Program-made: the position numbers and the translations under genes
In this document: positions 1 to 64,000 of the stretch, piece after piece
Position numbering within the stretch: position 1 is the first letter of the stretch
How the letters are laid out: each line of letters begins with the position of its first letter
DNA from: a virus
Reading direction: 5' to 3' (one strand)
Virus genome (UHGV): UHGV-0289908
Length of the DNA: 64,000 nucleotides
The notes under the pieces: model-generated
Seen by the model: only the letters and a program-made list of their open reading frames with translations
What the model was told of the DNA's origin: nothing
The model's database searches: none

Positions 1-1136
1 GGGTTAGAATCAATTGACGAAAAAGTAAAGGTTATATAATCTACTTTTTTCCCAGCTTCACTTTTATTAGCTATAATAACTGGATTATTTTCATCACTAG
101 AATTTAAAAAGGCACAATCTTTTGTTGTTCCATCTGTATATACAAATCTAAAACGTCCATTCATTACATTTTTTGAATATCCTTTACAAGATAATGTTAT
201 TTGTCCATCATAATCAATATAGACCTTTTTTGATAGCAGTGTTGATGGATTATCATAGTAGTACCCATTTGAATACTGTTCGGTAAAATCAAGAATATTG
301 ACCATATTCTTACCAGTAGTTTGTAAAACAGGCATTCTAACGCTCTGCATACCTTCAAAATAAGGAATGTCTACATTTGTGTAGTCACCAATTAAAATCA
401 TTACATCACTTACATCTATTACCCCAACATTATCATCAATATATAAATTTATCGCTTCTAAATCAATAGGGGTTTGATGACAAACATTAATATAATACTC
501 ACCTGTTGGATGAGAGTTATAGTTTCTTAATGTAGGGTATCTATCGCCAGTAGTAGTGGTGGCTGCATTTTGTTTAAAATGTGCTTTTAGATTACCAGTT
601 ATTCCATTTATTGTGTTTGTTTTTAATTTAAAAGTTATATATGTTCCACTAGGGATAGTATATGGAATTTTACAAGCATACGTTCTTGAACTACCATTAC
701 CAATTGTTGAATCTAATGTTTCATTTCTTTGTCCATTGTTCAAATTCACCAACGTATTACCTTTTAAAATCGCACTTTTAGCCACTCCATCAACTACATT
801 TACATTTTCATAGCCCTCATTGAGTTTTTGCATTGACTTCCCATTTGTCATGCTATTTCTTAAACTTGGTTCTGGTAAAATGTTTTGGTAGGTCTTCCCC
901 TTAATGACCACTTTTGACGATTCTCCGTCTACCACACTAGATGACACATTAACGTCACCCGCTCCTACCTTAAAACTTGTTTCTTCGTGAACAACCGTTG
1001 GTGTTGTTAAATCATTGTCTAAAACTTTTTGTAAGTCATTACCATCTGACAGGATGACACAGTTGGCACTGGTCTCTGGACTTGCTTCAATGGTCTTATC
1101 TCGGTCAGTATATAACTGTATTTTCTTACTTGCCAT
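1..1136 (-). CDS. Tail-module protein (putative distal tail/receptor-binding component). Its 3' end is truncated by the window edge.
   Basis: Open minus-strand frame from ATG at 1134-1136 (MASKKIQLYTDRDK...) with no stop before position 1. RBS GAGGGGTG lies 6 nt upstream. It is last in the fibre gene train and the beta-rich composition fits a structural protein. Confidence 0.5.
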   Translation of the reverse strand, partial: MASKKIQLYTDRDKTIEASPETSANCVILSDGNDLQKVLDNDLTTPTVVHEETSFKVGAGDVNVSSSVVDGESSKVVIKGKTYQNILPEPSLRNSMTNGKSMQKLNEGYENVNVVDGVAKSAILKGNTLVNLNNGQRNETLDSTIGNGSSRTYACKIPYTIPSGTYITFKLKTNTINGITGNLKAHFKQNAATTTTGDRYPTLRNYNSHPTGEYYINVCHQTPIDLEAINLYIDDNVGVIDVSDVMILIGDYTNVDIPYFEGMQSVRMPVLQTTGKNMVNILDFTEQYSNGYYYDNPSTLLSKKVYIDYDGQITLSCKGYSKNVMNGRFRFVYTDGTTKDCAFLNSSDENNPVIIANKSEAGKKVDYITFTFSSIDSN

Positions 1137-1141
1137 ATGTA

Positions 1142-1834
1142 TCACCCCTCAATAATTCTGTAAAATGGCATGTTGTTAATTTGGTCTTGCAGATTAATCG
1201 CTACTTGCTCTTGCATGGCTAGATTCTTCCAAGTTTGAAATTCGTCTGCTCGTGCAGTTTGAGCTTGATTAAAGGCATTGTTAAAATCCTGCGATTGTGA
1301 ATTAAATGCCTGTTCAAACTTTTTTTCAGTGGTACTCACTGCACTGTCCACTCGCTCATTTGCTTGCTCTGCTTTCAATAGAGCGCTTGTAAGATTCGAC
1401 AACTCATTTGAAGATTCAATGGTATCTGCATCATGAATAGAATCTCCTACGTTAATGATAAACAATGGGAAACTTAGTACCGACCCATCATTACCTGTTT
1501 TAACAACCTCACATTCAATACTTGGAGGTAAAGCCAATGCTTGACGTGTAAATGAGAAGTTTACCACTCCTGCGTCTGCGTCTAAGTCATGTCCTTCCAT
1601 CACTACAACCGTACCGTCCTTCTTACGAACATATAAGTCTACACGACTATTGTGTAACTTGACAGGATACAGCATATTCTTGGTTAATGATACTTGCATA
1701 ATACGACTCATGTGGTCTGCTTGCTTAAGCGTAATTGTTTTGGTTGTTCCCGTGTGTAAGTCTAAAACAACCTCAATCATTTCTTTGTCTATTTCTTCTT
1801 CCATGATTGCACGCATTTTATCTCTTAAACTCAT
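1142..1834 (-). CDS. Tail-associated hypothetical protein (N-terminal beta-rich domain, C-terminal Q/N-rich coiled coil); possible baseplate or fibre adaptor
   Basis: 230-aa ORF from the track. Its stop overlaps the RBS of the next gene. Position in the fibre module. Function not recognisable from sequence alone. Confidence 0.45.
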   Translation of the reverse strand: MSLRDKMRAIMEEEIDKEMIEVVLDLHTGTTKTITLKQADHMSRIMQVSLTKNMLYPVKLHNSRVDLYVRKKDGTVVVMEGHDLDADAGVVNFSFTRQALALPPSIECEVVKTGNDGSVLSFPLFIINVGDSIHDADTIESSNELSNLTSALLKAEQANERVDSAVSTTEKKFEQAFNSQSQDFNNAFNQAQTARADEFQTWKNLAMQEQVAINLQDQINNMPFYRIIEG

Positions 1835-1848
1835 TGTAGCACTCCTTT

Positions 1849-2367
1849 CTATTTGTTTTGTAGCTCTTCGATTGCATTGAGTAATAGGTCAATTTGTCGT
1901 TGTTGTTTACGAACAAACTTGCATAGCTCATCAATCTGTTTCTGTGTAGAAGTGTTCGACTCAGTGTCCAAAGAGCGACTAATGGTTTGCACATGTGTTA
2001 ATGCGTCACTCAGCTTTGACCCATCTTCCATAACAATACGACTGCTGTGAATCAACTTGTATCCACGACCATAGTAAGTTACTTCTACAATTTTTGCCCC
2101 TTGCGAATGATGAAAATAAACAACTCCCCCATTATAATCCACATGGTAAGAATCTTCCGTAAGTTTAGAACGGTGGTCTACTTCATGATAAAGTTTCCCC
2201 TCCATGTCAACCACTGACAGTCGATGAAAACTGTCTGGAATCTCATCTAATTGAATGTTAAAATAGACAGGAGATACTTGTTGAACCTCCTGTTTGTGGA
2301 TTGCGATAGGATTGCCATTGACATCTGTATTCCAATTCATTAAATATGGATTGATGTTTGTTAGCAT
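1849..2367 (-). CDS. Short paralogue of the N-terminal anchor domain of the 1312-aa tail-fibre protein, plus a coiled coil
   Basis: 172 aa. Residues 10-120 (NWNTDVNGNPIAIHKQ...VTYYGRGYKLIHSSRIVMEDG) align with residues 25-135 of the ORF at 11916..15854 (QWNRDENGNPISWHIP...VNYYGRGVILISDSRIFHRDG). RBS GGAAGTGA upstream. Confidence 0.6.
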   Translation of the reverse strand: MLTNINPYLMNWNTDVNGNPIAIHKQEVQQVSPVYFNIQLDEIPDSFHRLSVVDMEGKLYHEVDHRSKLTEDSYHVDYNGGVVYFHHSQGAKIVEVTYYGRGYKLIHSSRIVMEDGSKLSDALTHVQTISRSLDTESNTSTQKQIDELCKFVRKQQRQIDLLLNAIEELQNK

Positions 2368-2378
2368 ATAATCACTTC

Positions 2379-2546
2379 CTATTCATTTGTTTGCTGTGGT
2401 TTTTCGAATTTAGCTTTTAACTGGGTAAGCTCTTCTCGTACTTGCTCTAGTTCTGCCTTATATAAATTTTTGTCAATCGTTAATTGAGCAATCTCTTGTG
2501 ATAAAGACTGAATTGTTTTAATTAATACTTGCTCGTTCATGTTCAT
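2379..2546 (-). CDS. Small coiled-coil protein (55 aa), not in the ORF track
   Basis: GGAGG then a 6-nt spacer to ATG at 2546 (MNEQVLIKTIQSLSQEIAQLTIDKNLYKAELEQVREELTQLKAKFEKPQQTNE). It fills the gap between two genes in the same orientation. Confidence 0.4.
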   Translation of the reverse strand: MNMNEQVLIKTIQSLSQEIAQLTIDKNLYKAELEQVREELTQLKAKFEKPQQTNE

Positions 2547-2573
2547 CCTCCTTTTAATTTAAAACAAAGACCC

Positions 2574-2822
2574 TTATTGTTGGGTCTTTGCAAGATATTT
2601 ATTCATGACCTCGTCTGTCCAAACAGACTTTACAATATTCATGTAGTAGTCATCCAAAATTTCTTTTGCATAATCTAAGTATGCGGGATGAGGTTCTAAA
2701 CAACATCCCCAATTATCTTGACCAATTTCCATTCCATCTTTTAGATAGTGTGTGATGACGACCACATTAATGCGACCGTCATCTAATATTTCTAATTTTG
2801 TTTCTTTTTCCTCAGTAAACAT
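2574..2822 (-). CDS. Hypothetical protein (82 aa)
   Basis: ORF from the track. Its stop lies inside a hairpin (AAAGACCC..GGGTCTTT) followed by a T-rich run. No TM segment, so not a holin. Confidence 0.5.
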   Translation of the reverse strand: MFTEEKETKLEILDDGRINVVVITHYLKDGMEIGQDNWGCCLEPHPAYLDYAKEILDDYYMNIVKSVWTDEVMNKYLAKTQQ

Positions 2823-2844
2823 TTTACACTCTCCTTATATTTAT

Positions 2845-5800
2845 TTATCTCCATCTATAAATAGCACTAAAGTTTACGTCAACATTTCCTGTTCCCAAGT
2901 GCACACATTTTAACTGTTGCCAGCCAGAGTTACGAAGGGTGAAGTTTAGAACAATGTGACCTGCCCCACCTTCTACATATCCGTTAATTCCATAGGTTAA
3001 GCCATTCATTGCGTCAGTTACCCCTCCAAAGAATCCGATTGTTACAGGAGGGTAGTTCCATAAGCTCGATACAGGCAATCCCCCGATAGCAACCCCTCCA
3101 GAATGACCTCCTTTTGAAGCGATAACACGACCTTGAACAAAGACTAAATCTCCTAAATACACAGCTTGTCCTACTGCACTTGACGTTGTAAAGTTACCTG
3201 TGTCTGCATATAAGAACGGAGTAAAACTTTGTCGCCAATTATGAGGGACTGTTGCCCCATCATAAGATAGTCTGCTATCATCGTGCATGACAAGAAACTG
3301 ACCTCCTACCCCATTTTTCATAAATGAAGCATTTAAACTGTCATTGCGACCTATTTCTGTATATTGAGATAAATCGTCTCCTCGGGATATTCTTATGCGA
3401 CTTCGAGTACCTGCTGTGTCAATGCGAACATCTACGTCATTGGTTGAGTTAGGGTTGTGCAAATCAATATAACGACCGATTTCTATTGGAAGTGCATAAT
3501 TGGTTTGAAGAAATGAAGCTCCATACACTCCACCCTTACTTGTAATAGCACCTTGTGCAATGATTTCCCCATTGGCTCTAATATGTGTCCCTGCATTCAG
3601 TTCTCCTGTTGTAGACACTAGGTTGTCCATAATTACAGTTCTCAATGTATCTTTCGTATTGCACACCTTGATTTGGTGAGGTTCTACTGTTGCTACGCCT
3701 GTATTTACTTGGTACTCCCCGAGCTTTTCTAGTCTTATTCCTTCAATAGAAGTATGGATTCCTTGTGACCAACTATTGAGTGTTCCGTCATCGTAGCCAG
3801 ATTTTCCATGGAATCCATAACCATCTGCCCAATAGTATCCGTCCATTTTGGGATTATAGTCTGGAGAGGTGGCAAAGACAATATTTTTTGCATACAGCCC
3901 TTCCTTGTCCGCTCTAAATAGAGCGTCATTGGAAGCATTTAAAACAGAGATGTATCCATTACCGTTGGTGCTTCCTCCTGCAACAAAGTTAGTTCCTTTG
4001 AACGTACCAGAGGTAATTGTATCTGCCACGATTGTCCCAGTTGTAATCTTGCTACCATTAATTGTAGTTGACCCACCATTAATGATAGAAACAATACTAT
4101 TTGCACTTAAAACATCCGCATGTAACTTGTTGGCAGTGATTGAACCATCTACAATTAACTCTCCACCTGCCATACGAGTAACTTGAATATTACGAACCTT
4201 TAGTGTTCCACTAAAAGGTGTCCATCCCTCACATTGAATGAACACTCTAAATTTACGAGAAGCGGCAGGTAAGATTACAGAAGATGATACAGTCTTCGTC
4301 TCATTTGTTACCCTATCACTGTATAGATAATGTATAGCCTTGCCAGTGCCATCATAGGCAACAATTCCAATGGCTACCCCACGGTAAGATGAGTCAGTTC
4401 CTCCGTCGGTTGAAGCTCCCATCATAGTGGTTGAGATGTCTCCTTTTAATCTGAACGCTTCTCCACCATTGCAAGTGTAGTAGTCTGAAATATAGCTGTT
4501 TCTGGTGAGAGTACCTTTAACAAACCATTTTCCATCTGCTTCGGCTGACCCCGGTGTAAAACCATATTTTGTAGCGGTATTATCATTTAACTGTGCGTAG
4601 TTGGTGAAGTCTCCAATAGCCAACCTATCGGCAGTAATGCTTTTGGCTTTGATATATTCTCCGTTAATCCAAACCTTACCACCATCTAAGAAGATACCTT
4701 GTGTAGCCCCATTATTAGTTAACTTATTGAAGATATCTGCCTGTGTCTGACCGTTTACCTTGTCTTGAGCAATATTCCCTGCTTCCGTTGAAGTGGTATA
4801 GTCCATTGCTTTGCCCCAGTCGCTTGCTGTGTAGCTTCCCGAAGCTCTGGCAGTTTTACAGATTTTTAAATCTCCCGTACCAGAAAGATTTGTTACCCAT
4901 AAGTCTCCTACCTCATATGGAGTGGTAGGTGTTGAAGTAAACACACGCTTTTTAGACGTTGCTAAGTTTTTAGCATTCTCTGCGTCTGCGTCTGTCAATT
5001 TGACCCAACCCGTTCCAGAATAACGATACGTAACCTTGGTTGATGTATTGTACCAGATGTCTCCAGTATGAGCCGTTTTTAGCTCTGTGGTCGTCCAAGC
5101 AGTTGCAGGGTCGCTAGATTGTGCCCATGTTTCCACTTTTCCATCTACTTGCGTTTGTAGTCCATCAAGTGCGGTGTCAACTTCTTTTTTCAAGTCATTT
5201 GTCAATTTATCCGCATGTTCCTTAGTCTTTGTTGCCACAGAATCCAATATTGCTTGACGCTGTGTATAGTATGCGTTAAATTTAGCATTGAACTCCGAAG
5301 GAGTAATTGTGACGGTTGTTGAGCTTGATAGATTCAATGTTCCCACATATGTTTCTAACGCATTGTACGCACTGATAAAGTTTGTGGTTGAAATACTATA
5401 AACATTTGCTTGATTAATAATTGATGATTTCTCTAGTTTGATTTCTTCCCAGTCACGTAAAACTTGCTGTTTCTCAGAAGCAGTTAACTTACTATCACTT
5501 GCGATTTCATTTAGCTTTGTTGTTGCATTCTGTGCTTCGGTCTTCGCACTGTTCGCAGTGCTTTGAGCCGACTCTGCTACATTCTTTGCACTTTCCACAT
5601 CTGCCATTACATCCTCTGGAGCAGGCGACCAACCAGTCACTCTGTTCCCCTTGACAATAATCATTTCAGATACTGTAATAGAACCAACAAAGTTGTCCAT
5701 TCTAATTTGAAGTCCTGTAAACCCTTTTGTTTCATCGGTTGGGATGGTGACAGTATGGGTAATAGTTCCACCAGTATTTGAAGCAACATTGATGGTAGGA

Positions 5801-8800
5801 GACATAGCCAACCATTGTCCTGCTGTTTCACCCAGTGAGCCTTGAATCGTTCCATTTGTTTGTATTTTGAAAGTTCCTGTTGCTCCTTGGCTTACGCTAA
5901 AAGTAAATCCTGTTGTGACCTCTTCTCCTGCCAATCCTGCATAATGAGCACTTTTATTTACAAACTCGTAAATGCTTGTACATTGGCTTGTCGAGTTAGT
6001 CCCAGTGACGCTTACCTTGTTTGCTGTTCTCGCAAGCAAGTTTCGAGTCCCCACTTCTAGGTCTGCAACATCATATAACTTAGAAACGGTGAGGGTGTCA
6101 CTTACTCCACTAGCGTTTGTATTTAGTTTGAACGTGATTGATGTAATTGAGTCTGTAAATAATGAACTTGTCTTGCTTACCGTTAATACTCCATTACTAA
6201 TAGCCAATCCGTTCTGACCACTGACAACATTCACCCAAGTAGGAGTTCCACTTGATGAATAATTTGTACAATACTGCCAACTAGAATATGAACAGTTTTG
6301 TAATTGAGGTGTTAAAGTAATATTGTCTGGAAAGAATGTGATACCTCCATCTGTTGACTTGAATACTTGACTAGAAGCTAAAATATCTGCTATCTTAGCA
6401 TTTTGTCCTTTACGAGCCTTAGACCAAGAGAATATTTTGTTAAAAGTTTTTCCATCGACAATAACAGGGATGGTAACTGACCCATTTTCTGCTAATGAGC
6501 TACCTGTATTAGCTTGGAATGTTAATTTAGTTCCAGACTTAGTAATTGTCATACCAGAAGGATTTATAATTGTTCCAAAGGTAGGAGTTACAGATGTTGC
6601 TCCTTTGTAAGCAATGACATCACTTGTTGTCGAAACCGCAGTAGCAATACTTCCATCGTTTTCAGTCTGGAATGTATGTGTTTCATTGGTTAAGATAACG
6701 GTGTATGCGTCATCTCCATCTACTCCATCCGTTCCATCTTCCCCCACATATTTTTTCCATGTATAATCACCAAAAGTATTACTATCTGCTTCGGTGAAAT
6801 CAACATATGTTCCGATGTAAGTACCTACTGTTTCTCCATTGTTTGCAGTAAACGTCTTTCCATCATTTGAGTATTTGATGTGAAGATATGAAGTTCTACC
6901 ATCACTACCTTGAGCACCTTGAATACCACGCTCTCCATCTTCTCCCTTAATTTTACTCCAAGTGTATGAAGTGTTTGAAGAAGGAGCTGTTTGAGAGGTT
7001 GTTGAAGCTACCCCCATGTACTCTGTTGTGTCTGTCGGTGTGGTAGTCATTGGGTTACCGTTGGCATTTGCAGAATATCTTACATGGAAGTATGTCGTTA
7101 ATCCATCTTCCCCTTTGACACCTTGAATACCTTGAGCACCTTGAGCCCCAGTGTCTCCCTTCTGTCCTGTGATACATACAGGGTTGGTTGTCGTTGTTTT
7201 TTCATTAGAGTATTTTGTAACAGTGCGACTCCAGATATATTTTCCACTTTCCCAAGTTGGAGAAGTAGTTGTCCATCCACTTGTTGGAGCAGTTGTTGCA
7301 GAACTTGATTTGGCATATTCTACGTCAACAGATGTGATTGATACTCCGTCACTACCATCTGCCCCATCGTTTCCGTCTACTCCGTCATGCCCGTCTCTAC
7401 CTGTGACACATACTGGCGATGTTGTAGTCGTGTTATTGTTTGTATACGTAATAACAGAGCGTGTCCACACATACTTTCCAGACTCTGGTGTTGGGGCAGT
7501 ATCGCTCCATGACCCACCTGTTAAAGTAGTCTGAGAAGTTGAATGGTAGTATTGTTCCTTGATAGAAGATACTCCGACACCTTGTTCTCCCGAAGCTCCG
7601 TCTGAAACTTTTACAACTGTTAACTCATCATATTTGTTTCCAACTGTACAACGAATTGTAACAGATTTTACAGAGCTTGAGTTGAAGATTGTTGAGTTGT
7701 CATGTGGAAGCGTATAATAACTTTGGTTTCCATTTGTTGCGGAAGTGATTGTTGACCAAGCATCCTCTCCTGCACGTCTAAATTCCCAAACATACTTAGG
7801 GCTTGAGAATCCTTGAACCTGTGCTTGAATTTTAATTGAAGACGGAGTAGGTGCTCCTGTAAAGTTGTTAGTATACTTGAATACTTGTTCTCCACTTAGT
7901 GTCACTACCTCTGCATTTGTTCCGCTTTCACCTTGTTTTGAACAAGCCCAACTAAATACTTTGTTAAAAGTTTTTCCATCAATAGTAATTGGAATGATAA
8001 AAGTCCCATCGTCTGCTGTTAAGACTGTTGACTGAGAAACAGCAAAGGTAATGATGTTCCCAGATTTTGAAACGGCAATACCACTAGCACTATTGATTGT
8101 TCCGATTGTAAAGTCGGTACGAGTTGTGCGACCTTGGTACACAGACACCTCAGTTGTATATGTCTTTGATGACATAGGGAGTCTATCATTGAATGTTGGA
8201 ATAACTTGAGCTTCATTTGATAAGAAAACCGAATATGCGTTCTCTAGGTCTTCGATTGCGGGAGTCCAGTCTGTAGCCTTAGTTCCTCGTTCAAGTTTAA
8301 TCATACTAAATCGAATCGAACCTGCGTCTGCCACCGCCATTGAAACCTTGCAGTTATTTGGGTTGATGTCACTTGTCGTTAGCTTGCTTGTTGCTTCGAC
8401 TTTAAACCATTGTCCCACTGGAGAACTTTTTGGAATGTTGTTAACACAGATGTCAGAGAATGTGCTTCCATCTGTATGATAGCAACGTAGATATAATTGG
8501 TTATTATCTTGGTTTAAAGCGACATCCGAGTCAATGTAAATCCATCCAGATAATGTGTATGTGTCTCCTTGTTTAACAGAAGGTAAGACAACGTCCTTTT
8601 GAATTTGTTGACGTGCCGAATTTCCTGTTGTAGTTCTGCGTACACGGTAAGCCTTGTTATTCATATAACCGTCAACAACATTTGCCACAGAGAAACTTCC
8701 TAAGTTCCCTGTAGAGTCTGTTAATAAGTTTGTTCCTCCGATAACGACTCCTTCTACAACCGAGTTTGCATATTCTTTTGTTTTTGTTGCGATTGCGTCA

Positions 8801-10764
8801 AGGATGTTTTGACGTTGAGTATAATATGAATTAAAAGTGGAATTAAAAGTGTCCTTGTTAATATCTGTTGTAATACTAGATGATAGCGATAATCCACTAA
8901 TGTATGTATTTAAAGTGTTATATGCGTTCAGATAGTTTGTCGTTGAAACACCATAAACATTAGCCTGCTTAATGATAGAGTCTTTTTCGACCTTAATCTC
9001 TTCCCAGTCTCGTGAAACCTGTTGCTTTTCTAATGATGTTAATTTGCTGTCCGAAGCCATTTCGTTTAATTTTGCTTGAGCACTGTTGGCTTGAGCAAGA
9101 CCTTCTTGAGCATTCTTTTCCGCTTCTTCTGCCTTGTCAAGAATTTCCAACATGTCATCGTCATAGTCTTCGATAGCCTTTGTCCAGTCTGTAACCTTAG
9201 TTCCATCCTCTAACTGAGCCATAGTCATCCATACAGTAGAAGCTGACATTAGATGGAAGATGACCTGTCCAGAAACATTATTATCTCCTAGTTTAGATAC
9301 ATCAATGACATATCGTTCCCATGACGTTGTAATGTTCACAGTATTCTCATCTTGATATACCCCACCATATCCTAAACGAGCTCGTAACTTTACAGGTGAG
9401 CTTGCCTTTGCATAGAAGCTAAATAGTAGGTTGCGTCCTGCTCCTATTCCTTGAGCGTCTCCCAATACAGAAGTCCAGATAACATCTTGGTCACTTCCTG
9501 TATTGCTTGAAGAAGAGACCACCTTCAAAGTATTTTTATTCATGTATTTTGTACTTGTGTCGATAGAAACAGAGTGGATGTTTCCTCGTGTAGAAATAAG
9601 TGACTTCACCAAATCTTTGCTGAGGTCTGAATATTTTAAGAAGTTGCGTCCACCAACAACAACTCCATCTAAAGCACTGTCAGTATAGTCTTGTGATTGC
9701 TTCTTTGCTTCCTCTGCAACCTTGTTTAAGATTAACTGACGCTCTGTATAGTAATCGTTGAATTTTGCATTAAAAGTTACTGGAGCAATATTTGTATTAG
9801 TCGCAACATCTAAACCTAATGTTTCCACGTATGTGCTTAAAGCATTGTATACTGTATCATAATTAGCTGTACTAATGTTGTATGTCTGAGCCTGTTTATT
9901 GACAGATGGTTTTTCAACTTTAATCTCTTCCCATGTGCGAGAGATTTGTTGTTTCTCAGTAGGAGTCAAAATGTTGTCAGAAGCCATGTCGCTCAACTGC
10001 TTGTTGGCTTCACGTGCGTCTTCAATTCCTTGAAGAGCATTCTTTTCCGCTTCCTCTGCTTTCTCTCTTACGTTTTCAATTTCTTCTGTAATGTCTTCTG
10101 GAGATGGAGTCCAATCAGAAACCTTAGACCCTCTTTCTAATTGTAGGTTAGAAACCCATAACGTTGCACTTCCTTGTACAATTACACGGGCAGTTGCTTC
10201 TACTGTTCCTACTGGGATAGTTTGATTTTCTAATTTTAATTTAGTCCATTTTCCAACAGTTTTCTTGTCTCCATAAACCATGTAGCTCGTAACAAGACCA
10301 CCAAGAGCATTAAAGCATTGCAGTTCTAATGCAACGAAATCATACTCTTTCATTCCGTGTGTTGCAGGTAGGTAGATTTCTGCACTTGCAGAATAGCTTT
10401 CCCCAAACACTACTGGTTGAGGAGTTGGTGTTGCTCCAATTTTCATGGTTGAATCAGTGTTTGAGATTTTATATTTAATTGAGTTATTTGACCCATTTTT
10501 CATTCCTGTGTCAATGGCAGTGCCATCCACAAAAGTAAAATATGAATCTCCATATAGAGCAGTATTGCGTAAGATGTTGCGTCCTCCAATAGTTACTCCA
10601 TTTGTCTCCACCCAACTGCTTCCATTCCAAGTTTTTAACACTGGAGGTTCTACACTCGTGTCTAGCCAAACTTGGTCTGTCACTGGCGACGTGGGTGCAG
10701 TTGGGGAAGAAGTGATGTCATTGAAATCTTTGATAGTGATAAACCCACTTGATAAAATAGCCAT
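2845..10764 (-). CDS. Giant modular tail fibre / receptor-binding protein (2639 aa) with collagen-like Gly-X-Y tracts
   Basis: ORF from the track. N-terminus MAILSSGFITIKDFNDI is shared with the 352-aa ORF. Three tandem ~160-aa modules (residues ~215-375, ~517-680, ~1705-1850), each starting ..G.K..DW.P..ED. Gly-X-Y runs at residues ~1122-1140, 1199-1222, 1274-1290 and 1341-1352. Ig-like modules are shared with the 1312-aa ORF (FSWSKARKGQNAK / FTWNKTRKGQDAKS). Confidence 0.8.
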   Translation of the reverse strand: MAILSSGFITIKDFNDITSSPTAPTSPVTDQVWLDTSVEPPVLKTWNGSSWVETNGVTIGGRNILRNTALYGDSYFTFVDGTAIDTGMKNGSNNSIKYKISNTDSTMKIGATPTPQPVVFGESYSASAEIYLPATHGMKEYDFVALELQCFNALGGLVTSYMVYGDKKTVGKWTKLKLENQTIPVGTVEATARVIVQGSATLWVSNLQLERGSKVSDWTPSPEDITEEIENVREKAEEAEKNALQGIEDAREANKQLSDMASDNILTPTEKQQISRTWEEIKVEKPSVNKQAQTYNISTANYDTVYNALSTYVETLGLDVATNTNIAPVTFNAKFNDYYTERQLILNKVAEEAKKQSQDYTDSALDGVVVGGRNFLKYSDLSKDLVKSLISTRGNIHSVSIDTSTKYMNKNTLKVVSSSSNTGSDQDVIWTSVLGDAQGIGAGRNLLFSFYAKASSPVKLRARLGYGGVYQDENTVNITTSWERYVIDVSKLGDNNVSGQVIFHLMSASTVWMTMAQLEDGTKVTDWTKAIEDYDDDMLEILDKAEEAEKNAQEGLAQANSAQAKLNEMASDSKLTSLEKQQVSRDWEEIKVEKDSIIKQANVYGVSTTNYLNAYNTLNTYISGLSLSSSITTDINKDTFNSTFNSYYTQRQNILDAIATKTKEYANSVVEGVVIGGTNLLTDSTGNLGSFSVANVVDGYMNNKAYRVRRTTTGNSARQQIQKDVVLPSVKQGDTYTLSGWIYIDSDVALNQDNNQLYLRCYHTDGSTFSDICVNNIPKSSPVGQWFKVEATSKLTTSDINPNNCKVSMAVADAGSIRFSMIKLERGTKATDWTPAIEDLENAYSVFLSNEAQVIPTFNDRLPMSSKTYTTEVSVYQGRTTRTDFTIGTINSASGIAVSKSGNIITFAVSQSTVLTADDGTFIIPITIDGKTFNKVFSWACSKQGESGTNAEVVTLSGEQVFKYTNNFTGAPTPSSIKIQAQVQGFSSPKYVWEFRRAGEDAWSTITSATNGNQSYYTLPHDNSTIFNSSSVKSVTIRCTVGNKYDELTVVKVSDGASGEQGVGVSSIKEQYYHSTSQTTLTGGSWSDTAPTPESGKYVWTRSVITYTNNNTTTTSPVCVTGRDGHDGVDGNDGADGSDGVSITSVDVEYAKSSSATTAPTSGWTTTSPTWESGKYIWSRTVTKYSNEKTTTTNPVCITGQKGDTGAQGAQGIQGVKGEDGLTTYFHVRYSANANGNPMTTTPTDTTEYMGVASTTSQTAPSSNTSYTWSKIKGEDGERGIQGAQGSDGRTSYLHIKYSNDGKTFTANNGETVGTYIGTYVDFTEADSNTFGDYTWKKYVGEDGTDGVDGDDAYTVILTNETHTFQTENDGSIATAVSTTSDVIAYKGATSVTPTFGTIINPSGMTITKSGTKLTFQANTGSSLAENGSVTIPVIVDGKTFNKIFSWSKARKGQNAKIADILASSQVFKSTDGGITFFPDNITLTPQLQNCSYSSWQYCTNYSSSGTPTWVNVVSGQNGLAISNGVLTVSKTSSLFTDSITSITFKLNTNASGVSDTLTVSKLYDVADLEVGTRNLLARTANKVSVTGTNSTSQCTSIYEFVNKSAHYAGLAGEEVTTGFTFSVSQGATGTFKIQTNGTIQGSLGETAGQWLAMSPTINVASNTGGTITHTVTIPTDETKGFTGLQIRMDNFVGSITVSEMIIVKGNRVTGWSPAPEDVMADVESAKNVAESAQSTANSAKTEAQNATTKLNEIASDSKLTASEKQQVLRDWEEIKLEKSSIINQANVYSISTTNFISAYNALETYVGTLNLSSSTTVTITPSEFNAKFNAYYTQRQAILDSVATKTKEHADKLTNDLKKEVDTALDGLQTQVDGKVETWAQSSDPATAWTTTELKTAHTGDIWYNTSTKVTYRYSGTGWVKLTDADAENAKNLATSKKRVFTSTPTTPYEVGDLWVTNLSGTGDLKICKTARASGSYTASDWGKAMDYTTSTEAGNIAQDKVNGQTQADIFNKLTNNGATQGIFLDGGKVWINGEYIKAKSITADRLAIGDFTNYAQLNDNTATKYGFTPGSAEADGKWFVKGTLTRNSYISDYYTCNGGEAFRLKGDISTTMMGASTDGGTDSSYRGVAIGIVAYDGTGKAIHYLYSDRVTNETKTVSSSVILPAASRKFRVFIQCEGWTPFSGTLKVRNIQVTRMAGGELIVDGSITANKLHADVLSANSIVSIINGGSTTINGSKITTGTIVADTITSGTFKGTNFVAGGSTNGNGYISVLNASNDALFRADKEGLYAKNIVFATSPDYNPKMDGYYWADGYGFHGKSGYDDGTLNSWSQGIHTSIEGIRLEKLGEYQVNTGVATVEPHQIKVCNTKDTLRTVIMDNLVSTTGELNAGTHIRANGEIIAQGAITSKGGVYGASFLQTNYALPIEIGRYIDLHNPNSTNDVDVRIDTAGTRSRIRISRGDDLSQYTEIGRNDSLNASFMKNGVGGQFLVMHDDSRLSYDGATVPHNWRQSFTPFLYADTGNFTTSSAVGQAVYLGDLVFVQGRVIASKGGHSGGVAIGGLPVSSLWNYPPVTIGFFGGVTDAMNGLTYGINGYVEGGAGHIVLNFTLRNSGWQQLKCVHLGTGNVDVNFSAIYRWR

Positions 10765-10796
10765 ATATTTATCTCTCCTTGTACTTATTTAATAGA

Positions 10797-10826
10797 AAAG
10801 CCGACCCACTACAGGTCGGTCTTTGT
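10797..10826 (-). terminator. Intrinsic terminator between the 352-aa tail gene and the giant fibre gene
   Basis: Minus-strand RNA reads AGACCGACC-tgtagtg-GGTCGGC followed by TTTTCTATT. Confidence 0.55.
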
Positions 10827-10842
10827 ATATAAAATTATTATT

Positions 10843-11901
10843 TTATTTGCTTGAAACATCCACTTTGAAAGTGGCTTTTACATCTACGTCATCTCCTGTG
10901 ATAGAGAATGTTTTTGTAGTCTTGCTCCATGAGCTTTCTAACACTCCATTTTGGTTATATTTGTACCAACGATAGTTGTAAGCTGTTCCTGCCGAATCAA
11001 TTTCTACCCCTGCTTGGAATAAGCGAGCGGTTAATATTGAACTTCCTACCCCATTCTTGAACACATCTCCACCACTTGATTCAACCACTACTTGGATAGG
11101 GTCGCTTTGGTCAGAGATAGTAATAACATCCCAGTAGTACTGATTATATGTTGCAGAAGCTGAGTCAGTATCCTTGATTGAAGCCTTGAATACCCCATAG
11201 CTTGCTACTGCGTTAGGGTAGATTGTGATAGTGTTGGTTGTACATCCCGTGTATAAACCAGAAGTGTCGGCTAACTTCTTCCATCCAATTCCTCCACCTT
11301 GGTCTGTTGAAACAGAAGCGTCCATCATGTACCATTGGTAGGCTACATTAGTTGTATCAATAGTACTCCCTCGCCATAATTCAATTTTTCCAATTAATGA
11401 CGAAACTTCGTTGTTTTTAAATACGCTACCGTTTGGTGTTGTTGCAATCGCATCTGTAATACCGCTACCATTGATTACACGTGATAATGTTACAGACATT
11501 TTGTGTGTTAAAGACAATCCAGTTGTTGAATCTAAGAACACTACATCACAGCGATAATCTTGAGCAGGGATTCCCGCAAGGACGTTCGCCTTGATTGTTA
11601 AGATATGATTCTTAGTTCCGCTTAACCCATATTGAGCATTAGCGGTGATTGCTGATGTAGAACTCCCAATATACCACTTTACAGATTGTACCTCACTGGA
11701 AGCAATTAGGTCTCCTGCATTCCCCGCCTTGAATAACGATGGTGTAAGAACCATGTTTTGTGATGCCCAGTTTGGATTATATGTGTCATTATCTGGGTTG
11801 TACATTTGTGTCTTTGCTAAATTTGTATTGATTATCCCCGTCAACGTGACAGCGTCATTATAATCAATAATGGAAATTTGTCCCGAGCTTAAGATTGCCA
11901 T
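10843..11901 (-). CDS. Tail protein (352 aa) sharing the MAILSSG N-terminus with the giant fibre
   Basis: ORF from the track. MAILSSGQISIIDYNDAV versus MAILSSGFITIKDFNDIT of the 2639-aa protein. Confidence 0.65.
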   Translation of the reverse strand: MAILSSGQISIIDYNDAVTLTGIINTNLAKTQMYNPDNDTYNPNWASQNMVLTPSLFKAGNAGDLIASSEVQSVKWYIGSSTSAITANAQYGLSGTKNHILTIKANVLAGIPAQDYRCDVVFLDSTTGLSLTHKMSVTLSRVINGSGITDAIATTPNGSVFKNNEVSSLIGKIELWRGSTIDTTNVAYQWYMMDASVSTDQGGGIGWKKLADTSGLYTGCTTNTITIYPNAVASYGVFKASIKDTDSASATYNQYYWDVITISDQSDPIQVVVESSGGDVFKNGVGSSILTARLFQAGVEIDSAGTAYNYRWYKYNQNGVLESSWSKTTKTFSITGDDVDVKATFKVDVSSK

Positions 11902-11915
11902 AATATCTCCCCTTA

Positions 11916-14900
11916 TTACGCTAATAGCGATTGTCCATTTTCATCTACAAAATCAACATTGAAAGTTGCTCTTGCTTTTACATCTGCCGATGTGATATCT
12001 ACCGACACACTTCCGATTGCGTGTTGATTATTCCACACTGTGTCTCCAACGTGGTCACTTGATATACGTGTCCAAATGAAGCGAGTTGGGTCAACCTCAT
12101 TTGTTATTTCTTTATCCCAATTATAAAGCCTTACTGATAAGGTGGTGTTGATTGCTCCGTTTTTGAAAATAACTCCATTGCTCGAATGAATTTCAATTCG
12201 ATACATGTTTTTACTTTCTATTTGCTCAATTAGGTCATCAACTTCATTCTTGTTGTATACTTCATCCTTCGTTGGAATATTGGTTGAGTTACCTCCATCT
12301 CCTACTAAGTAGAAGGTGGCTGCTCTGACATGAACATTTCCTTCTGAGTCAATCTTGAAGGTTTCTGTTCCATCGTTGCGGATTGCTTTTAAGTTTCTTG
12401 TGTTAACATATTCCCCATTGATATACACTTTTCCGTCTTGTAAATATATACCCTGTGTTTCGCCATTATTTGTTAACTTGTTAAAAATATCTTCTTGGTT
12501 AAGAGCTTCGACCGCCCCTTGTGCCAAGTTTAGGGCAATATCTGCATTAGCCTGTTGAGCCACTTCGCTATAAACTTTTAAAGTTGCCCCATATGCAGAA
12601 ATTAAAGCATTAATCTCTTCTAACTCGGCTTCTGTCATAATCATGTCTGCGATGGCAGAGCTAATTTTATGAACAAGTTGGTCGTGAGCCGTATCCAATT
12701 CACTCTTAGCCTTTGATAGATTTGTACGAGAAGTTGCTCCCAATTTCGGATGTTCAATAAGCCCTTTGTATTGTCCATCAATATCTAACTTTTCTGTTTC
12801 TAATTGGGTTAGTTTGCTTCTTAAGTTTGTTAAGTTAATCGTTCCGATTAACCCAGACTTAAAATCCCCATTCATGGTTTCTTCCAAGCTGTCTAACGCA
12901 TTAGAAACTTGGTCTACCTCTTTACGAATTTCTTCTTTTGCTTCGTTGACAATAATGCCCGCCTGTGTCTCGGAAATAGATGTCAGTGCGTCACTCATGG
13001 CTTGATATAGAATTGATGATAGTTCATTAAACTCACTCAATGCAGAATGAAATGCTTCGAGGTCTTCTGGGACAATATGCTCAGATAGCATTAATAGCGA
13101 GAACATCTCAGACAACTCTTCAAATTTTAAACTGTATGACTCATATGCTGTTAATAAGGCGACAAGTATTGCTTCATTTGTCAGATAATGGTTGTTAACT
13201 ATGCTTATGTATTGAGCATTGACATCGTTAACCTCTCGTGTCAAACCATCAAACATGGCTGTTATTTTGGCTCGTTCAACTTCATCTAAGATACCGTCTT
13301 TTAATGCGTTATTTACATAAGAGTCTAATTCGTTGACCTGCCCAACAACATCTGTTATTTCTGCACGAACTTCTTCTTTTGCTTGGTTGGTTGACTGCTC
13401 TATTTTATTAACCACATCATCTACTGTTGGTACGTCTACTCCTTCAATAGATAATTGATTTACCTTTAGCGTAAATTGGTCTCCATCATAGTATAACCCT
13501 GCTGAGTTTTTCTCAAATGGATTACCGACCATTAAAGTCCCATCTGTATCTAGCAAGAAAGTGGTCTTATTATTTTGATACCCTGCGACCCCTATGGTTG
13601 TTCCATCGTTTAAAACGTCCTTACCGATTGCGACCCCTGTGATTAAATCGTTTTCTTGGTCATAACTCCCTGCGAATAGCTTAGGGGTTAAAATGAGATT
13701 TCCACGAACATCTGTTTTGGTATCGTTCCATTCTTGTACCCAATCAAGACCATCTGCGTCTTTTGTGACTGAAATCGGAATGGTTTGAATAATCATATAC
13801 CCCTTATATGTGACTGTTAATTGAATATCATTATTCAAAATAGATTCATCAAAAATACTGGCTACAGTTGGGGTGAATGTCTTTTTAGTAGAAGAGCCTT
13901 GAATGTGCCCATTTGCTACCCAGTAGTATGAGACATCGTCCATTACCTCTGTTCCATTTTCATATAGAGTTCCTATGAAAGTGGCACTTGCAGACGGTCT
14001 TGGGTCTCGATTGATTTGACTAAAAGTAAAACTTCTTGTCCCCTCTGTAATGTTTAAGATATAAGATTTTCCATCTGCTCCAGTTACTCCATCACTACCT
14101 TGCTTGGCTTTTGAAATAGTCCATGTTTTTGTGATGGTTATTCCTTCCACTGTAACATTAATATTTGCGATAGCGGTTGAGAAAGAATTATCCATAGACA
14201 GTAGCCTTACGGTATTGTTTGAGAAGGCAATATCACAACCCTCACACTGTCCCTTCGATAAAACTGGAGTGACCTCTTGATTTCCCTTGAAGACCATTAC
14301 ATTGGTTGTCGCCTTTGCAATTTCTGATTCATGAACATATCCGCTGTTGTCGATTGCAACAGTGTGACTTTCGTTGGTTAATACAACGGTAATTGCATCG
14401 TTTCCGTTTGACCCTGCTGCTAATTTGACAAGGGTGATTTCATCCTCATACCCTTCAAGTTCGCATTTAATAGTCACTTCTTTGCGACTTCCCCAGATAT
14501 TGACATCATTGTGTTGGAATGTTAGCTCTGTCCCGTTTTTACCCTCTAGTAAAGTCCATGTTGAGCCATTTTGAACATACCATTTAGGACTACCAGACAA
14601 CCCCACTGCCTTTGCGGAGATTGTTGAACGACTTGGTGATGGAATATCACTGTAGTCACTTGTTTCATATCGGAGAATTTGTCCTCCGACCAATGTTAAA
14701 GATTTAGCGTCCTGTCCTTTGCGGGTTTTATTCCATGTAAACGATTTATTGTAAGCCGAGCCATCAATGGTAACTACAACTAAGCAGCTACCAGATGACG
14801 GAAGAGAAGTTCCTTTTGCACTTGTAAATGTTACTCCTGTTGCTCCCACTTTATAGCGTAATCCTTGTGGAGCACCTTGAACTGATAGAGAGTAGTTAGT

Positions 14901-15854
14901 GTAGTCTATATTGGCTTTTGTCACTGTAATTTCACAATTAACAGTTTCTTCGTTTTCTACCTCTCCTGCACTGTTTGCTTCAAAGCTGTAGAAGGCATTT
15001 GTCATTTCTACTGAGTATTGACTAACACCGTCAAAAACCTTGGTAACTTCCAATTTACGCTGTGCTACCAATCCATCCCCACAATCAATGTTTACTACAG
15101 CACTAGCCTTGATAACATTAATATCTATTGAAGTTAATTTTACACGTTGTCCAACTATTCCAAAAGTACACCCATACTCCTGTTCAATAGATAGTACGGG
15201 AGCAATTTGTTTCGCTCCCTTGTAAACCAATACGTCTGTAAAAATAGACTGCACTTCGGACTTTGATACATCTCCGTCTTCTTTAGCTTTTACAACAAAT
15301 GCTTCACGAGACAGTGTGATAGTGTATCCATAGAATTGGGTTTCTGTAATAAAGTGTTCTAATCGGTCTGCTGTAGCTTCCCCTTGTTCCACTTTCTCGT
15401 CAATTTTTTGCATTGCTTCTACAAGACCACCCGCAGACTCTATCAAGTCTAAAGCGTCTTGACTTCGGTCTAAGATATTATCCCATGTGTCTGTAACATT
15501 CTCTCCGTCTCGGTGAAAGATACGACTATCGGAAATTAAGATGACCCCACGACCATAGTAGTTAACCATGACCATTTTCCCGTGTTGACTTTTATGAAAT
15601 TGTACAATTCCCACTCCATAGTCAACATAGAAATTATCTTCCCCAATATCTTGAACATTAAAAACCTCATGCAACTGGATATTATCCTCTGTAAGAATTT
15701 TAATGCGTTGAAATTGGTCGGGAACTTGTACTAATTGAATTACCCCATGCGTTGGAGAAATCTGTTGCGTTTCAGTTGGAATGTGCCAAGATATTGGGTT
15801 TCCATTCTCATCTCTATTCCATTGCATAATTAAAGAATTGTTATTTAATAGCAT
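11916..15854 (-). CDS. Large tail fibre / baseplate protein (1312 aa from the corrected start)
   Basis: Track ORF 11916..15896. The better start is the ATG at 15854, preceded by AAAGGGGAG (MLLNNNSLIMQWNRDENG). N-terminal anchor domain is paralogous to the 172-aa ORF. Long central coiled coil. Ig-like modules are shared with the giant fibre. Confidence 0.75.
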   Translation of the reverse strand: MLLNNNSLIMQWNRDENGNPISWHIPTETQQISPTHGVIQLVQVPDQFQRIKILTEDNIQLHEVFNVQDIGEDNFYVDYGVGIVQFHKSQHGKMVMVNYYGRGVILISDSRIFHRDGENVTDTWDNILDRSQDALDLIESAGGLVEAMQKIDEKVEQGEATADRLEHFITETQFYGYTITLSREAFVVKAKEDGDVSKSEVQSIFTDVLVYKGAKQIAPVLSIEQEYGCTFGIVGQRVKLTSIDINVIKASAVVNIDCGDGLVAQRKLEVTKVFDGVSQYSVEMTNAFYSFEANSAGEVENEETVNCEITVTKANIDYTNYSLSVQGAPQGLRYKVGATGVTFTSAKGTSLPSSGSCLVVVTIDGSAYNKSFTWNKTRKGQDAKSLTLVGGQILRYETSDYSDIPSPSRSTISAKAVGLSGSPKWYVQNGSTWTLLEGKNGTELTFQHNDVNIWGSRKEVTIKCELEGYEDEITLVKLAAGSNGNDAITVVLTNESHTVAIDNSGYVHESEIAKATTNVMVFKGNQEVTPVLSKGQCEGCDIAFSNNTVRLLSMDNSFSTAIANINVTVEGITITKTWTISKAKQGSDGVTGADGKSYILNITEGTRSFTFSQINRDPRPSASATFIGTLYENGTEVMDDVSYYWVANGHIQGSSTKKTFTPTVASIFDESILNNDIQLTVTYKGYMIIQTIPISVTKDADGLDWVQEWNDTKTDVRGNLILTPKLFAGSYDQENDLITGVAIGKDVLNDGTTIGVAGYQNNKTTFLLDTDGTLMVGNPFEKNSAGLYYDGDQFTLKVNQLSIEGVDVPTVDDVVNKIEQSTNQAKEEVRAEITDVVGQVNELDSYVNNALKDGILDEVERAKITAMFDGLTREVNDVNAQYISIVNNHYLTNEAILVALLTAYESYSLKFEELSEMFSLLMLSEHIVPEDLEAFHSALSEFNELSSILYQAMSDALTSISETQAGIIVNEAKEEIRKEVDQVSNALDSLEETMNGDFKSGLIGTINLTNLRSKLTQLETEKLDIDGQYKGLIEHPKLGATSRTNLSKAKSELDTAHDQLVHKISSAIADMIMTEAELEEINALISAYGATLKVYSEVAQQANADIALNLAQGAVEALNQEDIFNKLTNNGETQGIYLQDGKVYINGEYVNTRNLKAIRNDGTETFKIDSEGNVHVRAATFYLVGDGGNSTNIPTKDEVYNKNEVDDLIEQIESKNMYRIEIHSSNGVIFKNGAINTTLSVRLYNWDKEITNEVDPTRFIWTRISSDHVGDTVWNNQHAIGSVSVDITSADVKARATFNVDFVDENGQSLLA

Positions 15855-15932
15855 TTTGCTCCCCTTTCTACAACAAATAGACATAAGGGACAACACAATG
15901 TTTTGTGCTGTCTATATGTCTATTTGCGTTAA

Positions 15933-18900
15933 TTAAAAACTAACAAATCCACTAATGAATAGTGACATGTTTGCTCTCCCCAGTCCTTCTGGGTTAGAAG
16001 TTGTAGACTGACTTCGTACTTCAATAGTATGTGTTCCTCCATAACTTCCATTTGCGTCTTTTTGAATATATTGAGAAATATCCACATCTCTATCTCCTGT
16101 GACATTCTCTAATACTAAAACTCCATCAACGTAAATGTTGCTTCTCGCTAACTTCTCATATTCATAGATTCCGTGGACAATATCATGTTTGTGACTAGGT
16201 ATTGTCACGTCCACTAAATGAGAATGTCCAGATATGTCAATTTTATGAGAATGGGCAGGGATATTGTAGGTTACACTGTGATTGTGGCTAGGTATTGTTA
16301 CGTCTACTCTATGACTGTGACTTGGAATGTTGACCGACACAGAGTGACTGTGACTTGGGATGTTGACAGAAACCGAATGAGAATGGTTAGGAATAAATAC
16401 AGTATGAGTATGTGACCCCATATGTATATTTCCGTCATCTCCGTTTGCCGAACCACGAGGGGGAGAGGTCGGTCTTGTCCCTAATACGATTGTGCTTGAA
16501 GTGGTAGTTGCTTTTCCTCCTCCACCCCATGCAGAAGTTGGAGTTGCAGTAGCTCCCCCACCGCCATGAGAGGTTGCCGATGAAGACACCGATGGAGCTG
16601 TTGTCGATGATACGGTTTTTGATGTTGCTCCACCATCTTTAGTACTATTTGATATAGCTCCGCTTGTTTGAGCTGTTGTTCCTACAACCTCGGTAGACTT
16701 AACCGTTGCTCCCCTACTGTATGCTCGGAACTTCTCATTTTTAAAAATCAGTCGTGCTTCATCAAGACGTTGCAAACTCTTTGGTAAATAAAAACTTATT
16801 TTGAAAGGGTTTTGATAATCAAATGAGTCTCTTGCTTGAATCGGGAACACTTGGTAAATACCGTCTTCTGATAAAACGAGTTTGTTATTCCCATCTTTGG
16901 AATGTAATCGGAACACTGCTTTGCCATCCTCAATACCCAAGAAGATTCTCTCCTCTTGTTTGGCACTTGGGTCATATACAGAGAGACCATGAGGATTAAT
17001 CTCAAATGTGTTATCCTCGTTTCCGATTTGCATTTTTGCTCCCAAAATCATCTTCCCGATGATGGTCTCTGCCATAATTCCCGAAGAGTCGATTGCCAAC
17101 GTAGATGTTTTCCACTTATCCTGTGTAATTGAGATGAGTCCCGAACCGTAATAGATTTGTTTATTCTCATCTTCTGCATCTGATATATAGATACCTGCTT
17201 CTGAAATATCTATTTTATTGCTTGTGCCTTTTCCTCGAACTACTTGAGCAGCGGCGTCAAGACCCTCTGTCAACAACTTCTCTACTGCCACATTGTTAGA
17301 GGCACTATCCGCCCATGTGTCCTTCCAGAAGTTTGTCATTGTTGTCAACTGCGAAGTCTTTTTACTAATATCCCCAATGGTTTTTATGCTTGTTGCCTTT
17401 GGAGTCTTATTGTTTGTAAACTTCAAGTCCGTTACGCTTCCTTTGACTCCTTCGTTTGGTTTGAAGGTGAAGCCATACAACTGTAATTTTCCTTCGTCAT
17501 CTGTTAGGTCATTATGCTCCACATCTAGGGATAGTTTAATACCCAACTTAATGTGATTGTTCCATGCACCAGATGTTTTAATCTTTGATAGGAATTCATA
17601 TGTTGTAATCGAGAAGTCAATATATACTTTGTTCATGTCTGCAATAACTTCGAGAGCGTGTTGATATAATGAATATGCAAGAGTGTAATATTCGTTGGTG
17701 ATAGAGGATTCAATTAGATAGTCCTCAAGCTCCTCTAAGTCTTGGTCAGAGAATAGTTTTTCTCCATTGTATTCAGCATTTTCCTTTTGAATATCAATTC
17801 CAATTTTCGTCATGTCTGCGAACAAAGAGTCGCTTTTGTCTTTCAATTCTTGAACAGTGTTCATCATTGTTGCGATTTCCTGTTCTAATTGTTCTACGAG
17901 CTCACTTTGCTCCTTTTGTTTTTGAGGTTGGTCTCCCGCCTTAATGTAGGCTGTTAGAATAGCATTTTCTGCTTTAAATCTCCCCTGTAAAGAACTTAAT
18001 TCCCCTTGACGTTTTGTAATCATTTGGTCGTTTTTATTCTTTTCCAATTTAAGGGTTAAGAACTCTACGTTTTTAGCTCCCACAAGTTCATTGTATTTTA
18101 CAAGAGCCTGTGTTAAACTTCGAGACATGATATTATTTGTTATGTAATACGAAAAGTCCTCCACATATTCTGTACCAAGTGGGTTTTCTTCCGCAATGGA
18201 CACATTTGGACTCTCCACATATAGTCGAGTCGTAATGTCTGATAACTTATGGGTCTTTGTGATTTCACTAATTGCATTGTCGTATGACAGAGTGATTCCC
18301 GTGTCTTCTCCATAAGTATCCTTGTCATATACATTTAGTACTTGCTCATAACTGTCAAAAACACAGACACAGTTAAATGCTTCCTCGATTTGAGAAATTA
18401 AAGTTAGCCAAGAACAGCTCACAGCTTCAAAGTAGCGATACTTTGTTGTCAAGTGTTCACTCATAACTCCTGTTTCATATGCTAATTCAATTTTAGGGAA
18501 GAAGACCTTCAATTCATTTACATTCGCAAAACCAAACTTGTATTCCTTTGTTGTGTCGTTTACGAATGTTAAGGTGTATGTCATTCCATAGCGATAGTCT
18601 GAATCAGAAGTGTATCTAGCTTGAATATGTTTTACCCCATATGGAAGATTAACAAATGAGTGAGAGATGGTCTCCTTCTTTTGTAGCAGGTCTCCGTTGT
18701 AGCTTTCCATTTCTGGATAGGTGATAGTGAAGTTTAAAATATTATCTCCAACATCAATTACTTGAGCCTTCTCCCACATTGTTTTTTCTTTTTCAACCTT
18801 TTCGATTGTAAAATCCCAATGTAGCTCAAGAGACTCTGTTTCATTGTATAGTCCCAATTCTTTTCGAGCCATCTCATCCACATGTCCTACCGTGAAATTC

Positions 18901-19349
18901 GTTTGTTGCTCAAACCAGTTAAGCACCCCATCGGATATTTCTACTTTTTCATCATGTGGACGATATAGTTGTCGAGTTGCCCCTTCGGGAATAATAAAGT
19001 TCTTTTTCTCTAGTGTCTTCTCAAACGAGAAGGCGGTTAATGTTTTTACATTTTTATTTTTACTATTGACAACTTTAATATTGTCATCAATAATGAAACG
19101 ACTTAGTCCTCCATTCATGTTCATGATAATCTGCATTTTCCCTCGAACAATTTTATAAAGCTCAAAGTCAATTTCCTTATTCATGTACGTGATTTTTGAA
19201 GGAATCTCAATCGTCATTTGGGTAGGTACTCCACTGCTATAAACAACAGACTGTACATATTCATTAGGGATGATTCCCCACTCTTCATGTCTGTTCTTCA
19301 TAAGAGTAAAAGAGTATTCGTTGTCAAATAGACTGACTGGACGATACAT
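15933..19349 (-). CDS. Tail-associated (Tal-like) distal tail tip protein (1138 aa) with a C-terminal His-rich 11-aa repeat needle
   Basis: Placed immediately after the Dit-like gene. A long N-terminal domain is followed by an S/T/G-rich linker. Seven tandem repeats of the type NIPSHSHSVSV, each carrying an HxH pair, occupy residues ~975-1058 and are encoded by 33-bp DNA repeats at 16170-16425. Confidence 0.65.
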   Translation of the reverse strand: MYRPVSLFDNEYSFTLMKNRHEEWGIIPNEYVQSVVYSSGVPTQMTIEIPSKITYMNKEIDFELYKIVRGKMQIIMNMNGGLSRFIIDDNIKVVNSKNKNVKTLTAFSFEKTLEKKNFIIPEGATRQLYRPHDEKVEISDGVLNWFEQQTNFTVGHVDEMARKELGLYNETESLELHWDFTIEKVEKEKTMWEKAQVIDVGDNILNFTITYPEMESYNGDLLQKKETISHSFVNLPYGVKHIQARYTSDSDYRYGMTYTLTFVNDTTKEYKFGFANVNELKVFFPKIELAYETGVMSEHLTTKYRYFEAVSCSWLTLISQIEEAFNCVCVFDSYEQVLNVYDKDTYGEDTGITLSYDNAISEITKTHKLSDITTRLYVESPNVSIAEENPLGTEYVEDFSYYITNNIMSRSLTQALVKYNELVGAKNVEFLTLKLEKNKNDQMITKRQGELSSLQGRFKAENAILTAYIKAGDQPQKQKEQSELVEQLEQEIATMMNTVQELKDKSDSLFADMTKIGIDIQKENAEYNGEKLFSDQDLEELEDYLIESSITNEYYTLAYSLYQHALEVIADMNKVYIDFSITTYEFLSKIKTSGAWNNHIKLGIKLSLDVEHNDLTDDEGKLQLYGFTFKPNEGVKGSVTDLKFTNNKTPKATSIKTIGDISKKTSQLTTMTNFWKDTWADSASNNVAVEKLLTEGLDAAAQVVRGKGTSNKIDISEAGIYISDAEDENKQIYYGSGLISITQDKWKTSTLAIDSSGIMAETIIGKMILGAKMQIGNEDNTFEINPHGLSVYDPSAKQEERIFLGIEDGKAVFRLHSKDGNNKLVLSEDGIYQVFPIQARDSFDYQNPFKISFYLPKSLQRLDEARLIFKNEKFRAYSRGATVKSTEVVGTTAQTSGAISNSTKDGGATSKTVSSTTAPSVSSSATSHGGGGATATPTSAWGGGGKATTTSSTIVLGTRPTSPPRGSANGDDGNIHMGSHTHTVFIPNHSHSVSVNIPSHSHSVSVNIPSHSHRVDVTIPSHNHSVTYNIPAHSHKIDISGHSHLVDVTIPSHKHDIVHGIYEYEKLARSNIYVDGVLVLENVTGDRDVDISQYIQKDANGSYGGTHTIEVRSQSTTSNPEGLGRANMSLFISGFVSF

Positions 19350-19361
19350 CTAATTCCCCCT

Positions 19362-20147
19362 TTAGTTTTGAATTGCTATTTTGTTTTGGAAGTATATGTC
19401 GATTTCACATTCTCCAGTAACCTTAATGACATTTCGACCATAGCCTAGTCGCAGCCACTTTTTATTGAAATGAGGCTGTAGATTTAAGTTTGGATTATTG
19501 TCGCAAACTATCTGTTTCATTCCTTCGTTGTAGCATGAAACAGTTGTGCCACGTGGTATATTGGTAAAGCTCATTGTCTCTCCCAAAGTCTCATTTCGAA
19601 TAGTAATATCTCCCGTTGTATCTTTATAGAACCATACATCTGGATACACATAATGTTCAACATTGGATTTATTGTAAATTTCAAACTCCCATGATTCTTT
19701 TATCATGGCTCTGTGATGAGCAACAGTTGAATAACTGCACCCACTAGATAATCTCATCTTTAAGGTGATATATCCTGTTCGCTGTGCGAAACGAACGTCT
19801 GACATTTCTGTAAAAAGAGCATAATATAACACGTCTCGATTTTGGTGAGATATAAAAATCTTGTATTCTTCTGGTTTCATCAACCAGTTATTTAAGAAGA
19901 AGATGTCCTCTTCTGTAATTGGTAAAGCCTTATGCTTTGTAGCTTTTATGATATTGATTTCAAAAGTCAATTCATTATATTTAACACCTTGAAAACTCTT
20001 TGCGAAGTTGTTACTATCCTCTTCCTTGATTGTTCGGTTAGTCCCCAACATGGAAGTGTCTTTACTATCTAGCGATACAATGTAGTACCCTAGGTCTTCT
20101 GCATTGATACCATCAAAGGTGAAACCAATATTTCTAAATTGAGCCAT
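19362..20147 (-). CDS. Distal tail protein (Dit-like), 261 aa
   Basis: Size, and position directly after the tape measure and before Tal. RBS AAGGAGGTG. Confidence 0.55.
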   Translation of the reverse strand: MAQFRNIGFTFDGINAEDLGYYIVSLDSKDTSMLGTNRTIKEEDSNNFAKSFQGVKYNELTFEINIIKATKHKALPITEEDIFFLNNWLMKPEEYKIFISHQNRDVLYYALFTEMSDVRFAQRTGYITLKMRLSSGCSYSTVAHHRAMIKESWEFEIYNKSNVEHYVYPDVWFYKDTTGDITIRNETLGETMSFTNIPRGTTVSCYNEGMKQIVCDNNPNLNLQPHFNKKWLRLGYGRNVIKVTGECEIDIYFQNKIAIQN

Positions 20148-20162
20148 ATACCCACCTCCTTA

Positions 20163-20190
20163 TAAAATAAAAGAGGGGATGACCCCCTCT
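20163..20190 (-). terminator. Hairpin plus U-tract overlapping the TMP stop codon
   Basis: Minus-strand RNA reads AGAGGGG-gtcat-CCCCTCT TTTATTTTAT. The RBS of the next gene follows about 10 nt later. Confidence 0.5.
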
Positions 20191-23100
20191 AACGTTTCAT
20201 TAATTCGCTTGCAATTTCTTCGATAAGTTCTTCCTTGGCAGTGCTAATCATTGACTCAAGTTTCGGTAAAACATCCTCTGTAACATTTCCTTGAACCTCT
20301 ACCAGTGACCCAATAGAAATGTCAAGTTTTTGTCCAGTGTTTCCTCCACTGGTTGTCGTTAATGTTGCATTTAAAGTTTCCTCTAGGTTTTTCAATAGTG
20401 TGTTTTGGTCAACTGTAGAAACCCCAACACTTGTGATTCCCATTCCTGCCATTAGCTCTTGAGCAACACGTAGATTCTCAATTAACTCTTCACGCAGTGT
20501 ATTTCCGATTGCGTATAACCCATCTCCCGTTTCATTTAACCAGTCAGTCATAAGAGTATCTAACTGAATAATTTCGTCTCCAATGGTTACGAATCCGTCC
20601 ACTAAAGCCTTGTTCACCAAGTCTGCGATATTCTGAGCGTCTAATGCTTCCTCTAATTCTTGCTCTGCCTTCTCCATCTCTTCGTCAAAACGATTATTAC
20701 CGTTTTCTTTTTCCTTGTCCCTAATCATGTCGTCGATGACTTTTTGTTGGGCTTCGTACTCTTCACGAAGTTGTTGAAGTTTCAACTTCCCTGCCAAGCT
20801 AGTGTCTCGGCTCATGCTGTTGATAGCCTGTTGGATTTCATCGAGCTTTCTTTGCTGTTCTGTTAGCGAGTCTTCCCAGTCTTCTTCATCAAACTGCTTA
20901 TTGTAAGCGTCCTTCTGTTTTTGTAATTCTGTCTTAACAGCTTCTGTACGCTTCTGTAGTTCGTTTTGAATTGCCGAGGTAATATCCTTTTGAATATCTG
21001 TCACCTGTTGTGCCATAGCTTTTTCGGCTTCACGAATTGCAGTTGTATATTCTTCCCACTCTACCTCTAAATCTGGCAATGTGTTTCGAATGATATCGTC
21101 GTACTGCTTGATTAAATCAATCAGTTCCTCTGCTTCGTCAAGGACTTCGTCACGATACTCTCCGACGTAATCGTTGGCAACAACTTTGAATTTATCCATA
21201 AGCTCTTTGTAGTTTGCAACAGTTCCATCGGCATTGAATTCCACACCTTTTTCAGATAGTTTCTTTGCCAATTCTTCTGCTTCCTCTTGAAGCTCTGAGC
21301 TCTGTTGACGTAAAAGGTCTTGCTTCTCTTTCATGAGAGCAATCTCTTCTTCCATCAATCTCACTCGTTCAGAAGCATTTGCATTCTCTTGTTTAGCTTG
21401 ATTTAGGGCTAACTTTTTGTCCACGTCATTAATTAATCCATTGATTTCATAGTATCGGTCTCCAAGTGCTTCGACAAGTTTTAAAGTCTTCTCGTGCTCC
21501 TTGTTGACATCTTCGATTTCTTTGATTAATTGTTCAATGGCGAGTTCAGTTGACGGCAATGAATCATTAGTAAGAGTGGTGTATGCGTCAATGATGTCCA
21601 CAATAGAATTTACGTATGCGATTTGAGCTTCTTTTGCGTCTCCAGACAAACTATTGGCATAGTTTTGCAATTCTTTTAGACGAGAAGAGTAGTTTGTTAA
21701 ATTTCCATCTCCGTCGAAGCTGAATCCTGCTGTGCTAAGAAGGTTCTTGTGGTCTAACATATCATTGCGTTGCTCTAATTGTAGCTTTTTCGTAGCTTCC
21801 AGTTTTTCGTTCAACAGCTTGATTTCTTCCTCATGTAGCTTCTTAGTGGTTGCTACATTGGTTGCCATCTTTTGTAATTGTCGATTCATTTCAAGAGCAT
21901 TATTCACGTCGTCGATAGCGTCGTTTAGCTCATAATATCGGTCAATCACAAGGTCTAAGTCTTCAACGATTTTCTCAGTACTACTACTGCTTGAACTTCC
22001 ACTGCTAGGCTTTGTATTAAGTCCACTAGAACCCAATGAACCACCTTTGTATGTACCTGCACCAGTTCCCTTGAAGGTTGTTTTAATATCAGAGAATAAA
22101 TTGCCCGAATTTAGACTATTGGTTATTCTGTCTAGTTCTCTTAACTGGGCATTTAACTTATTCCATTCTGCCATATCTTTTGCACTAACATTCCCTAAGT
22201 CTTGATACATACCAGCAGACTTATCTATTGCAGTGCTTAATTGTTTTAGGTTGTTTTGGATTTCTTTCTTCTTTGCATTATAGAAACTTGCCCACATTTT
22301 GGCTAATTCCTCTATTGTTCCTGCTTCTGCACCACCTTGCCAATTTAAGAACTCGTTAATAAGTTCACTATCTGCACTTCTGTATCCGTCTTTTTCATTG
22401 ACGTATTGACTGTACATTTTTAACATACTTTGAAGTTTTTGGGCTTCTGTCATATTCTCTGCTTCTGCTAATGAAGTGGCACTACTGTAATCAACGTCTC
22501 GAAGACCACCCTTAGATTCAACATATTGAGCAAAGTCATCGTATTGAATTCCTAGACTTTCTGCTCCTAATGAGATTAACTTGTTCTCAATTGCACGTTG
22601 ATATTGTAGGAAGTTTTCCGAGTTTTTCATTTTCTCATTCCAGAACTCTGCGTCATTTGCAAGAATTTCTTCTTGAGCAGTGCGGTGTACATCCACTTGA
22701 TTCATGACCATTCCATATAAATTATCCATTTCAGAAATCTTGTCATTTAAGAATTCTTGTACGTATGCGGTGTCTTGAATGTGACCTGCCAACTCTGGGT
22801 ATGCTTCAATTAACTGCTCCGCAACGTCTGGAGTATAGTTTTCCATGTCTTTCATTGTTTCTAAGAAGTTCTTTGCTTGTGCTTGTGCCTTCCCCAATTC
22901 AATAGTGGCTTTATCTCCTAACACCCCTAACAGGTCTGATACATTCTCAACTACTCCCTCGTATTGTGGGAATGCTCCTAAGAAACGTTGAACCACTGTT
23001 GCTTGAGCTTCTGCATCTCCTCCGAGCTCTTGAATAGTTCCTCGAATGTCTGAAATAGTGTCAGCATATTTTAATTGTTCATTGCTTAAGTTGCTGAAAG

Positions 23101-26100
23101 TGTTTGTTAAAGCACTGATTTTGTCATCAACTGTCTGTACCGCCTTTGCAGCTTCGGTCTCTCCGCTGACCACTTTATCAACTTCTGTAGCGAACTTTTC
23201 GAAATTTTTAGCATATTCTTCTAGTGAAACCATCTGCTTGTCTGTTTCCCAACCTGCGTCTAACATTGTCTGGACATTTCCATTCCAATCCAACAGGAAT
23301 AGATAGTGTTCTTGGAACGCTTCCTTTTGAGCGGAAAGGATTTCTTTTAATTTGTCAACCGACAGGTTTTGCCCATTGAACACTCCCATGCCATCTACAG
23401 CATTTGCAATAGCCTTCTCCAATTCTTTGATGTTGCTATCGTTGAGATTTAATTGGTTCAAATACCACTCGTTTGTTCCTTTTAAATCTGATTGTTTATC
23501 TAATTCCTTGTCTAATGCTTTTGCATTTTCAAGAGCCTTTTCTTTATTAATTTGTTTAATTAATCCAAGTTGCTCTTGATAGCTTAGATTTTCATTTTCT
23601 AAAATACTTGCGTACTCATTGTCATATCCAATAAGCTCTTGTTTCAAAGTATTGATTTGACTAGATAATTCAGCTTTTTCCTCTTGTGAAGTATTAATAT
23701 CATTATACTTCTTAATCATTTCATCTAACTTGCTAATTGTCTCTTTAATGTTCCCATTTAATCGACTTTGAATATCAGAAGATAGATTTGAAATGTTTTC
23801 CGTTGCTTCTTTTGCACGACCCGCATAGTCGGTGTAATTTTTAAACCCCTCAATTAATTTCCCTATAACAGTCACCACTGCACTGATTGCAATGGACAAT
23901 CCCATAGACATTGCAGCCTGCAAGGCTACAGTCTTCACTGTGGTTGCAACTAATTGAATTTGACTTGCTTTTAATGTAGTATTAAATCCTTGCAATTTAG
24001 CAGTAAGGTAAGATGTGTCTTTCCCCATTGCCTGCAATTTTTGTATCTTTGTAGTAGTGAGGTCAATGTATGTTTTTTGAGTGTCAATAACTTTCTGATA
24101 TTTGGCAGACTGCAACTGTAGCTCAGTAGTCATACTCTTCATTTGAGGTATCATGCCCATGATATTGTCACGTACAAGTTTTCCTGCGTTATTGAAAGAC
24201 AAGAATCCCATAGTTGATGTTGCTATAACGGTTGGTAGTGCCCCAAACTTATCAATCACTGTTGTTACTCCATTGATGGTTCCAGTGAATCCATCAATCA
24301 TAGACTTGAATCCGTCTGTATTGATAAAAGTTTGAAACAGCTCTTGTTGTGCAGACTTTAAGGTGTTTAATTTCCCTTGTAGGCTATCTGCATAGATACC
24401 ATTCATCTCCATTAATGTTCCTTGAGCGTCATAGGCATTGTTAACGAGCCCTAATGCAGTATCATAACTGTCCATCATACCAATGAAGATATCCATTTGG
24501 TTTTTACCTGCTAATTGCTCTGCCATGTAATATTTGGTACTGTCTGATAGGTTTTTCCACTTTCCTCCAAGTTCGTCCATGATGCTACTAAAACTTTTTA
24601 ATTCTCCAGAGTTGGTGTCACGAATCGTGATACCTAACTGTTTTAAGGCTTTTTCACCCTTTGCAAACTCTAATTCAATGCCCTCTGTAGACTCTCCAAG
24701 CTCTTCTAATGCTTGTTTCTGTTGCATTACACGAGCAGTGATAGTACGCATACCACGACCTAGTTTATCGGCAGACTGTCCAGTTGCAACCATGGCATTA
24801 CCCAACTGTCCAACGAACCATTCCATGTCTACTCCTGCGGCTTTCATAGTAGAACCTGCTACCCCGATACCGTTAACTAAACCTTGTAGACCTTCTTGGA
24901 AGTCCATGTCCATATTGGCAGACACTTTAGAAAGAACGTCTCCAAGGTACTCTGTTACCTCTGCTGCGTTTCTTCCCTCTGCGTCTAACATCTGATATGA
25001 GTTGGCAATAGACATGATAGACTTAGTTACGTCTGTCGCCTGCATACCAGAGATGTTCATTAATGCAGTTGATGGAGCTAACTTAGCCATTACTGCTTCG
25101 ATAGTGGTACTGTCGTTGGCGAATGTTTGAGCAATCTTTAATACATCACTAGATACCGCTCCCATTTCTTTTGACATGGTATTCACTTTGTCTAGCATTG
25201 TATTAAACTGGTTCTTCGTTAATGACTCCATGGTCATGCTCATATTGGTAAATGCTTGGTCTACCTCTTTGATATGAGTAATACCTTTTTTTAACTCATT
25301 CCATAGTCGGCGAATAATCATAGCTCCAGAGACATACGTTGCTAAGTATTTAAAACTTTGACCCAATTCTCCAACTGCCGTGCTCGTTTGTTTTAACTTG
25401 TTGGCTTGAATGTTAGAGTTGATTTCTTTCCACTGTAGCTTTAAATCAGAGATTTGACTTCTCACATCTTTCAATGAAGTCCCATTTAATTGTTTTAACT
25501 TCTGTTGGAATTTCTCAACGGCAACTAAATCTTGAGATGTGATGTATTTGCTATTCTTGTTTAAAGAGTTCTTAACGTCAACCCCCATACTCTTCTGAGT
25601 TCTAGCAATTAATTTTTCAACCTCCGCTTGTTCTTTTTGTGAAGCTGTTAATTGTTTTGCTTTAGAAACCTCAATCTGATTTTCTAAGTCTAATTGTTTT
25701 TGTAGTAGAGTGTTTTCGGTTTGTTGAGTCATTAGACCTTTTTGTTCAATTTCAGCCCTCTTCTGAAATACCGCCAAAGACTGTTCTTCCAGTTGCTTTT
25801 CTAAAACAGCTCTTGCATTGTCGTCGTCCCCGATTTGTTCAAGCTGTTTCTTTGTGGCAAGTCTTCGACTATCTAAGGCAATAAGTTCGTCATTTAGAGT
25901 TTTTTGCTCCGCCTTTTGTTGTGCCGCTCTTAACTCTAAGGCTTGAATTTCTTTAAGTTGAGTTATTTGCTCATTTAACTTGTTGTCACTCAGTCCTCCT
26001 CGGTTAATCGCACCTTGAGCACTATTTCGCAATGATGTTGCAACCGCTTTCTTTTTCTCAAGTACCACTAGGTCTTGCTCGTTTGCATTGACCGATTGCA

Positions 26101-26749
26101 TATTATATTTGTGAATAAGCTCTAAAGACTTTTGAAGTTTTGCATAAGCAGATGTTCTTTTCTTGTCGAGCTTTTCTTCCTCTTTTGTAAGAAGTCTTGC
26201 ATTTTCTAGCTTTTGTTTTTCAATGGTAGAGTTTTGAAGACTACTGTTTGTCAGTCCTTTTGCTTTCAGAGCCTTCTCTTTTTCTCGAATAAGTTTCTGA
26301 GTCTCTTTGACTTCACTAGCGATAGACTCTTGTTTTTTCTTTGAAACCGACACACTCTCAGCTTGCAATTTTCCAACTTTTTCATAAAGTTGTCGGATTT
26401 CCTCATAGCGTGCTTTTTGTACTTTTAACGCTTCTGTGGCAATCTTTGTTTGTTCGACCTGCATTGTTCCATCTTCAAGAACCTTATGTTGGACTGTCAT
26501 AATCTGTCCATATTGATTCATTAATTGAGTGGTCATACTGGTCAATTCATTGTTTTTCCCCATCTTGAAAGATTGGTTGACAAATTTATTAAACTCTTTC
26601 GCCATGTCGTCGAAGTTAATTTTTAATCCTCCAACCTCCATGGTTGTTTTCTTACCAATATCATTGACTGCCTTTTGGACATTCCTAATGGATTGTGCTT
26701 GGTCAACTTCAAGCGTCATATTGACACTTAACGGCTTGTTTCCATCCAT
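20189..26749 (-). CDS. Tail tape measure protein (2186 aa)
   Basis: Very long, highly alpha-helical, coiled-coil, Q/K/E-rich protein between the chaperone genes and Dit. This is the classic TMP position and composition. Confidence 0.85.
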   Translation of the reverse strand: MDGNKPLSVNMTLEVDQAQSIRNVQKAVNDIGKKTTMEVGGLKINFDDMAKEFNKFVNQSFKMGKNNELTSMTTQLMNQYGQIMTVQHKVLEDGTMQVEQTKIATEALKVQKARYEEIRQLYEKVGKLQAESVSVSKKKQESIASEVKETQKLIREKEKALKAKGLTNSSLQNSTIEKQKLENARLLTKEEEKLDKKRTSAYAKLQKSLELIHKYNMQSVNANEQDLVVLEKKKAVATSLRNSAQGAINRGGLSDNKLNEQITQLKEIQALELRAAQQKAEQKTLNDELIALDSRRLATKKQLEQIGDDDNARAVLEKQLEEQSLAVFQKRAEIEQKGLMTQQTENTLLQKQLDLENQIEVSKAKQLTASQKEQAEVEKLIARTQKSMGVDVKNSLNKNSKYITSQDLVAVEKFQQKLKQLNGTSLKDVRSQISDLKLQWKEINSNIQANKLKQTSTAVGELGQSFKYLATYVSGAMIIRRLWNELKKGITHIKEVDQAFTNMSMTMESLTKNQFNTMLDKVNTMSKEMGAVSSDVLKIAQTFANDSTTIEAVMAKLAPSTALMNISGMQATDVTKSIMSIANSYQMLDAEGRNAAEVTEYLGDVLSKVSANMDMDFQEGLQGLVNGIGVAGSTMKAAGVDMEWFVGQLGNAMVATGQSADKLGRGMRTITARVMQQKQALEELGESTEGIELEFAKGEKALKQLGITIRDTNSGELKSFSSIMDELGGKWKNLSDSTKYYMAEQLAGKNQMDIFIGMMDSYDTALGLVNNAYDAQGTLMEMNGIYADSLQGKLNTLKSAQQELFQTFINTDGFKSMIDGFTGTINGVTTVIDKFGALPTVIATSTMGFLSFNNAGKLVRDNIMGMIPQMKSMTTELQLQSAKYQKVIDTQKTYIDLTTTKIQKLQAMGKDTSYLTAKLQGFNTTLKASQIQLVATTVKTVALQAAMSMGLSIAISAVVTVIGKLIEGFKNYTDYAGRAKEATENISNLSSDIQSRLNGNIKETISKLDEMIKKYNDINTSQEEKAELSSQINTLKQELIGYDNEYASILENENLSYQEQLGLIKQINKEKALENAKALDKELDKQSDLKGTNEWYLNQLNLNDSNIKELEKAIANAVDGMGVFNGQNLSVDKLKEILSAQKEAFQEHYLFLLDWNGNVQTMLDAGWETDKQMVSLEEYAKNFEKFATEVDKVVSGETEAAKAVQTVDDKISALTNTFSNLSNEQLKYADTISDIRGTIQELGGDAEAQATVVQRFLGAFPQYEGVVENVSDLLGVLGDKATIELGKAQAQAKNFLETMKDMENYTPDVAEQLIEAYPELAGHIQDTAYVQEFLNDKISEMDNLYGMVMNQVDVHRTAQEEILANDAEFWNEKMKNSENFLQYQRAIENKLISLGAESLGIQYDDFAQYVESKGGLRDVDYSSATSLAEAENMTEAQKLQSMLKMYSQYVNEKDGYRSADSELINEFLNWQGGAEAGTIEELAKMWASFYNAKKKEIQNNLKQLSTAIDKSAGMYQDLGNVSAKDMAEWNKLNAQLRELDRITNSLNSGNLFSDIKTTFKGTGAGTYKGGSLGSSGLNTKPSSGSSSSSSTEKIVEDLDLVIDRYYELNDAIDDVNNALEMNRQLQKMATNVATTKKLHEEEIKLLNEKLEATKKLQLEQRNDMLDHKNLLSTAGFSFDGDGNLTNYSSRLKELQNYANSLSGDAKEAQIAYVNSIVDIIDAYTTLTNDSLPSTELAIEQLIKEIEDVNKEHEKTLKLVEALGDRYYEINGLINDVDKKLALNQAKQENANASERVRLMEEEIALMKEKQDLLRQQSSELQEEAEELAKKLSEKGVEFNADGTVANYKELMDKFKVVANDYVGEYRDEVLDEAEELIDLIKQYDDIIRNTLPDLEVEWEEYTTAIREAEKAMAQQVTDIQKDITSAIQNELQKRTEAVKTELQKQKDAYNKQFDEEDWEDSLTEQQRKLDEIQQAINSMSRDTSLAGKLKLQQLREEYEAQQKVIDDMIRDKEKENGNNRFDEEMEKAEQELEEALDAQNIADLVNKALVDGFVTIGDEIIQLDTLMTDWLNETGDGLYAIGNTLREELIENLRVAQELMAGMGITSVGVSTVDQNTLLKNLEETLNATLTTTSGGNTGQKLDISIGSLVEVQGNVTEDVLPKLESMISTAKEELIEEIASELMKR

Positions 26750-26795
26750 GTTTTATCACTTCCTTATCTCGTTTTAGGAGTAACTGCACCGCTAA

Positions 26796-26816
26796 AACTC
26801 CCGAATAATTCGGGAT
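26796..26816 (-). terminator. Intrinsic terminator in the 200-bp gap upstream of the TMP gene
   Basis: Minus-strand RNA reads CATCCCGAA-tta-TTCGGGAG TTTTAG. Confidence 0.45.
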
Positions 26817-26862
26817 GTTTTTTGCGATAAAATCTCGATTTTACAGTATTTTTCTAAAAAAA

Positions 26863-26905
26863 GAGATAAGAAAGCTCTAAAACAAAGCTACCTTATCTCT
26901 CCTTA
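26863..26905 (-). terminator. Second hairpin plus U7 in the same gap
   Basis: Minus-strand RNA reads GAGATAAG-(21 nt)-CTTATCTC TTTTTTTAG. Confidence 0.45.
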
Positions 26906-26947
26906 TGTTTGTGTTCTTTTAACTTCATGTTTTACACCTCTTCAAAT

Positions 26948-27391
26948 TTAGTGTATACTCATTTTAAAATCAACTTTAATCCCATGCTGTGCGAACTTCT
27001 CTGTTATCACTGTTGGGAGCTCTCTGCGTAAAACTTCACGAGTTGCTTCATAAAAATCTCGCTTCATTGGCATGGTAGGTGTTCCATTGACAATCATTAC
27101 ATCAAGGAAATATCCATCTGCTCGACCACTTGGTTCTGTGATGTTTTTGACAGATATCTCAATCGTATTGCCATATACGTCTATTGTCGAATCGAAATTG
27201 GTAGGGTCTGCAAGACCACCTTTCTCATATCTTCGTTCATATCGCTTTGGAACGTAGACATTGTAGACTTCTCTATCAATGACCTCTAACATCGTAGGGA
27301 TAATCTCATCGTCTATAATCTCTTGCATTACCTGTTCCGCACTCTTTTGAATATACTTGAACAGGGCATTGAGATTGTTAAACTTAGGCAT
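26948..27391 (-). CDS. Hypothetical tail-assembly-associated protein (147 aa)
   Basis: ORF from the track. Its ATG overlaps the stop of the upstream gene (TAATG). Confidence 0.5.
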   Translation of the reverse strand: MPKFNNLNALFKYIQKSAEQVMQEIIDDEIIPTMLEVIDREVYNVYVPKRYERRYEKGGLADPTNFDSTIDVYGNTIEISVKNITEPSGRADGYFLDVMIVNGTPTMPMKRDFYEATREVLRRELPTVITEKFAQHGIKVDFKMSIH

Positions 27392-27960
27392 TATTTAACA
27401 CCCAATTCTGCTAATTGAGCTTGAAGCTCTGCAATCTTTGCTTCTTTCTCTGCTCGTGCTTTAGCTTCCATGTCTTCCACAATATCTTTGGCAATCATTT
27501 CAGTTGCATGTGGGTTGGATTGTAGGGTTCGTTGTGTTGCAATAAATGTTTCAAAAATAGACATTAAGATTTTGTCCACCTCAATCTTAATTGCAACAAA
27601 TACATCATTAGGATTTGCGACTACTGATTCAATTAATTCTTTATCTTCTAAGTCGATTTCTAAATCTGTAAACATTACAAATAACTGCATAATTAAATCA
27701 GCTTCTGTAATATTGATACTAACTGCCCCATCTTCGACAACAATGTTATCTTTTAATTTTTCCAACATTGCTTGTTTATCTTCTAAAGTAGCAGAGTACA
27801 CTTTTGTTAAACGGTCTTTATCTGTTGTTTCAATAATAGATTGAAACTCAGATGGGTTGAAGTATTTAATTGCGTCTCCAACAGAATCTTCAATAATTAA
27901 GCATTTAATTTGACGCTCTCCATCGTCTTTACGCATTTTTAGTGATTGTAATTTTGCCAT
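27391..27960 (-). CDS. Putative tail assembly chaperone (acidic, 189 aa)
   Basis: Acidic helical protein sitting between the major tail protein and TMP. This is the typical gpG-like position. Confidence 0.5.
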   Translation of the reverse strand: MAKLQSLKMRKDDGERQIKCLIIEDSVGDAIKYFNPSEFQSIIETTDKDRLTKVYSATLEDKQAMLEKLKDNIVVEDGAVSINITEADLIMQLFVMFTDLEIDLEDKELIESVVANPNDVFVAIKIEVDKILMSIFETFIATQRTLQSNPHATEMIAKDIVEDMEAKARAEKEAKIAELQAQLAELGVK

Positions 27961-28057
27961 TTTTATTCCCCTTTCATTTTCATATCCCTATTTAATCACA
28001 CGAATAGTTGTCATGTGATTAAATAGAGAAGGGTGAGAACACCCTCCTTCTCAACAA

Positions 28058-28951
28058 CTATCCTTGGTTTACAGGAACGTAAGCTAAGAATCCTAAGTTA
28101 TCGTGGTCGCTGTGTTTTAACACTGTGAAGCTAGTTGCGATAGCTGATTCTGATTTTTCTGCTGTTGCTTCATCAGCGAAGTCAGTAGAGAATGAAGCAC
28201 GGTAGAATTTCCATACTTTTTCACATACAACTTTTTGAGCCGCATTTGATTGAGGACGAGTGATAGTGATTGATACGTCACGTCCAGAGCTTGAAGCAGG
28301 GATATCCACTTTTTCAGCTTGAACAGAGTATTTGTAAGAACCAACTAATACAGTATCTCCTTCTTCTGCTCCCTCGGTAATTGTTAATTTTTTACTAGAT
28401 AATGACGCTTCAATAACTTCGCCAGTCTTTTTGTTGTAAACAACTGGAGCTCCACCTACTGGAGTTTGGTCTAAGTCAATAGCCTTTTCTGCTCCCACTC
28501 GGTAGTTTTTAGGGAATGCTTCTAACTCAACAGTAGCAGTCTCTAAAGTTCCACCTAATTTTAACGCTAACCAGTCACGCTTAGCTTGAATGTCAGTAAC
28601 TTCAACAGTGATTTCGCTGTCCCCAACAATTTCTAACCATTGAGTGTTGTCACGACCTGCTCGCACTGGAGTTTTTGTTGCAGTTTTGTTAACGTTTGTT
28701 GACTTTAATGAACCAGAGAACATTTCTAAACCAGTTTCTAAATCTGTTACATGAATCTCTCCGATAGTCATGTCGTATAGTTCTTCTGTTAAGAACTTAT
28801 TTGCTTTTGCCATCGTATTACCTCCTGTTCGTGGTTCTACACTTACGACTTGAGGAGTGTCCTCATTAACCACGAATTGTTCTTCTATTTCTAACTGTGC
28901 CATCATAGGAATGGCACGGTCGTAAGTTGCTCGCTTTTTCTTCTTTGCCAT
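28058..28951 (-). CDS. Major tail protein (297 aa)
   Basis: Position upstream of the chaperone genes. Beta-rich. A strong hairpin terminator lies directly downstream at 27990-28050. Confidence 0.6.
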   Translation of the reverse strand: MAKKKKRATYDRAIPMMAQLEIEEQFVVNEDTPQVVSVEPRTGGNTMAKANKFLTEELYDMTIGEIHVTDLETGLEMFSGSLKSTNVNKTATKTPVRAGRDNTQWLEIVGDSEITVEVTDIQAKRDWLALKLGGTLETATVELEAFPKNYRVGAEKAIDLDQTPVGGAPVVYNKKTGEVIEASLSSKKLTITEGAEEGDTVLVGSYKYSVQAEKVDIPASSSGRDVSITITRPQSNAAQKVVCEKVWKFYRASFSTDFADEATAEKSESAIATSFTVLKHSDHDNLGFLAYVPVNQG

Positions 28952-28952
28952 A

Positions 28953-29714
28953 TTATCCTCCTAATGCCCTTTGTAAGTCTGCGTCGGCTTTCTTGTCTGC
29001 CTTAACAAAGAACTTATCCCATGCGTTTGGATTTGATAATGTTTCCAATGCCTTGTAAGTATTAATATTATCAACCTTTGCTCCCTGTGCTCGATAAGGA
29101 TGGATTGATTCATTGAAGTCAATTCTCTGAAACATCTCATTGTCACAGCGTAGTTGATAGTATGTATAGTCCTTCATTTGAGAAGGTAGGATTTGTTTTT
29201 TGTTGCACACATAGACCAACATGGATTGAAAGTCAAACTCTCCTCCAGACTTATTTCGAACCTTTACTGCTTTGTCGATTAACTTTTGAGTATACTCATC
29301 CTCCACAATCAATGGTTCAAACATTAGGTTTTGACGCATAATAACTTCACGAATTGCGTCATAGTTGTGTTGATTGACAACTCCTGTGTCTTCAATTACA
29401 ACTCCCCAATGACCTCTATCATCCATTTCCAGAGTTGACTTTCGTTTGGTGACAAGTTCAAACATTCTTTCGAAGTTTTTTATTGCCTTGCAGTCAGTGT
29501 CTTGTTTTTCCAAAACCTCTGTTGCGATAATGGATATAACTAATTCAAACAGCTTCATTTTCTTTTGGGGTTTGAGTCGATAATTAATAAAGTTGTAGCC
29601 ATATAATAAATACTTGCTTCCTACTTCATTAAACTCTTCCCAATCAAGAACGCTAATGGGGAATAACTCTATGCCGTCAACTATTTCGCTTTTGCCTAAG
29701 TAGTCTTTAATCAT
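28953..29714 (-). CDS. Head-tail joining / tail completion protein
   Basis: ORF from the track, in the neck module between the capsid and the major tail protein. Overlaps its neighbours. Confidence 0.4.
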   Translation of the reverse strand: MIKDYLGKSEIVDGIELFPISVLDWEEFNEVGSKYLLYGYNFINYRLKPQKKMKLFELVISIIATEVLEKQDTDCKAIKNFERMFELVTKRKSTLEMDDRGHWGVVIEDTGVVNQHNYDAIREVIMRQNLMFEPLIVEDEYTQKLIDKAVKVRNKSGGEFDFQSMLVYVCNKKQILPSQMKDYTYYQLRCDNEMFQRIDFNESIHPYRAQGAKVDNINTYKALETLSNPNAWDKFFVKADKKADADLQRALGG

Positions 29715-30393
29715 ATCGAGATTCCCCGCCTAGTTCATCTTCATCTACATGACCACCTAATACGATTACATAAAATGGGATAGTCATCCCCATGTATCCA
29801 GATGTTCCAACACGTAAATCGGTCACATCTCCTGCAAGATGAATAGTACAATCTCCCGTGAACTCTCGTGCCTCTCCCTCAACAGATTTTTCATCCAAGA
29901 GGTCTACGATTTCGCAGGCGATTGAATTAGCTCGTTCTTCATATAAGCTATCTAATTGGTTGAATTCAATCGGGTAGATAATGTCAATGTTAAAGAAGTG
30001 TTTTCCAACAATATTGTCTACTCCATAACTTAGTCGTCCACTGACCATGTTTGGATTAAACGTGCTTTTATGACAATGAACATAGATACTAACCTGTCTA
30101 TCAGATAATACCTCACCGCTGAAAGCATAGTCGTATAAAATACGCTTGTCAGCAGTTTCGCTTACATTGTCATTGGTAGTGGGGAATCTTAAACTGTCTA
30201 CTAGGTCTGGTTGTTTGACCTTATCCCCATTGTATCCCACCCCTCTATTTAACAAAGGAGTGCGTGTATAGTATCGAGACAGTCGCTTAATCTTTTGCGA
30301 ATTATCAATAAGCTCCATCATGTAGAGCTTAAGTGGGACAATTCGTTTCAGTTTCGCACTTTTCTTCCCCATGTATTTGTTATTTCCATTCAT
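29707..30393 (-). CDS. Head-tail joining protein
   Basis: ORF from the track. Neck module. Confidence 0.4.
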   Translation of the reverse strand: MNGNNKYMGKKSAKLKRIVPLKLYMMELIDNSQKIKRLSRYYTRTPLLNRGVGYNGDKVKQPDLVDSLRFPTTNDNVSETADKRILYDYAFSGEVLSDRQVSIYVHCHKSTFNPNMVSGRLSYGVDNIVGKHFFNIDIIYPIEFNQLDSLYEERANSIACEIVDLLDEKSVEGEAREFTGDCTIHLAGDVTDLRVGTSGYMGMTIPFYVIVLGGHVDEDELGGESRYD

Positions 30394-30403
30394 AAGAATC
30401 CCC

Positions 30404-31294
30404 CTAACAAATCATGATATCTTTTTCATATGCGATTCCTGTTTCATCTGTAGCGGTTAAAGTGACCCATCCTCGCTTTGTCCCTCGCAATTCTACAGAG
30501 GTTTCCGTCACAGATGTAGTTGTTGCAATGCTTGAATCATCAACACTCCAAATCACAGGTTTATCTATTGTGTATGTGCGAGATTCATGAAGTCTAATTC
30601 TCTCGTCTCCAATGATTTCAGAAGGAGTGGCATTTTCAATGGCTTCTTCGTATGCGTTCCATGCAATGTTATTCGCAAAATCGTCCATAGGCATTGCTTC
30701 ATCCCTTTGAGCGACACAAGTTAGCATGTTTGGATAAACTAAGTCGTCTAACTCGGTAATCTTGTATATGTATTTATTTGCGAACATAACACGCTGTCCA
30801 ATGAACATTTTGTCGGTGACTGCATTGCGTTGAATATAAATCTTAGTCTTAGAGTCCAATTCATAAAATTTGTCTTGGTCTAAAATACCCTTTGAACCAT
30901 ATGTTGTAGAGTTTGTATAACAAGGAATAGGGTAGTCCACTCCTCGGAAATTCAATTCTCGATTACATAGGTAGCAGTCTGCTTTTGGCAAAACCACGTC
31001 TGTATTTACCTCTTTGACAATGTAGGTCTTGTCATTGTATAAGATGTATGAACCTGTTTTTGCGGTTGTGTTTGGACGTAATAAAATATACTTCTGTAAT
31101 TCGCTAGTCCCACTTCGGACAATAATGTCAATGTCTCTAGGCTCTTCCCCATCCTCTTTTAAAGTTGCGGGGAAGTAACCTTGAGCCGAAACAAAGTTTC
31201 GATTTATTGTTTTCTTTGCGGTTATTTCTCGGGTTGCGTGCACACTGGCTTCGCTCCCCAACATTCTTTTTTTGTAAAGCTCCAGATAAGACAT
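30404..31294 (-). CDS. Neck/connector protein with a C-terminal Ig-like (Big_2-like) domain
   Basis: ORF from the track. C-terminal ~60 aa (TIDKPVIWSVDDSSIATTTSVTETSVELRGTKRGWVTLTATDETG) resembles bacterial Ig-like domains. Confidence 0.4.
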   Translation of the reverse strand: MSYLELYKKRMLGSEASVHATREITAKKTINRNFVSAQGYFPATLKEDGEEPRDIDIIVRSGTSELQKYILLRPNTTAKTGSYILYNDKTYIVKEVNTDVVLPKADCYLCNRELNFRGVDYPIPCYTNSTTYGSKGILDQDKFYELDSKTKIYIQRNAVTDKMFIGQRVMFANKYIYKITELDDLVYPNMLTCVAQRDEAMPMDDFANNIAWNAYEEAIENATPSEIIGDERIRLHESRTYTIDKPVIWSVDDSSIATTTSVTETSVELRGTKRGWVTLTATDETGIAYEKDIMIC

Positions 31295-31716
31295 TACTCC
31301 TCATCCTCCTCGGGATATGTAAGAGCATAGTCATAATCCGTAACTAGGTTATTGTACTCAATCTCTGAATCATTTTTTAATGCACGCATTTCCGCCAATA
31401 GTCCAGAGTTACTAAAAGTTGTAGTATCCTTTGACGCAAGCTGAGTCTCCAAAAACTCATAGTTGTAAATCTTAGGTGATAACCAGTAAATCATCATTCC
31501 ATGGGCAAGAATGAGGGCTTCTGTATCATTTAATTCACGAGTAAACTCTTGTGTCTCTTTATCGAACTGTACCTTCTTAATAACTCGTGTGCGTGCAAGT
31601 ACCATTCGAACCTTAATTCCTAACTCCAGTTTAAGTTCATCAAGACTATACTCAATGTACTTTGCTTCTGAAAGAAGGTTAAGGAACATATCAATGACAT
31701 CATCAAACGTATTCAT
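31294..31716 (-). CDS. Head-tail adaptor-like protein (140 aa)
   Basis: ORF from the track. Start/stop overlap with the downstream gene. Confidence 0.4.
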   Translation of the reverse strand: MNTFDDVIDMFLNLLSEAKYIEYSLDELKLELGIKVRMVLARTRVIKKVQFDKETQEFTRELNDTEALILAHGMMIYWLSPKIYNYEFLETQLASKDTTTFSNSGLLAEMRALKNDSEIEYNNLVTDYDYALTYPEEDEE

Positions 31717-31751
31717 TAAATCACCCCTCTATAACGAGGGGCAACCCCTCG

Positions 31752-32390
31752 CTAGTAATCAAAGTCTTTGCTTAATAATTCTTCGAATTTACGAATGACC
31801 AAAATATCTCGTAATTCTTTATTTTCTACTTTTTCGTCAATTAAACGTGCCAAAGTTCCTTTGAATCCTTTTGTTAGCTGATTAACGTCTGCTTCAATTT
31901 GGTCTAAAGGCAGAGTAACGAAAGTATCAATGTCTTGAACTCGTTCAATTAGGTCATACATATCTTTTAATCCCATTGCTTCCACTACTTCTGGGTCATC
32001 AATTAACAACCATGGAGTACGTAAGAATTTGTGAGATTGATTATCCATAGTTAAGATTTCATCTACTGTTAAGTATAAGTCGTCCCCTGTGTCTAGCCAC
32101 TTGTGGACTTCACCTGTCTTCTTGTTCTTGAAGATGACACGCTTGTTGCATGAAGTAACACGCACTTCACGGTCTTTTACTTCTTTTGATTTTAACCAAC
32201 GCTTGTCAAATACCACTGGTTGCTCTTCCACTTCCTTCGCTTGTGTAAGCGGAGTTTGTTGTGCTAATAACACTTGTAACTGAGCAATCATTTCTGGTGT
32301 TAATTGACTTAAATCGAATGCAGGTGTTTCCACCGCTTGTGCAGTCTTCTTTGTTGTAGACTTGCGAGTTGTGGTTGTTTTAGTAGTCAT
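31752..32390 (-). CDS. Hypothetical protein (212 aa) with a Thr/Lys-rich N-terminus
   Basis: ORF from the track. Confidence 0.45.
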   Translation of the reverse strand: MTTKTTTTRKSTTKKTAQAVETPAFDLSQLTPEMIAQLQVLLAQQTPLTQAKEVEEQPVVFDKRWLKSKEVKDREVRVTSCNKRVIFKNKKTGEVHKWLDTGDDLYLTVDEILTMDNQSHKFLRTPWLLIDDPEVVEAMGLKDMYDLIERVQDIDTFVTLPLDQIEADVNQLTKGFKGTLARLIDEKVENKELRDILVIRKFEELLSKDFDY

Positions 32391-32584
32391 TAATATCTCC
32401 CCTTAACATCTTTCACAATAAATTCTTTGTTGTGCCAACGTTTTAACATATCTTCAAATTTCTCGTCTCGTTGGAAGACGATTGCTACCTTGGTGTTGTT
32501 CCCAAATCCAATTCCCACTACTTTACACCCATGCTTAACAAAAGTGTCTGCTTGTGGAATGTTAAAAATCTTTACTGTATTCAT
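32390..32584 (-). CDS. Hypothetical protein (64 aa)
   Basis: ORF from the track. Confidence 0.35.
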   Translation of the reverse strand: MNTVKIFNIPQADTFVKHGCKVVGIGFGNNTKVAIVFQRDEKFEDMLKRWHNKEFIVKDVKGRY

Positions 32585-32681
32585 TTTTTAAAAACTCCTT
32601 AAAATCACTTATTAAAATTTTCTACTCATTCATTAGAAAAAGACTAGAGAGTGTTGACTCCCTAGTCTCTGTGTGCTATAA

Positions 32682-33692
32682 TTAAGCTAAAGTGATTTTA
32701 CCAATAGCTTTGTCTAAGATTACAGATACACCCGCTTGGAATGTATAAGTGTATTCCATAGACATGTCATGGTTTTGGTAACCAGAAGTTTCATTGATTA
32801 ATCCAGAAGTTACAGCCATCTTAACTGGTTTAGTGTCTCCTGCGATTAAGTAGATTTCGTCGTTAGACATTAAGAAATCGAATGTTCCTTGTTTATGAAC
32901 TTGTTCTAACTCGATACAACGGTATCCATTCCATAATGAAACGTATCCTTTTTGATTACGTTCATTTTTCATAGCGTCAGAAGCAGGTAAAGCTACTTTC
33001 CCTTGTAATTTGTTTAACGCAATTTTAGTACCTACGAAAGTTACTTCTCCTGCGTCTGCTTCGATGTGAGCACATACTTCTAAGATTTCTGCTTCATCGA
33101 ATGAACCAGATACTGTCCATTGTTCTGGTAAGCGGTTTAATAATGCTTCGAAAGTAGTGTACGAGATTTCACGTAATTTACGGTCAACAGCTTCTTGTAA
33201 TAAGTTTACTAATGTTACGAAGTCGCAACGAGACGCTAAAACACGCTCTAAATATTCATAAACTTTAATACCGAAGTCACGCATTTCAACAGAGAATGAT
33301 TGACCAACGTCGATACGTTGACGTTTTAAGTCGAAGTGGCTACCAGAGAATTCAGCCGCTACTAATTGATGACGTGGTTCTACGTAGAATTCGTTAATGT
33401 CTCCTGCGTCGATAGTTTTTGTTTCTACGAATTGGTCAAAGAATTCGTTTTTGTAAGTCCCTTTAATGATTCCTTCTGTGATTACGTTTTCGATGATTTC
33501 GAATACTTTCACATTTGTTACAGGGTTACGCATAGCTTTACGGAAAGACATTACATCAAATTTAGTCATTCCTAAAACATCTAACATTTCTTGACGAATC
33601 ATTTCGTCACGCTCTGCTTTCGTCTTTGCAGAGAATTGTGTAGGTAAATCATTGTTGTAGTTATCAATGATTAATTTTGCAATTTCATTCAT
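32682..33692 (-). CDS. Major capsid protein (336 aa)
   Basis: Size and position after the portal/scaffold genes. Strong RBS AAGGAGGA. Confidence 0.6.
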   Translation of the reverse strand: MNEIAKLIIDNYNNDLPTQFSAKTKAERDEMIRQEMLDVLGMTKFDVMSFRKAMRNPVTNVKVFEIIENVITEGIIKGTYKNEFFDQFVETKTIDAGDINEFYVEPRHQLVAAEFSGSHFDLKRQRIDVGQSFSVEMRDFGIKVYEYLERVLASRCDFVTLVNLLQEAVDRKLREISYTTFEALLNRLPEQWTVSGSFDEAEILEVCAHIEADAGEVTFVGTKIALNKLQGKVALPASDAMKNERNQKGYVSLWNGYRCIELEQVHKQGTFDFLMSNDEIYLIAGDTKPVKMAVTSGLINETSGYQNHDMSMEYTYTFQAGVSVILDKAIGKITLA

Positions 33693-33739
33693 AAAAATAA
33701 ATCCTCCTTGGGTATGTGTTGGTTAAGACTTAATTGAAA

Positions 33740-34468
33740 TTAGTTATATTTAACTTCAACCATTACCATTTTGTGTGCAACTGGGAATGCAGAGAAGTCG
33801 TCTGCTAATAAAGTTACTGATTGGAATGCGTCACGAACTCCAGTAACTTCTAAGTACATAACATCTGATTCTGGAGCAGAAGCTGTGTATTCATAGTGAG
33901 TTGCTTCATTTACCATTTTGAATTTGTCTCCAACTTTGATTTGGTCTGCACTACGTCCAGTGAAGTAGTCTTGAGATAATTCGAACTCATCATGTAATTC
34001 TAATGGAATAACTGGTACTGCTTTACCTGCACGGTTGCGGAAGATTCCTAATGCGTAATCAGTTTTCTTAGCTTGAGAGTAGTTAATCTCTGGCTTCATT
34101 ACTAACATAGGTTTTACCTTACCTGCAATTAAATCAGTTGTAGGGATTTTCGCTTCACGAATCTCAGTTTCCCCTTCTTTTAATCCTCCAACGAACACTA
34201 ATGCCCCATTTGGCACTTCAACGTTTAATACTGCTGAGTGTAAACGTCCACCAGTGTTTGTCGCTTTAATTTTGCTTGTGTTACAAACTAAATACTTGTT
34301 TGACATGTCTTTACCTCCGTCTGCTTGTGGCTCTACTGTTCTAGCGTAAGTTTTTGCCACTTTTGTTTTCTTTTCTTCTGTTTGAGTTTCTACCTGTTCC
34401 ACTGCAACAACTTCTTCAACAAGAGTTGCCACTGGTTCAGATACTGATTTTTTGCGAGCCATTGACAC
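33740..34468 (-). CDS. Capsid-module protein (scaffold or decoration candidate), 242 aa
   Basis: ORF from the track. Acidic N-terminus followed by a beta-rich domain. Lies directly upstream of the major capsid gene. Confidence 0.4.
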   Translation of the reverse strand: MSMARKKSVSEPVATLVEEVVAVEQVETQTEEKKTKVAKTYARTVEPQADGGKDMSNKYLVCNTSKIKATNTGGRLHSAVLNVEVPNGALVFVGGLKEGETEIREAKIPTTDLIAGKVKPMLVMKPEINYSQAKKTDYALGIFRNRAGKAVPVIPLELHDEFELSQDYFTGRSADQIKVGDKFKMVNEATHYEYTASAPESDVMYLEVTGVRDAFQSVTLLADDFSAFPVAHKMVMVEVKYN

Positions 34469-34474
34469 TCCTCC

Positions 34475-35791
34475 TTATTTGAAGTATTTGTCGAAGCGTC
34501 CTCCATAGTAGCTCTTTGTCTCTGTTGGTGTCGCTCCTACTGCTAACTTAGCAGTTCCTTGTTTTTTAGGCTTGTTTGACATACTAAAGTTTTTCTTCCC
34601 TAAAAGAGCGAATAATTTTAATTCTAAGTCTTCAAGAGAGTATTCACGAGCTTTTTCTCGTAACTCAGCATATCCTTCGTACCCTTCTAAAGCAGTAAAT
34701 TGAGCAAATAATGCTTCCTCTGCTTCATTGCGTCGCTCTGCTAAAACCTCTGCTTCGAAGTCTGCTAATCGTGCATTTTCCTCACGCATAGTTTCTAGTT
34801 CACGAGTTGCATTTGCAAGAGCCATTTCTAACTCTTCAATACGAGCTTGGTAGTCCGCTTCTGGGGCTTCCTCTGCAACTTCCTCAGTTGCTTCATTTTC
34901 CTCAGTAACTTCTTCCACTTCTTCTTCAACCTCGGCAGTCTCTTCTTCTTGTGCTTCAACTTCCTCAGTTTCTTCCTCTGTAGCTTCAAAATCTTCTGAT
35001 TGTTGGTTTTCTTCAACAACTTCTGTTTCTTCTGCTACTTCTGGGTTTTCGTTGTTTTCTTCGAACTCCTCAGTCACCTCAGTTTCTGGAGTGACAGCAG
35101 GCACTTCGTTTTCAACAACTTCGTTATTATCTAATACCTGTGACATGGTTTCACCTCCTAATTCTTCGACTGTGTATTGTTTGAATTTGTTAATCATTTC
35201 TTCGTATAGGTTATTGGCTTCATTTGCCGAGTATCCAATCGTTGCTTTTGCAGACTCGAAACATGGCTCTACCCCCAATAGGCATAGGGCTTGGAATCGT
35301 GCCTTCTTAATATCAAATACTCCGTTGTCGAGCCAATCACCATCCTCAATGGCAATCTCCATTGACTGACCAACATGTTTTTCAAACACTTCATCTAAAA
35401 TTGGATAACGACCTCGCCATAAGTAGGCATAGCAACTTAAATATTTATTCACAGTCATTCCGTCTTTTTCAAGAATATCTTCAAAGAAGAATGGAGTAGT
35501 AGGGTCTACAAATCCATAAGGAATGGTCGTTTGAATCACTTTAAAACCATCGTCTGAAATCTCTAGTTTCCCACCGTGACCTTTGAAGGTCTTATTCTCT
35601 TCGTCAATTTCTCCAATAACAGGAACACCATAAATTGTTTGAGCTAAATCCATTAATACTGGTTCGTCAATTTTAGACCAGTTGCGGTTTTCGCCTTCAT
35701 AGCATACATTGACTTTGACACGCATAAACTCTGGATTGACACGCTCAAAGTTTGTCATAGTCGTATTGAATTTTAACGTCTGTCCTTTCAC
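34475..35791 (-). CDS. Head morphogenesis protein, 438 aa: an N-terminal globular domain plus a highly acidic C-terminal coiled coil (protease/scaffold-like or SPP1 gp7-like)
   Basis: ORF from the track. Residues ~215-320 are more than 50% Glu/Asp/Thr repeats (EETEVVEENQQSEDFEATEEETEEVEAQEEE). Sits between the portal and capsid genes. Confidence 0.4.
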   Translation of the reverse strand: MKGQTLKFNTTMTNFERVNPEFMRVKVNVCYEGENRNWSKIDEPVLMDLAQTIYGVPVIGEIDEENKTFKGHGGKLEISDDGFKVIQTTIPYGFVDPTTPFFFEDILEKDGMTVNKYLSCYAYLWRGRYPILDEVFEKHVGQSMEIAIEDGDWLDNGVFDIKKARFQALCLLGVEPCFESAKATIGYSANEANNLYEEMINKFKQYTVEELGGETMSQVLDNNEVVENEVPAVTPETEVTEEFEENNENPEVAEETEVVEENQQSEDFEATEEETEEVEAQEEETAEVEEEVEEVTEENEATEEVAEEAPEADYQARIEELEMALANATRELETMREENARLADFEAEVLAERRNEAEEALFAQFTALEGYEGYAELREKAREYSLEDLELKLFALLGKKNFSMSNKPKKQGTAKLAVGATPTETKSYYGGRFDKYFK

Positions 35792-35820
35792 TCACACACC
35801 TCCTTTCGAATATGGTCAAA

Positions 35821-35997
35821 TTAAAAAGTCAAGGTGTTTGTTACATTTGCCTTGACTTTTGCATTGCTGAATTTTAACTCTTTTGAGTTTGCAAAAACAT
35901 ATTTGACAGCAGATTCAAGAGGAACTTCACGAATTAATCGGTATCCGCTTTCAATTAGAGCGTCACGGTCAGATTCTGTATATACTTCAATAAACAA
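35821..35997 (-). CDS. Possible small TTG-start ORF (58 aa) in the portal/morphogenesis gap
   Basis: Open frame xFIEVYTESDRDALIESGYRLIREVPLESAVKYVFANSKELKFSNAKVKANVTNTLTF with GAGGG 8 nt upstream. Non-ATG start. Confidence 0.25.
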   Translation of the reverse strand: MFIEVYTESDRDALIESGYRLIREVPLESAVKYVFANSKELKFSNAKVKANVTNTLTF

Positions 35998-36002
35998 AGT
36001 AA

Positions 36003-37556
36003 CTACCCTCTTTCGTTTCCGTCATTTTCACGGGTTGATTCTCCCGTAGCTGACAAGTCTTCGTCTGCTACCTCTGGTCTTCCATCTTTGTCGTCTGTTA
36101 CCTCTCCATCTCCACTTTGAGTGTATGATGAGTTTAATGGAATCCAGTTGTTGTGTAATTCTAGGATATCGTTTTCTAAGAATGTTAATCCACTAATCTC
36201 TAATGGACTGCTTTGCCCAACGACTGCCGCCATTTGCATTTTTGTTGGTAACCCTAAAGTTGCGGCACTGGTTAATTGAGAAATGACTTCCTCTTTGTTA
36301 TATCCTGTCACATCTAATAGTTTGATTTTAAACATTCCATTGAAGCGACGTTTGAATTTACGGTTTAACCAACGCTCTAATGAGCGGTTAAGTTGGAACA
36401 AGATTGCTTCGTCAGTCTTGATAGAGTATTTTGTAGAAGTAGAGTTGTCTCCACCATTAAATAACATGTCTGTAACACCAATGGTATCATAGAAGTTTTG
36501 CACTGCGTCTTTAACTTTATTCTTGTTATTGTTCGCATCACGGAAACTGATATCTTTTACTGGTAATGGAGTAACAAATGTTCCAATGCTCTCATCAATA
36601 GATTGACGAGCCATGTTGTAGAATTGTAAAGCGGTTGACGCTTTAACTTCAAAGTTGTCTGGCTTCTCTGATTTTCCACTCATACGAGGGATTTCAAATG
36701 CTAATAAGCGATAGTTATTTTGTTCCGTGCTTACTTTCTCCAAGTTTTTATAGTCTTGGATATCAACGACATCTAAAGCCGCTGAAACATAGTAAGGGTA
36801 ACAATAAGGTAAATCCTCTTGTAATTTAAAACAGATAGACTTGTCTGACGGAACTTCTTGCCATTGATACAATGAACTGTCAGACTTGTACTTTGTATAT
36901 CCACTGCGGAAGAATGATGGCACAATCGTTTCATACGTGTTTAATAAAGTTTCTTCGTCATCATCGTTGTCGAAGAATGAGAAGTCAAACTCAAAATTGT
37001 AGCAAGCATCCTCTACAGATGAAATACGACAATAGTCTGGGTTTAATTGTTTAATGTAATATGAACTGTTTTTCTCGTCTTCGTACTCAATTCCATAGAA
37101 AACATCTTCTCGGAAGCAAGTTCTCTTGACTTTAACAAATTCATGTGGTATACTTAACATATCGAGATAAGCAACTGCTTTATGATAGTTCTTAGCAATA
37201 TTCTCACGATTCGTTTCAAACTTATCTACTTGAGCAGGAACAATGATGGGGCAATCAATTCCGATACTCGGTAAATAGTTAACAATACGCTTATACATAA
37301 AGCTAGTGTTTTCCAAATAGCGAGATAGTTCTCGAAGTTGTTTTTCATAATCTTGAGGAGAAGACAGATACGAAGTGATTGCGTCTCGGTCATACTCTCC
37401 GACTTTGCTAATGATTGAGTCACTTACTCGTCGGTCGTGGCGAAGTCCAAGATTCATAGACTTCATTGCACGAGCAAATTCCATCATGAACAATTCTTGT
37501 TCGGCTTGTTCTTGAGCCTGTTCTTGAAGAATTTTCTCAGTCATATCAGTAGACAT
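36003..37556 (-). CDS. Portal protein (517 aa)
   Basis: Immediately downstream of the large terminase. Size and the acidic C-terminal tail (GDGEVTDDKDGRPEVADEDL) are typical of siphovirus portals. Confidence 0.65.
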   Translation of the reverse strand: MSTDMTEKILQEQAQEQAEQELFMMEFARAMKSMNLGLRHDRRVSDSIISKVGEYDRDAITSYLSSPQDYEKQLRELSRYLENTSFMYKRIVNYLPSIGIDCPIIVPAQVDKFETNRENIAKNYHKAVAYLDMLSIPHEFVKVKRTCFREDVFYGIEYEDEKNSSYYIKQLNPDYCRISSVEDACYNFEFDFSFFDNDDDEETLLNTYETIVPSFFRSGYTKYKSDSSLYQWQEVPSDKSICFKLQEDLPYCYPYYVSAALDVVDIQDYKNLEKVSTEQNNYRLLAFEIPRMSGKSEKPDNFEVKASTALQFYNMARQSIDESIGTFVTPLPVKDISFRDANNNKNKVKDAVQNFYDTIGVTDMLFNGGDNSTSTKYSIKTDEAILFQLNRSLERWLNRKFKRRFNGMFKIKLLDVTGYNKEEVISQLTSAATLGLPTKMQMAAVVGQSSPLEISGLTFLENDILELHNNWIPLNSSYTQSGDGEVTDDKDGRPEVADEDLSATGESTRENDGNERG

Positions 37557-37570
37557 CTGTCCACCTCCTG

Positions 37571-40500
37571 TTATCTAATCTTAGGGCTAGAGAAGCAGTA
37601 TAGAGAAGCAATGTTAAAGTCTTCTTCCTCTTCTTTTGCCTTATTTTCGTGTGTCATAATATACCAAATCATATAGACAAGTGCCGAGTAACGGTCTTTG
37701 TCAATCGACTTGGAATTACGTTTTACCGTCAGCTTCCCTCCATTTAGCTGTTCAAGACTTAAGTTAGCTATCTCTTCGATAAGTAGCTCTGTCTGAACAT
37801 GAGGGAGCACTGTGCTCTTTAAGAAGTCTTGGTCTGAGTTGGCAACTACGTTCTGGTCTACTTTCTCAAGTAGCTGTAGCGTTCCATTCTCAACTAAGTT
37901 CATAAAGTTAACAATAATGTCAGTATTCAGACCTTGAGCCTGTAAAGCCCAAACACATTTTAATGCTTCTGCTTCGTCTGACTCATGTTCTGTATTGATT
38001 GTGTCGAACGCAATTAACTCTTCACCTGTTATCGGGTCAATGTGAAGTTTCATTATCTCGTCAAGTAGTCCTACGCCTAATCCGTTAATATCTATGACAA
38101 CGGTTACAGCTTTGTATAGCTTCTGTAGTCGCTTAACTGCAATGGCTTGCCCAGTGAAGTTTGTGCCGTTAGGCAGGTTGACAATGTTGACAATCTGAAT
38201 ATGATTAACCTTGTCTTTTTTATCTCGTTTAACCTTACCTACTACAATAGAGGTCTGGTTGTTGTTCGTCTTTGTAGAGCGAGCCACATCGACTCCAATA
38301 TAGTATTCGCTCTTCCCGTCAGACTTTAGCTCTGCCTTTGGAAGAGTTCGGATGTTGAATAGCTTATTTAAGTCGATGATACATGAGTCGGACGAGCCCA
38401 CCCAACGGGATTCGTAGTTAGTTGCGAAGAATGTCGGAGATAGTTTCTCCTTCTTGGCAAGTAACTGTGAACGTGTCTCTCCACGTCCATACTCGCAGGC
38501 AAGCTCCCAAGAGCTACCCAATACAATTTTACCTTTTAACTCTGCCATCTCTTTGACCATTGCTAAACAACGCTCATACTCAGTGTTCTTGAAGTATGCT
38601 GTTGTTAAGAAGTGGATTTGACCATTCATTTCACAAGGGTCTACTTGCGGATTGTAACCAATAGTACGACGAGGTACGTTGACGATTGGTTCAAGGGCAT
38701 CAGAGAAGACGAAGTCGTTAAGTAAGGCAGCCTCTTCCATCATCAAACGATGGCGACGCTTACCCTTACTTGACTGTGCATTGGCAAGAGTGCTGATAGT
38801 ACTTCCACTTGTGAAGTGAATCTCGGCATTATCTTTTGAGAATTGTGGCTTACCTACAATCTCCGCTCCGATAAGAGGGAAGAATCGCACAATCTCACTG
38901 TGTTTCTCTTCAACTAATCCTGCGGCTGCTTGCATGGTCTGAGCCGACATAGATAGGTTGATATTTGGATAGAGAATAGCTGTTACATAGAGTGCTAACA
39001 ACTCTGTAAATGTATTGTGACTAACTAATCCATTTGACACAAATGAATGAGTGTTGTCTAATGACAAGTCATACACATGAGCCTTAGAATCTTTAATGGT
39101 CTTAATCTTTGAATAGAAGTAATTTTCACACTGCAAAGATTTAAAATGCTCACAGTGTTTTGCTTCATGAAAGCGTTCATGATTTAACATTTGGTTTAAT
39201 TTTTTATAAGTGAATAAACCACCTTTGTTTGCCACTTGATATAGAGGATGACTTGATTTATTAACATTCTCCCCTATTGATTCATAGAACTCTCTAATCT
39301 TAGACTGCTGATTTGGAATAATGTCTTTTATGGTTCTTCCTTGATACTCTTTGCAGCGTTGTTCTAACAATTCTTGTTTTCTTTGACAAGAGAATCCTAT
39401 TTCATCTCTGAATTTTAGTATGTTACTTCCCGTGATGGTAATAATGTAAGATTTCGTTTGATACTGTTTGCTTATCTTTGTTCGTCTGTTTGAAATAATT
39501 CCCAAGTTCAACAATAGTGTTTGAACCTGTTTAGACATTTTTTCAGAAGCTGTGCAGAATGAAACAGCTCTGCTCTCCACTCCACCGTCTGTATCAAATA
39601 ATCCTTGCAAACATTTCACCACATATTTTTTCGGTGCTTCTAAAATAATGTTGGGGATAACCTTGGTAAAGGCATCTGACTGCGACAAACCAAGTTGTCT
39701 AAAGTATTCACGAACATATTTGCCGTTGACGACATAATCTATGCCTGTTTTACGCTGTTTAACCTCTACTCCTATGACATTGTTCATAAAAGAGTGGTAG
39801 CGTTCCACCATATCTTGGTCTTTTGATGTAAAGAGGATGATGTTATCTCTTGTCAAGCAGCCATCTCCTAAAAGATAGCCAATTATCAGAGCTAAGTCCT
39901 CAGTTAATTCCGTCGGAGTGTTGCATTTGTTTTTTTCAATTTTCCATTTAGAGTCTCCACCAAAAGAATTTAACCACGAGTGCATATCAAAAGTCAATTT
40001 GGTTCTGCTACCCCAAACATTATCTCCTCGGCTTGTGATTAAATAATCTCCGACATGTAAATCCTCTGTTCGTTTCCAGTCAATATTTCCATCTGTTGTC
40101 ATAACTAGCACGGGGTGGTTTAACGAAGGTTCAATTTCAATACCTTCCTCGGTATATATTTTCTTTGTGTCCTTATATCCACTATACACCCCTGCAATGA
40201 CATTCTCCATCTGTTTATGACGATTGCTCACTGTCATTTGTTTAGGAATTATGTATGTTTCAACATTATCATCTTGATAATTAAAGTACGACCCAATCTC
40301 TTTAACTCCCTCGTTTGTTAAAATTAATGTATCGCCAGATACACATTTTCCATATCCACGTGGGAATACCCCGTAGACAGAAGCGAAACGGACTAGAACA
40401 CGAATGAACACTCGTTGGTCTAAGTCGAGTCGGATACCCCCTGTCTCGGGCGTAATTAGGTCGAGAAAGAGGTCGGGGAAAAAGCGAGCCCACGAAATGA

Positions 40501-40621
40501 ACTCTACCCATTTATCTAAATTCTGTTGAAATTTATCTCCATCTGGGTTAGAATAATATGGTATCCCAGTTTTTGGATTGATTACTTTTTCAATAATCTG
40601 CTTGGCTTCTTCTTTATTCAT
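37571..40621 (-). CDS. Terminase large subunit precursor (1016 aa) containing a 444-aa intein
   Basis: Exteins join to give the P-loop FPRGYGK|TFTELL (Walker A GxGKT). Nuclease-domain-like C-terminal half. 572 aa once the intein is removed. Confidence 0.8.
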   Translation of the reverse strand: MNKEEAKQIIEKVINPKTGIPYYSNPDGDKFQQNLDKWVEFISWARFFPDLFLDLITPETGGIRLDLDQRVFIRVLVRFASVYGVFPRGYGKCVSGDTLILTNEGVKEIGSYFNYQDDNVETYIIPKQMTVSNRHKQMENVIAGVYSGYKDTKKIYTEEGIEIEPSLNHPVLVMTTDGNIDWKRTEDLHVGDYLITSRGDNVWGSRTKLTFDMHSWLNSFGGDSKWKIEKNKCNTPTELTEDLALIIGYLLGDGCLTRDNIILFTSKDQDMVERYHSFMNNVIGVEVKQRKTGIDYVVNGKYVREYFRQLGLSQSDAFTKVIPNIILEAPKKYVVKCLQGLFDTDGGVESRAVSFCTASEKMSKQVQTLLLNLGIISNRRTKISKQYQTKSYIITITGSNILKFRDEIGFSCQRKQELLEQRCKEYQGRTIKDIIPNQQSKIREFYESIGENVNKSSHPLYQVANKGGLFTYKKLNQMLNHERFHEAKHCEHFKSLQCENYFYSKIKTIKDSKAHVYDLSLDNTHSFVSNGLVSHNTFTELLALYVTAILYPNINLSMSAQTMQAAAGLVEEKHSEIVRFFPLIGAEIVGKPQFSKDNAEIHFTSGSTISTLANAQSSKGKRRHRLMMEEAALLNDFVFSDALEPIVNVPRRTIGYNPQVDPCEMNGQIHFLTTAYFKNTEYERCLAMVKEMAELKGKIVLGSSWELACEYGRGETRSQLLAKKEKLSPTFFATNYESRWVGSSDSCIIDLNKLFNIRTLPKAELKSDGKSEYYIGVDVARSTKTNNNQTSIVVGKVKRDKKDKVNHIQIVNIVNLPNGTNFTGQAIAVKRLQKLYKAVTVVIDINGLGVGLLDEIMKLHIDPITGEELIAFDTINTEHESDEAEALKCVWALQAQGLNTDIIVNFMNLVENGTLQLLEKVDQNVVANSDQDFLKSTVLPHVQTELLIEEIANLSLEQLNGGKLTVKRNSKSIDKDRYSALVYMIWYIMTHENKAKEEEEDFNIASLYCFSSPKIR
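39014..40345 (-). mobile_element. Intein with a LAGLIDADG homing-endonuclease domain, inserted in the terminase P-loop
   Basis: Begins Cys (CVSGDTLILTNEG, block A) immediately after GYGK. Ends ..VSHN followed by Thr. LAGLIDADG blocks LLGDGCL and LFDTDGGV. Codon boundaries were verified on the DNA (TGT at 40343-40345, CAC AAT then ACA at 39011-39019). Confidence 0.8.
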
Positions 40622-41592
40622 TATAAGTCCTCACTTTCTGACTCTGTGTCTTGTGAGCGACTATAATCAGCTTTACGTTGTTCTAAGAAGTCATAAATTT
40701 CAGAATATTCGCAGTCTGGCAAGTTTTGCATTTTGCGAATGTAGTTGATATAACACCACAGAGTAAAGTCTACCTTATCCTGTGGTTTCTCAATGAACCG
40801 AGGTAGGATAGGGATAACATCAACCGCCTGTTCAACGGCACGTGTTAATTCTCCGAACCCACTAAGCCCCGATGTTAGGTCGTTCTTAGATAACTGACTC
40901 GGGTTGATACGAGCCGAAGTTGCCTGTTTCTGAGCTGCGTCTGCCCATTTTGACGCTTCTTTAAGGTCTCCTCTAGCAGTTGCAAACTCTTCTTTCACAC
41001 GGAAACGACAATATGTAATTAATGCTTCCGTATGTAGAGCTGTATACTCTGGATAGCTTGCTCGTAACTGATTGTATTTTCGGTCAATGGCAATAAGCTC
41101 TTCATCTGTATAACCGAATCCATAAGTCTCTGTAAACTTATAGCGTCGCTCTGGTGACAATTTGTATACATCTGTACGCTCCACTGCTTTGTCATTCATT
41201 AACTTTTCTTCACTTTCGGTAAACATACTATCATCCCAAGTGAAGTCTCGGTACTGGTGCATGGCAATGTCTTTCCAGTACTTCCCGATGATGGCACGTG
41301 GCTCATCATATTTGTTTGCATTTGTTACAAACACATGGTGAATATAAGGTCTGTCTAGTTGCTGTAATGTGCGTTTTAGATTGTCCATATCAATGGCACT
41401 CTTTTCTTCGTTAAGACACTTTTCAACTACACAAGCCTTACAGTATGGCATAAGCCCAGAAGCGGACTTAAAGCTCTTATAGAACTCTGTAGTACGCTTC
41501 TCAGTATTACATTCTGTGCATGTAATCTTTTTAATCTCTGGCTTTTCTTTTTTGGGCACTTTAATAGTACTTAAATCTTTTTTCCGAGACAT
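40621..41592 (-). CDS. Putative terminase small subunit / zinc-ribbon DNA-binding protein (323 aa)
   Basis: Directly upstream of TerL and overlapping it. N-terminal CxxC-x21-CxxC. Confidence 0.4.
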   Translation of the reverse strand: MSRKKDLSTIKVPKKEKPEIKKITCTECNTEKRTTEFYKSFKSASGLMPYCKACVVEKCLNEEKSAIDMDNLKRTLQQLDRPYIHHVFVTNANKYDEPRAIIGKYWKDIAMHQYRDFTWDDSMFTESEEKLMNDKAVERTDVYKLSPERRYKFTETYGFGYTDEELIAIDRKYNQLRASYPEYTALHTEALITYCRFRVKEEFATARGDLKEASKWADAAQKQATSARINPSQLSKNDLTSGLSGFGELTRAVEQAVDVIPILPRFIEKPQDKVDFTLWCYINYIRKMQNLPDCEYSEIYDFLEQRKADYSRSQDTESESEDL

Positions 41593-41642
41593 GATAGCTC
41601 CTCCTTCTTTAAGGAGCTATAGCCCAACTCGATAACTCCTTA

Positions 41643-42821
41643 CTATTTTAAAATAATTTCGTGCAACACTCGACTGCCATCTGCATAATATACAACAAGT
41701 GTTTGTGATGGGTCGTTATTATAACGTTGTCGGTTGGCGAATGTGTCACTACCACATAAGCAACCGTTAATTACAGTGTTGTAAACGGTTTGGAAGTTGT
41801 GGAAATGTCCTAGGTGGACATAGTCAACGTCCATGTTCAAATATTCAGAGAGATTCTTTACTGCATCTTGAGGTTTCTTGCAGTTGTGCCCATGCTCTAA
41901 TGCAACGACACGACCATTACCCAATGTGTAGACTTCAACTTCTTGGTCTACTCCACTCTTCTCGAACTCCATTCCAGTTCGAGCAGTAACTCCCCATTCA
42001 ATTAAGCGAGTAAAGTTTTCCTCATGTAAATGCTCTTTATAGTTGGCATTGATTCTGTCATGATTCCCTGTAACGCTGTGTAGGCGAATGTGTTCTACAC
42101 TAGGAGCTAGTGCTTCGATTGTTAAGCTGATTAGCTCACAAGCGAAACCAACCTGCTCCACAATGTCCATCTGTTGATAGATGCGTGTTGTCGTATGGAT
42201 TAACCCCGACAAAATGTCTCCACAGATGTCAATATTAAGCGTTTTCACGTTGTGCATTTTACAGTACTTGATTGTTTCTCCAACTAAGTGTTCAACTCGT
42301 TTCGTTGCTATCTCTTGATTGAAGTGATTGTGAGGGGTATCAATCCCTAACCCCAAGTGCCAGTCTGACAAGATTAGGCATGCTTCTACATCGCTGTCCA
42401 CCTTTTTGTGGACAATGTTTAAAGTAGGCTTTGCTTTCATTGCTTCAACAATGGCTTCTGCTAGTGCTTCCCAACGTGCTTCCCAACGTAAACGAGTGTT
42501 AATTTCTCGTTGAACATCTTGAAGTCGAACACGCTCTTTGAATAATTCTCTTTTCTTGGCTTCAATGTCTAACATTAAATCGCTACCCGCACTCTCTGAT
42601 TGTGCGTTTGCAACTAATTGAACCATTTCATCATCTAATTGTTCAAGTAGTGGTTTTACAATGTAGTATGCTTTTCTCCCATTGTCGCTTGAGCAGTCAT
42701 AGTCACAAATGGCTTTAGCCCATTCCGAGTAATCCATGTCATACTCTTTGCGATTGTCTGTGATACGTTTAACATACTGCCATTGTGTTTCATCTGTGCG
42801 TTTTCTTAAAATCTCGCTCAC
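41643..42821 (-). CDS. Calcineurin-like metallophosphoesterase (392 aa)
   Basis: Ordered motifs SDWHLG, DICGD, VTGNHD, LEHGH and GHFH fit the phosphoesterase signature (DxH .. GD .. GNHD/E .. H .. GH .. GxH). Confidence 0.7.
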   Translation of the reverse strand: MSEILRKRTDETQWQYVKRITDNRKEYDMDYSEWAKAICDYDCSSDNGRKAYYIVKPLLEQLDDEMVQLVANAQSESAGSDLMLDIEAKKRELFKERVRLQDVQREINTRLRWEARWEALAEAIVEAMKAKPTLNIVHKKVDSDVEACLILSDWHLGLGIDTPHNHFNQEIATKRVEHLVGETIKYCKMHNVKTLNIDICGDILSGLIHTTTRIYQQMDIVEQVGFACELISLTIEALAPSVEHIRLHSVTGNHDRINANYKEHLHEENFTRLIEWGVTARTGMEFEKSGVDQEVEVYTLGNGRVVALEHGHNCKKPQDAVKNLSEYLNMDVDYVHLGHFHNFQTVYNTVINGCLCGSDTFANRQRYNNDPSQTLVVYYADGSRVLHEIILK

Positions 42822-42839
42822 CTTAAAATCCTCCCAGAA

Positions 42840-43094
42840 TTATTTAGTAATAACTAAGGTTTTCATTGGTTCTCCTAAGCTATCATAGTTGTCAGAAGTA
42901 TAGTCTAATAAAATCTCTTCTACCATGTAGCAGTCGTAACCCATGTTTTCAAAATGCTTATATACTTCGTCCATATCAATATGTACTAAGTCATATAAGT
43001 CGTCCCCCATGAAATGTAACTCTGCACGGTCTTCGCCTTCTTTTAATAATTCTGTTCCTAATTCAATTAATGCTTCGGCAGTATATGCGTCCAT
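42840..43094 (-). CDS. Hypothetical acidic protein (84 aa)
   Basis: ORF from the track. Confidence 0.4.
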   Translation of the reverse strand: MDAYTAEALIELGTELLKEGEDRAELHFMGDDLYDLVHIDMDEVYKHFENMGYDCYMVEEILLDYTSDNYDSLGEPMKTLVITK

Positions 43095-43969
43095 TTAAAA
43101 TCACTCCTCTTAAAATCAAAGTCTCAAAACCATCTACCTTAAAGCAGATAAACAGTTTTGAGACTAGGAAGTCTCTATTGTGCAACACCTTGAGCTTCTT
43201 CTACCCTTAAGGCATTGTCTTATTGGTTTGGACAATCAAGCCCATTTCATGTATACTTCCAAGAAATCAATCTTGAAAGGCTAGTTGACGTTGCGTCTTC
43301 CGTTGAGCTTTATTTATTTTACCATTGTCACGCTCTATGACAACAAAGTGTGACTTGTTCCACTATTCTTTATTTTAAGCTAGTCTTAATGGCATAGACT
43401 AGAATCATTATAGGAAACAATGGGTAGTAACACAAACTTAATCGCCCTACCACCCATCCAAAACACTAGGTTTTATAGTTTACAATGGCTTCAACTTTTA
43501 ATTTGTTCCGACACTAGATAAATGTGAGTTGACAACACAATCGGGATTCTTCCCTCGCCAACATGGAGAACTTGTTCCATTAAGACTATTTCAAGTGTCA
43601 CACAATTACAACATAGCCCTCTGTGAGTAAGCACAAGTAGTGTGGTTATTGTAACTTAACGTGCCTGTGGATAATGACCTAGGACGGCTTGACAGTGGTT
43701 GCGACCCTCGTCTGACAAGTCTTACACTCCCTATGTCCAATAAACAACTACGCTAGCTTAATCGCCCGTAGGTTCTGCGTGTACAGTTAGAACACCTCAC
43801 GACTACAGTAGTTATATTTTCTGTCGCACTCTGCAAGCGACTGTCTAGCCCATATGTCTAGCATTAATGATGACAATAAGACTATGGATTGTCGCTATAC
43901 ACGTAGGTCATCACCCCTACGTATGCTCCCCTCTAGCCAAAAGCATGGTGGTCTAATGACCATGTTAAT

Positions 43970-44046
43970 TGGGGTTTCCTGTTGGATTCGAACCAACGAT
44001 AGCTCGGTTATGAGCCGAGAGCTTTGACCGACTAAGCTAAGGAAAC
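43970..44046 (-). tRNA. tRNA-Met (anticodon CAT; could be an initiator, elongator or lysidine-Ile type), CCA encoded
   Basis: Hand-folded reverse complement: acceptor GTTTCCT/AGGAAAC, D stem GCTT/AAGC, anticodon stem CTCGG/CCGAG with loop CTCATAA, T arm GTTGG-TTCGAAT-CCAAC, then C-CCA. Confidence 0.75.
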
Positions 44047-44424
44047 AAAATAAAAAGAATGACCCTCATGACAGCCACGTGGATAGCAGGAGAAAGAGTT
44101 TCAGCTCCCTTAGCCATTACTCGTGGATTTTTATGTAAGTTTAAAGTATCATCTTTCAGCTTTGTAGTATAAATAGCTTTGAAGTTTCAACTTTCAACTT
44201 TAAACCTTCAACTTTGAGCTTTTCCCATGTATAAGTATTTACCCTTGCTCCGACGACTCTCTGCGTCTAGCCGTAAATCTTCCATTTATCTGTATTGTTC
44301 TATAGATAAGCACTTTTGCCCAATATAAGTAGAAAGTAACGATTTATTAACCCAAAACCGTTGGAAAGGGGAATCTCTCTTTGTGCCACTTCGTCACAAG
44401 GGTCATATTATTTATCTAGTCAAA

Positions 44425-45057
44425 TTAGTCTTCAATTACAATCTTAGTGATTGCATTTGAGACTGTTAAAGCAGTGTCAATCTCTAACTCGAAGTCTAAG
44501 ATTTCTTGCTCACGTTTTTCGATTAAGTCACGTAACCCTAATGGGTCTACTAAATCCCAACCGTTTTTGTCACGATATGACTTTTCAAAAGAAGTGATGA
44601 ACTCATCCCTCTTGTTTGCTAAGTCTCCGCTTGCCATAGCCAACACTTGACGTTGGATATAGTCTTCGACTTTATCGTTCTCACGTGAAACTTTTGTTTC
44701 TGCATTGCGAAGAGCCTGCTTCATGCAAGCTAACACTTGTTTTTCGCTCTCAATGGTACGCTTGCGGTCAATGGCTGTCATCACTGAATAAGTAACTCCT
44801 GCAACCTCAATCATTGTTTGAGCGTTGGATGTCATGATGGCATGTTTTAATTGTTGCTGACGTTTTAATAAAGCGTCCGCAGAGTCCATGATTGTTTTAG
44901 CACGCACTGCAAAGTCTGCTACAGGTTCACGAGTTTCAGAAACTCTGTTCTCAGAATTCTTGCGTGTTCCAATGATACGGAAGTCTGATAATCGTTTGTC
45001 AATACGGCTCTCTAAGGTATTTAACTCGTTTAAAGCTCTTTGAACTGTCATTTCCAT
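44425..45057 (-). CDS. Hypothetical protein (210 aa)
   Basis: ORF from the track. Confidence 0.45.
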   Translation of the reverse strand: MEMTVQRALNELNTLESRIDKRLSDFRIIGTRKNSENRVSETREPVADFAVRAKTIMDSADALLKRQQQLKHAIMTSNAQTMIEVAGVTYSVMTAIDRKRTIESEKQVLACMKQALRNAETKVSRENDKVEDYIQRQVLAMASGDLANKRDEFITSFEKSYRDKNGWDLVDPLGLRDLIEKREQEILDFELEIDTALTVSNAITKIVIED

Positions 45058-45098
45058 ATGTATAACATCCCCTTTAAAATAAGTTTTTAAAATCGTTA

Positions 45099-45172
45099 TG
45101 GTGCTCCTACTCAGAATTGAACTGAGATTTCATCATTACCATTGATGTGTTCTGCCATTGAACTATAAGAGC
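45099..45172 (-). tRNA. tRNA-Thr (anticodon GGT), CCA encoded
   Basis: Reverse complement: acceptor GCTCTTA/TAGGAGC, D stem GTTC/GAAC, anticodon stem CATCA/TGATG with loop ATGGTAA, T arm CTCAG-TTCAATT-CTGAG, then A-CCA. Confidence 0.7.
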
Positions 45173-45218
45173 ATTTGTGGGAGGAATCCCACAGACTTTT
45201 ACCTGCATTCTTCCATTT

Positions 45219-45310
45219 TGGCGGACAGGGTGGAATTCGAATCCACGCACGACTAAAAGCCGTCTAATGCCTTAGCAGGGCACCCTCTTAAGCCACTTGA
45301 GTACCTATCC
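45219..45310 (-). tRNA. tRNA-Ser (anticodon GCT), class II with a long variable arm, CCA encoded
   Basis: Reverse complement: acceptor GGATAGG/CCTGTCC (one G-U pair), anticodon stem GTGCC/GGCAT with loop CTGCTAA, ~20-nt variable arm, T arm GTGGA-TTCGAAT-TCCAC, then G-CCA. Confidence 0.65.
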
Positions 45311-45417
45311 ATTTAGAGGGATGTAACACGCATGCCCATCCCTAGGTGTCGTCCGTAGACTTCCACCGCAATTCATATTTGACATTAAAGTCCTCGTAAG
45401 GGTTCTCTAACTGGTCG

Positions 45418-46524
45418 CTAGTAGTTCATTCCTTCAACAGAATAATTATACTCGTCTAAGAACGTATTCAAGTCATCAAGTGAAGATGGCACTGCCACTG
45501 CTCCACACTTGACCTGTTCCATTGCTTCGTCAACTTTTGTGATGGTATCTTCTGTTAAGTTTGGATTTTCCACTGGTAATCCAACACCATCCGCTTTGAT
45601 ATCCATTACAATCGTTTCTCCACCTTTGAAAGTGTTGTTTGCATGGTTTTCCACATGCTCATATGAAGCTCGTCCTAAATTCTTCATGGCAGATGTCAAG
45701 ATGACCGAACTACCATTGGAAATCAATCCTTCTGAATATTGGTCGATGTCAACTCCAACAATGTAAACGCTATCTCCAGACTCTGCTCGGCTCTTTGCTT
45801 CATTAATAGCTCCAACTCCGACTCCACCTGCTGCTTGCATGATAATGTCTGCTCCTTTATCATACATTGCTCCTGCAATAGCCTTTCCTGCGTCTACATC
45901 TGTGAATGTACCTTGATATAAATAGTCAATCACTTCAACATCTGTTCCGTAGATTGCATTGGCATAAGCCACACCTGCTACAAATCCCCATCCTAATTTT
46001 TGAACCGCAGGAACTTTCATTCCTCCAATGAATCCAACTTTGCCCGTTTGTGATTGTAAAGCTGACGCAACTCCCGTTAAGAAGCCTGCTTCATGTTCTG
46101 TGAAGAATACTGAGACGACATTGTCTCCAACTTCATAGTCCGACCCCACTAATGGAGTTCCATCAATCAATACAAAGTTGATGTCTGGGTAAATGGCTTG
46201 GGCTTGCCCTATGGCTTCTTCAAACTTGAATCCTGCCACAACAATGACCTCATTGCCTGCCATTACCAGATTATCAATGGCATTCATATAGTCTTGAGTT
46301 GACTCTCCGCTTGGTTGGATATATTGAATTTCTACGTTCTCATTATCTGCTTGATATTCCAATATTCCTTCCCAAGTCCCTTGGTTGAATGATTTGTCAT
46401 CAATAGTTCCAGAATCTGTAACCATCCCAACTTTTAATGTTGACTCAGATGGGGCAATCTCTTTTTTGCTACAACCGATTAGTGTGAATGCACACACTGC
46501 CAATAATAGTGTAAACTTTTTCAT
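45418..46524 (-). CDS. BMP-family (PnrA/TmpC/Med-like) nucleoside-binding lipoprotein, 368 aa from the corrected start
   Basis: Track ORF 45418..46569. A strong RBS GAGGAGGAAG lies 8 nt before the ATG at 46524. Signal peptide MKKFTLLLAVCAFTLIGC with lipobox LIGC. N-terminus KVGMVTDSGTIDDKSFNQGTWEGI matches the BMP-family signature. Confidence 0.75.
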   Translation of the reverse strand: MKKFTLLLAVCAFTLIGCSKKEIAPSESTLKVGMVTDSGTIDDKSFNQGTWEGILEYQADNENVEIQYIQPSGESTQDYMNAIDNLVMAGNEVIVVAGFKFEEAIGQAQAIYPDINFVLIDGTPLVGSDYEVGDNVVSVFFTEHEAGFLTGVASALQSQTGKVGFIGGMKVPAVQKLGWGFVAGVAYANAIYGTDVEVIDYLYQGTFTDVDAGKAIAGAMYDKGADIIMQAAGGVGVGAINEAKSRAESGDSVYIVGVDIDQYSEGLISNGSSVILTSAMKNLGRASYEHVENHANNTFKGGETIVMDIKADGVGLPVENPNLTEDTITKVDEAMEQVKCGAVAVPSSLDDLNTFLDEYNYSVEGMNY

Positions 46525-46543
46525 GGGTGTTCTTCCTCCTCGT

Positions 46544-46765
46544 TTACATAAAGCAGTCGTCAGTTGCAACTTCTTCGTCTAAATCTTTCTCAGCTTTTGC
46601 TTGGAATGATAATACTCCGTGTTTGTTATCAGCGTTTGCTAATAAATCTTGGATGAAGCAAACTCCTTCATCTTCTGTTTCGATTGTCATGTCGTCAACA
46701 TTTAAAGTCCCAGTGACTTTGATGGTATGAGTTTCGACAATCTTTTCTTGAATTGATTTTGCCAT
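46544..46765 (-). CDS. Hypothetical acidic protein (73 aa)
   Basis: ORF from the track. Overlaps only the spurious N-terminal extension of the lipoprotein ORF. Confidence 0.4.
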   Translation of the reverse strand: MAKSIQEKIVETHTIKVTGTLNVDDMTIETEDEGVCFIQDLLANADNKHGVLSFQAKAEKDLDEEVATDDCFM

Positions 46766-46785
46766 ATTTAAAATCCTCCTTAAAT

Positions 46786-47079
46786 CTAGTTCATCTTTTT
46801 AAAGCGTTCTGTAATGGTGGCTTTAAGCCCCGTATATGGGGGAGATGTTACTCGTTCGCCATTCAGAATGCGAGTCGCTTCTGGTTTGTTCTGCTTATTG
46901 AAGACTACTAGGTCTCCAAATTTAACTGAGTCATAATCTTCTAATGACTCTAAGATTACTCCCTGCACTGTGTCAATGACAAGTGAGGTTGCTTCTTGAG
47001 AGATGTCTAGTCGTCGTGACAATAAGCGAATGAACTCTTGCTTTGGCATTTTCTTAGGTTTCTTTTTCGCCTTTGGCAC
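46786..47079 (-). CDS. HU/IHF-like histone-like DNA-binding protein with a Lys-rich N-terminal tail (97 aa)
   Basis: Alignable to the HU fold: helix-helix N-terminal half, then ..VKFGDLVVFNKQNKPEATRILNGERVTSPPYTGLKATITERFK matching the GFGxFxV..arm..P motif. The N-terminal MPKAKKKPKKMPK tail is an add-on. Confidence 0.55.
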   Translation of the reverse strand: MPKAKKKPKKMPKQEFIRLLSRRLDISQEATSLVIDTVQGVILESLEDYDSVKFGDLVVFNKQNKPEATRILNGERVTSPPYTGLKATITERFKKMN

Positions 47080-47298
47080 TTAAAATCCTCCTTAAAATTT
47101 ATTTGTATGTCATGTTTGTTAAGTCTAATTAAAAAGAGCGACACTAGGTCGCCCATACATAAAAGGAAAAGAGAGAGAATGAAAAATGAAATGAAACATG
47201 GAGGGCGAGACACTTGTCCCTATATTCCCCTCCACGTAAAGAAAATGGACTAAAATCGCTAGAGCCCAAGTACTTCTTGGGCTCGAGGGCATTTTCTA

Positions 47299-48066
47299 TT
47301 ACTCTACTTTTTCATTTTTTCGGTTTTTTCGTGCTTTTTCTGCACTTACTCTTTTGTGCTCTCGTTGTTTCTCTTTGGTACATTCGGAGCAATATTTGGT
47401 TTTATTCCCCTTTATTATTACTCGCTTACCACACTCTTTGCAGTTGATGACTTTTGCTCCCTTATATGTACAATAATCCACAATAAAGTCTTCAAAAGAA
47501 GTAATTGTCATAGCGGGCTCACCTTCAAAATCAATATAATTAATTTTCATAGCACACTTTCCAGAGCGGACAGAGTTAAACACATACCCCAATTCCTCAA
47601 GTGTCCCAATCATCAGTTCTCGATTTACGGAGTTGCGATTCACTTTAATGTCCTTAAATAACTCGGAAGAGTTCTTTAACACTATCCACTCTCCGTTTCT
47701 TCCCTTGGCTTTATTGTCTATCTTTAATAGTACAAGTAATCCAAAAGCTAGACGCTCCAGTGCTTCATTTTTTAACATTCCGATTGCATTAAGTTCTGTT
47801 TGGGTAATGTGGATTTGTTCTACAGCGTTTAATTTAGAATCCTGTTTTGATTTGATGTCTCGTTTCAACTTCATCTTCCATGCTTTAGAGTTCCCCGTTG
47901 CTTCTTCCATGAATTCCATCATCTTATCCATTACCTCTTCTGGGGATAGTCCTAAGTGATAGAAGTATTTAATTAAAACAGATATCTCAGTAGACGGTTT
48001 GCTACTGAGCTGTTTAGTTTCTAAAATCTGTTCTGCGTATTTTTTCTCATTTGGAATAATTTTCAT
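47299..48066 (-). CDS. Hypothetical protein with a C-terminal zinc ribbon (CKECGKR..CSECTK), 255 aa
   Basis: ORF from the track. Immediately downstream of the RNAP-like gene. Confidence 0.45.
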   Translation of the reverse strand: MKIIPNEKKYAEQILETKQLSSKPSTEISVLIKYFYHLGLSPEEVMDKMMEFMEEATGNSKAWKMKLKRDIKSKQDSKLNAVEQIHITQTELNAIGMLKNEALERLAFGLLVLLKIDNKAKGRNGEWIVLKNSSELFKDIKVNRNSVNRELMIGTLEELGYVFNSVRSGKCAMKINYIDFEGEPAMTITSFEDFIVDYCTYKGAKVINCKECGKRVIIKGNKTKYCSECTKEKQREHKRVSAEKARKNRKNEKVE

Positions 48067-48067
48067 T

Positions 48068-50821
48068 CTACTCTTCCTCCTTGAAATGCTTTGACCGTTT
48101 TGTGTGCATAGTAAATGTCATTCCTTTAAATTCAAATTCCCCTGTTGCTGACTGAATTGGATATGAGATTTGCCCTTGGTTTCTTTTCAGTAAGTTTTTA
48201 ATAATCTGTTCTCCGCACACATTCCATACGACATATTTTGACTTGTTTGAAGAATAACAAATATCAATCATAATATTGCATAAAGTTTCCTCATTGGTGC
48301 ATACTACAAGCAGGTCATTTTTAAATCTCTCTGTTAAGCGATTTTCAATGTCTGCTCGTTCATTTGAGGACATCTTCTGTTTAACCGATGTCTGATAGAA
48401 CTTCTTAAGGTCGTCAATGTACTGCTCGTACAATGCAGCAACCTTCTTAGCCATACTACGTTTGTATTCAACATTAGGCGATTTCAGAATTTCTTTGTCG
48501 AACTCTGTCTTGCGTGTGTCGAGCTTGACTTGCTGAAACACCTCTTCAACGTGCCAACAGATTTTGTTCATCAGACAAGCTGTCTCGTCTATAGGAAGTT
48601 GCTTTTTGAAGAAGTGAAGAGATTTTTCTTCCTCTTCTGTTCTGTCTGTTGACGCAATGATTTCGTCCATTGACTTCTTGAACTTGCGTCGGCAACGAAT
48701 GTTCTCACTCTTCACATAATCCATGTAATCCTTGCGTAGCTTTGGATAGATGTAAGTGAAGAAATATGGTTTTTTATCTGCCACTAATTGACGATTAAAC
48801 TCTTTAAAAGCGACTACCTCTTCCGAGTCTGTGTCCGAAGGCATTAAAGGTTGATAGCTTATCCATGACTTAGGAATCCCACCAGAGGTTTCAATCCCTT
48901 TTGCTACGTCAATACTTTCTTGACTGTGTAGAATGGAAGACATAATTCGATAATCCAACTCTTCCCATTCTGGAGTCCCAAAGTCAAATCTCGCTTGAAT
49001 ACTTTGAATACATGTTGCCTTGTTTGTAATAACTCCAACATTCTCTGTCTTGCTTGCGAGCAATAACTTGTCAGAACGAATGTAGTCTTCTTCTGAACAC
49101 ATTTGCTTTTGAGCACTCTTTTGAAGGCAAATAACTGGCAAGGTGTCTCTTATCCCTTTCATAATGTATTCATTGTTTGTAATGAAAACGGTATCACCAT
49201 CACAGTCCATCCCCGATAGTCTAGGACATGTTGCGTCATAGGCATTTAGAACGTACAGCTCCCCAATGTGCTGATACCATTTTGCCATCTCTTCTGTGCA
49301 AACAATTTCAGCCTTACCAATGTTGTTATGAGAGACCATAGGTGCTCGGAACATCCCAACCTCTGACACTCCTTTGTCCACCCAGAATTTAGAATAAAAT
49401 TGTCCAGATTTTAATAACCCTTTCACTTCCATTCCAAACATGTTCTCTGCCAAACATATAGGGTCAATAGTTACCGTTTGGTAATTTCCTTGTACTTTGA
49501 TTTTCCCAATCTTGGTTTCGTCAATTCGTTTCTTTATCATGTTGTTGATAGATGTTCTAACATAAGGGTCGTTGATTAACTCTGGCTCAATCATAAGAGC
49601 ACTAGCGTAATCATATGTATTGATATCTGTATTTTCAGACATCCCAATTCCTTTTAAGTATGCTAAAGATTTTCTAGGGTCTAGCCCTTTTACCTCAATT
49701 ATCTCATCTATCGTCGGTTGAATAAGAGCATATATCTCTTCATCTGTTAAATCTAAAGACTGAATGAACTGATAGTTGGTATCTCGAACCTCGTCCAATA
49801 CCTTTGGAGTTTGCTTTGTGACACTAAATGTGTATTTGTTTTCTACACAACATCTATGATAGTGCTCCCATGAATCATAACTGTCCCACAACTTGAGCAT
49901 TGAGGTTGTGATTACTAGGTCAACATCATCAACATTCCACTCTTTATCCCAAACATCTACAATGACCTCTTTGTTCGCTTTCTCTTTTGCAAACATCTTA
50001 AAGTCGAACACTAGGGCTACTCCTTTTAAGAAAGAATTCCTAATAATAAAACCGCTCGGAGTGTAATCTAGGTGCAGGTCTTTAGCCCAAACCTTCGCAA
50101 ATTCGGGAGAGATAAAACCAGAGCCGTCGCTCGCATTTAGATTCATTTCATAATCTTCAATAACTCGCTTGTGTGGTCGTCCATCTGTTACTTCTCCTAA
50201 TTCGATAACGCTTGTTTTGAAATTCGTTTCCACATCGTGTACAATACAAACGTTAGGGGTGTCGGTTACTGGGTTACTAGCACTCATTGTTAAGCTACGA
50301 TAGGCACTTAATTTTGCAGGAACAAATTCTTTGTCATTACGACCATTGTCAATGCGTCTTTGTAATTCGTCTAAAATGGTTTCGTCCGCATAGAACACTT
50401 CTCCCTTTTTAATTGAAGCAGGAGTGGATAGGAAACGTTTGTATCGTGTTCCATTTATCACAAATCCTCGGTTAATTAAATCATAGTGTTTTGATTTATC
50501 AATCTTGACACACACAAGATACTTCAAGAACAATATTTTGTCCAACTCTTGTTTCAGCGAAACGTATCTTTTACTATTGGCTTTATTATGCCCTTCCTGT
50601 GTTAAGTGAAAAATCTCTCTTTTGAGTTGTTGAACACGCTCTTCTTCATATCCCGTCTTGGCAATGTCGTCAATACTTCTAATAACATACGAAGAAGCAA
50701 GTCCAACAATCCACCCTTCCTCTAATAGTTCGTCCATTTCAAGTTTTAAAGACATGTTAGAGTCAACAATCTCAGTGCTTGGAATTTTTATAATTTTTCT
50801 TATTGAATATAGGTTGCTCAC
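48068..50821 (-). CDS. Single-chain two-barrel (YonO/QDE-1-like) RNA polymerase homologue (917 aa)
   Basis: Beta-prime-type DPBB signature: FRAPMVSH at residues 491-498, then 40 residues later MDCDGD (DxDGD) at 538-543, compared with NRAPTLHR...NADFDGD of multisubunit beta-prime. An upstream beta-type barrel candidate RNSFLKGV (residues 261-268) compares with RHGNKGV. Confidence 0.6.
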   Translation of the reverse strand: MSNLYSIRKIIKIPSTEIVDSNMSLKLEMDELLEEGWIVGLASSYVIRSIDDIAKTGYEEERVQQLKREIFHLTQEGHNKANSKRYVSLKQELDKILFLKYLVCVKIDKSKHYDLINRGFVINGTRYKRFLSTPASIKKGEVFYADETILDELQRRIDNGRNDKEFVPAKLSAYRSLTMSASNPVTDTPNVCIVHDVETNFKTSVIELGEVTDGRPHKRVIEDYEMNLNASDGSGFISPEFAKVWAKDLHLDYTPSGFIIRNSFLKGVALVFDFKMFAKEKANKEVIVDVWDKEWNVDDVDLVITTSMLKLWDSYDSWEHYHRCCVENKYTFSVTKQTPKVLDEVRDTNYQFIQSLDLTDEEIYALIQPTIDEIIEVKGLDPRKSLAYLKGIGMSENTDINTYDYASALMIEPELINDPYVRTSINNMIKKRIDETKIGKIKVQGNYQTVTIDPICLAENMFGMEVKGLLKSGQFYSKFWVDKGVSEVGMFRAPMVSHNNIGKAEIVCTEEMAKWYQHIGELYVLNAYDATCPRLSGMDCDGDTVFITNNEYIMKGIRDTLPVICLQKSAQKQMCSEEDYIRSDKLLLASKTENVGVITNKATCIQSIQARFDFGTPEWEELDYRIMSSILHSQESIDVAKGIETSGGIPKSWISYQPLMPSDTDSEEVVAFKEFNRQLVADKKPYFFTYIYPKLRKDYMDYVKSENIRCRRKFKKSMDEIIASTDRTEEEEKSLHFFKKQLPIDETACLMNKICWHVEEVFQQVKLDTRKTEFDKEILKSPNVEYKRSMAKKVAALYEQYIDDLKKFYQTSVKQKMSSNERADIENRLTERFKNDLLVVCTNEETLCNIMIDICYSSNKSKYVVWNVCGEQIIKNLLKRNQGQISYPIQSATGEFEFKGMTFTMHTKRSKHFKEEE

Positions 50822-51645
50822 TATTTTTTCATCTCCTTTTTCACTCTCTCTTGTACTCCATTTGCCTTTTGATAATACCGCTGTGCCTGTTCTTTGAATT
50901 TGGAAGGAGATTGCTTTTTACGAGAATGAGGTTGACGCTTCTCAAGAAGTCTCATGCAATAACTCGACACATCTTCAATCTCGTTGTTAACAAACTCTTT
51001 TTTCAATGACTCTGCACGGTCGCTTATCAAAGCATTTAAGCATGAACACCATTCGGTGGCGAAGAGCTGTCCTTGATTAAGGATTAAGATACGCTCACTT
51101 ACGTGTTCAACGATTCTTTTGAGCTCTGCTTTTGCAGTACTTGGAATCAAAGGGTCAATCTGTGTTATCATGGTTTTAATCTCCTTATGTCCTAATTGTT
51201 CCTTGTTCGATTCCTCAATCATTCGTTTTATTTCACACAGTCCTATAAACAACTGTAATTGTCGTCGTATGTCTTTTTCGATTTGATTTTGGGTTCTTCG
51301 CTCTTCTGAAACTGAATGGTTGTTTCCTCCAAGTTGAACATTATAGCCCTTGTTGTTGTTGGTTGAGTCGTAATACTCTATCCAGAATTTTTCCTTTTCG
51401 TTTAATTCCGCAACTGTTAGTCCACGGTCAATTATTTCAACAATGAAGTTTTCCGCTCCGTATTTTCTAATGGAGTTTGCTAGGTATAGGTTTACTTTTG
51501 GAGAATTTGCGATTCTCTCCACTCCCACTCCTTTCCCACAATATCTTTTATTGAAGGTCTTTTGGGTTTGTCCTATGTACACTTTTCCGTTTACTTGATT
51601 TGTAACCTTGTATATAATCATGGTTTCCGTTTCAAGTGCTTTCAT
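50821..51645 (-). CDS. GIY-YIG homing endonuclease (about 274 aa from the corrected start)
   Basis: Track ORF 50821..51714. The likely start is the ATG at 51645, after AAGGAG. Motif MIIYKVTNQVNGKVYIGQT...NKRY...YGAENFIVEII...N matches the GIY-YIG catalytic core. The C-terminal half is helical (a likely DNA-binding module). Confidence 0.7.
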   Translation of the reverse strand: MKALETETMIIYKVTNQVNGKVYIGQTQKTFNKRYCGKGVGVERIANSPKVNLYLANSIRKYGAENFIVEIIDRGLTVAELNEKEKFWIEYYDSTNNNKGYNVQLGGNNHSVSEERRTQNQIEKDIRRQLQLFIGLCEIKRMIEESNKEQLGHKEIKTMITQIDPLIPSTAKAELKRIVEHVSERILILNQGQLFATEWCSCLNALISDRAESLKKEFVNNEIEDVSSYCMRLLEKRQPHSRKKQSPSKFKEQAQRYYQKANGVQERVKKEMKK

Positions 51646-51662
51646 CTCTCTACTCCTTTGTC

Positions 51663-51917
51663 TTATCCAATAAAAATAATTTTCACTTCTTCTCCTGTAA
51701 TACGACAGTAACAATCTGCTACTCGACCCGAATCACGGATGAAATCAACAATCGACTCTGTTAATTCTTCAACGTATTCAATCTTGTCTTTTTTTTCGTC
51801 CCCAAATCCTAAGAAGCGGTTCGGGGTAAAATACATACAACCATACCCCACTCTCGTTTGTACCTTGAACTCTTTTCCTACCATGGACGCTAAAACCATA
51901 CTGTCTAGCTTAGTCAT
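51663..51917 (-). CDS. Hypothetical protein (84 aa)
   Basis: ORF from the track. Confidence 0.4.
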   Translation of the reverse strand: MTKLDSMVLASMVGKEFKVQTRVGYGCMYFTPNRFLGFGDEKKDKIEYVEELTESIVDFIRDSGRVADCYCRITGEEVKIIFIG

Positions 51918-52037
51918 AAATATAAACCTCCTTTTGTCTTGTTTGTATTGGGAGAAACTTCCAGTTCACCCCTATACTTATATTATAACTTGATTGGTGT
52001 TTTTTATCAATTCGTTTTATAATATTTAAGCGAAAGA

Positions 52038-52838
52038 CTAAGCTCTTTCAGTGTTCTCAATAATGCTAACCGAGATTGCTCGAAGGTCTCCCTCAAACAC
52101 TCGTGCTACCACTTGATAAAACTCCCAAGTCATGTCCATATGCGAACAAATGTATTCCATACGATTGGTGTTTGACTTTACCTCTCCACGCTCAATGGCT
52201 CTTCGTAAACGGATATCAACATTCATGTGGTGAGCTAAGTCAAACTCCTTGTAAGCAAGGGCATAGCGTCCTTGATATCCACCACGTGCTCCGAAACGGA
52301 TGATTTGATTAATGCGTTGACGTAGTTCTGGTTTTGGTGAGTCTTGCGTTAATCCCATAATGATTTGCTTTTGATGTTCAATCTCTTTCATTTGGGTTTC
52401 AATTTTGACATTCTGTTGCTGAATGATAGCATCTTTCTTATTCAGTGTTTGTTGGGCAATCATAAGAGCCTTAGCCATAATGGTTGCTTCATCATCTTCT
52501 TGAGCTACAGGGATGTAACCACCTGTCGTGCGAATTTGCTTTAGGATTTTCTTAACTTCTTTCTTGAATGCCTTAGCGATTGGTTTACGTGATTGCATAA
52601 GAACTTCATACAATCCATCTTCGGTTAAGAACCAAGCTCTTTGCTTTCCTCCAAGGGTACAAACATTGTTTGTAACCTTTTCTTCTTCATCAACTTTACG
52701 CAACATTGTTGAAACATCACTGTGTTCAATCCATTCTGCCACATCTTTTGCTAGGAACAATGGAGCTTCCTTAGTCCCATACATTTTAAATTCTTTTTCG
52801 AGCACTACCTGCTCATGCACTACTGTTAATGCTGTCAT
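52038..52838 (-). CDS. Bro-N / KilA-C-like antirepressor-family protein (266 aa)
   Basis: N-terminal ~110 aa resemble Bro-N domains (FLAKDVAEWIEHS...WFLTEDGLYEVLMQSRKPIAKAFKKEV), followed by a coiled coil and a C-terminal domain. Confidence 0.5.
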   Translation of the reverse strand: MTALTVVHEQVVLEKEFKMYGTKEAPLFLAKDVAEWIEHSDVSTMLRKVDEEEKVTNNVCTLGGKQRAWFLTEDGLYEVLMQSRKPIAKAFKKEVKKILKQIRTTGGYIPVAQEDDEATIMAKALMIAQQTLNKKDAIIQQQNVKIETQMKEIEHQKQIIMGLTQDSPKPELRQRINQIIRFGARGGYQGRYALAYKEFDLAHHMNVDIRLRRAIERGEVKSNTNRMEYICSHMDMTWEFYQVVARVFEGDLRAISVSIIENTERA

Positions 52839-53057
52839 TTCATTCTTTCTCCTTTATGTATTTTTCAGACATGCCCTCAGAAGCCATATAAGGCGATTTA
52901 AGAAGGCTAAGTATAACGATGATTAATTTATCGACCGAAACGCTATCTCTTCTCAGAGAGCCTTAAAATGCGTCTCAGAGGTATTCTAGAGTTGCAAAAC
53001 TCCGTATTTGAAGTTCTCATCGACATATTTGATTATAGCATTATTTGTCACTATTTG

Positions 53058-54128
53058 TCAAGAGGTTTTTCGTTCTTTTAATTTTTCTTTTATTTTGGGT
53101 TCAAGATGGGTTTTTTGAGAGACATCTCCACAGGCTCTAAAAAGGACTTTCCCATCTTCTTTCCACTTTTTTGAGAGAATGCTCCGACTCGCTCTGTCCT
53201 TGTACCCTAACAAGGGCTTATCCTTTTCTACTTTCGATTGTTTGCGAGCAAATGTTTGTTCATTACTGGTTCGAGAGATGGCATTGATTCTGGAAGTCAA
53301 TGAGTCAATGGTAATTCCCAATTCTTGTTGTTGTTGATAACGTTCTTTTACCATTTCTTCATATCCTTCACTGATGGCTATTTCGTAACACTTGTAATAG
53401 AAACGAATTCCAATTTCCTTAAGACCTTCATTCACATTTCGGATATATTCTCCCCAACGTCCATCTGCAATAATGGCACTTTCCCCGCTACGTAAATCGT
53501 ACCCCATGTGTTTCATAGCACCGTGACGAACATTGATGATATTTGCCAAATCTCCCCCAGTTGCTTCATGGTACTCTCCTTGAGTATCACAGAAGACAAT
53601 GATATCCCGTTTAATTAAACGACCTTGACTTTCCATTCTTTTAAACATCGTTTGAATTCTGTCGTCAGCTTTATCATAAGTTCTTTCAAAGAAATATCGA
53701 GTGGCAATAGAAGAAGTACCCAATAACTTCTCTGTGATGTCTTGATTCTTATAGCAAATGTTAAAGTTGTGATTTACATAGCCCAAGGATTGAAATAGAT
53801 TGAGCTTCGTGATTCGTAACACCCTAGAATTCCCGTTAACCTGTTCAGCATTGGCTAATAGGTTAATCATGACTTCCTCGGATAAGTCCTGTAATTCAGA
53901 CCTACGGGTTCTAACAACAGGAGTTGCTTCACCAGTAACTTCGGTAATGATGTATTTATGACCTGCACGTGTCCATTTGCAATATTGCTCCAATGTTTTC
54001 ATTTGTGCTTTCCAACTGTCGCTTCCACCTTTGTAGATTGTCCATCCCATAATAGCACAAATCTCTTTATAGTTCTTAAATTCACGTCCGACCCAAAGTT
54101 CGGATTTATTAACCTTGTACTTACTCAT
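53058..54128 (-). CDS. Hypothetical protein (356 aa), first gene of the leftward gene train
   Basis: ORF from the track, downstream of the leftward promoter at 54273-54301. Confidence 0.5.
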   Translation of the reverse strand: MSKYKVNKSELWVGREFKNYKEICAIMGWTIYKGGSDSWKAQMKTLEQYCKWTRAGHKYIITEVTGEATPVVRTRRSELQDLSEEVMINLLANAEQVNGNSRVLRITKLNLFQSLGYVNHNFNICYKNQDITEKLLGTSSIATRYFFERTYDKADDRIQTMFKRMESQGRLIKRDIIVFCDTQGEYHEATGGDLANIINVRHGAMKHMGYDLRSGESAIIADGRWGEYIRNVNEGLKEIGIRFYYKCYEIAISEGYEEMVKERYQQQQELGITIDSLTSRINAISRTSNEQTFARKQSKVEKDKPLLGYKDRASRSILSKKWKEDGKVLFRACGDVSQKTHLEPKIKEKLKERKTS

Positions 54129-54142
54129 AAATGTACCCCTTT

Positions 54143-54180
54143 CTATGTTTCAAAAAAAGCCCCTATATTAACCCCCCTAA
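54143..54180 (-). promoter_or_regulatory. Leader hairpin plus U-tract (attenuator-like) between the leftward promoter and the first gene
   Basis: Minus-strand RNA reads CTATATTA-GGGGGGT-TAATATAG GGGCTTTTTT. Confidence 0.4.
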
Positions 54181-54272
54181 TATAGTTATTATATTATATA
54201 TTTAGGGGTTTTAAACAGGGGTATTTTTTTTGTTTCAGCTCTGACATCAGTTCGTCAAAACTCGACTTCCTT

Positions 54273-54301
54273 ATTTTATAATATTTAAGCACAGTTGTCA
54301 A
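54273..54301 (-). promoter_or_regulatory. Leftward sigma-A-type promoter
   Basis: On the minus strand: TTGACA (54301-54296), 17 nt, TAAAAT (54278-54273). Confidence 0.5.
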
Positions 54302-54774
54302 TAGTTTTTCGGTACAAAGTTTAACAACTTCGTACCTCACACATCCAAGCTCCGTCACTTCGTTCCTACCTTGTCTGTGGTTATTGACCATGAAATGAAG
54401 TATTATGACCCGTCCGAACTGTGAGGGACGAACAGTTTGGCGGTAAGGTCACAATACGAATGGAATGAGTATTGTGACCGCAAAATCTTTTTATCAATAA
54501 AATTTTTTATTTACCGACATTTTATTGTAATGGGTATGAGCCTTAATATAGGACGATTTAAGAAGGGGTTATTTAGGGTATGGTTAATTTTATATGGGGA
54601 TGTGTAACGTTGCTTAGAAAGGCTTATATTGCGTTATAGGGGTATTGTGAGCCATCTATATAATGATGAATGTGATATATGGGTATGGGGACAAATATAG
54701 AATATGGGGTATTTATACGGAAACACACCCCCTCCCCTTTCCATATATAGAAAATGGTGTTTTTCAATTTTTCA

Positions 54775-54870
54775 CGTTTTTGAGCTATTTTTACGCATTT
54801 TTAACGTTTTTTGCTTAAAATTTGCTATTTTTTGTCGTTTTTCAGTGTTTTTTGTCGTTTTTTGCAAAAT
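54775..54870. repeat. Phased T5-6 tracts at 10-11-bp periodicity (intrinsically bent DNA)
   Basis: cacgttttt gagctattttt acgcattttt aacgtttttt gcttaaaattt gctatttttt gtcgttttt cagtgtttttt gtcgtttttt. Confidence 0.6.
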
Positions 54871-55299
54871 CAAGGTATAGGAAATGGGCTATTTTGACGG
54901 TATTTGGTCAAAATATAGCGACAAGAGGTAAAAAAGTGACCAAAATTGAGTCTGAAACAACGGATTTATCGGGATTTTGTATGAATTGCCCTATATAAAG
55001 GTTGAGATTTGAGGATGATTGTTCCATTTAGAAGGGCTGATTTTGGGGTAAATTAATGGAAATCTCAACCGTTTTAGGATAGTCTGTGGAGCTCCTTATG
55101 CTCTGAGTGGCATGAGAGACTATAGTCCGTAGTTGTCTTTGGACTATTCGGGAGTTTCTTGAGAATAGGTAGAAATACCAGTGGGAGACGAGGAAGTTCT
55201 GGAGATGGATATTCTCTTGAGTTCTTCGGTAGAGACTCGATATCTTTTGTGATTAAAATGGGCAAAAGTATTGATGGCAGTAGTGTTTGGAGGTCTTTT

Positions 55300-55440
55300 G
55301 CAGGGGTTAGAGGGAGCTAGAGGGAGAGGTGAATCTGGAGCGGGAGAGCTGAATGATGTGAGTGGGAAGAGCTTGAGAGGGAGAGGTTTGAGGGGGAAGT
55401 GGTGTGGAAGAGGTGTGGAATGAGCCGTGTGGGAATGGAA
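55300..55440 (+). repeat. Polypurine (GA-rich) tract with multiple G3-5 runs
   Basis: About 140 bp that are roughly 80% purine on the plus strand (gagggagctagagggagaggtgaatctggagcgggagag...gagggggaagtgg). Confidence 0.6.
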
Positions 55441-55704
55441 CAGATACCCGAGTCTGTTCGCATTTTTCGACCTTTTTCGACGTAAACCGACCCCCCTGTA
55501 AGCGTTTTCCAATGACCTATAATGTAGCTTATGAGTCCCCCAATGTGTTCAAATTGTGTCTTTTTTCTGGTTCGACAGGATTCGACATTTTCCCCAATTA
55601 TTCGACATCACTATAAAAGGTATAGCCCAAACTATACCTTTTAGGTAAAACGTTATAACCTTTTTATCGTTCAACCTGTCTATACATGTTGATGAAACAC
55701 ACAA

Positions 55705-55960
55705 ATACTAAACTTTTCCCTTACTATCACTAAACACGACCCACGACCCCCAAAAAGTTTACCTATATTAAACAAAAAGTTTACCCACACTAAACCACAC
55801 AAATATTAAACTTTAGGTTTAAAAATATTAAACCACAAAATTACTAAACAAAAAGTTTAAAATCACTAAACACCCTTATGTTTAGTCACACTAAACACAA
55901 GTTTAAAAATACTAAACATGACCTAGTTTATAAATACTAAACCAATGTTTATAAATACTA
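55705..55960. repeat. ACTAAAC iteron array (about 10 copies) interleaved with AAGTTTA repeats
   Basis: aaatACTAAACtttt, tcACTAAACacg, cacACTAAACcac, attACTAAACaaaa, tcACTAAACaccc, gtttagtcacACTAAACac, aatACTAAACatg, aatACTAAACcaatg, aatACTAAACtcaag. Confidence 0.6.
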
Positions 55961-55968
55961 AACTCAAG

Positions 55969-56012
55969 TTATCCACAAGCTACCCACTTATCCACAACCA
56001 ACCTGTGGATAA
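55969..56012. promoter_or_regulatory. Cluster of three DnaA boxes (TTATCCACA, TTATCCACA, and TGTGGATAA inverted); candidate replication origin
   Basis: Exact 9-mers at 55969-55977, 55988-55996 and 56004-56012, directly following the iteron array and preceding an AT-rich stretch. Confidence 0.6.
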
Positions 56013-56379
56013 CTACAAGCACAAACGCCGATAAAAGTCAAGTAAAAACTTAATTAAATTTTTCACAATGAAACCGTTTTCCTGCAATGCACACTTTTGC
56101 CTATTTGTCAACCCCCTTAAATTACCCCATGTAACCGCTTTATTTCAGCTTTTAAGGGGGGTCGGGTATAATAACCCTCAGAGCGTCTTAAAACGAAAAA
56201 CAGGAATTTCGACACGATTCGACACGCTAAAACGCTTACAATTTTTCTCATGTTGAAATTTGTCGAATTTTGTCACCGACCTTACTTCGTGAAATACTTC
56301 ACAAATCGAACGTGTTCGGTTATGTCCAACTTGTGTTCGAGTTTGTGAAATAATTAATAATGACACACCCGACCCTGTG

Positions 56380-56423
56380 GTATACGTGCGTGCGTGCGTG
56401 CGTACACGTGCGTACACGTATGT
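56380..56423. repeat. Perfect 44-bp alternating purine-pyrimidine tract ((CG/TG)n), Z-DNA-prone
   Basis: gtatacgtgcgtgcgtgcgtgcgtacacgtgcgtacacgtatgt, with strict R-Y alternation checked base by base. Confidence 0.6.
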
Positions 56424-56487
56424 CCATATATAGACACGACCTCAAAAGTTTGTGAAATATTTAATTTAAAAGAACACAAAATGAACA

Positions 56488-56516
56488 CAACTTCACCCCG
56501 TGACCGTGGTAATATA
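56488..56516 (+). promoter_or_regulatory. Rightward promoter P0 (extended -10 TGgTAATAT, weak -35), followed by the conserved ATAAGTGTGCTnAGG start region
   Basis: -10 at 56510-56515. The transcript begins with a GUGCUGAGGGGCAC hairpin. Confidence 0.4.
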
Positions 56517-56604
56517 TAAGTGTGCTGAGGGGCACGGGTTGAGCCCCGACACAATTCGACAAATTATGTCGAAAATAAAAAATTAAATTTTTTTCGAAAA
56601 ACTG

Positions 56605-56633
56605 TTGACGGTAAAATCAACATGTGATAATAT
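56605..56633 (+). promoter_or_regulatory. Rightward promoter PA: TTGACG, 17 nt, TGaTAATAT. The -35 lies inside the palindrome TGTTGAC-N7-TCAACA.
   Basis: -35 at 56605-56610, -10 at 56628-56633, extended TG at 56625-56626. Confidence 0.6.
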
Positions 56634-56639
56634 ATAAGT

Positions 56640-56860
56640 GTGCTAAGGCACAGCATTCAGAATAGGCGTAGAAATTAAAGCCCGCATGTACTTTACGGGA
56701 AACACAAGACGTAAAGGTTGAAGTTAAAAACTCATAGCTAGGCTATGGCACTGGGGAATAATCGCCCCAGGTGAACTGATAGGCTGATAAGTTGGTTCAG
56801 ATTGACGTTCTTTAGTTCGGGGGTTGAAATTCTGAAAAACGAAAAAAATTTTTTAAAAAA
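56640..56860 (+). ncRNA. Candidate structured non-coding transcript downstream of PA (GC-enriched, many local hairpins)
   Basis: No ORF. Hairpins GCCCGCATGTACTTTACGGGAAAC, CATAGCTAGGCTATGG, CTGGGGAATAATCGCCCCAGG and GTTCGGGGGTTGAAATTCTGAA, ending in an A/T run before the next promoter. Confidence 0.3.
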
Positions 56861-56864
56861 ACTG

Positions 56865-56893
56865 TTGACTTCAAAATCAACAGGTGATATACT
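56865..56893 (+). promoter_or_regulatory. Rightward promoter PB: TTGACT, 17 nt, TGaTATACT. The -35 lies in the palindrome TGTTGACttcaaaaTCAACA.
   Basis: -35 at 56865-56870, -10 at 56888-56893. Confidence 0.55.
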
Positions 56894-57263
56894 TGATTTG
56901 TGTTGGTGAGTGTCCTAAGCAACTCGGAGGTCTAGGTGAAACCCCTCATTTGGGATATAGTGAATCGCACAGGGTCATTTCCCCGCGTGGTCACGGTTCT
57001 TTGAAAACATTATACAAAATCATAACGGGATAACCCGCAAGTCGCACGGGATAAGTAGCGAGACCCTAACATTAGAGTCGGATGGGCGAAAAAAGAGGGG
57101 CGATAATAGAGAGTAGTATAGCATAGTGGATTGAGTGATTGAACAGGTGCTAAGGCGGGCGAACGTTTGAAGCCGTTAGAGACTACCCGACCGCACACGT
57201 CACGAATACGGCAACATCCACAGGGACGACCAAAAAATCAAAAATCAAAAAGGACGTGATAAT

Positions 57264-58019
57264 ATGGAAACAATCAAATTTACTCGTAAAAAACAATTCT
57301 TAACATTTTTAAATGAAACGGTATCTACAAAATGTGACGAAATTCGACATCTAGAGTCTATTGTAGACAAAAAGTTTATTGAAACGGTTGGTTACCGATT
57401 AGGAATTGAGTACACTGAACAATACTCTTATGAGGCGATTTTCGCTGGATATGAGGGAGAAAAAGCAATCATCAATAATATCCAACGTTCTACCTTATGG
57501 GATATGTCATATCATGCCAATGGTTTAATGGCAAAAATGAATGAACAAATTGAATACTTGCAATTTGCTATTGAACACGGTAAAAAATTCGCAACTTATG
57601 GCGATTGTATTAAAGCATGGCATGAATTTAAAGATAACGGGACAATTCCGACAGAAATCGACACGGAAAAAGTCGAAAAAGCGGAATCATTTGATGACAA
57701 AACTTGTAAAAATCAAGTAGAATTTTTAAATGTGGTGCAAAAAGATTTACAAAACCACTCAAATCGACAAGCACGAAAAAAGCAACTTAACGAAGAAACG
57801 ATAAAAAACGACACGGAAAATGTGGAAAATGTAGAAAAAACAGAAGAAACAACACCATGTAAAAATTGTAAAACATGTGCAAATTGTTTCCACTGTGAGT
57901 TAGATGGGGAATATGGAGAATGTAAAAATAGGTCGTGCATAGTGAGGAGAAAAGATAGCTGTTCACTGTTCATGTATAAACTTGAGTCAAGCTCCCCAAC
58001 GGGTCACACTAAAACGTAA
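57264..58019 (+). CDS. Early protein (251 aa) with a C-terminal Cys-rich cluster (9 Cys in 35 aa)
   Basis: ORF from the track. The roughly 370-nt GC-rich leader runs from PB. Confidence 0.55.
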   Translation: METIKFTRKKQFLTFLNETVSTKCDEIRHLESIVDKKFIETVGYRLGIEYTEQYSYEAIFAGYEGEKAIINNIQRSTLWDMSYHANGLMAKMNEQIEYLQFAIEHGKKFATYGDCIKAWHEFKDNGTIPTEIDTEKVEKAESFDDKTCKNQVEFLNVVQKDLQNHSNRQARKKQLNEETIKNDTENVENVEKTEETTPCKNCKTCANCFHCELDGEYGECKNRSCIVRRKDSCSLFMYKLESSSPTGHTKT

Positions 58020-58084
58020 AAAATTAGTGTGACCACTGGAGGGCTTGACCCTGTAAAAATCAAAAAAAATTGGAGGAAATTAAA

Positions 58085-58351
58085 ATGCAAAAATATTATG
58101 TTACTATGAACGATACTTTTATGAGTGGATGGGGTTGTGCTGATGGAAAAATTAACAAATTAATCTTTGAATGTGATTCATACCATGAAGCGGAAATTGT
58201 AGCGGATAATGCTCGCTACCGTGGGGATATGAAATACATCAACATCAATCACAATAAACCACGATATAGCGGTACACGCTATCTAGTGCAGGAAAAAACA
58301 AAAACGGACTACCCGAATTGGTATGAGAAAAATTATTTCTATAAACACTAA
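58085..58351 (+). CDS. Hypothetical early protein (88 aa)
   Basis: ATG at 58085, 7 nt after GGAGG within TTGGAGGAAATTAAAATG. The track start at 58070 is a TTG lying inside the RBS. Confidence 0.55.
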   Translation: MQKYYVTMNDTFMSGWGCADGKINKLIFECDSYHEAEIVADNARYRGDMKYININHNKPRYSGTRYLVQEKTKTDYPNWYEKNYFYKH

Positions 58352-58468
58352 AAAATAGTCGTGTGGGCGACTTAAAAAAGGCACTTAAGCCCACAGCGTC
58401 CACCCGTTGCGGGTGGGGTGTGCACTTGAAAAAAGTGTGTAAAATATGAATTTTATGGAGGTATTACA

Positions 58469-58690
58469 ATGACTTATATTGTGAAATTTATCAATGCGAA
58501 AAAAGAAAATCCATGCGGTAGCGAGTGGACACGAATTATTAAAGATTTAAAAACAATTCGAGGGGTTGAAAATCGCATTACACGTGGGGTTAAACCTGTT
58601 GGAGCTGTCGGTTATAATATCTATCAAACGGCAAATATTTATGATGAAAAAAGTTATAGATTAATGCAAAAAGTTTATTTCACTAATTAG
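58469..58690 (+). CDS. Hypothetical early protein (73 aa)
   Basis: RBS GGAGG 8 nt upstream. Confidence 0.55.
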   Translation: MTYIVKFINAKKENPCGSEWTRIIKDLKTIRGVENRITRGVKPVGAVGYNIYQTANIYDEKSYRLMQKVYFTN

Positions 58691-58751
58691 TAGTAACACA
58701 AGACACAAAAAAATTTGTGTCCTGTATAGTGCTAATTAATAGCATGAAAAA
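58688..58751 (+). repeat. Repeated intergenic element, copy 1 (TAGTAGTAAC..GACACAAAAAAATTTGTGTC..TGCTAATTAATAGCA..GAAAAA)
   Basis: Near-identical to copy 2 at 59275-59337. Contains two hairpins. Confidence 0.6.
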
Positions 58752-58773
58752 TAAAAAATTGGAGGAAATTAAA

Positions 58774-59277
58774 ATGTTTACTATGGAAATTATCAACTAC
58801 ACAACTGATGAGGTTTATTATTTTGAGCGTTGGAGTGAAATCGAAGGAAAATTAGAGGAATTACAAGCTACTCACCCAACCCACGAAATTGGAGTATCAC
58901 ACTTTACAATATTTGGGGTGGAAATTCCATATACTAAGGAAAATGTAGAATTTATCAACTCACACGACGGCGAAGAAATTGAAGCGGTTATTACATACTA
59001 TACCAACGAATACGGTGTAGTCCCTATGGTAGAATTGCAAGACGTGGCGGACTATATGGAAAATAGAGCATGTGTGACCTATTATTTAGGGGACGACGAA
59101 ATCGAAGCGTTCGAAAATTATTGTGATGAGTTGGGAATGTTTAAGGATGTACCCGAACACGTGACACGATATATTGACTATGAAAAAATGTTGCGTGACT
59201 ATAAATTTGACGGTATGGGGGTTTACCGCTTATCATATGACCACCCGACACAATATCGCTATATGTTCTGTAATTAG
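58774..59277 (+). CDS. Hypothetical early protein (167 aa)
   Basis: ATG at 58774 after TTGGAGGAAATTAAAATG, which is identical to the RBS context of the 58085 gene. The track ORF is N-terminally extended. Confidence 0.55.
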   Translation: MFTMEIINYTTDEVYYFERWSEIEGKLEELQATHPTHEIGVSHFTIFGVEIPYTKENVEFINSHDGEEIEAVITYYTNEYGVVPMVELQDVADYMENRACVTYYLGDDEIEAFENYCDELGMFKDVPEHVTRYIDYEKMLRDYKFDGMGVYRLSYDHPTQYRYMFCN

Positions 59278-59337
59278 TAGTAACGCAAGACACAAAAAAA
59301 TTTGTGTCTTGAATAGTGCTAATTATAGCATGAAAAA
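59275..59337 (+). repeat. Repeated intergenic element, copy 2
   Basis: TAGTAGTAACgCAAGACACAAAAAAATTTGTGTCttGaATAGTGCTAATTATAGCATGAAAAAA. Confidence 0.6.
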
Positions 59338-59362
59338 ATATAAAAATATTGGAGGTTATCCT

Positions 59363-59440
59363 ATGAAAAGTTTAAACTATTTTATGTTTGGACTGATTAC
59401 CGTTTGGGTCGGTTGTAGTATTATTGTTACAGTTTTCTAA
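59363..59440 (+). CDS. 25-aa hydrophobic micropeptide (MKSLNYFMFGLITVWVGCSIIVTVF)
   Basis: RBS TTGGAGG 7 nt upstream. Single predicted TM helix. The track shows only an overlapping out-of-context 88-aa ORF. Confidence 0.4.
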   Translation: MKSLNYFMFGLITVWVGCSIIVTVF

Positions 59441-59499
59441 TTAAAAAAATATAAAATTGTGATTTTATTCACATATGCACACACTGGAGGATAAAAAAA

Positions 59500-59685
59500 A
59501 TGTTAGTAATTAAAATCATTGACACACTATCAAATATCATTACGGAAATTTTTTACATGGTCGCATGTGGCTTATATATGGCATGGCAATATCGAGCCCT
59601 TATATTTGCTTGTGGAATTGTTGCGACGGTGTTCTTTTTAGGATTATATGGGTACTGTTTACGAATTGAAGGAATTTTATTTTAA
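59500..59685 (+). CDS. Small membrane protein (61 aa, two hydrophobic segments)
   Basis: RBS CTGGAGGA upstream. Confidence 0.5.
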   Translation: MLVIKIIDTLSNIITEIFYMVACGLYMAWQYRALIFACGIVATVFFLGLYGYCLRIEGILF

Positions 59686-59692
59686 AAATATG

Positions 59693-59721
59693 TTGACAGT
59701 AAAATCAACATATGATAATAT
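59693..59721 (+). promoter_or_regulatory. Promoter PC: TTGACA, 17 nt, TGaTAATAT. The -35 lies in the palindrome TGTTGACagtaaaaTCAACA.
   Basis: -35 at 59693-59698, -10 at 59716-59721. Followed by ATAAGTGTCAAC. Confidence 0.55.
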
Positions 59722-59756
59722 AATAAGTGTCAACAACTTAAGGAGGTCATTAACTT

Positions 59757-59969
59757 ATGAATTTTAATAGAACATATTGCGGAAAAAAATTTAGTATTAC
59801 CATTGAATTGCCTTATGACGAGGGAAATTGCGGATATATTAAAGTAGAAAATCATCCTTTAGAAAATTTTGAATATTGGGAATCATTCACGTGGTATCCA
59901 TTCATTGAGACATTGGACGAACGTCTACAGGATGTTGAGGAAGAAATTAAAGAGTTTTTACCTAATTAG
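59757..59969 (+). CDS. Hypothetical early protein (70 aa)
   Basis: RBS AAGGAGG upstream. Confidence 0.55.
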   Translation: MNFNRTYCGKKFSITIELPYDEGNCGYIKVENHPLENFEYWESFTWYPFIETLDERLQDVEEEIKEFLPN

Positions 59970-60056
59970 TGTCATTTAAAAGGTATTAAAAAATAATACC
60001 TTTACTAATGCTACTAATAGCATGAAAAAAAAATAAAAAACTGGAGGAATTGAAAA

Positions 60057-60290
60057 ATGGTAGTATCTTTAAAAACTGTAATTAGAATCATGAATGAAAT
60101 TGAAAAGATGGAAAATTTAGACGGGGATAGTTTAGAGTATGCAACAGACATTGAGCAGGAAAATCGTTACATAATACGAGCTTATGACCCTAACACAAAT
60201 AGGACTTTATACGTGTACATTAGCAAGCCGAAAAATCGCTATACATACGAATATAAATTTGTAGACGGTGAAAATTTTAATCAATATTAA
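60057..60290 (+). CDS. Hypothetical early protein (77 aa)
   Basis: RBS CTGGAGGAATTGAAAAATG. Confidence 0.55.
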   Translation: MVVSLKTVIRIMNEIEKMENLDGDSLEYATDIEQENRYIIRAYDPNTNRTLYVYISKPKNRYTYEYKFVDGENFNQY

Positions 60291-60364
60291 TATTATTATA
60301 CCATGTGACCTATTTAAAATAGGTCGTATGAATATTGACATGATATGTCAAGTTAAAAAATGTG

Positions 60365-60393
60365 TTGACATTGAAAACAACATGTGGTAATAT
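60365..60393 (+). promoter_or_regulatory. Promoter PE: TTGACA, 17 nt, TGgTAATAT. It is preceded at 60335-60350 by the palindrome TTGACATgaTATGTCAA.
   Basis: -35 at 60365-60370, -10 at 60388-60393. Confidence 0.55.
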
Positions 60394-60429
60394 TTAAGTA
60401 TCGAAAAAATAATTTGGAGGAATTAATTT

Positions 60430-61053
60430 ATGAAAACTTTAGACGTGAAAAATTTATTTGTGGGAACTATGGATAATGAAACGGTTGTGACTTTAAACAT
60501 TAAACAGGTAGAATCTAATGGGGTGTATACGCTAGACGCACACTATTGTCAATCAGTAATCGAGCACGAAAAAATTTATGATGTTGAGAGTGAGCTGACC
60601 TCATTCATTGACAACGCTCGCTATGATAACAACTCTATGCGTGTGGTATTTGATTGGTTATATGACTATGATTGTGCCCTATCCGATTTAGCTTACAACA
60701 TTGCGTCGGAGTGCGAAGGTGATGTATACAAGACAAGGGAAATTCTTGAAGCAATGGACATTTATTGCGACCACGATTCATATGAGGAGGAAGCTATTGC
60801 AACAACAGAATGTAACGGGAAAAAATTCTACCTAATCGAGCAAGATAGTGAGGTCGCACCGTTTGATGGTACGAATGTATGGGGGACAAAATTAGCATAT
60901 CCCGTATTTATTCAACTATTCGCATTGATTGAGGTATACAACCACAAATACTATAGTGAATCACTTGCGGAGGAAATTAAACTAGCGGTTGAAAAATGCA
61001 ATGCAAATTTACAGGAACATTTTGAAGCCTTCATCCAACACATTGAACAATAA
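60430..61053 (+). CDS. Highly acidic early protein (207 aa); DNA-mimic / anti-restriction candidate
   Basis: ORF from the track. Very high Asp/Glu content throughout. RBS TTGGAGG. Confidence 0.5.
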   Translation: MKTLDVKNLFVGTMDNETVVTLNIKQVESNGVYTLDAHYCQSVIEHEKIYDVESELTSFIDNARYDNNSMRVVFDWLYDYDCALSDLAYNIASECEGDVYKTREILEAMDIYCDHDSYEEEAIATTECNGKKFYLIEQDSEVAPFDGTNVWGTKLAYPVFIQLFALIEVYNHKYYSESLAEEIKLAVEKCNANLQEHFEAFIQHIEQ

Positions 61054-61147
61054 TAGCTTGTGACACTATACCATATGTCCTATAGGTCATATAGGACATA
61101 TGAATATTGACACAAGTCAATGAAATAAAACTTATTGGAGGAATATT

Positions 61148-61570
61148 ATGATTAAAAACATAACTACAACATACGGAAAATTTGAATTGCGAGCGATTCA
61201 CGCTCAAGAAAAAAATGCACCGTGGGAAGATGGAAAAGATAGAACACACTGTCACTATATTATCCGTGTAAAGGATGTAGAGACAAAAAAATTCTTTGTG
61301 TTCGATTATTGGACATCATTAGCAAACCCAATTATCAATAGCAACGTGGAAATTTTAAAAGCCTTCGAATTATTTTTAGATGATTGTTTGATTGCTACTG
61401 ATACCGTGGAAAATTTCATCTATCGTAACGAATTTAAGTCAGAAAAGGAAGCACGTCGAATCTATGCAACATGTACTCGCTCACTAAGAAAAATGCAACG
61501 ACTATATGATGAGTCTATTGTAGATTTGGCGAACAACTTAAGTACTCATATTAATAATTTAACGGTTTAA
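61148..61570 (+). CDS. Hypothetical early protein (140 aa)
   Basis: RBS TTGGAGG. Upstream lie the TTGACAcaaGTCAA palindrome and a 13-bp inverted repeat. Confidence 0.55.
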   Translation: MIKNITTTYGKFELRAIHAQEKNAPWEDGKDRTHCHYIIRVKDVETKKFFVFDYWTSLANPIINSNVEILKAFELFLDDCLIATDTVENFIYRNEFKSEKEARRIYATCTRSLRKMQRLYDESIVDLANNLSTHINNLTV

Positions 61571-61632
61571 TACATAAGGGGACAACAGTCCCCACCCTAT
61601 CAATACTTATGAAAAATTTGGAGGTTTGTCAC

Positions 61633-61884
61633 ATGAAAAAAATTAAAATTCTATGCACTGTTGGATTATTGTCTGCACTGACCTTAATTGTTGGGTGCTC
61701 GAATCAAGAGACAGTGCACGATAGATTTGCATTAGGAAAAAACAATAGCCCCGTTACTGTTTGGTTAGAAAAAGGGGACGCTATCGAACGCAATGGGAAA
61801 CTCATCTTTTCAGCGACGGAAAGCACTGAGGTCGAGCTGATTGTTTATGGAAATTATAAAATTTTTACCCCAAACAAAAAATAA
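61633..61884 (+). CDS. Small lipoprotein (83 aa), a superinfection-exclusion-type candidate
   Basis: ATG at 61633 after GGAGG, then MKKIKILCTVGLLSALTLIVGCSNQ (signal peptide plus lipobox LIVGC). Confidence 0.5.
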   Translation: MKKIKILCTVGLLSALTLIVGCSNQETVHDRFALGKNNSPVTVWLEKGDAIERNGKLIFSATESTEVELIVYGNYKIFTPNKK

Positions 61885-61888
61885 AGTG

Positions 61889-61917
61889 TTGACTTTGTGG
61901 TCAATGTATGATAATAT
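61889..61917 (+). promoter_or_regulatory. Promoter PG: TTGACT, 17 nt, TGaTAATAT, with the palindrome TTGACtttgtgGTCAA
   Basis: -35 at 61889-61894, -10 at 61912-61917. Confidence 0.55.
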
Positions 61918-62011
61918 AAGAGTATAGTTTTAATCAGTCTACAACGATTGTTGTAGATTGAATTAAGACTGATAGTCTGAAAAATTCGAAAATACTGGAG
62001 GAATTAAAATT

Positions 62012-62311
62012 ATGACAACATTATTAACTATCAAGGATTTAAACTTAGGTGAGGAAAAAAAAATTCAAGAGATTGCCAGTAAGTTGGATTGGTCGGTGGA
62101 AAGTGTATTGGAGTGTGATGATTTTCACACGGAAAATTCAGCTCTTGATATGTTAGAATGGATTTATGAGGGCGACGGTGCTAACACGGTGTTATATGCA
62201 CTTGATGAAGCAAAAGTGATTGACCCTACTCTATCATTGCTTGAAAATTTATTGTTGAATCAAGAATCAGTGTTTAGCATTGATGGAGGGTACTTATTCT
62301 TTTATATCTAA
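62012..62311 (+). CDS. Hypothetical early protein (99 aa)
   Basis: RBS CTGGAGGAATTAAAATTATG. Confidence 0.55.
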   Translation: MTTLLTIKDLNLGEEKKIQEIASKLDWSVESVLECDDFHTENSALDMLEWIYEGDGANTVLYALDEAKVIDPTLSLLENLLLNQESVFSIDGGYLFFYI

Positions 62312-62401
62312 TCATTGTCTTAACTCAGTCTACAATCTCGATTGTAGATTGTATTAAGGCTATGAGCCTGTGAAATCTAAAATGAAAAGGTGGAAATTAA
62401 A

Positions 62402-62704
62402 ATGAAAGAAAAAATAATTGATTTTGGAAATTTATTAAATGAATTAAAAAAAGAAAGAGTAAAAATTGTATTTGTAAAAAACAGAGGTATTTTTTTAGAA
62501 GATAGTGAAAGCAATTTATACATAATAGAACTAAAAAAACATGGCTCATGTCTTGATAGGTTAATAGAAAAACGTGAAAAGGTTAAATTTTATATGCTAG
62601 ATAAAAACCTAAGTAAAAATATTAAAGATTGGGAAAAAGAGGTTTGGTCTTTAGGTGATGTTGAAGATTTTATGAAAAAATGTAAATTAATTAATAGTAA
62701 ATAA
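62402..62704 (+). CDS. Hypothetical protein (100 aa)
   Basis: ATG after AAAGGTGGAAATTAAAATG. The track start is a GTG inside the RBS. Confidence 0.5.
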   Translation: MKEKIIDFGNLLNELKKERVKIVFVKNRGIFLEDSESNLYIIELKKHGSCLDRLIEKREKVKFYMLDKNLSKNIKDWEKEVWSLGDVEDFMKKCKLINSK

Positions 62705-62741
62705 AATTGGAATTTGATTGAATTGAAAGGTGGAAATTGAA

Positions 62742-62882
62742 ATGGAAAACTTAGAAAAACTTAACAAATTACTTTCTTTATTGGAGCATAACATACGACA
62801 CCATGAAACACGTGGTGATTACAAATATTATGAAAAGTTGGAAGAAATTAAAGATGAAATCAGAGAATTAGTTAGTAAATAA
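62742..62882 (+). CDS. Small protein (46 aa), not in the ORF track
   Basis: GAAAGGTGGAAATTGAAATG context. Sequence MENLEKLNKLLSLLEHNIRHHETRGDYKYYEKLEEIKDEIRELVSK. Confidence 0.4.
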   Translation: MENLEKLNKLLSLLEHNIRHHETRGDYKYYEKLEEIKDEIRELVSK

Positions 62883-62918
62883 AAATCATGCTTTAAATCA
62901 AAAATGGAGGTAGAAAAA

Positions 62919-63095
62919 ATGTGGGCAATGGCAATTTCAGATTACACAAGTAAACGAACAGGTGAAGTGTGGGTCACAGAGGGCAAACAATACAAGGTCA
63001 TAAAGAAACACTCAAACACGAACGAATACACCATTAGAAACGACAATAATAAAATATGTGTAGTCCCACAGGAGATATTTACCGTTGTAAGATAG
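62919..63095 (+). CDS. Hypothetical protein (58 aa)
   Basis: ATG at 62919 after ATGGAGG. The track start is that RBS-internal ATG. Confidence 0.5.
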   Translation: MWAMAISDYTSKRTGEVWVTEGKQYKVIKKHSNTNEYTIRNDNNKICVVPQEIFTVVR

Positions 63096-63136
63096 TACTG
63101 ATGAAGTTAATTGCATATTGAAGGGTGGAAAACTAT

Positions 63137-63331
63137 ATGGCACTACAATGTTTCTTTACAAAAGAGCAACTTGAAAAAATGGATAATCGAGAACTATTAT
63201 TCGAGTACAGAACAATCATTCAAGAGGTTGAAGAGTACAAAGGAAGATTGAAAAATATTGACACTATGATGAAGTTGGTTGACTATAGACAATTAATAGG
63301 CGAGTTAATTCTTGAGCGTATGGATAAATAA
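63137..63331 (+). CDS. Hypothetical protein (64 aa)
   Basis: ATG after AAGGGTGGAAAACTAT. Confidence 0.5.
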   Translation: MALQCFFTKEQLEKMDNRELLFEYRTIIQEVEEYKGRLKNIDTMMKLVDYRQLIGELILERMDK

Positions 63332-63362
63332 TAACAGGAAAATTTGAAAGGTGGAAATTAAA

Positions 63363-63599
63363 ATGATTAAAGAAATTTTTGAAGGATTCATTCTTCCTCA
63401 ACTAGACGAACAATTAAACAGTGAGTGGTTAAATGAAGAACAGTATGAATATTTAGTTAGCAAGAGCGAGCTACTTGCGACACGCATGCAAGAGTTTTAT
63501 AAACACTATGAGAAAAATTCTATTGAACTTGAATCAGATGTCGAATTAGAGTATTTAGATAATTTATTCACAGAAGTTTTAAATACTAAAATAAATTAG
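63363..63599 (+). CDS. Hypothetical protein (78 aa)
   Basis: ATG after GAAAGGTGGAAATTAAAATG. Confidence 0.5.
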   Translation: MIKEIFEGFILPQLDEQLNSEWLNEEQYEYLVSKSELLATRMQEFYKHYEKNSIELESDVELEYLDNLFTEVLNTKIN

Positions 63600-63626
63600 A
63601 GCTTAAAAGTTTTGGAGGTTGGGCAC

Positions 63627-64000
63627 ATGAAAAAATTACAAAGATACACTAGCACTGACACAGGAATTAGTCGTTACTCTAATAGTGAGTACCTTATCAG
63701 TTGGGACGGCTCGAAGATAGTAGTCCTTCATCGACCCACAGGAGAAAAAATGCACGTATTTGTATCCAATGCAAACAAGATTGAAGCATTCGCAACACAT
63801 CCTTTCACTGGGGATGAATTCAAGTTGGAAATTCCTAATAAGGATATCAAAGAAGCGTGCCTTGAGATGGCGGCAGAAATTACAGAGTACTTGAAAAATC
63901 TAACTAATGCAAAATTAACCCCACTGAGTGGATTTAGTAGATACATGGTAAATACAGAGGGGAAAATCTTCAAGATTGTGTCAGAAGGATTGAGAGAGGT
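63627..64000 (+). CDS. Hypothetical protein, 3'-truncated by the window edge (weak NUMOD4-like GFSRYMVNTEGKIFKI motif)
   Basis: ATG at 63627 after TTTGGAGG. The frame stays open to the window end. The opposite-strand track ORF 63728..63973 is probably spurious. Confidence 0.45.
   Translation, partial: MKKLQRYTSTDTGISRYSNSEYLISWDGSKIVVLHRPTGEKMHVFVSNANKIEAFATHPFTGDEFKLEIPNKDIKEACLEMAAEITEYLKNLTNAKLTPLSGFSRYMVNTEGKIFKIVSEGLRE

Follow-up and report, generated by a model that had tools for sequence, protein, structure and literature searches.

Introduction

Iteron origins such as P1 oriR, pPS10, and RK2 use the DnaA protein of the host, and the lambda ori contains palindromic iterons. To our knowledge, phage control through Spo0A boxes is understood in detail for essentially one group, the small phi29 family. 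In phi29 and Nf, TGTCGAA boxes, often in pairs with 3-bp spacing, are located at early promoters and beside the origins, and the outcome in sporulating cells is the arrest of lytic development and entrapment in the spore; the documented sites of Spo0A~P dimers are pairs of 0A boxes separated by 3 bp (PMC2731898). The Spo0A of Clostridioides uses the same TGTCGAA core with A/T flanks (PMC3485338). At oriC of Bacillus subtilis, DnaA boxes and Spo0A boxes are alike and share one initiation region, and Spo0A~P restrains initiation (PMC5295017). T5-like phages have a large untranslated region by the pre-early genes, with many repeats, palindromes, and eight DnaA boxes, that was described as "reminiscent of oriC" (bioRxiv 10.1101/866236).

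Here, we present an analysis of a 1.1-kb stretch (55466-56573) within 64,000 nucleotides of phage DNA; this whole stretch of 64 kb is referred to as the window. The source is an uncultured, tailed phage of ∼130 kb, the host of which is probably a low-GC, spore-forming member of the Bacillota. We find it somewhat more probable than not that the 1.1-kb stretch is a control region that joins Spo0A-box control of the early genes and a probable replication origin to the sporulation and replication signals of the host.

Results

The 1.1-kb stretch is the core of a conserved 3.1-kb noncoding control region flanked by a leftward late block, which includes the gene for a YonO-type RNA polymerase and structural genes, and by rightward early genes. 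The early block consists of small ORFs, including an ArdA-like antirestriction gene. The control region is preserved element by element across six metagenomic relatives (L006, L007, L008, L162, L009, and L011); its features are summarized in Table 1. The only longish ORF of the region, a 122-aa ORF on the minus strand (55144-55512), is the complement of a purine-rich block and was rejected because the relatives have stops in all frames as well as indels of 1, 2, 4, 10, and 11 bp. The cumulative GC skew changes direction at the control region; because the direction of transcription switches at the same place, this turn is not independent evidence for an origin.

The phage lineage is uncultured, the region being without a DNA match among INPHARED phages, in near or distant mode, and among PLSDB plasmids. 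Neither the flanking proteins nor the RNA polymerase had a match in IMG/VR, in which the 15-mer TTTTCGACGTAAACC had chance matches only. In the phage collection, the RNA polymerase has homologues in phages of Bacillus, Clostridium, Enterocloster, Thomasclavelia, and Psychrobacillus as well as in contigs without an assigned host. The Bmp gene is most similar to that for a protein of a Turicibacter MAG (58% identity), which is a weak hint to the host; host assignment via this gene was abandoned, its matches being ∼50-60% identical and scattered over Bacillota and Spirochaetes, so that the Turicibacter MAG at the top is not decisive. Among related characterized phages, the first 24 kb of PMBT24 and the first 14 kb of BUCT082 are without a comparable cluster of 0A or DnaA boxes.

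Table 1. Features in and around the control region, with positions in the window
Feature	Position	Strand	Remarks
Gene for a 356-aa protein beside the control region	53058..54128	-	Predicted structure: tandem winged helices
Two 0A-like boxes (TTCGACC at 55466, TTCGACG at 55476)	55466..55482	+	One mismatch each to TTCGACA; 10 bp apart
cre-like (CcpA) box TGTAAGCGTTTTCC	55497..55510		One mismatch to TGWAANCGNTNWCA; perfect cre at the homologous position in L009
-10-like TATAAT with weak -35	55518..55523	+	Consensus match only; directed rightward to the following 0A boxes and iteron array
Three exact, putative Spo0A-box cores (55571, 55581, 55601)	55571..55607	+	Spacing 10 and 20 bp; about +41 to +77 relative to the 55518 element
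Hairpin AAAAGGTATAG-CCCAAA-CTATACCTTTT	55616..55643		Bidirectional-terminator-like; between 0A boxes and iteron array
Iteron array, eight 17-bp palindromes, consensus AAGTTTAcAAATACTAAAC	55707..55963		Spacing 22-38-38-25-21-25-21
Three exact DnaA boxes, 55969(+), 55988(+), 56004(-)	55969..56012		Start 5 bp past the last iteron
AT-rich stretch, 73% A+T	56020..56070		Possible unwinding element, in the window, L006, and L007 only
-10-like TATAAT in GGGGGGTCGGGTATAAT	56167..56172	+	Consensus match only; conserved in all relatives
Putative Spo0A boxes: tandem pair TTCGACAcgaTTCGACAcg (56208, 56218) and inverted TGTCGAA (56261(-))	56208..56267		At about +29 to +88 of the 56167 element; strongly conserved, including L009 and L162
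Rex-like box TCGTGAAATACTTCACAA	56287..56304		One mismatch to TTGTGAA-N4-TTCACAA; weak evidence
Alternating purine-pyrimidine tract (GTGC/GTAC)n, Z-DNA-prone	56380..56423		Sequence
P0, extended -10 TGgTAATAT	56507..56515	+	Consensus match only; conserved in relatives
Inverted pair of putative Spo0A boxes TTCGACA-aatta-TGTCGAA (56555, 56567(-))	56555..56573		Exact palindrome; about +33 to +51 of P0; 31 bp upstream of the PA -35
PA, TTGACG-17-TAATAT with TG	56605..56633	+	Sigma-70/sigma-A consensus match only; conserved in relatives
PB, TTGACT-17-TATACT with TG	56865..56893	+	Sigma-70/sigma-A consensus match only; conserved in relatives

Motif enrichment, which the preliminary description had named as a check, was determined for the 64-kb window. 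The 7-mer TTCGACA is enriched, with 20 exact copies versus 8.9 ± 2.8 in shuffled sequence, and eight of these (Table 1) lie within 1,003 bp (55571-56573), versus 0.14 expected (Poisson P, ∼3e-12). At least nine copies had been described in the ORF-free region; eight exact copies are located there, but the ninth, at 57343, is inside the first early ORF. Likewise, two of the three pairs reported to be 10 bp apart are exact (55571/55581 and 56208/56218), but the third (55466/55476) consists of one-mismatch copies. The perfect palindrome TTCGACAaattaTGTCGAA was found exactly where it had been described, i.e., between the predicted promoters P0 and PA. Its half sites are invariant in every relative and its spacer is variable in length (4-6 nt) and sequence, which favors a protein site over an RNA hairpin. 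An Rfam scan of 54100-57400 with E up to 1 gave zero RNA families, and the palindrome and leaders were subsequently dropped as known RNA elements.

The boxes sit +29 to +88 of three -10-like elements as well as between P0 and PA, these promoters being predicted by consensus match only. Box-to-box gaps are multiples of 10 bp in 3/3 cases in the window, 11/13 in L009, and 12/13 in L011, and the flanks of the boxes are A/T-rich (64 sites; T follows the core in 45, and A or T is dominant upstream). Every box cluster is retained in all six relatives while the flanks diverge, and an exact TTCGACA is found another 10-bp step upstream of the 55466 boxes in L007, L008, L009, and L011. In L009 and L011, the segment corresponding to 55571..55607 is enlarged to ∼500 bp of 10-bp units, comprising ∼50 degenerate units; these relatives have 22-24 exact intergenic boxes, and L009 has 38 exact boxes in 6.3 kb, some of them inside early ORFs. 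The ∼50 degenerate units far exceed any known Spo0A target, and a phage-encoded array binder would fit as well.

Read on the opposite strand, TTCGACA is TGTCGAA, which is the consensus 0A box of Spo0A, and the pairs 10 bp apart have 3-bp spacers, matching the arrangement for Spo0A~P dimers. A triple tandem arrangement of TTCGACA is present in 23 IMG/VR contigs that form 17 groups and, at a tblastx threshold of 1e-8, are not similar to the window; the spacers differ in 15 of these 23 contigs, and most of these 15 are of low GC content. By comparison, a reversed control word had nine matches in IMG/VR, eight of which are plain tandem repeats. The preliminary description had proposed two DNA-binding proteins on account of the two repeat families of the region. 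The two families are indeed distinct, but TTCGACA is not necessarily bound by a phage-encoded regulator, in view of the exact 0A consensus, the 3-bp tandem spacing, and the 17 unrelated contig groups. Based on these sequence features, we infer that the TTCGACA family represents putative boxes for the Spo0A of the host.

The second family consists of 13 copies of AYTAAAC within 55707-55963. It had been described as ∼10 ACTAAAC repeats at 55705-55960; the array is real, but rather than direct repeats, its units are halves of a 17-bp palindrome, GTTTA-N7-TAAAC, that is present in eight copies (55757, 55779, 55817, 55855, 55880, 55901, 55926, and 55947). Therefore, the binder is probably a dimer. 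Four half sites are found at 55707, 55729, 55805, and 55843. The palindrome is confined to the array, with eight copies there versus 0.1 expected and none elsewhere in the 64-kb window. The iterons are approximately two helical turns apart, and their spacing is conserved among relatives; it is the same in L006 and L007, and L008 and L009 have six and three copies, respectively. The array melts more easily than the AT-rich stretch and is the most easily melted DNA of 55466-56573. Judged by their symmetry and distribution, the palindromes are probably the sites of a phage-encoded dimeric protein. No Pfam or PHROG initiator was detected next to the array. The structural model of the 356-aa protein has an RctB/RepA-like tandem winged-helix fold, and this multi-winged-helix protein, the gene of which is 1.6 kb from the array, is a candidate for the iteron binder.

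The three DnaA boxes next to the array are exact copies of TTATCCACA, in agreement with the preliminary description; the window contains one further exact copy, and the probability of three copies in 44 bp is ∼2e-11. These boxes are kept in L006, L007, L008, and L162, although in rearranged form in L008 and L162. In L009 and L011, three tandem TTCGACA boxes occupy the position of the DnaA boxes. Because DnaA boxes and putative Spo0A boxes interchange at one slot, this slot apparently couples a host regulator of replication or sporulation to the iteron complex. An AT-rich stretch is present after the DnaA boxes, as noted previously, and its weakest 40-mer (56030-56069) ranks among the least stable 1% in the window, but the stretch is not conserved and is absent in L008, L162, L009, and L011. 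By eye, no run of DnaA-trio-like repeats was seen downstream of the DnaA boxes, an observation to which we attach little weight. Altogether, the layout of iterons and DnaA boxes resembles the theta-type origin that had been suggested, but the AT-rich stretch is unconserved and no initiator was found; our best guess from the arrangement of these motifs is that the iteron array is the replication origin of the phage.

Several other elements accompany the boxes and iterons. The window, L006, L007, and L008 all read TATAAT at the 55518 element, where L009 reads CATAAT. Upstream of the P0 -10, a complete TTGACG-17 is found in L008 and L162, and PA and PB are each inside a palindrome, GTTGAC-N7-TCAAC, that is common to other early promoters. 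L009 has three perfect cre sites in the homologous region, against an expectation of roughly 0.004-0.007 per 3 kb. The homologous region of L008 contains two perfect LexA boxes and, with one mismatch, a parS site, TGTTCCACGTGGAACA; for each of these three kinds of site (parS, LexA, and cre), the expectation is <0.01 per 3 kb. No parS site with up to two mismatches is present in the 64-kb window, which covers about half of the genome. The Rex-like box is not conserved in L008 or L009. The hairpin at 55616..55643 is partly conserved in the alignment, and no compensatory changes were seen. Copies of GTTTGTGAAATAWTTAAT lie on either side of the (GTGC/GTAC)n tract (56341-56358 and 56448-56465), the length of which differs among relatives, reaching ∼120 bp in L009.

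Discussion

From the motifs, their enrichment, phasing, and conservation, we infer which proteins bind the control region and what their binding does. According to the model that we favor, Spo0A~P that builds up in the host would bind as dimers to the 0A boxes downstream of the 55518, 56167, and P0 elements. Bound Spo0A~P would keep transcription from entering the early genes and the iteron array, and lytic development would pause, as it does in phi29, when a cell commits to sporulation. A dimeric phage-encoded protein, possibly the 356-aa protein, would bind the eight palindromes as the iterons of the origin, and the DnaA boxes abutting the last iteron may recruit or sense the DnaA of the host. 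The exchange of DnaA boxes for putative Spo0A boxes at this slot is biologically coherent, as the two consensuses are similar and functionally overlapping at B. subtilis oriC (PMC5295017).

A different reading, in which a phage-encoded protein (a regulator or a second initiator) has TTCGACA as its operator or iteron and the 0A match is a coincidence or mimicry, appears unlikely to us. The probability of ∼1e-4 that an arbitrary, unrelated 7-mer equals the 0A consensus argues against it, as do the 3-bp spacer rule, which suits Spo0A (PMC2731898), the triple box arrangement in unrelated viral contigs, the gathering of consensus sites for other host regulators in the region, and the lack of any DNA-binding family among those early ORFs that were scanned. 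However, the box arrays in L009 and L011 resemble the target of a dedicated cooperative binder of the ParR or omega type more than a site of a host regulon, and all relatives retain a box at +79 of the first early ORF. These arrays also bear on the idea that the boxes are a Spo0A decoy, which would titrate Spo0A~P on the replicating genomes and thereby delay or block sporulation until the lytic cycle is done: L009 and L011 have dozens of boxes phased by 10 bp, and those inside ORFs and on both strands cannot all act on promoters. Multiplied by the copy number of the phage, such boxes would be a large sink. In the lineage of the window, by contrast, there are only 8-11 boxes, and all of them adjoin promoter-like elements. 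We know of no precedent for a Spo0A decoy made by a phage, and we regard a decoy as quite improbable.

The iterons themselves could be a partition centromere or a bank of repressor operators, with regulatory or titrating DnaA boxes, although we have considerable doubts about this. Type II and type III centromeres typically have phased arrays of short repeats; c-st, a distantly related phage, is a plasmid prophage with a TubZ partition system; and here, the candidate unwinding element is unconserved and the DnaA boxes are dispensable in L009 and L011. Nevertheless, no genes for ParA, ParM, TubZ, or an adaptor were found among the ORFs scanned on both sides, the array overlaps no promoter-like element, and the restriction of the motif to the array within 64 kb is unlike a repressor regulon. 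Finally, we consider it very unlikely that the region resembles the injection stop signal of T5, in which case the repeats, palindromes, and DnaA boxes would pause or anchor the entering genome or mark a terminus. While the 3.1-kb untranslated region abuts the block of small early ORFs with the ArdA-like gene, and some records of related Enterocloster phages begin just upstream of the RNA polymerase gene, the contigs of L006, L007, and L008 continue uninterrupted through the region, and there are only three DnaA boxes, with zero in L009 and L011.

Returning to the model with Spo0A-box control and an iteron origin, we tentatively extend it to the lineage as a whole, in a form that we consider speculative and improbable as a complete scheme. 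The lineage may couple its iteron origin and early promoters to a chosen master regulator of the host, with DnaA boxes and Spo0A boxes swapped at a fixed slot; the ∼500-bp arrays of the sister lineages may form a cooperative Spo0A~P switch or sponge that reads or overrides the sporulation decision; and LexA, CcpA, Spo0J, and possibly Rex may plug in modularly. If Spo0A-box control holds for the phage described here, a large, unrelated group of uncultured phages of spore-forming, probably gut-associated Bacillota reads Spo0A with a richer architecture, and sequences are at hand for studying sporulation sensing by phages and their survival in spores. It would also give a handle on the titration of Spo0A by phages and on the exchange of DnaA and Spo0A inputs at a phage origin. 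More generally, what by eye is a phage iteron may turn out to be the site of a host regulator.

The similarity to phi29 and Nf lies in the TGTCGAA boxes, their 3-bp-spaced pairs, and the proposed outcome, and L008 has a parS site, as does phi29, whereas the window has none. However, the phage described here is an unrelated tailed phage of ∼130 kb with a YonO-type RNA polymerase and without terminal-protein origins; its boxes are mostly located downstream of promoter-like elements and are joined with palindromic iterons and DnaA boxes; and while phi29 has six boxes in total, relatives of the present phage have 10-bp-phased arrays of dozens. In comparison with B. subtilis oriC, the two kinds of boxes do not overlap but alternate between lineages at a slot beside the phage iterons. 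As in P1 oriR, pPS10, and RK2, the sites are approximately two helical turns apart and are accompanied by adjacent DnaA boxes and, in this lineage, by an AT-rich stretch, and the dyad symmetry within each repeat is reminiscent of the lambda ori. In contrast to these iteron origins, there is no recognizable Rep or O-type gene, the AT-rich element is unconserved, some relatives are without DnaA boxes, and the array is intergenic and 1.6 kb from the gene for the candidate binder. With the T5-like phages, the region shares an untranslated stretch of repeats, palindromes, and DnaA boxes that adjoins the first-expressed genes; it differs in having three rather than eight DnaA boxes and sites for regulators of the Gram-positive type.

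Gene content around the control region

Minus-strand genes fill positions 1 to 54128, with very large structural proteins and three tRNAs among them; the GC skew and the AT skew both switch sign at ~54-55 kb. The ~3.1-kb ORF-free region of the preliminary description is indeed found between the two gene blocks, with 3,135 bp (54129-57263) lacking a credible ORF; a 122-aa minus-strand ORF was rejected as the complement of a purine-rich block, with all-frame stops and non-triplet indels in relatives. The control region matched nothing in phage or plasmid collections and no Rfam family, and the only homologues found for the flanking proteins come from metagenome assemblies in Logan and ENA. Homologues of the RNA polymerase (22-38% identity) include YonO of SPbeta and proteins of Enterocloster phage PMBT24 and Clostridium phage c-st; its gene is intact in the window, whereas in the metagenomic relatives L003 (4102-7862) and L008 (1024-4583) an HNH/NUMOD4 endonuclease gene divides it into two parts. 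The closest genomic relative of the Bmp/PnrA-like gene (Pfam E 1e-68) is in a Turicibacter MAG (58% identity). A Pistol ribozyme (60.8 bits versus a gathering score of 34.5) sits in a gap between early ORFs, in a segment 85-95% conserved in the relatives L006, L007, and L008.

Features of the window and of homologous loci (window coordinates unless a contig is named)
Feature	Position	Strand	Remark
Intein-containing 1016-aa protein	37571-40621	-	LAGLIDADG endonuclease domain in intein
tRNA genes (three)	43970-45310		beside Bmp/PnrA-like gene
Bmp/PnrA-like lipoprotein gene	45418-46569	-	
YonO-type single-subunit RNA polymerase	48068-50821		917 aa
GIY-YIG endonuclease gene	50821-51714		immediately upstream of RNA polymerase gene
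356-aa protein gene	53058-54128		next to control region
Conserved left blocks	54759-54870, 55290-55435		untranslated
One-mismatch cre (CcpA) boxes	55497-55510, 56069-56082		
TATAAT at 55518	boxes 55571-55607		approx. +41 to +77 from element
TATAAT at 56167	boxes 56208-56267		approx. +29 to +88 from element
One-mismatch Rex-like box	56287-56304		
(GTGC/GTAC)n tract	56380-56423; L009 1990-2110; L162 427-503		
P0, TGgTAATAT (56507-56515)	palindrome 56555-56573		approx. +33 to +51 from element
P0 and PA initial transcribed sequences	56516-56535, 56634-56652		
GTTGAC-N7-TCAAC palindromes	56604-56621, 56864-56881, 59692-59709; also 60364, 61888		
Small ORFs of unknown function	from 57264 rightward	+	include ArdA-like gene
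Pistol ribozyme RF02679	58357-58423	+	

TTCGACA as a probable Spo0A-binding site

This region had been described as replication-origin-like, and every element listed for it is present. As an interpretation, multi-protein control and an origin-like layout held up, the origin being putative; that one of the repeat families is probably the host Spo0A box had been missed. TTCGACA occurs in 20 exact copies in the 64-kb window (8.9 expected). Eight lie between 55571 and 56573 (0.14 expected, P ~3e-12), confirming the enrichment, and copies outside the cluster are at chance density. The count of at least nine in the ORF-free part thus falls to eight exact copies, the ninth (57343) being inside the first early ORF. 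This copy (57343-57349) lies 79 nt into that ORF, at the same offset in five relatives (L006, L007, L009, L011, and L012). Among the three pairs reported 10 bp apart, 55571/55581 and 56208/56218 are exact, while 55466/55476 consists of one-mismatch copies; the perfect palindrome at 56555-56573 is exact.

The reverse complement of TTCGACA, TGTCGAA, is the consensus 0A box of phosphorylated Spo0A (Spo0A~P). Spo0A is the master regulator of sporulation entry and binds when phosphorylated, the dimer occupying boxes 3 bp apart, which gives a 10-bp period (PMC2731898); Clostridioides Spo0A recognizes the same core with A/T at the flanks (PMC3485338). The window boxes have the exact core, 3-bp spacers in pairs, and A/T-rich flanks. 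We consider it likely that TTCGACA is a Spo0A site.

Four observations make a host factor the more likely binder of TTCGACA than a protein of the phage's own: (i) the relatives' regions hold consensus sites of other Bacillota global regulators; (ii) tandem TTCGACA triplets recur in unrelated IMG/VR contigs; (iii) the named hosts of phages with homologous RNA polymerases are Bacillus, Clostridium, Enterocloster, Thomasclavelia, and Psychrobacillus; and (iv) both half sites of the palindrome are invariant and its spacer differs among relatives in sequence and in length, arguing that the constraint is on the boxes rather than on an RNA hairpin. Regarding (ii), three tandem boxes were found in 23 contigs of 17 groups, none related to this phage. 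Spacers differ in 15 of the 23, so that the 7-mer alone is conserved; most of these 15 are low-GC, and their boxes are often closely followed by a −10 element and ribosome-binding site. The reversed word, used as a control, gave nine matches, eight of them plain tandem repeats. In four unrelated low-GC viral contigs from IMG/VR (L133, L143, L144, and L145), three tandem boxes directly precede a −10 element and ribosome-binding site that serve a conserved ORF of 56-59 aa (MISKILRGKEKD...), apparently a distinct family of phage genes under Spo0A control.

Conservation and promoter-like elements

The relatives L006, L007, and L008 span the whole region, and L003, L004, L009, L011, L162, and L163 cover parts. 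In alignment A1 of the control region, L006 and L007 are close relatives and near-identical, and L008 is only ~70-80% identical yet lacks none of the motif classes. It retains the TTCGAC triplet, the TTCGACA boxes, the −10-like TATAAT, P0, the alternating purine-pyrimidine tract, and the TTCGACAcgaTTCGACAcg pair together with the inverted partner of that pair; its palindromes number six, its three DnaA boxes are oriented in another pattern, and its TTCGACA palindrome has a 6-nt spacer. Element order is unchanged in the more distant L009 and L011. This retention of motif classes and order across divergent relatives speaks strongly for a function of the elements.

Every 0A-box cluster lies downstream of a rightward promoter-like element, and the TTCGACA palindrome is also 31 bp upstream of the PA −35. 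A similar layout is found at abrB of Bacillus subtilis, whose promoter is repressed by tandem boxes downstream of the start site. Because the promoters here are consensus matches only, we infer rather than conclude that Spo0A~P would block rightward transcription from the 55518, 56167, and P0 elements into the early genes and, at the first, also into the palindrome array.

GTTGAC-N7-TCAAC palindromes (14 matches versus 1.7 expected) span the −35 and spacer of early sigma-A-type promoters and may be the operator for an early-gene shut-off protein. P0 and PA share the initial transcribed sequence ATATATAAGTGTGCT(G/A)AGG..CAC, in which a small 5' stem-loop is possible and may stabilize mRNA; leaders to the first ORF (~620 nt from PA, ~365 nt from PB) contain no ORF and no Rfam match. 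The Z-DNA-prone (GTGC/GTAC)n tract, ~100 bp upstream of P0, is conserved in position and 44 to ~120 bp long. Farther left, two blocks are kept in L008, L009, and L011, one with T5-6 tracts phased at ~10-11 bp (bent DNA predicted), the other ~140 bp, strongly purine-rich, with GAGGGAG-like repeats; they may represent a packaging site or the genome terminus.

Sites for other host regulators, each expected <0.01 times per 3 kb when perfect, vary among relatives. The L008 control region contains a one-mismatch parS (TGTTCCACGTGGAACA, 8513-8528), of which the 64-kb window has none, and two perfect LexA boxes. The duplicated motif flanking the alternating tract is GTTTGTGAAATAWTTAAT in the window (56341, 56448), and the same flanks in L008, L162, and L163 are perfect LexA boxes (CGAACN4GTTCG). 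At places homologous to the window's cre/Rex-like boxes, three cre sites of L009 are perfect, which suggests that carbon status, and perhaps redox state, feeds into this control region as well.

Palindrome array and the putative origin

The reported ACTAAAC array is present, but its unit is more aptly given as a 17-bp palindrome, GTTTA-N7-TAAAC (consensus AAGTTTAcAAATACTAAAC), of which there are eight, plus four half sites. These eight are the only copies in 64 kb (0.1 expected), and the motif was not found outside the array in the window or relatives' loci, arguing against a dispersed regulon operator. The window, L006, and L007 share one spacing pattern (22-38-38-25-21-25-21), of which L008 keeps the terminal 21-25-21. 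The natural inference would be a dimeric phage-encoded binder. The conserved 356-aa protein, which has no family assignment, is a candidate and nothing more: AlphaFold predicts a succession of winged helices (pLDDT 77.7), Foldseek against PDB gave nothing significant, and almost all BFVD matches are uncharacterized phage proteins.

The three exact DnaA boxes fall within 44 bp, the first 5 bp past the last palindrome, and the window has one further exact copy. An array abutting DnaA boxes resembles iteron origins that use host DnaA, and the dyad symmetry of each repeat is like that of lambda ori. The adjoining AT-rich stretch is real but modest (1% tail of duplex stability), and the array itself melts more easily. 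Against a simple origin, this stretch is limited to the window, L006, and L007, and DnaA boxes are absent from L009 and L011. In alignment A3, these two instead carry three tandem TTCGACA boxes in exactly the DnaA slot, which is bounded by the last palindrome on one side and by a "ctatcata" segment common to the aligned loci on the other, so DnaA is not universally required there. The swap is coherent because the DnaA-box and Spo0A-box consensuses resemble each other and, at oriC of B. subtilis, overlap (PMC5295017), and it suggests a slot through which the iteron complex would be coupled to a host regulator, either of replication or of sporulation. Altogether, we regard the array as a plausible but tentative replication origin, on which we remain nearly evenly divided. 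The flanking genes lend no support to a partition centromere, with no ParA, ParM, or TubZ among the scanned ORFs of a window covering about half of the genome. The injection-stop region of T5 is a genuine precedent for an extensive untranslated stretch with repeats, palindromes, and DnaA boxes beside early-expressed genes (bioRxiv 10.1101/866236), and a T5-like role here is a minor possibility; relatives' contigs read through the region.

In L009 and L011, the three-box segment has grown to ~500 bp of 10-bp units (consensus ATTCGACATT, by TRF), with 22-24 exact boxes per intergenic region and gaps in multiples of 10 in 11/13 and 12/13 cases, respectively (P ~1e-9 to 1e-11); L009 has 38 exact boxes in 6.3 kb, some of them within early ORFs on both strands. 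To our knowledge, this expansion is larger than any known Spo0A target, which keeps two alternatives alive, namely, that a dedicated phage protein binds these arrays, or that arrays of this length titrate Spo0A~P as a sponge.

In phi29, six 0A boxes repress early promoters, prevent late-promoter activation, and stop initiation at the origins, and together with parS sites they let the phage genome become spore-trapped (PMC2731898; PMC12991052). We rate the region described here as putative phi29-type Spo0A control. It differs in that the phage is large and unrelated, that iterons and DnaA boxes accompany the putative Spo0A sites, and that host-regulator sites are swapped and amplified in a lineage-specific way.

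Follow-up and report, generated by a model that had tools for sequence, protein, structure and literature searches.

A Z-DNA-prone alternating tract of variable length is retained in the control region of an uncultured gut siphovirus lineage

A perfectly alternating purine-pyrimidine tract lies in the non-coding control region of a phage that belongs to an uncultured lineage of large gut siphoviruses. The tract is a real, non-random and evolutionarily retained element, for whose function we make a proposal below. Strong Z-propensity at this one regulatory site is kept in the lineage, even though the length and sequence of the tract change constantly. Throughout, the window denotes the whole stretch of 64 kb that was analysed.

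Sequence and rarity of the tract

The tract reads GTATACGTGCGTGCGTGCGTGCGTACACGTGCGTACACGTATGT. A check of the exact sequence confirmed what an earlier note on this DNA had described: purine and pyrimidine alternate at 43 of 43 steps, unbroken over 44 bp. Its pyrimidine-purine units are 8 CG, 6 TG, 5 TA and 2 CA, and its GC content is 57% vs 38% in the window (the earlier note put the phage at about 35%). With 47.3% of all steps in the window alternating, 3.6e-10 runs of at least 44 bp are expected by chance and the runner-up run is 15 bp long, which bears out the view that such a tract is improbable by chance. TRF resolved it as a compound microsatellite made of (CGTG)4.8 and (CGTGCGTACA)2.3, the sole repeat of period ≤6 found in the 64 kb (score ≥36).

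Table 1. Coordinates of the tract, of the surrounding control region and of other features in the window.
Feature	Position	Strand	Remarks
Alternating purine-pyrimidine tract	56380-56423		44 bp; Z-DNA-prone, no CGCG/GCGC
Tetranucleotide core (GTGC)n, i.e. (CGTG)4.8	56385-56403		TRF; copy number varies among close relatives
10-bp repeat (CGTGCGTACA)2.3	56397-56419		TRF; right half of tract
Left border ATGACACNCCCGNCCCTGTG	56360-56379		Kept in clades A and B; sequence further left diverges
Right border CCATATA	56424-56430		Kept in clades A and B
Bracketing direct repeat AGTTTGTGAAATAWTTAAT, left copy	56340-56358	+
Bracketing direct repeat AGTTTGTGAAATAWTTAAT, right copy	56447-56465	+
Conserved block with TTCGACA motifs	56207-56274		Left edge of the tract-holding interval in all lineages
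Three perfect DnaA boxes TTATCCACA	55969-56012	two +, one -
ACTAAAC-containing repeats	55690-55970		Dense, 21-46 bp each; directly left of the DnaA boxes
Easiest-melting AT-rich segment of the control region	55801-55863		Inside the ACTAAAC repeats; melting model
First early promoter P0 (predicted), extended -10 TGgTAATAT	56507-56515	+
Second early promoter (predicted)	56605-56633	+	TTGACG-17-TAATAT, TG extension
Third early promoter (predicted)	56865-56893	+	TTGACT-17-TATACT, TG extension
GTGCTRAGG motif	56522-56530, 56640-56648, 57147-57155	+	Potential small hairpin GUGC-loop-GCAC
Purine-rich block	55290-55430	+	G/A-dominated, GAGGGAG-like repeats; overlaps an unsupported minus-strand ORF
Conserved segment	55374-55533		Overlaps right part of the purine-rich block; 76% conserved in L006
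Conserved segment	55019-55674		78% conserved in L005
First early gene	57264-58019		251 aa
Pistol ribozyme	58357-58423	+	Rfam RF02679, 60.8 bits vs gathering 34.5; between two small early ORFs
ArdA-like anti-restriction ORF	58717-59277
6A RNA match	43298-43348	-	42.5 vs gathering 41.2, just above; adjoins the tRNA cluster
tRNAs (Met, Thr, Ser cluster)	43970-44046, 45099-45172, 45219-45310	-
917-aa ORF	48068-50821	-	No Pfam match of its own
GIY-YIG-type homing endonuclease ORF	50821-51714	-	PHROG matches; between the 917-aa and 84-aa genes

The divergent control region

Genes to the left of about 55.5 kb point leftward and those from 57264 onward point rightward, and the roughly 3 kb between them are non-coding and dense in short repeats, iterons, DnaA boxes, TTCGACA motifs and promoters. 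Inside this divergently transcribed interval the tract lies just behind a battery of predicted early promoters, three in tandem, rightward and near-identical in sequence; all promoters and start sites named here are predicted from consensus sequences. The -10 hexamer of P0, TAATAT, begins 87 bp after the tract ends, in agreement with the approximately 90 bp given before. Its extended -10 is kept in 8 of 10 aligned relatives, with the variant TGaTAAGAT in L013 and L046, and is followed by the conserved sequence GTGCTGAGGGGCAC. On the other side, the last DnaA box ends 368 bp to the left (about 350 bp had been noted), the link between the two being one of proximity.

Several repeated motifs surround the tract. 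TTCGACA occurs 9 times in 55571-57349 and 20 times in the whole window vs 8.9 expected, often in pairs or inverted pairs, and is probably an operator of some regulator. The repeat AGTTTGTGAAATAWTTAAT, which brackets the tract, is likewise probably a regulator site. The conserved block at 56207-56274 is 82% identical to the corresponding sequence of L006 and 79% identical to that of L008. Further left, the iteron array, the DnaA boxes and the easiest-melting segment together look like an origin. The tract itself was rejected as the DNA unwinding element of such an origin: it is GC-rich, lies away from the boxes, and the easiest-melting segment is found on their other side. Inspection of the tract borders by eye on both strands yielded no convincing sigma-70 promoter, only TGgTATACG without the T at -7 and weak minus-strand candidates.

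The first and the second predicted early promoter are each closely followed by the GTGCTRAGG motif, of which a third copy lies at 57147. Its form GTGCTGAGGGGCACGGGT is kept in 9 of 10 aligned relatives, one G being missing in L001. The motif could be a nut-like or processing signal.

Relatives of the phage and their tract alleles

Searches of INPHARED phages with megablast and blastn, using the tract region and 24 kb, gave no nucleotide match. Its portal reaches no more than 36% identity to portals of Alicyclobacillus, Brevibacillus and Bacillus Tsamsa-like phages, and exact protein matches fall on contigs of 130-155 kb from human gut metagenomes. As a handle for relatives we used the 251-aa product of the first early gene, for which BLASTP found 12 homologous protein clusters at 45-87% identity, and all relatives were obtained through exact-protein look-ups in ENA and Logan assemblies. 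No member of the family turned up in IMG/VR, which was scanned for the tract, for the flank pattern and for two proteins encoded nearby, and in JGI metagenomes and GTDB genomes the flank pattern CCNTGTGGTATACGTGCG returned chance matches to unrelated DNA.

The interval from the TTCGACA block to P0 was compared among the loci that span or touch it, which come from human and pig gut metagenomes. A GC-rich alternating tract is present at the homologous site in all 17 of them, in 13 distinct alleles (Table 2). In L005, L006, L008 and L013 BLAST established collinearity, the conserved block, the tract and the promoter block following in the same order; the other loci were placed through shared flank sequences. 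Clades A and B share the sequences that directly border the tract, while further out the sequence is replaced.

Table 2. Tract alleles in the window and in related loci.
Locus	Length	Interruptions	Remarks
Window, L002	44 bp	none
L003	40 bp	none	(GTGC)3
L004	48 bp	none	(GTGC)5
L001	48 bp	none	Two GT insertions
L017-L019	38 bp	one CCC
L044	50 bp	one CCC	(GTGC)6
L046	44 bp	one GGG
L014	48 bp	one CCC
L005	46 bp	three
L013	82 bp	four
L016	≥49 bp	two	Contig begins inside tract
L006, L007	120 bp	none	Different sequence
L008	19+6 bp only

The tract is length-polymorphic even among near-identical phages and is never absent in the loci examined. The four alleles of the window clade (40, 44, 48 and 48 bp) all alternate perfectly. 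Copy number of GTGC is 3, 4, 5 or 6, as in L003, the window, L004 and L044, or the tract has gained GT insertions as in L001. The suggestion that the site is a hotspot of length change therefore stood, close relatives differing by 4-bp units (40/44/48) and distant ones ranging from 19 to 120 bp. Variability or absence in close relatives had been named as a finding that would speak against a role; what we found is variation in length without a single loss, with a predicted Z-DNA threshold (see below) that stays stable in 11 of the 12 alleles modelled. Perfect alternation holds in the window clade and in L006 and L007, but not in one clade whose alleles have single CCC or GGG interruptions. A coding role for the tract was rejected, as alleles differ by 4 bp and the overlapping ORFs are unsupported.

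The contig L015 starts at the last bases of the tract and L016 starts inside it, these being two of three short contigs from one study. Such starts would fit breaks in assembly at a tract that varies in length within the sample or is poorly covered.

Avoidance of restriction sites

Five short palindromes are almost entirely missing from the window, a sign of strong restriction-site avoidance. GATC (about 158 expected) and GGCC (39 expected) are absent, and CCGG (43 expected), CGCG (39 expected, found at 56984) and GCGC (46 expected, found at 1383) occur once each. The related loci show the same avoidance, and the window encodes an ArdA-like anti-restriction ORF alongside it. Within the tract, CGCG and GCGC are missing vs 4.9 expected when its own pyrimidine-purine units are shuffled (P = 0.005). 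The 120-bp allele of L006 likewise contains neither vs 12 expected (P < 5e-5), so selection acted on this allele at least against restriction sites. Clade B retains a few GCGC sites per locus, mostly within the tract, in GCGCCC units. Under a ban on CGCG and GCGC, CG interleaved with TG or CA is the most Z-prone arrangement still allowed, and the (GTGC)n core fits it. The tract thus appears to be shaped by two constraints, alternation and avoidance of CGCG and GCGC.

Maintained alternation or plain slippage

The evidence that alternation itself is maintained is suggestive, not conclusive. The strongest case is the L006 allele, in which 119 of 119 steps alternate; TRF assigns it periods of 6-30 at 63-83% match, so it is not a simple repeat, and all 17 of its 17 non-G purine positions are A. 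In the flanking non-coding DNA the ratio of transitions to transversions is about 1:1, and in 130 unrelated viral (GTGC)n arrays, among the matches listed, impurities are of the transition type in 45 cases vs 27 of the transversion type. Given these two baselines, alleles free of transversions are unexpected under neutrality. The impurities of L013, with a ratio of transition-type to transversion-type changes of about 5:4, are near the neutral baseline.

In clade B each allele has 1-4 interruptions, and every interruption is a single G/C change that gives CC or GG. These are the non-alternating dinucleotides that cost Z-DNA least, at 2.4 kcal/mol (Table 1 of PMC3024258). Tract length shifts in even-sized slippage steps, and even-length indels with retained phase are an automatic outcome of slippage combined with point substitution. 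A single mutation can also be multiplied by slippage. Freund et al. 1989, as cited in a 2026 preprint on DRT3 (PMC13174585), reported that bacteria tend to delete Z-forming repeats; set against this report, the persistence of the tract suggests maintenance.

Predicted B-to-Z transition and a torsional role

Transition energies were calculated with a two-state model that takes its dinucleotide energies from Table 1 of PMC3024258 and charges 5 kcal/mol per B-Z junction. For the tract of the window the model gives a critical sigma of -0.033 in a large domain, -0.036 at 10 kb and -0.040 at 5 kb, and the predicted flip absorbs about 7 turns. This is the top Z-site predicted in the window, the next best reaching -0.044, in line with the earlier assessment of a strong Z-DNA former. 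Treated in the same way, (CG)13 flips at -0.026 and (TG)30 at -0.035. The model was applied to 12 alleles, which are all but the truncated one of L016; 11 of them have a critical sigma of -0.030 to -0.035, and the twelfth, the L008 remnant, is at -0.049. The tract is thus alternating, rich in CG and TG and longer than the minimum of about 12 bp for a Z-forming sequence, and its predicted B-Z transition falls within the physiological superhelical range. In the model the tract and the melting segment 55801-55863 compete for superhelical energy, and at N = 5 kb the tract would flip first (-0.040 vs -0.047 for melting, both two-state, with low-salt melting parameters of the SIDD type).

Unconstrained supercoiling in bacteria is usually about -0.025 at steady state. 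Because the predicted threshold of -0.033 to -0.040 is more negative than this, flipping would need local stress driven by transcription, which the arrangement of strong rightward promoters in front of the tract would provide. In the mechanism that we propose, polymerases leaving P0-P2, 87-480 bp to the right, would throw negative supercoils back onto the tract, as in the twin-domain model. At a sigma of about -0.035 to -0.04 the tract would flip to Z-DNA and absorb some 7 helical turns. The flip may then buffer torsional stress on the neighbouring promoters, and it may delay melting of the AT-rich region of iterons and DnaA boxes 400-600 bp to the left.

Taking the fixed site, the model energies, the composition and the length changes together, we tentatively favour an element that flips from B- to Z-DNA under supercoiling, a 'flipon' or torsional sink, and that slippage lets drift in length, while holding this reading to be somewhat short of probable. 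Against it, to judge from the sequences compared, a long tract is dispensable, since L008 keeps only 19+6 bp. A Pfam search of the 20 ORFs nearest the tract, in a window that covers half of the genome, found no Z-alpha or other DNA-binding domain, and the AlphaFold model of the adjacent 251-aa protein (pLDDT 55, all-helical) was too poor for a fold search. That the tract is a selected phage flipon, set between the origin-like cluster and the tandem early promoters, which senses transcription supercoiling and gates promoter output or origin melting, we consider unlikely; rapid slippage would in that case tune its threshold and capacity, and its sequence would be Z-optimised within the limits set by restriction-site avoidance. 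If this were true, no regulatory element made of Z-DNA and conserved in evolution would have been described in a bacteriophage before it. A further role proposed in the earlier note, that of a nucleosome-free-type exclusion element, is meaningless in a bacterial host.

Alternative explanations

A neutral microsatellite accounts for much of the same evidence. On this explanation (GTGC)n arose once in the non-coding interval and persists by slippage birth and death, and alternation, even lengths and Z-potential are functionless by-products of the unit. Copy number indeed differs among near-identical relatives (3, 4, 5 or 6 units, or GT insertions), tract lengths span 19-120 bp, interruptions accumulate in clade B, and the spacing from the left flank to P0 is unconserved, at 126-133 bp in the close clade. 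The unit also seems intrinsically slippage-prone, being frequent in unrelated viral contigs (at least 119 in IMG/VR), and two of three small contigs of one study break in or at the tract. What neutrality explains less readily is that no lineage examined has lost the tract from this site through the turnover of both flanks, that its borders are conserved, and that it is the sole SSR of period ≤6 in 64 kb of a compact phage genome. Nor does it predict the 120-bp allele, which is not a simple repeat and yet alternates at 119 of 119 steps with zero CGCG and GCGC. We regard a purely neutral origin as only slightly less likely than the B-to-Z element and as a strong rival to it. The conserved borders ATGACACNCCCGNCCCTGTG and CCATATA could instead belong to an array recognised by a protein, with CGTGCG/GTGCGTAC units bound by a phage or host protein such as a regulator, or a topoisomerase or gyrase with a preference for alternating sequence, or the tract could be a tunable spacer in which 4-bp changes reset the helical phase between flanking regulator sites, in the manner of a contingency locus. 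The field of repeated motifs around the tract (TTCGACA nine times, AGTTTGTGAAATAWTTAAT, and GACACNCCCGACC-like sequences on both sides) would suit either version, as would the 10-bp repeat (CGTGCGTACA)2.3 of the window allele, which spans one helical turn, and the 4-bp steps between close relatives. Against this, the 10-bp repeat is confined to the window clade and is kept in neither clade B nor clade C, and periodicities of 4, 6, 12, 16 and 30 bp are found elsewhere, which is not the pattern of an iteron or operator array. An array of 4-bp units is likewise atypical for operator geometry, clade B has no bracketing repeat to the right of the tract, and the 20 ORFs nearest the tract gave no DNA-binding domain. 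The predicted start of P0 is some 65-125 bp away from the tract, which lies upstream of it, outside the interval from -35 to -10 and in no conserved ORF. Array and spacer taken together seem improbable to us but are still a serious rival.

The flanks themselves raise the question of recombination, in which the tract would promote breaks or strand exchange and so mark a mosaic junction between a left module of iterons and DnaA boxes and a right module of promoters and genes. In L017 and L044 the tract flanks are almost identical to those of the window and the adjacent gene product is only about 45-47% identical (BLASTP). L014 combines a left and near-right flank of clade B with a clade-A-like segment upstream of P0, and similarity between clades A and B falls right after CCATATA and about 20 bp to the left of the tract. 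Z-forming repeats have moreover been reported as deletion hotspots, in work cited in PMC13174585. The genomes are too few to separate breakpoints at the tract from a general mosaicism of the regulatory region, and module exchange would leave the retention of the tract unexplained; we judge a recombination hotspot to be quite unlikely. Least likely by far is a cruciform, a hairpin or an RNA-level element, for example in a transcript from the upstream TATAAT at 56167-56172. The tract ends can pair (ATACGTG with CACGTAT), and as single-stranded DNA the alleles have a minimum free energy of -12 to -36 kcal/mol, but in 8 of 8 alleles folding was no better than in dinucleotide-preserving shuffles (z -1.9 to +1.1). 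With self-complementarity not beyond what composition gives, cruciform and hairpin were rejected. An RNA element is at odds with the lack of a U-tract after the tract and with a hypervariable length, which is incompatible with a conserved RNA structure. A known RNA family was rejected as well, the only match in Rfam 15 being mir-297 at 24.1 bits vs a gathering threshold of 90 (E = 0.63), a composition artefact.

Relation to known systems

The tract is a Z-DNA-prone alternating microsatellite beside promoters, an element of a kind already known. Much work has been done on Z-DNA-forming tracts of eukaryotic promoters and of engineered plasmids. In experiments of the Rahmouni and Wells type, E. 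coli plasmids reportedly received engineered Z-DNA inserts, (CG)n or (TG)n, on the upstream side of a promoter. Like those inserts, the phage tract is an alternating purine-pyrimidine sequence behind a promoter, active there and predicted here; under the same energy model a sigma of a few hundredths is predicted to flip it, with some 0.18 turns taken up by each bp. Unlike them, it is natural, evolutionarily retained and compound (CG, TG, TA and CA), and its Z transition is a model prediction. With promoter-proximal flipons of eukaryotes such as that of c-myc it shares a position just upstream of start sites and a proposed drive by transcription-generated negative supercoiling, whereas its bacterial or phage context lacks nucleosomes and no Z-alpha reader was found in its 20 neighbouring ORFs. 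Z-forming sequences are enriched upstream of mouse transcription start sites (PMC3024258). In our literature search we met no earlier account of a Z-prone tract that is conserved in the control region of a phage, and non-canonical structures in bacteriophages are described as largely uncharted in a 2025 perspective (PMC12607565).

The repeat unit invites two further comparisons. Tetranucleotide-repeat contingency loci of bacteria are phase-variable SSRs, and the tract resembles them in its tandem short unit of four nucleotides and in its copy-number polymorphism between very close relatives. It differs in lying outside any conserved ORF and outside the promoter spacer, ending ahead of the P0 -10, and in having no evident on/off read-out, and a classical contingency locus was rejected. 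At least 119 viral contigs of IMG/VR (L047-L165) contain the 18-mer (GTGC)4GT, in arrays of up to 566 bp that, among the matches listed, are mostly pure repeats in GC-rich contigs; a few (L047, L102 and L135) lie in AT-rich intergenic DNA near promoter-like sequences. These microsatellites share the repeat unit of the phage tract, in four or more copies. The contigs show no protein similarity to the window, however, and so come from unrelated viruses.

If functional, the tract would offer a compact natural system for testing whether B-Z transitions in bacteria read out supercoiling driven by transcription. If neutral, it would serve as a strain-level length marker for these gut phages and would be a likely cause of assembly breaks.

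Other features of the window

Beyond the control region, the window contains a Pistol ribozyme, a borderline 6A RNA match and a tRNA cluster (Table 1). At the position of the 917-aa ORF, L005 encodes a product of 541 residues with a precomputed match to PF05183 (RdRP), which suggests that the 917-aa ORF may encode a YonO-like single-subunit RNA polymerase. The adjacent homing endonuclease ORF is a presence/absence polymorphism: its flanking genes in the window have counterparts only 18 bp apart in L001, L003, L004 and L005, which lack the ORF at this position.

Follow-up and report, generated by a model that had tools for sequence, protein, structure and literature searches.

Palindromic sites built into early promoters are already known from other phages. 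In Bacillus phage SPbeta the SPBRE palindrome occurs in about 10 promoters, where the master repressor MrpR (YopR) binds it, a precedent for multi-copy operators in early promoters (PMC10516654); the PeSL (promoter-early stem-loop) cassettes of T4-type phages combine near-consensus early promoters with a stem-loop (PMC4122927); and at the A2c promoter of phage Nf, Spo0A footprints two TGTtGAA boxes and RNA polymerase is excluded (PMC2731898). Here we analyze a 64,000-nucleotide stretch ("the window") of UHGV-0289908, an uncultured gut phage which, from its sequence, appears to be a large SPbeta-like siphovirus with its own YonO-type RNA polymerase. Since a YonO-type polymerase gene is present, we infer an early phase that would be transcribed by the host polymerase and a late phase transcribed by the phage enzyme. 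The small rightward genes, which include an ArdA-like antirestriction gene, are headed by promoters that carry a dyad.

This phage is like SPbeta, also a large siphovirus, in having YonO-type polymerase and HU-like genes leftward and small early genes rightward, and its short imperfect palindrome is repeated across many early promoter regions as in the SPBRE/MrpR regulon. SPBRE (approximately AAATACAAAAAATATGTATATA) is however unrelated in sequence and varies in position relative to the -35 and -10, while the dyad here always sits on the -35; the sequence available shows neither an MrpR-like protein nor signs of lysogeny. As in PeSL, repeated near-consensus early promoters with a stem-loop border small variable ORFs and are found where mosaic breakpoints fall, but the PeSL stem-loop is a separate, terminator-like element beside the promoter, whereas the repeat here lies across the -35 and spacer and lacks a sense-strand U-tract. 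In the terminal redundancy of phage SPO1, too, strong sigma-A early promoters that have UP-like tracts are arrayed before small host-takeover-type genes, and SPO1 also encodes an HU-family protein, TF1, which binds early promoter regions. The E. coli LexA SOS box (TACTGT-N8-ACAGTA), which often overlaps promoter elements, shares the 6-N8-6 layout and A/T-rich centre of our dyad, and this argues only that such a geometry is feasible for a dimer; its sequence differs, and there is no sign of a LexA-like protein here.

The rightward early promoter family

A preliminary description of the window claimed at least five rightward promoters of one type, and the five that it listed (P1 to P5 in table 1) do all belong to one family. 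In each, an A/T-rich tract precedes TGTTGAC, the spacer is 17 bp long, and a TRTG ("-16") motif comes before the -10 hexamer, which is TAATAT except in P2, where it is TATACT. In a composite motif search of the whole window TGTTGAC-N15-TGnTAnnnT has six matches (0.01 expected), five at the cited promoters and one, at 32652 in the late region, that stands alone. An independent repeat search also places the five sites in one repeat family of 41–50 nt with 68–84% identity, and each promoter is followed by a Shine-Dalgarno site and an ORF (the first early gene, at 57264, is reached from P2 by a 364-nt untranslated leader). The promoter family is genuine, and its members appear to be near-consensus host sigma-A-type early promoters that, from their similarity, are clearly paralogous. 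Some promoter cassettes are found more than once in identical form, such as window P4 and L002_17938.

Two downstream features are less general than had been described. ATAAGTGT, said to follow all five promoters, is present after P1 and P3 and missing from the other three; it also follows P0, a sixth copy of the -10 element. The hairpin GTGCTnAGGCAC, reported at three promoters, has a single exact copy, at 56640; at 56522 there is the variant GTGCTGAGGGGCAC, and the 5' end of P5 has a different stem-loop in its place. The P1 transcript would start at about 56640, giving an RNA whose 5' end is the hairpin GUGC-UAAG-GCAC (56640-51). P0 orthologues in two relatives (L004 and L014) keep a -35, TTGACG, with an 18-bp spacer and lack the canonical dyad.

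The placing of the -35 within a palindrome was correct for all five promoters, which share an inverted repeat on a single axis, and wrong for two of the four palindromes cited, TTGACATGATATGTCAA and TTGACACAAGTCAA, which lack a suitably placed -10 and differ in spacing. The common form of the dyad is TGTTGA-N8-TCAACA (20 bp). If the first T of TTGAC is position 1, position i pairs with position 17-i; the left arm consists of "TG" and the four leading bases of the -35, and the right arm of spacer positions 13–18. TGTTG-N10-CAACA has four matches in the window (0.2 expected), each at a promoter. TTGACATGATATGTCAA is not a promoter -35, because it has no -10, and belongs to a second class, TTGACA-N3-7-(T)GTCAA, which in relatives is found 5' of Shine-Dalgarno sites. 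TTGACACAAGTCAA looks like a -35 arm joined to an initial-transcribed arm, with the promoter core missing.

Table 1. Positions of promoters, dyads (left arm / right arm), other palindromes and genes in the window
Feature	Position	Strand	Details
HU/IHF-family dimeric DNA-binding protein	46786..47079	-	97 aa; PF00216, 30.6 bits (cut-off 22.4)
YonO-type single-subunit RNA polymerase	48068..50821	-	917 aa; RdRP Pfam match on L004 homologue
Three leftward sigma-A-type promoters	54301->54273, 53061->53032, 52010->51982	-	span 51982..54301
Eight perfect Spo0A boxes	55571..56573	.	TGTCGAA/TTCGACA; cluster conserved in all relatives
P0 extended -10	56507-56515	+	TGGTAATAT; no -35 in window; entry spans 56507..56535
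P0 downstream	56522-56535	+	hairpin-like GTGCTGAGGGGCAC; ATAAGTGT also follows the P0 -10
P1	56578..56651	+	UP-like A/T tract; -35 TTGACG 56605-10; TG 56625-26; -10 TAATAT 56628-33
P1 dyad	56603-08 / 56617-22	+	TGTTGA / TCAACA
P2	56838..56900	+	UP tract; -35 TTGACT 56865-70; TG 56885-86; -10 TATACT 56888-93
P2 dyad	56862-68 / 56877-83	+	CTGTTGA / TCAACAG
P3	59673..59734	+	-35 TTGACA 59693-98; -10 TAATAT 59716-21
P3 dyad	59688-96 / 59705-13	+	ATATGTTGA / TCAACATAT; 9-bp arms
P3 outer repeat	59692-98 / 59728-34	+	GTTGACA / TGTCAAC
Stand-alone palindrome	60335..60351	+	TTGACATGATATGTCAA; second class
P4	60345..60405	+	-35 TTGACA 60365-70; -10 TAATAT 60388-93
P4 dyad	60363-67 / 60378-82	+	TGTTG / CAACA
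P4 Spo0A-box-like	60399-60405	+	TATCGAA
Stand-alone palindrome	61107..61120	+	TTGACACAAGTCAA; in the place of full promoter L004_15227
P5	61870..61971	+	-35 TTGACT 61889-94; -10 TAATAT 61912-17
P5 dyad	61889-93 / 61900-04	+	TTGAC / GTCAA; axis unchanged, arms shifted inward
P5 5' stem-loop	61925-61971	+	21 bp

Conservation and class specificity of the dyad

The preliminary description made its proposal depend on conservation of the palindromic halves in related genomes, and they are present there at the same position. Among 61 non-identical promoters from at least seven related uncultured gut phages (window/L001-2, L003/L010, L139, L004/L141, L011, L014, L005 and L007-9) the 3' arm core CAA is conserved about as well as the hexamers (C14 1.6, A15 2.0 and A16 1.5 bits); the upstream T(-1) and G(0) have 1.1–1.3 bits and loop positions 7–8 have 0.3–0.5 bits. 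Both the position and the sequence of the dyad are thus conserved in these alignments across at least seven phages, in which the first early protein is only 42–88% identical. Across lineages, CAA at positions 14–16 is kept like the hexamers but the spacer positions beside it vary freely, which indicates selection.

The pairing of the TTG:CAA core is kept in 54 of the 61 promoters, and 43 have at least five contiguous pairs (permuted mean 34, maximum 41 in 500 permutations). The dyad axis stands out (z 4.7) in an unbiased scan of all anti-diagonals, 77.3% of alignment pairs are paired vs 70.7 ± 0.9 when shuffled, and the covariation score of 0.238 vs 0.118 is reached by none of 500 shuffles (slid controls ≤0.131), although these shuffle statistics overstate the significance because the independent events are few and the sequences are related. 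As judged by these comparisons, the self-complementarity of the dyad goes beyond what column composition explains.

The dyad is specific to the rightward early promoter class. Both it and the TG are absent from the phage's own three leftward promoters, an internal control, which drive a 356-aa gene, a Bro-N gene, and an 84-aa gene plus the YonO-type polymerase gene. Elsewhere, it is found in 0 of 7 SPbeta promoters, in 1 of 12 promoters of Enterocloster phage CB473P1 and, in the pairing test, in 0 of 3 SPO1 promoters; one of eight looser SPO1 candidates has CAA at positions 14–16, and SPO1 early promoter 5751 has ACAAGG at positions 13–18 and "TG" ahead of TTGAC. The conservation, the complementarity and the absence from control promoters therefore make the dyad a selected, class-specific element.

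Possible roles of the dyad

The palindrome is probably a built-in regulatory site. The most likely of the readings weighed here, to which we assign a probability of roughly 0.4, is that proposed in the preliminary description, in which the dyad is a candidate operator for a symmetric dimeric DNA-binding protein that would block the -35. With its 6-N8-6 layout the dyad takes in the -35 plus the spacer's upstream half; a dimer bound there would cover both and therefore exclude RNA polymerase. Such binding would switch off the whole rightward early class together and leave untouched the leftward promoters, from which the phage RNA polymerase is expressed. The outer arm bases stay specific (T, G / C, A) and do not covary freely, nearly all promoters adhere strictly to the N8 spacing, and 15 of 49 predicted hairpins (about 30%) are weaker than -3 kcal/mol; these features fit better with protein recognition than with a hairpin. 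The likeliest binder would be a phage-encoded repressor or shut-off protein. There are no HTH or other DNA-binding Pfam or PHROG matches among the early-gene products and no cognate repressor was identified; the predicted fold of the first early protein has low confidence (pLDDT 55). The HU-family protein and the Bro-N protein are candidate dimeric binders encoded nearby. HU/IHF-type proteins kink DNA at points 9 bp apart in IHF structures, and here the TG and CA steps are separated by 12 bp.

A nucleic-acid hairpin in place of a protein site is a somewhat unlikely but substantial alternative. The -35 region would pair with the spacer in read-through RNA or single-stranded DNA, or, at some promoters, with the initially transcribed sequence, and the promoter-plus-stem-loop cassette would mark processing or stability boundaries or promote cassette shuffling, for which PeSL is a precedent (PMC4122927). 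In the P2 orthologues of L004, L011 and L014 TGTTGA/TCAACA has become GCTTGA/TCAGGC, A at position 0 pairs with T at position 17 in four of four cases, and in L004_11118 and L011_2341 the arms have grown to 9 bp (CACGTGTTG/CAACACGTG) while the loop diverges. These look like compensatory base-pair changes, and a sequence-specific protein would not need them. A second inverted repeat, outside the first, encloses the core promoter, with 11–16-bp arms (perfect 16-bp arms in L005_4947), a triple compensatory change between L008_3355 and L008_3751, and an anti-diagonal with sum 41 at z 4.1; it is not general, however, as slid controls reach equal scores. The arm changes and this triple compensation fit base pairing at least as well as they fit protein recognition. 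On the other hand A at position -1 is compensated in none of four cases, the outer pairs are kept as specific bases, and templated quasi-palindrome mutation could yield compensation without selection. The predicted hairpins average -5.15 kcal/mol vs -3.9 ± 0.24 for arm-swapped controls, but the stems are short (5–7 bp, with loops of 8–10 nt), no promoter uses a shorter, more stable loop despite the room for one, and energies are equal on the plus and minus strands. The apparent excess of G:T over A:C is automatic and so silent on RNA, because the 5' arm consists only of T and G. TTGACA-loop-TGTCAA hairpins of variable loop length exist without promoters, relatives have their mosaic breakpoints at promoters and intergenic repeats, a conserved pistol ribozyme inside the cluster makes it clear that the early RNA is processed, and the promoters are in tandem arrays with no terminators between them, so that read-through is plausible.

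It is unlikely that the dyad has no separate function and is a promoter-strength element read by RNA polymerase, or is inherited from one duplicated ancestral promoter, its palindromic look being fortuitous or upheld by templated mutation. The promoters are paralogous, with recurring identical cassettes and mosaic junctions at promoters, the G/T-rich bases just 5' of the -35 could be a UP proximal subsite, and SPO1 promoter 5751 is similarly built. Against this stand the conservation of CAA amid free spacer positions, the absence of the dyad from other strong sigma-A promoters (the phage's own leftward ones and nearly all of those in SPbeta, SPO1 and CB473P1), and the chance, by a rough estimate about 1 in 4096 per spacing tried, that a conserved 6-mer is the exact reverse complement of the adjacent 6-mer.

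More improbable still is the idea that the arms are weak Spo0A boxes by which, together with nearby perfect 0A boxes, host Spo0A~P would silence the early promoters at the onset of sporulation. In phi29 and Nf the boxes of this host dimeric regulator overlap early promoters, and here perfect 0A boxes cluster beside promoters: eight lie within 1 kb upstream of the array (20 vs 8.7 expected in the whole window), and an inverted pair (56555-56573) conserved in all lineages sits just 5' of the P1 UP tract, 30–45 nt upstream of the first dyad promoter. There are 38 in L005 and 29 in L007, including a 10-bp-phased array of about 22 units, and T(G/A)TCGA(A/T) occurs at about +1 in 11 of the 61 promoters. 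The arms, TGTtGAc and TGTtGAt, resemble the imperfect Nf box TGTtGAA (PMC2731898), but each matches the 0A consensus at only 5 of 7 positions, and position 15 is A in 61 of 61 promoters where a better box would need G. The right arm would be free to be a perfect box, which the phage uses elsewhere, and the head-to-head 7-N6-7 arrangement of inverted heptamers differs from the tandem 7-N3-7 pairs and inverted N5 pair of the perfect boxes.

Finally, a minus-strand hairpin followed by a T-run (the complement of the UP A-tract) is very improbable as an intrinsic terminator shielding the early cluster from leftward transcription: a terminator scan flags P2 on that strand (CTGTTGATTTTGAAGTCAACAG then TTTTTTT) and A5-7 lies directly 5' of the left arm at every promoter, but the UP element fully explains the A-tract, the stems have only 2–3 G:C pairs and 8–10-nt loops, no leftward genes or strong leftward promoters were seen downstream up to about 4 kb past the window's right end, and a terminator is not needed at every promoter. 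Besides the dyad, the same region has a pistol ribozyme and conserved arrays made up of perfect Spo0A boxes.

An inverted repeat over the −35 boxes of a promoter family

The window contains six matches to the pattern TGTTGAC-N15-TGnTAnnnT where 0.01 would be expected, and five of these matches are the rightward promoters P1 to P5 that the preliminary description had grouped as one family; a repeat finder independently recovered the same five sites as a single family (copies of 41–50 nt, 68–84% identical), in agreement with that grouping. All five have an UP-like A/T-rich tract, a TTGACn −35 box whose sixth base is G, T or A, a 17-bp spacer, TRTG, and a −10 box that reads TAATAT (TATACT in P2), and all five are of the sigma-A type (TTGACA-like −35, spacer of 17 ± 1 bp, TATAAT-like −10). 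The TG one base upstream of the −10 box is present at 5/5 sites. Transcription is predicted to start 6–8 nt past the −10 box, early in infection; we infer the early timing from the promoter type, the gene content of the rightward cluster, which includes an ArdA-like antirestriction gene, and the presence of a phage-encoded YonO-type polymerase for later genes. A further copy, P0, keeps its −10 box and downstream part and has lost its −35 box in the window, although the −35 is kept in two related gut-phage contigs (L004 and L014).

In each of the five promoters the −35 box and adjoining spacer form an inverted repeat on the same axis, of the general form TGTTGA-N8-TCAACA and with arms of 5–9 bp (numbering from the first T of TTGAC, position i pairs with 17−i). 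The related pattern TGTTG-N10-CAACA is found four times (0.2 expected), exclusively at promoters, and at all five sites this dyad overlaps RNA polymerase contacts, as is expected of an operator. Other details of the preliminary description did not survive: two palindromes (at 60335 and 61107) read there as −35 boxes are not promoter −35 boxes, ATAAGTGT follows two of the promoters and not all five, and the 5' hairpin GTGCTnAGGCAC, thought to be conserved in three transcripts, is exact after P1 only, with a variant after the −35-less P0 and a different stem-loop at P5. The stem-loop at P5, 21 bp long (−23 kcal/mol, z −5.2), would form the start of the P5 transcript and is conserved behind the orthologous promoters of L003, L139, L004 and L141. 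Two isolated plus-strand consensus promoters in the leftward late-gene region (TGTTGACT-17-TATAAT and TTGACT-17-TATACT, both with TGTG) may drive antisense transcripts.

Features of the window and positions of some counterparts in related contigs
Feature	Position	Strand	Remarks
Large leftward genes	1–54,128	−	Include portal (phrog_2739), 2,639-aa and 2,186-aa proteins, exonuclease, three tRNAs
Isolated consensus promoters	32652–32682, 37126–37154	+
Bmp/PnrA-like gene, tRNAs, 6A RNA area	45418–46569, 43298–43348, 43970–45310	−
HU-family gene	46786–47079	−	97 aa
YonO-type RNA polymerase gene	48068–50821	−	917 aa
Leftward intergenic sigma-A promoters	54301, 53061, 52010	−
Non-coding region	between leftward and rightward genes		About 3 kb
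Palindrome TTTGACGGTATTTGGTCAAA	54894–54911		Non-coding; also L001 7780, L003 7728, L004 7731, L010 7752
Cluster of perfect 0A boxes	55571–56573		Non-coding upstream region
Iteron-like repeats and DnaA boxes	55690–56012
Perfect DnaA boxes	55969 (+), 55988 (+), 56004 (−)
Alternating purine-pyrimidine repeats	56385–56420		In L005, 1994–2113
P0	56507	+	−35-less copy
Inverted pair of 0A boxes	56555–56573		By P1
P1, P2, P3, P4, P5 (TTGAC)	56605, 56865, 59693, 60365, 61889	+
Untranslated leader	56900–57263	+	364 nt
Small rightward genes	from 57,264 onward	+	Strong GGAGG ribosome-binding sites
Pistol ribozyme (RF02679)	58357–58423	+	60.8 bits (cut-off 34.5)
Pistol ribozyme in relatives	L002 11094–11160; L003 11099–11164; L004 11462–11528; L139 1238–1302; L141 389–455
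Repeated intergenic element	58679–58773, 59266–59355, 59988–60047
0A-box-like sequence at about +1	60399–60405
P5 5' stem-loop	61925–61971	+

Conservation of the dyad and its restriction to one promoter class

Relatives were found through homologues of the first early protein (42–88% identical) and of a 207-aa early protein, and contigs from at least seven lineages were collected. The promoter search fixed only TTGA[CT]-N15-TGnTAnnnT and an A/T-rich upstream tract (A at positions −8 to −4 in 34–36 of 36 promoters), and gathered 61 non-identical promoters, in which the TG, being a selection criterion, is not independent evidence. Spacer positions 14–16 are C, A and A at 1.6, 2.0 and 1.5 bits (n = 61), on a par with the hexamers, while loop positions 7–8 carry 0.3–0.5 bits and the T and G preceding the −35 box 1.1–1.3 bits. 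The TTG:CAA core is present in 54 of the 61 promoters, and 43 of them have at least five contiguous pairs (mean 34, maximum 41 in 500 permutations). When all symmetry axes were scanned, with true promoters compared to promoters whose 3' half was swapped from other family members, two axes only stood out, that of the dyad (z 4.7) and that of an outer repeat enclosing the core promoter (z 4.1). For the inner repeat, 77.3% of cells are paired (70.7 ± 0.9 in the controls) and the covariation score is 0.238 versus 0.118, a value reached in 0/500 shuffles and by no slid control (at most 0.131). Thus the palindromic halves, whose loss from related genomes was to count against the preliminary description, are kept. 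Judged from its sequence, the palindrome as such is functional, since it is very unlikely that a conserved 6-mer would match the reverse complement of its neighbour exactly by accident.

The dyad marks one promoter class and is general neither to strong Firmicute promoters nor to the promoters of this phage, because promoters outside the class lack it. The three leftward intergenic sigma-A promoters of the phage, which are conserved in L003 and L004 and drive a 356-aa gene, the Bro-N gene and the polymerase operon, have neither the dyad nor the upstream TG (0/3). TTG/CAA at the dyad geometry occurs in 0/7 strong promoters of SPbeta and 1/12 of Enterocloster phage CB473P1; in SPO1 none of three promoters passed the pairing test, and one of eight looser candidates has CAA at positions 14–16. 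The motif can be used to annotate early promoters in related metagenomic contigs.

Operator, hairpin and other readings of the dyad

The element is a real, conserved regulatory element in an undescribed phage clade. Our favoured, still tentative reading, to which we give a probability of roughly 40%, is of the dyad as an operator bound by a symmetric dimer. Its 6-N8-6 layout with an A-rich centre spans −38 to −18, so that a dimer bound there would keep sigma region 4 out and shut down the rightward class, leaving the polymerase-gene promoters unaffected. At the outer arm positions particular bases are kept, without covariation, and the N8 spacing is near-invariant though shorter, stabler loops would fit; both favour sequence recognition. 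As is expected of an operator, the dyad is kept in the relatives and absent from promoters outside the class. No cognate binding protein was identified in the smaller part of the 154-kb genome that could be analysed: no HTH or other recognisable DNA-binding domain was found among the early proteins, the first early protein gave an AlphaFold model too poor to use (pLDDT 55), and the candidate binders in the window are generic ones, the HU-family protein and a Bro-N protein (52038–52838). A symmetric site of the HU/IHF type was rejected, since the spacing of the flexible TG and CA steps is 12 bp and not 9. If an operator, the dyad would define the early regulon of an uncultured SPbeta-like gut-phage clade that encodes YonO-type polymerases, and would be a 20-bp bait for the protein that shuts off early transcription, and so an entry to the handover from the host's RNA polymerase to the phage's own. 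The design would be compact, with the −35 box reused, so that the strong early promoters would all be repressible and the polymerase-gene promoters would escape.

Multi-copy palindromes in early promoters and cassettes of promoter plus stem-loop (PeSL) are already known kinds of element; the phiC31 CIRs and the L5 stoperators are examples of the former. The closest precedent is the SPBRE palindrome of SPbeta, which about ten promoters carry and to which the master repressor MrpR binds (PMC10516654), although SPBRE, recovered here as about AAATACAAAAAATATGTATATA, is unrelated in sequence to the dyad. A PeSL has a separate terminator-like stem-loop beside the promoter, whereas the repeat described here overlaps the −35 box and spacer and is followed by no sense-strand U-tract. 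Like PeSL cassettes, on the other hand, promoters of this family lie at breakpoints between close relatives: one between L002 and L001 is 34 nt upstream of P2, and block edges between L002 and L003 fall at P4 and at an 86-nt intergenic repeat.

That the dyad acts as a nucleic-acid hairpin or PeSL-like cassette is a possibility that we consider somewhat doubtful. The P2 orthologues in L004, L011 and L014 read GCTTGA...TCAGGC in place of TGTTGA...TCAACA, in two orthologous promoters the arms are lengthened to CACGTGTTG/CAACACGTG while 5/8 loop bases differ, and the predicted hairpins average −5.15 kcal/mol versus −3.9 ± 0.24 when arms are swapped between promoters. However, 15 of the 49 hairpins do not reach −3 kcal/mol and the two strands fold equally well. 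Wherever position 0 is A, position 17 is T (4/4), but all cases are in one T17-rich clade, so that this covariation loses most of its weight, and an A at position −1 is compensated in 0/4 cases. There are perhaps three to five independent compensatory events, and such changes could also come, without selection, from templated quasi-palindrome mutation. An excess of G:T over A:C was discarded as evidence for a plus-strand RNA hairpin: it is automatic, because the 5' arm consists of T and G only and any 3'-arm transition yields a wobble pair, and the fold energies of the strands are equal too. In a subset of promoters the −35 box and first spacer half are the reverse complement of the −10 end and initial transcribed region, and this outer repeat reaches arms of 16 bp in the promoter L005_4947 and shows a triple compensatory change between L008_3355 and L008_3751, but it is not general, since slid controls score as high. 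Hairpins of the form TTGACA-loop-TGTCAA (loops of 3–7 nt) that have no −10 box also lie directly upstream of ribosome-binding sites, and the promoter-less one at 61107 occupies the position of a full promoter in L004 (L004_15227). It is unlikely, in our estimate, that dyad, outer repeat and these promoter-less hairpins form one self-pairing RNA or single-stranded DNA cassette system, the real global early switch being host Spo0A on the conserved 0A-box arrays; the structures would then mark read-through transcripts for processing or drive hairpin-mediated gain and loss of cassettes. The separate palindrome TTTGACGGTATTTGGTCAAA, which has no −10 element, is kept in five lineages (the window, L001, L003, L004 and L010).

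A promoter-intrinsic or inherited feature is a decidedly unlikely explanation of the dyad. Still less credible is the idea that its arms are weak Spo0A boxes. Spo0A~P represses the early promoters of phi29 and Nf through 0A boxes, at Nf A2c through two imperfect TGTtGAA sequences (PMC2731898), and the arms, TGTtGAc and TGTtGAt, resemble these. They match the 0A-box consensus at only 5/7 positions, however, too few for a box, and their inverted 7-N6-7 arrangement differs from the typical tandem one, 3 bp apart. The perfect 0A boxes all lie outside the dyad. All 61 promoters have A at position 15, for which a 0A box requires G, and the perfect boxes are arranged differently, so the dyad is unlikely to be the Spo0A site. 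A minus-strand terminator is very improbable; P2 alone passed a terminator scan of that strand, with 3 G:C pairs, and the remaining promoters have 2 G:C pairs and loops of 8–10 nt.

The upstream region, the early transcripts and the phage

Control of the region by Spo0A through perfect boxes is a separate proposal, well supported by the sequence. Perfect TGTCGAA boxes number 20 in the window (8.7 expected), eight of them within 1 kb, including tandem pairs 10 bp apart start to start. The inverted pair TTCGACA-N5/6-TGTCGAA adjoins the first dyad promoter in all lineages, and boxes are kept in every relative; L005 has 38 perfect boxes over 6.4 kb and L007 has 29 over 5.1 kb, among them about 22 copies of ATTCGACATT in a 10-bp-phased array (L005 990–2250; L007 1235–2101). 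These boxes suggest that the host forms spores and that silencing or titration is tied to sporulation, which would be relevant to the persistence of gut phages. A 0A-box-like T(G/A)TCGA(A/T) lies at about the predicted +1, at an identical position, in 11 of the 61 promoters. About ten iteron-like ACTAAAC or AGTTTA...TAAAC repeats with periods of 21–46 nt precede three perfect DnaA boxes, in a stretch that probably serves as an origin of replication or a regulatory region. Immediately upstream of the promoter array are alternating purine-pyrimidine repeats of the (CGTG)n and ACGTGCGTAC types, lengthened to about 120 nt in L005.

Two early genes are separated by a pistol self-cleaving ribozyme, conserved at this position in five lineages, so the polycistronic early RNA probably processes itself; Rfam at relaxed thresholds returned only this element in the 54.1–64 kb region. 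An intergenic element of about 60–90 nt, repeated three times, consists of the hairpin GACACAAAAAAATTTGTGTC followed by TGCTAnTTAnTAGCA-TGAAAAA, with a constant distance to the GGAGG downstream of it, and some mosaic breakpoints between relatives fall at it.

The 917-aa polymerase is 27% identical to SPbeta yonO and 36–38% identical to its homologues in Clostridium phage c-st and Enterocloster phages, and its L004 homologue, which has an RdRP Pfam match, is apparently split by an HNH/NUMOD4 gene. An HU-family gene lies close to the polymerase gene, the same neighbourhood as that of yonO and yonN in SPbeta. Portals of large Bacillus, Brevibacillus, Alicyclobacillus and Lactococcus siphoviruses share no more than 36% identity with the one encoded here. 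No close relatives were found among sequenced phages (INPHARED megablast with the promoter region), in IMG/VR (queries, the 917-aa and a 251-aa protein) or in JGI metagenomes and GTDB genomes (first-early-protein alignment), and a GTDB scan with TTGAC-N7-WCAAYA-NN-TGnTAAYAT gave, among the matches listed, single scattered ones and no clustered prophage. Brevibacillus phage Sundance has a 62% identical early protein but was set aside, its consensus promoters being too few to inform the comparison. The first early protein has an exact match on human-gut metagenome contigs of 130–155 kb. A gene for a Bmp/PnrA-like substrate-binding lipoprotein (PF02608, 232 bits) lies inside the phage, adjoining three tRNA genes and a borderline 6A RNA match. 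The G+C-richer leader between P2 and the first early gene showed no covariation and no Rfam match; an invariant GTTCTTTGA within it (56996–57004) is predicted to pair with the ribosome-binding AAAGGAC (57249–57255) in 8/8 relatives.
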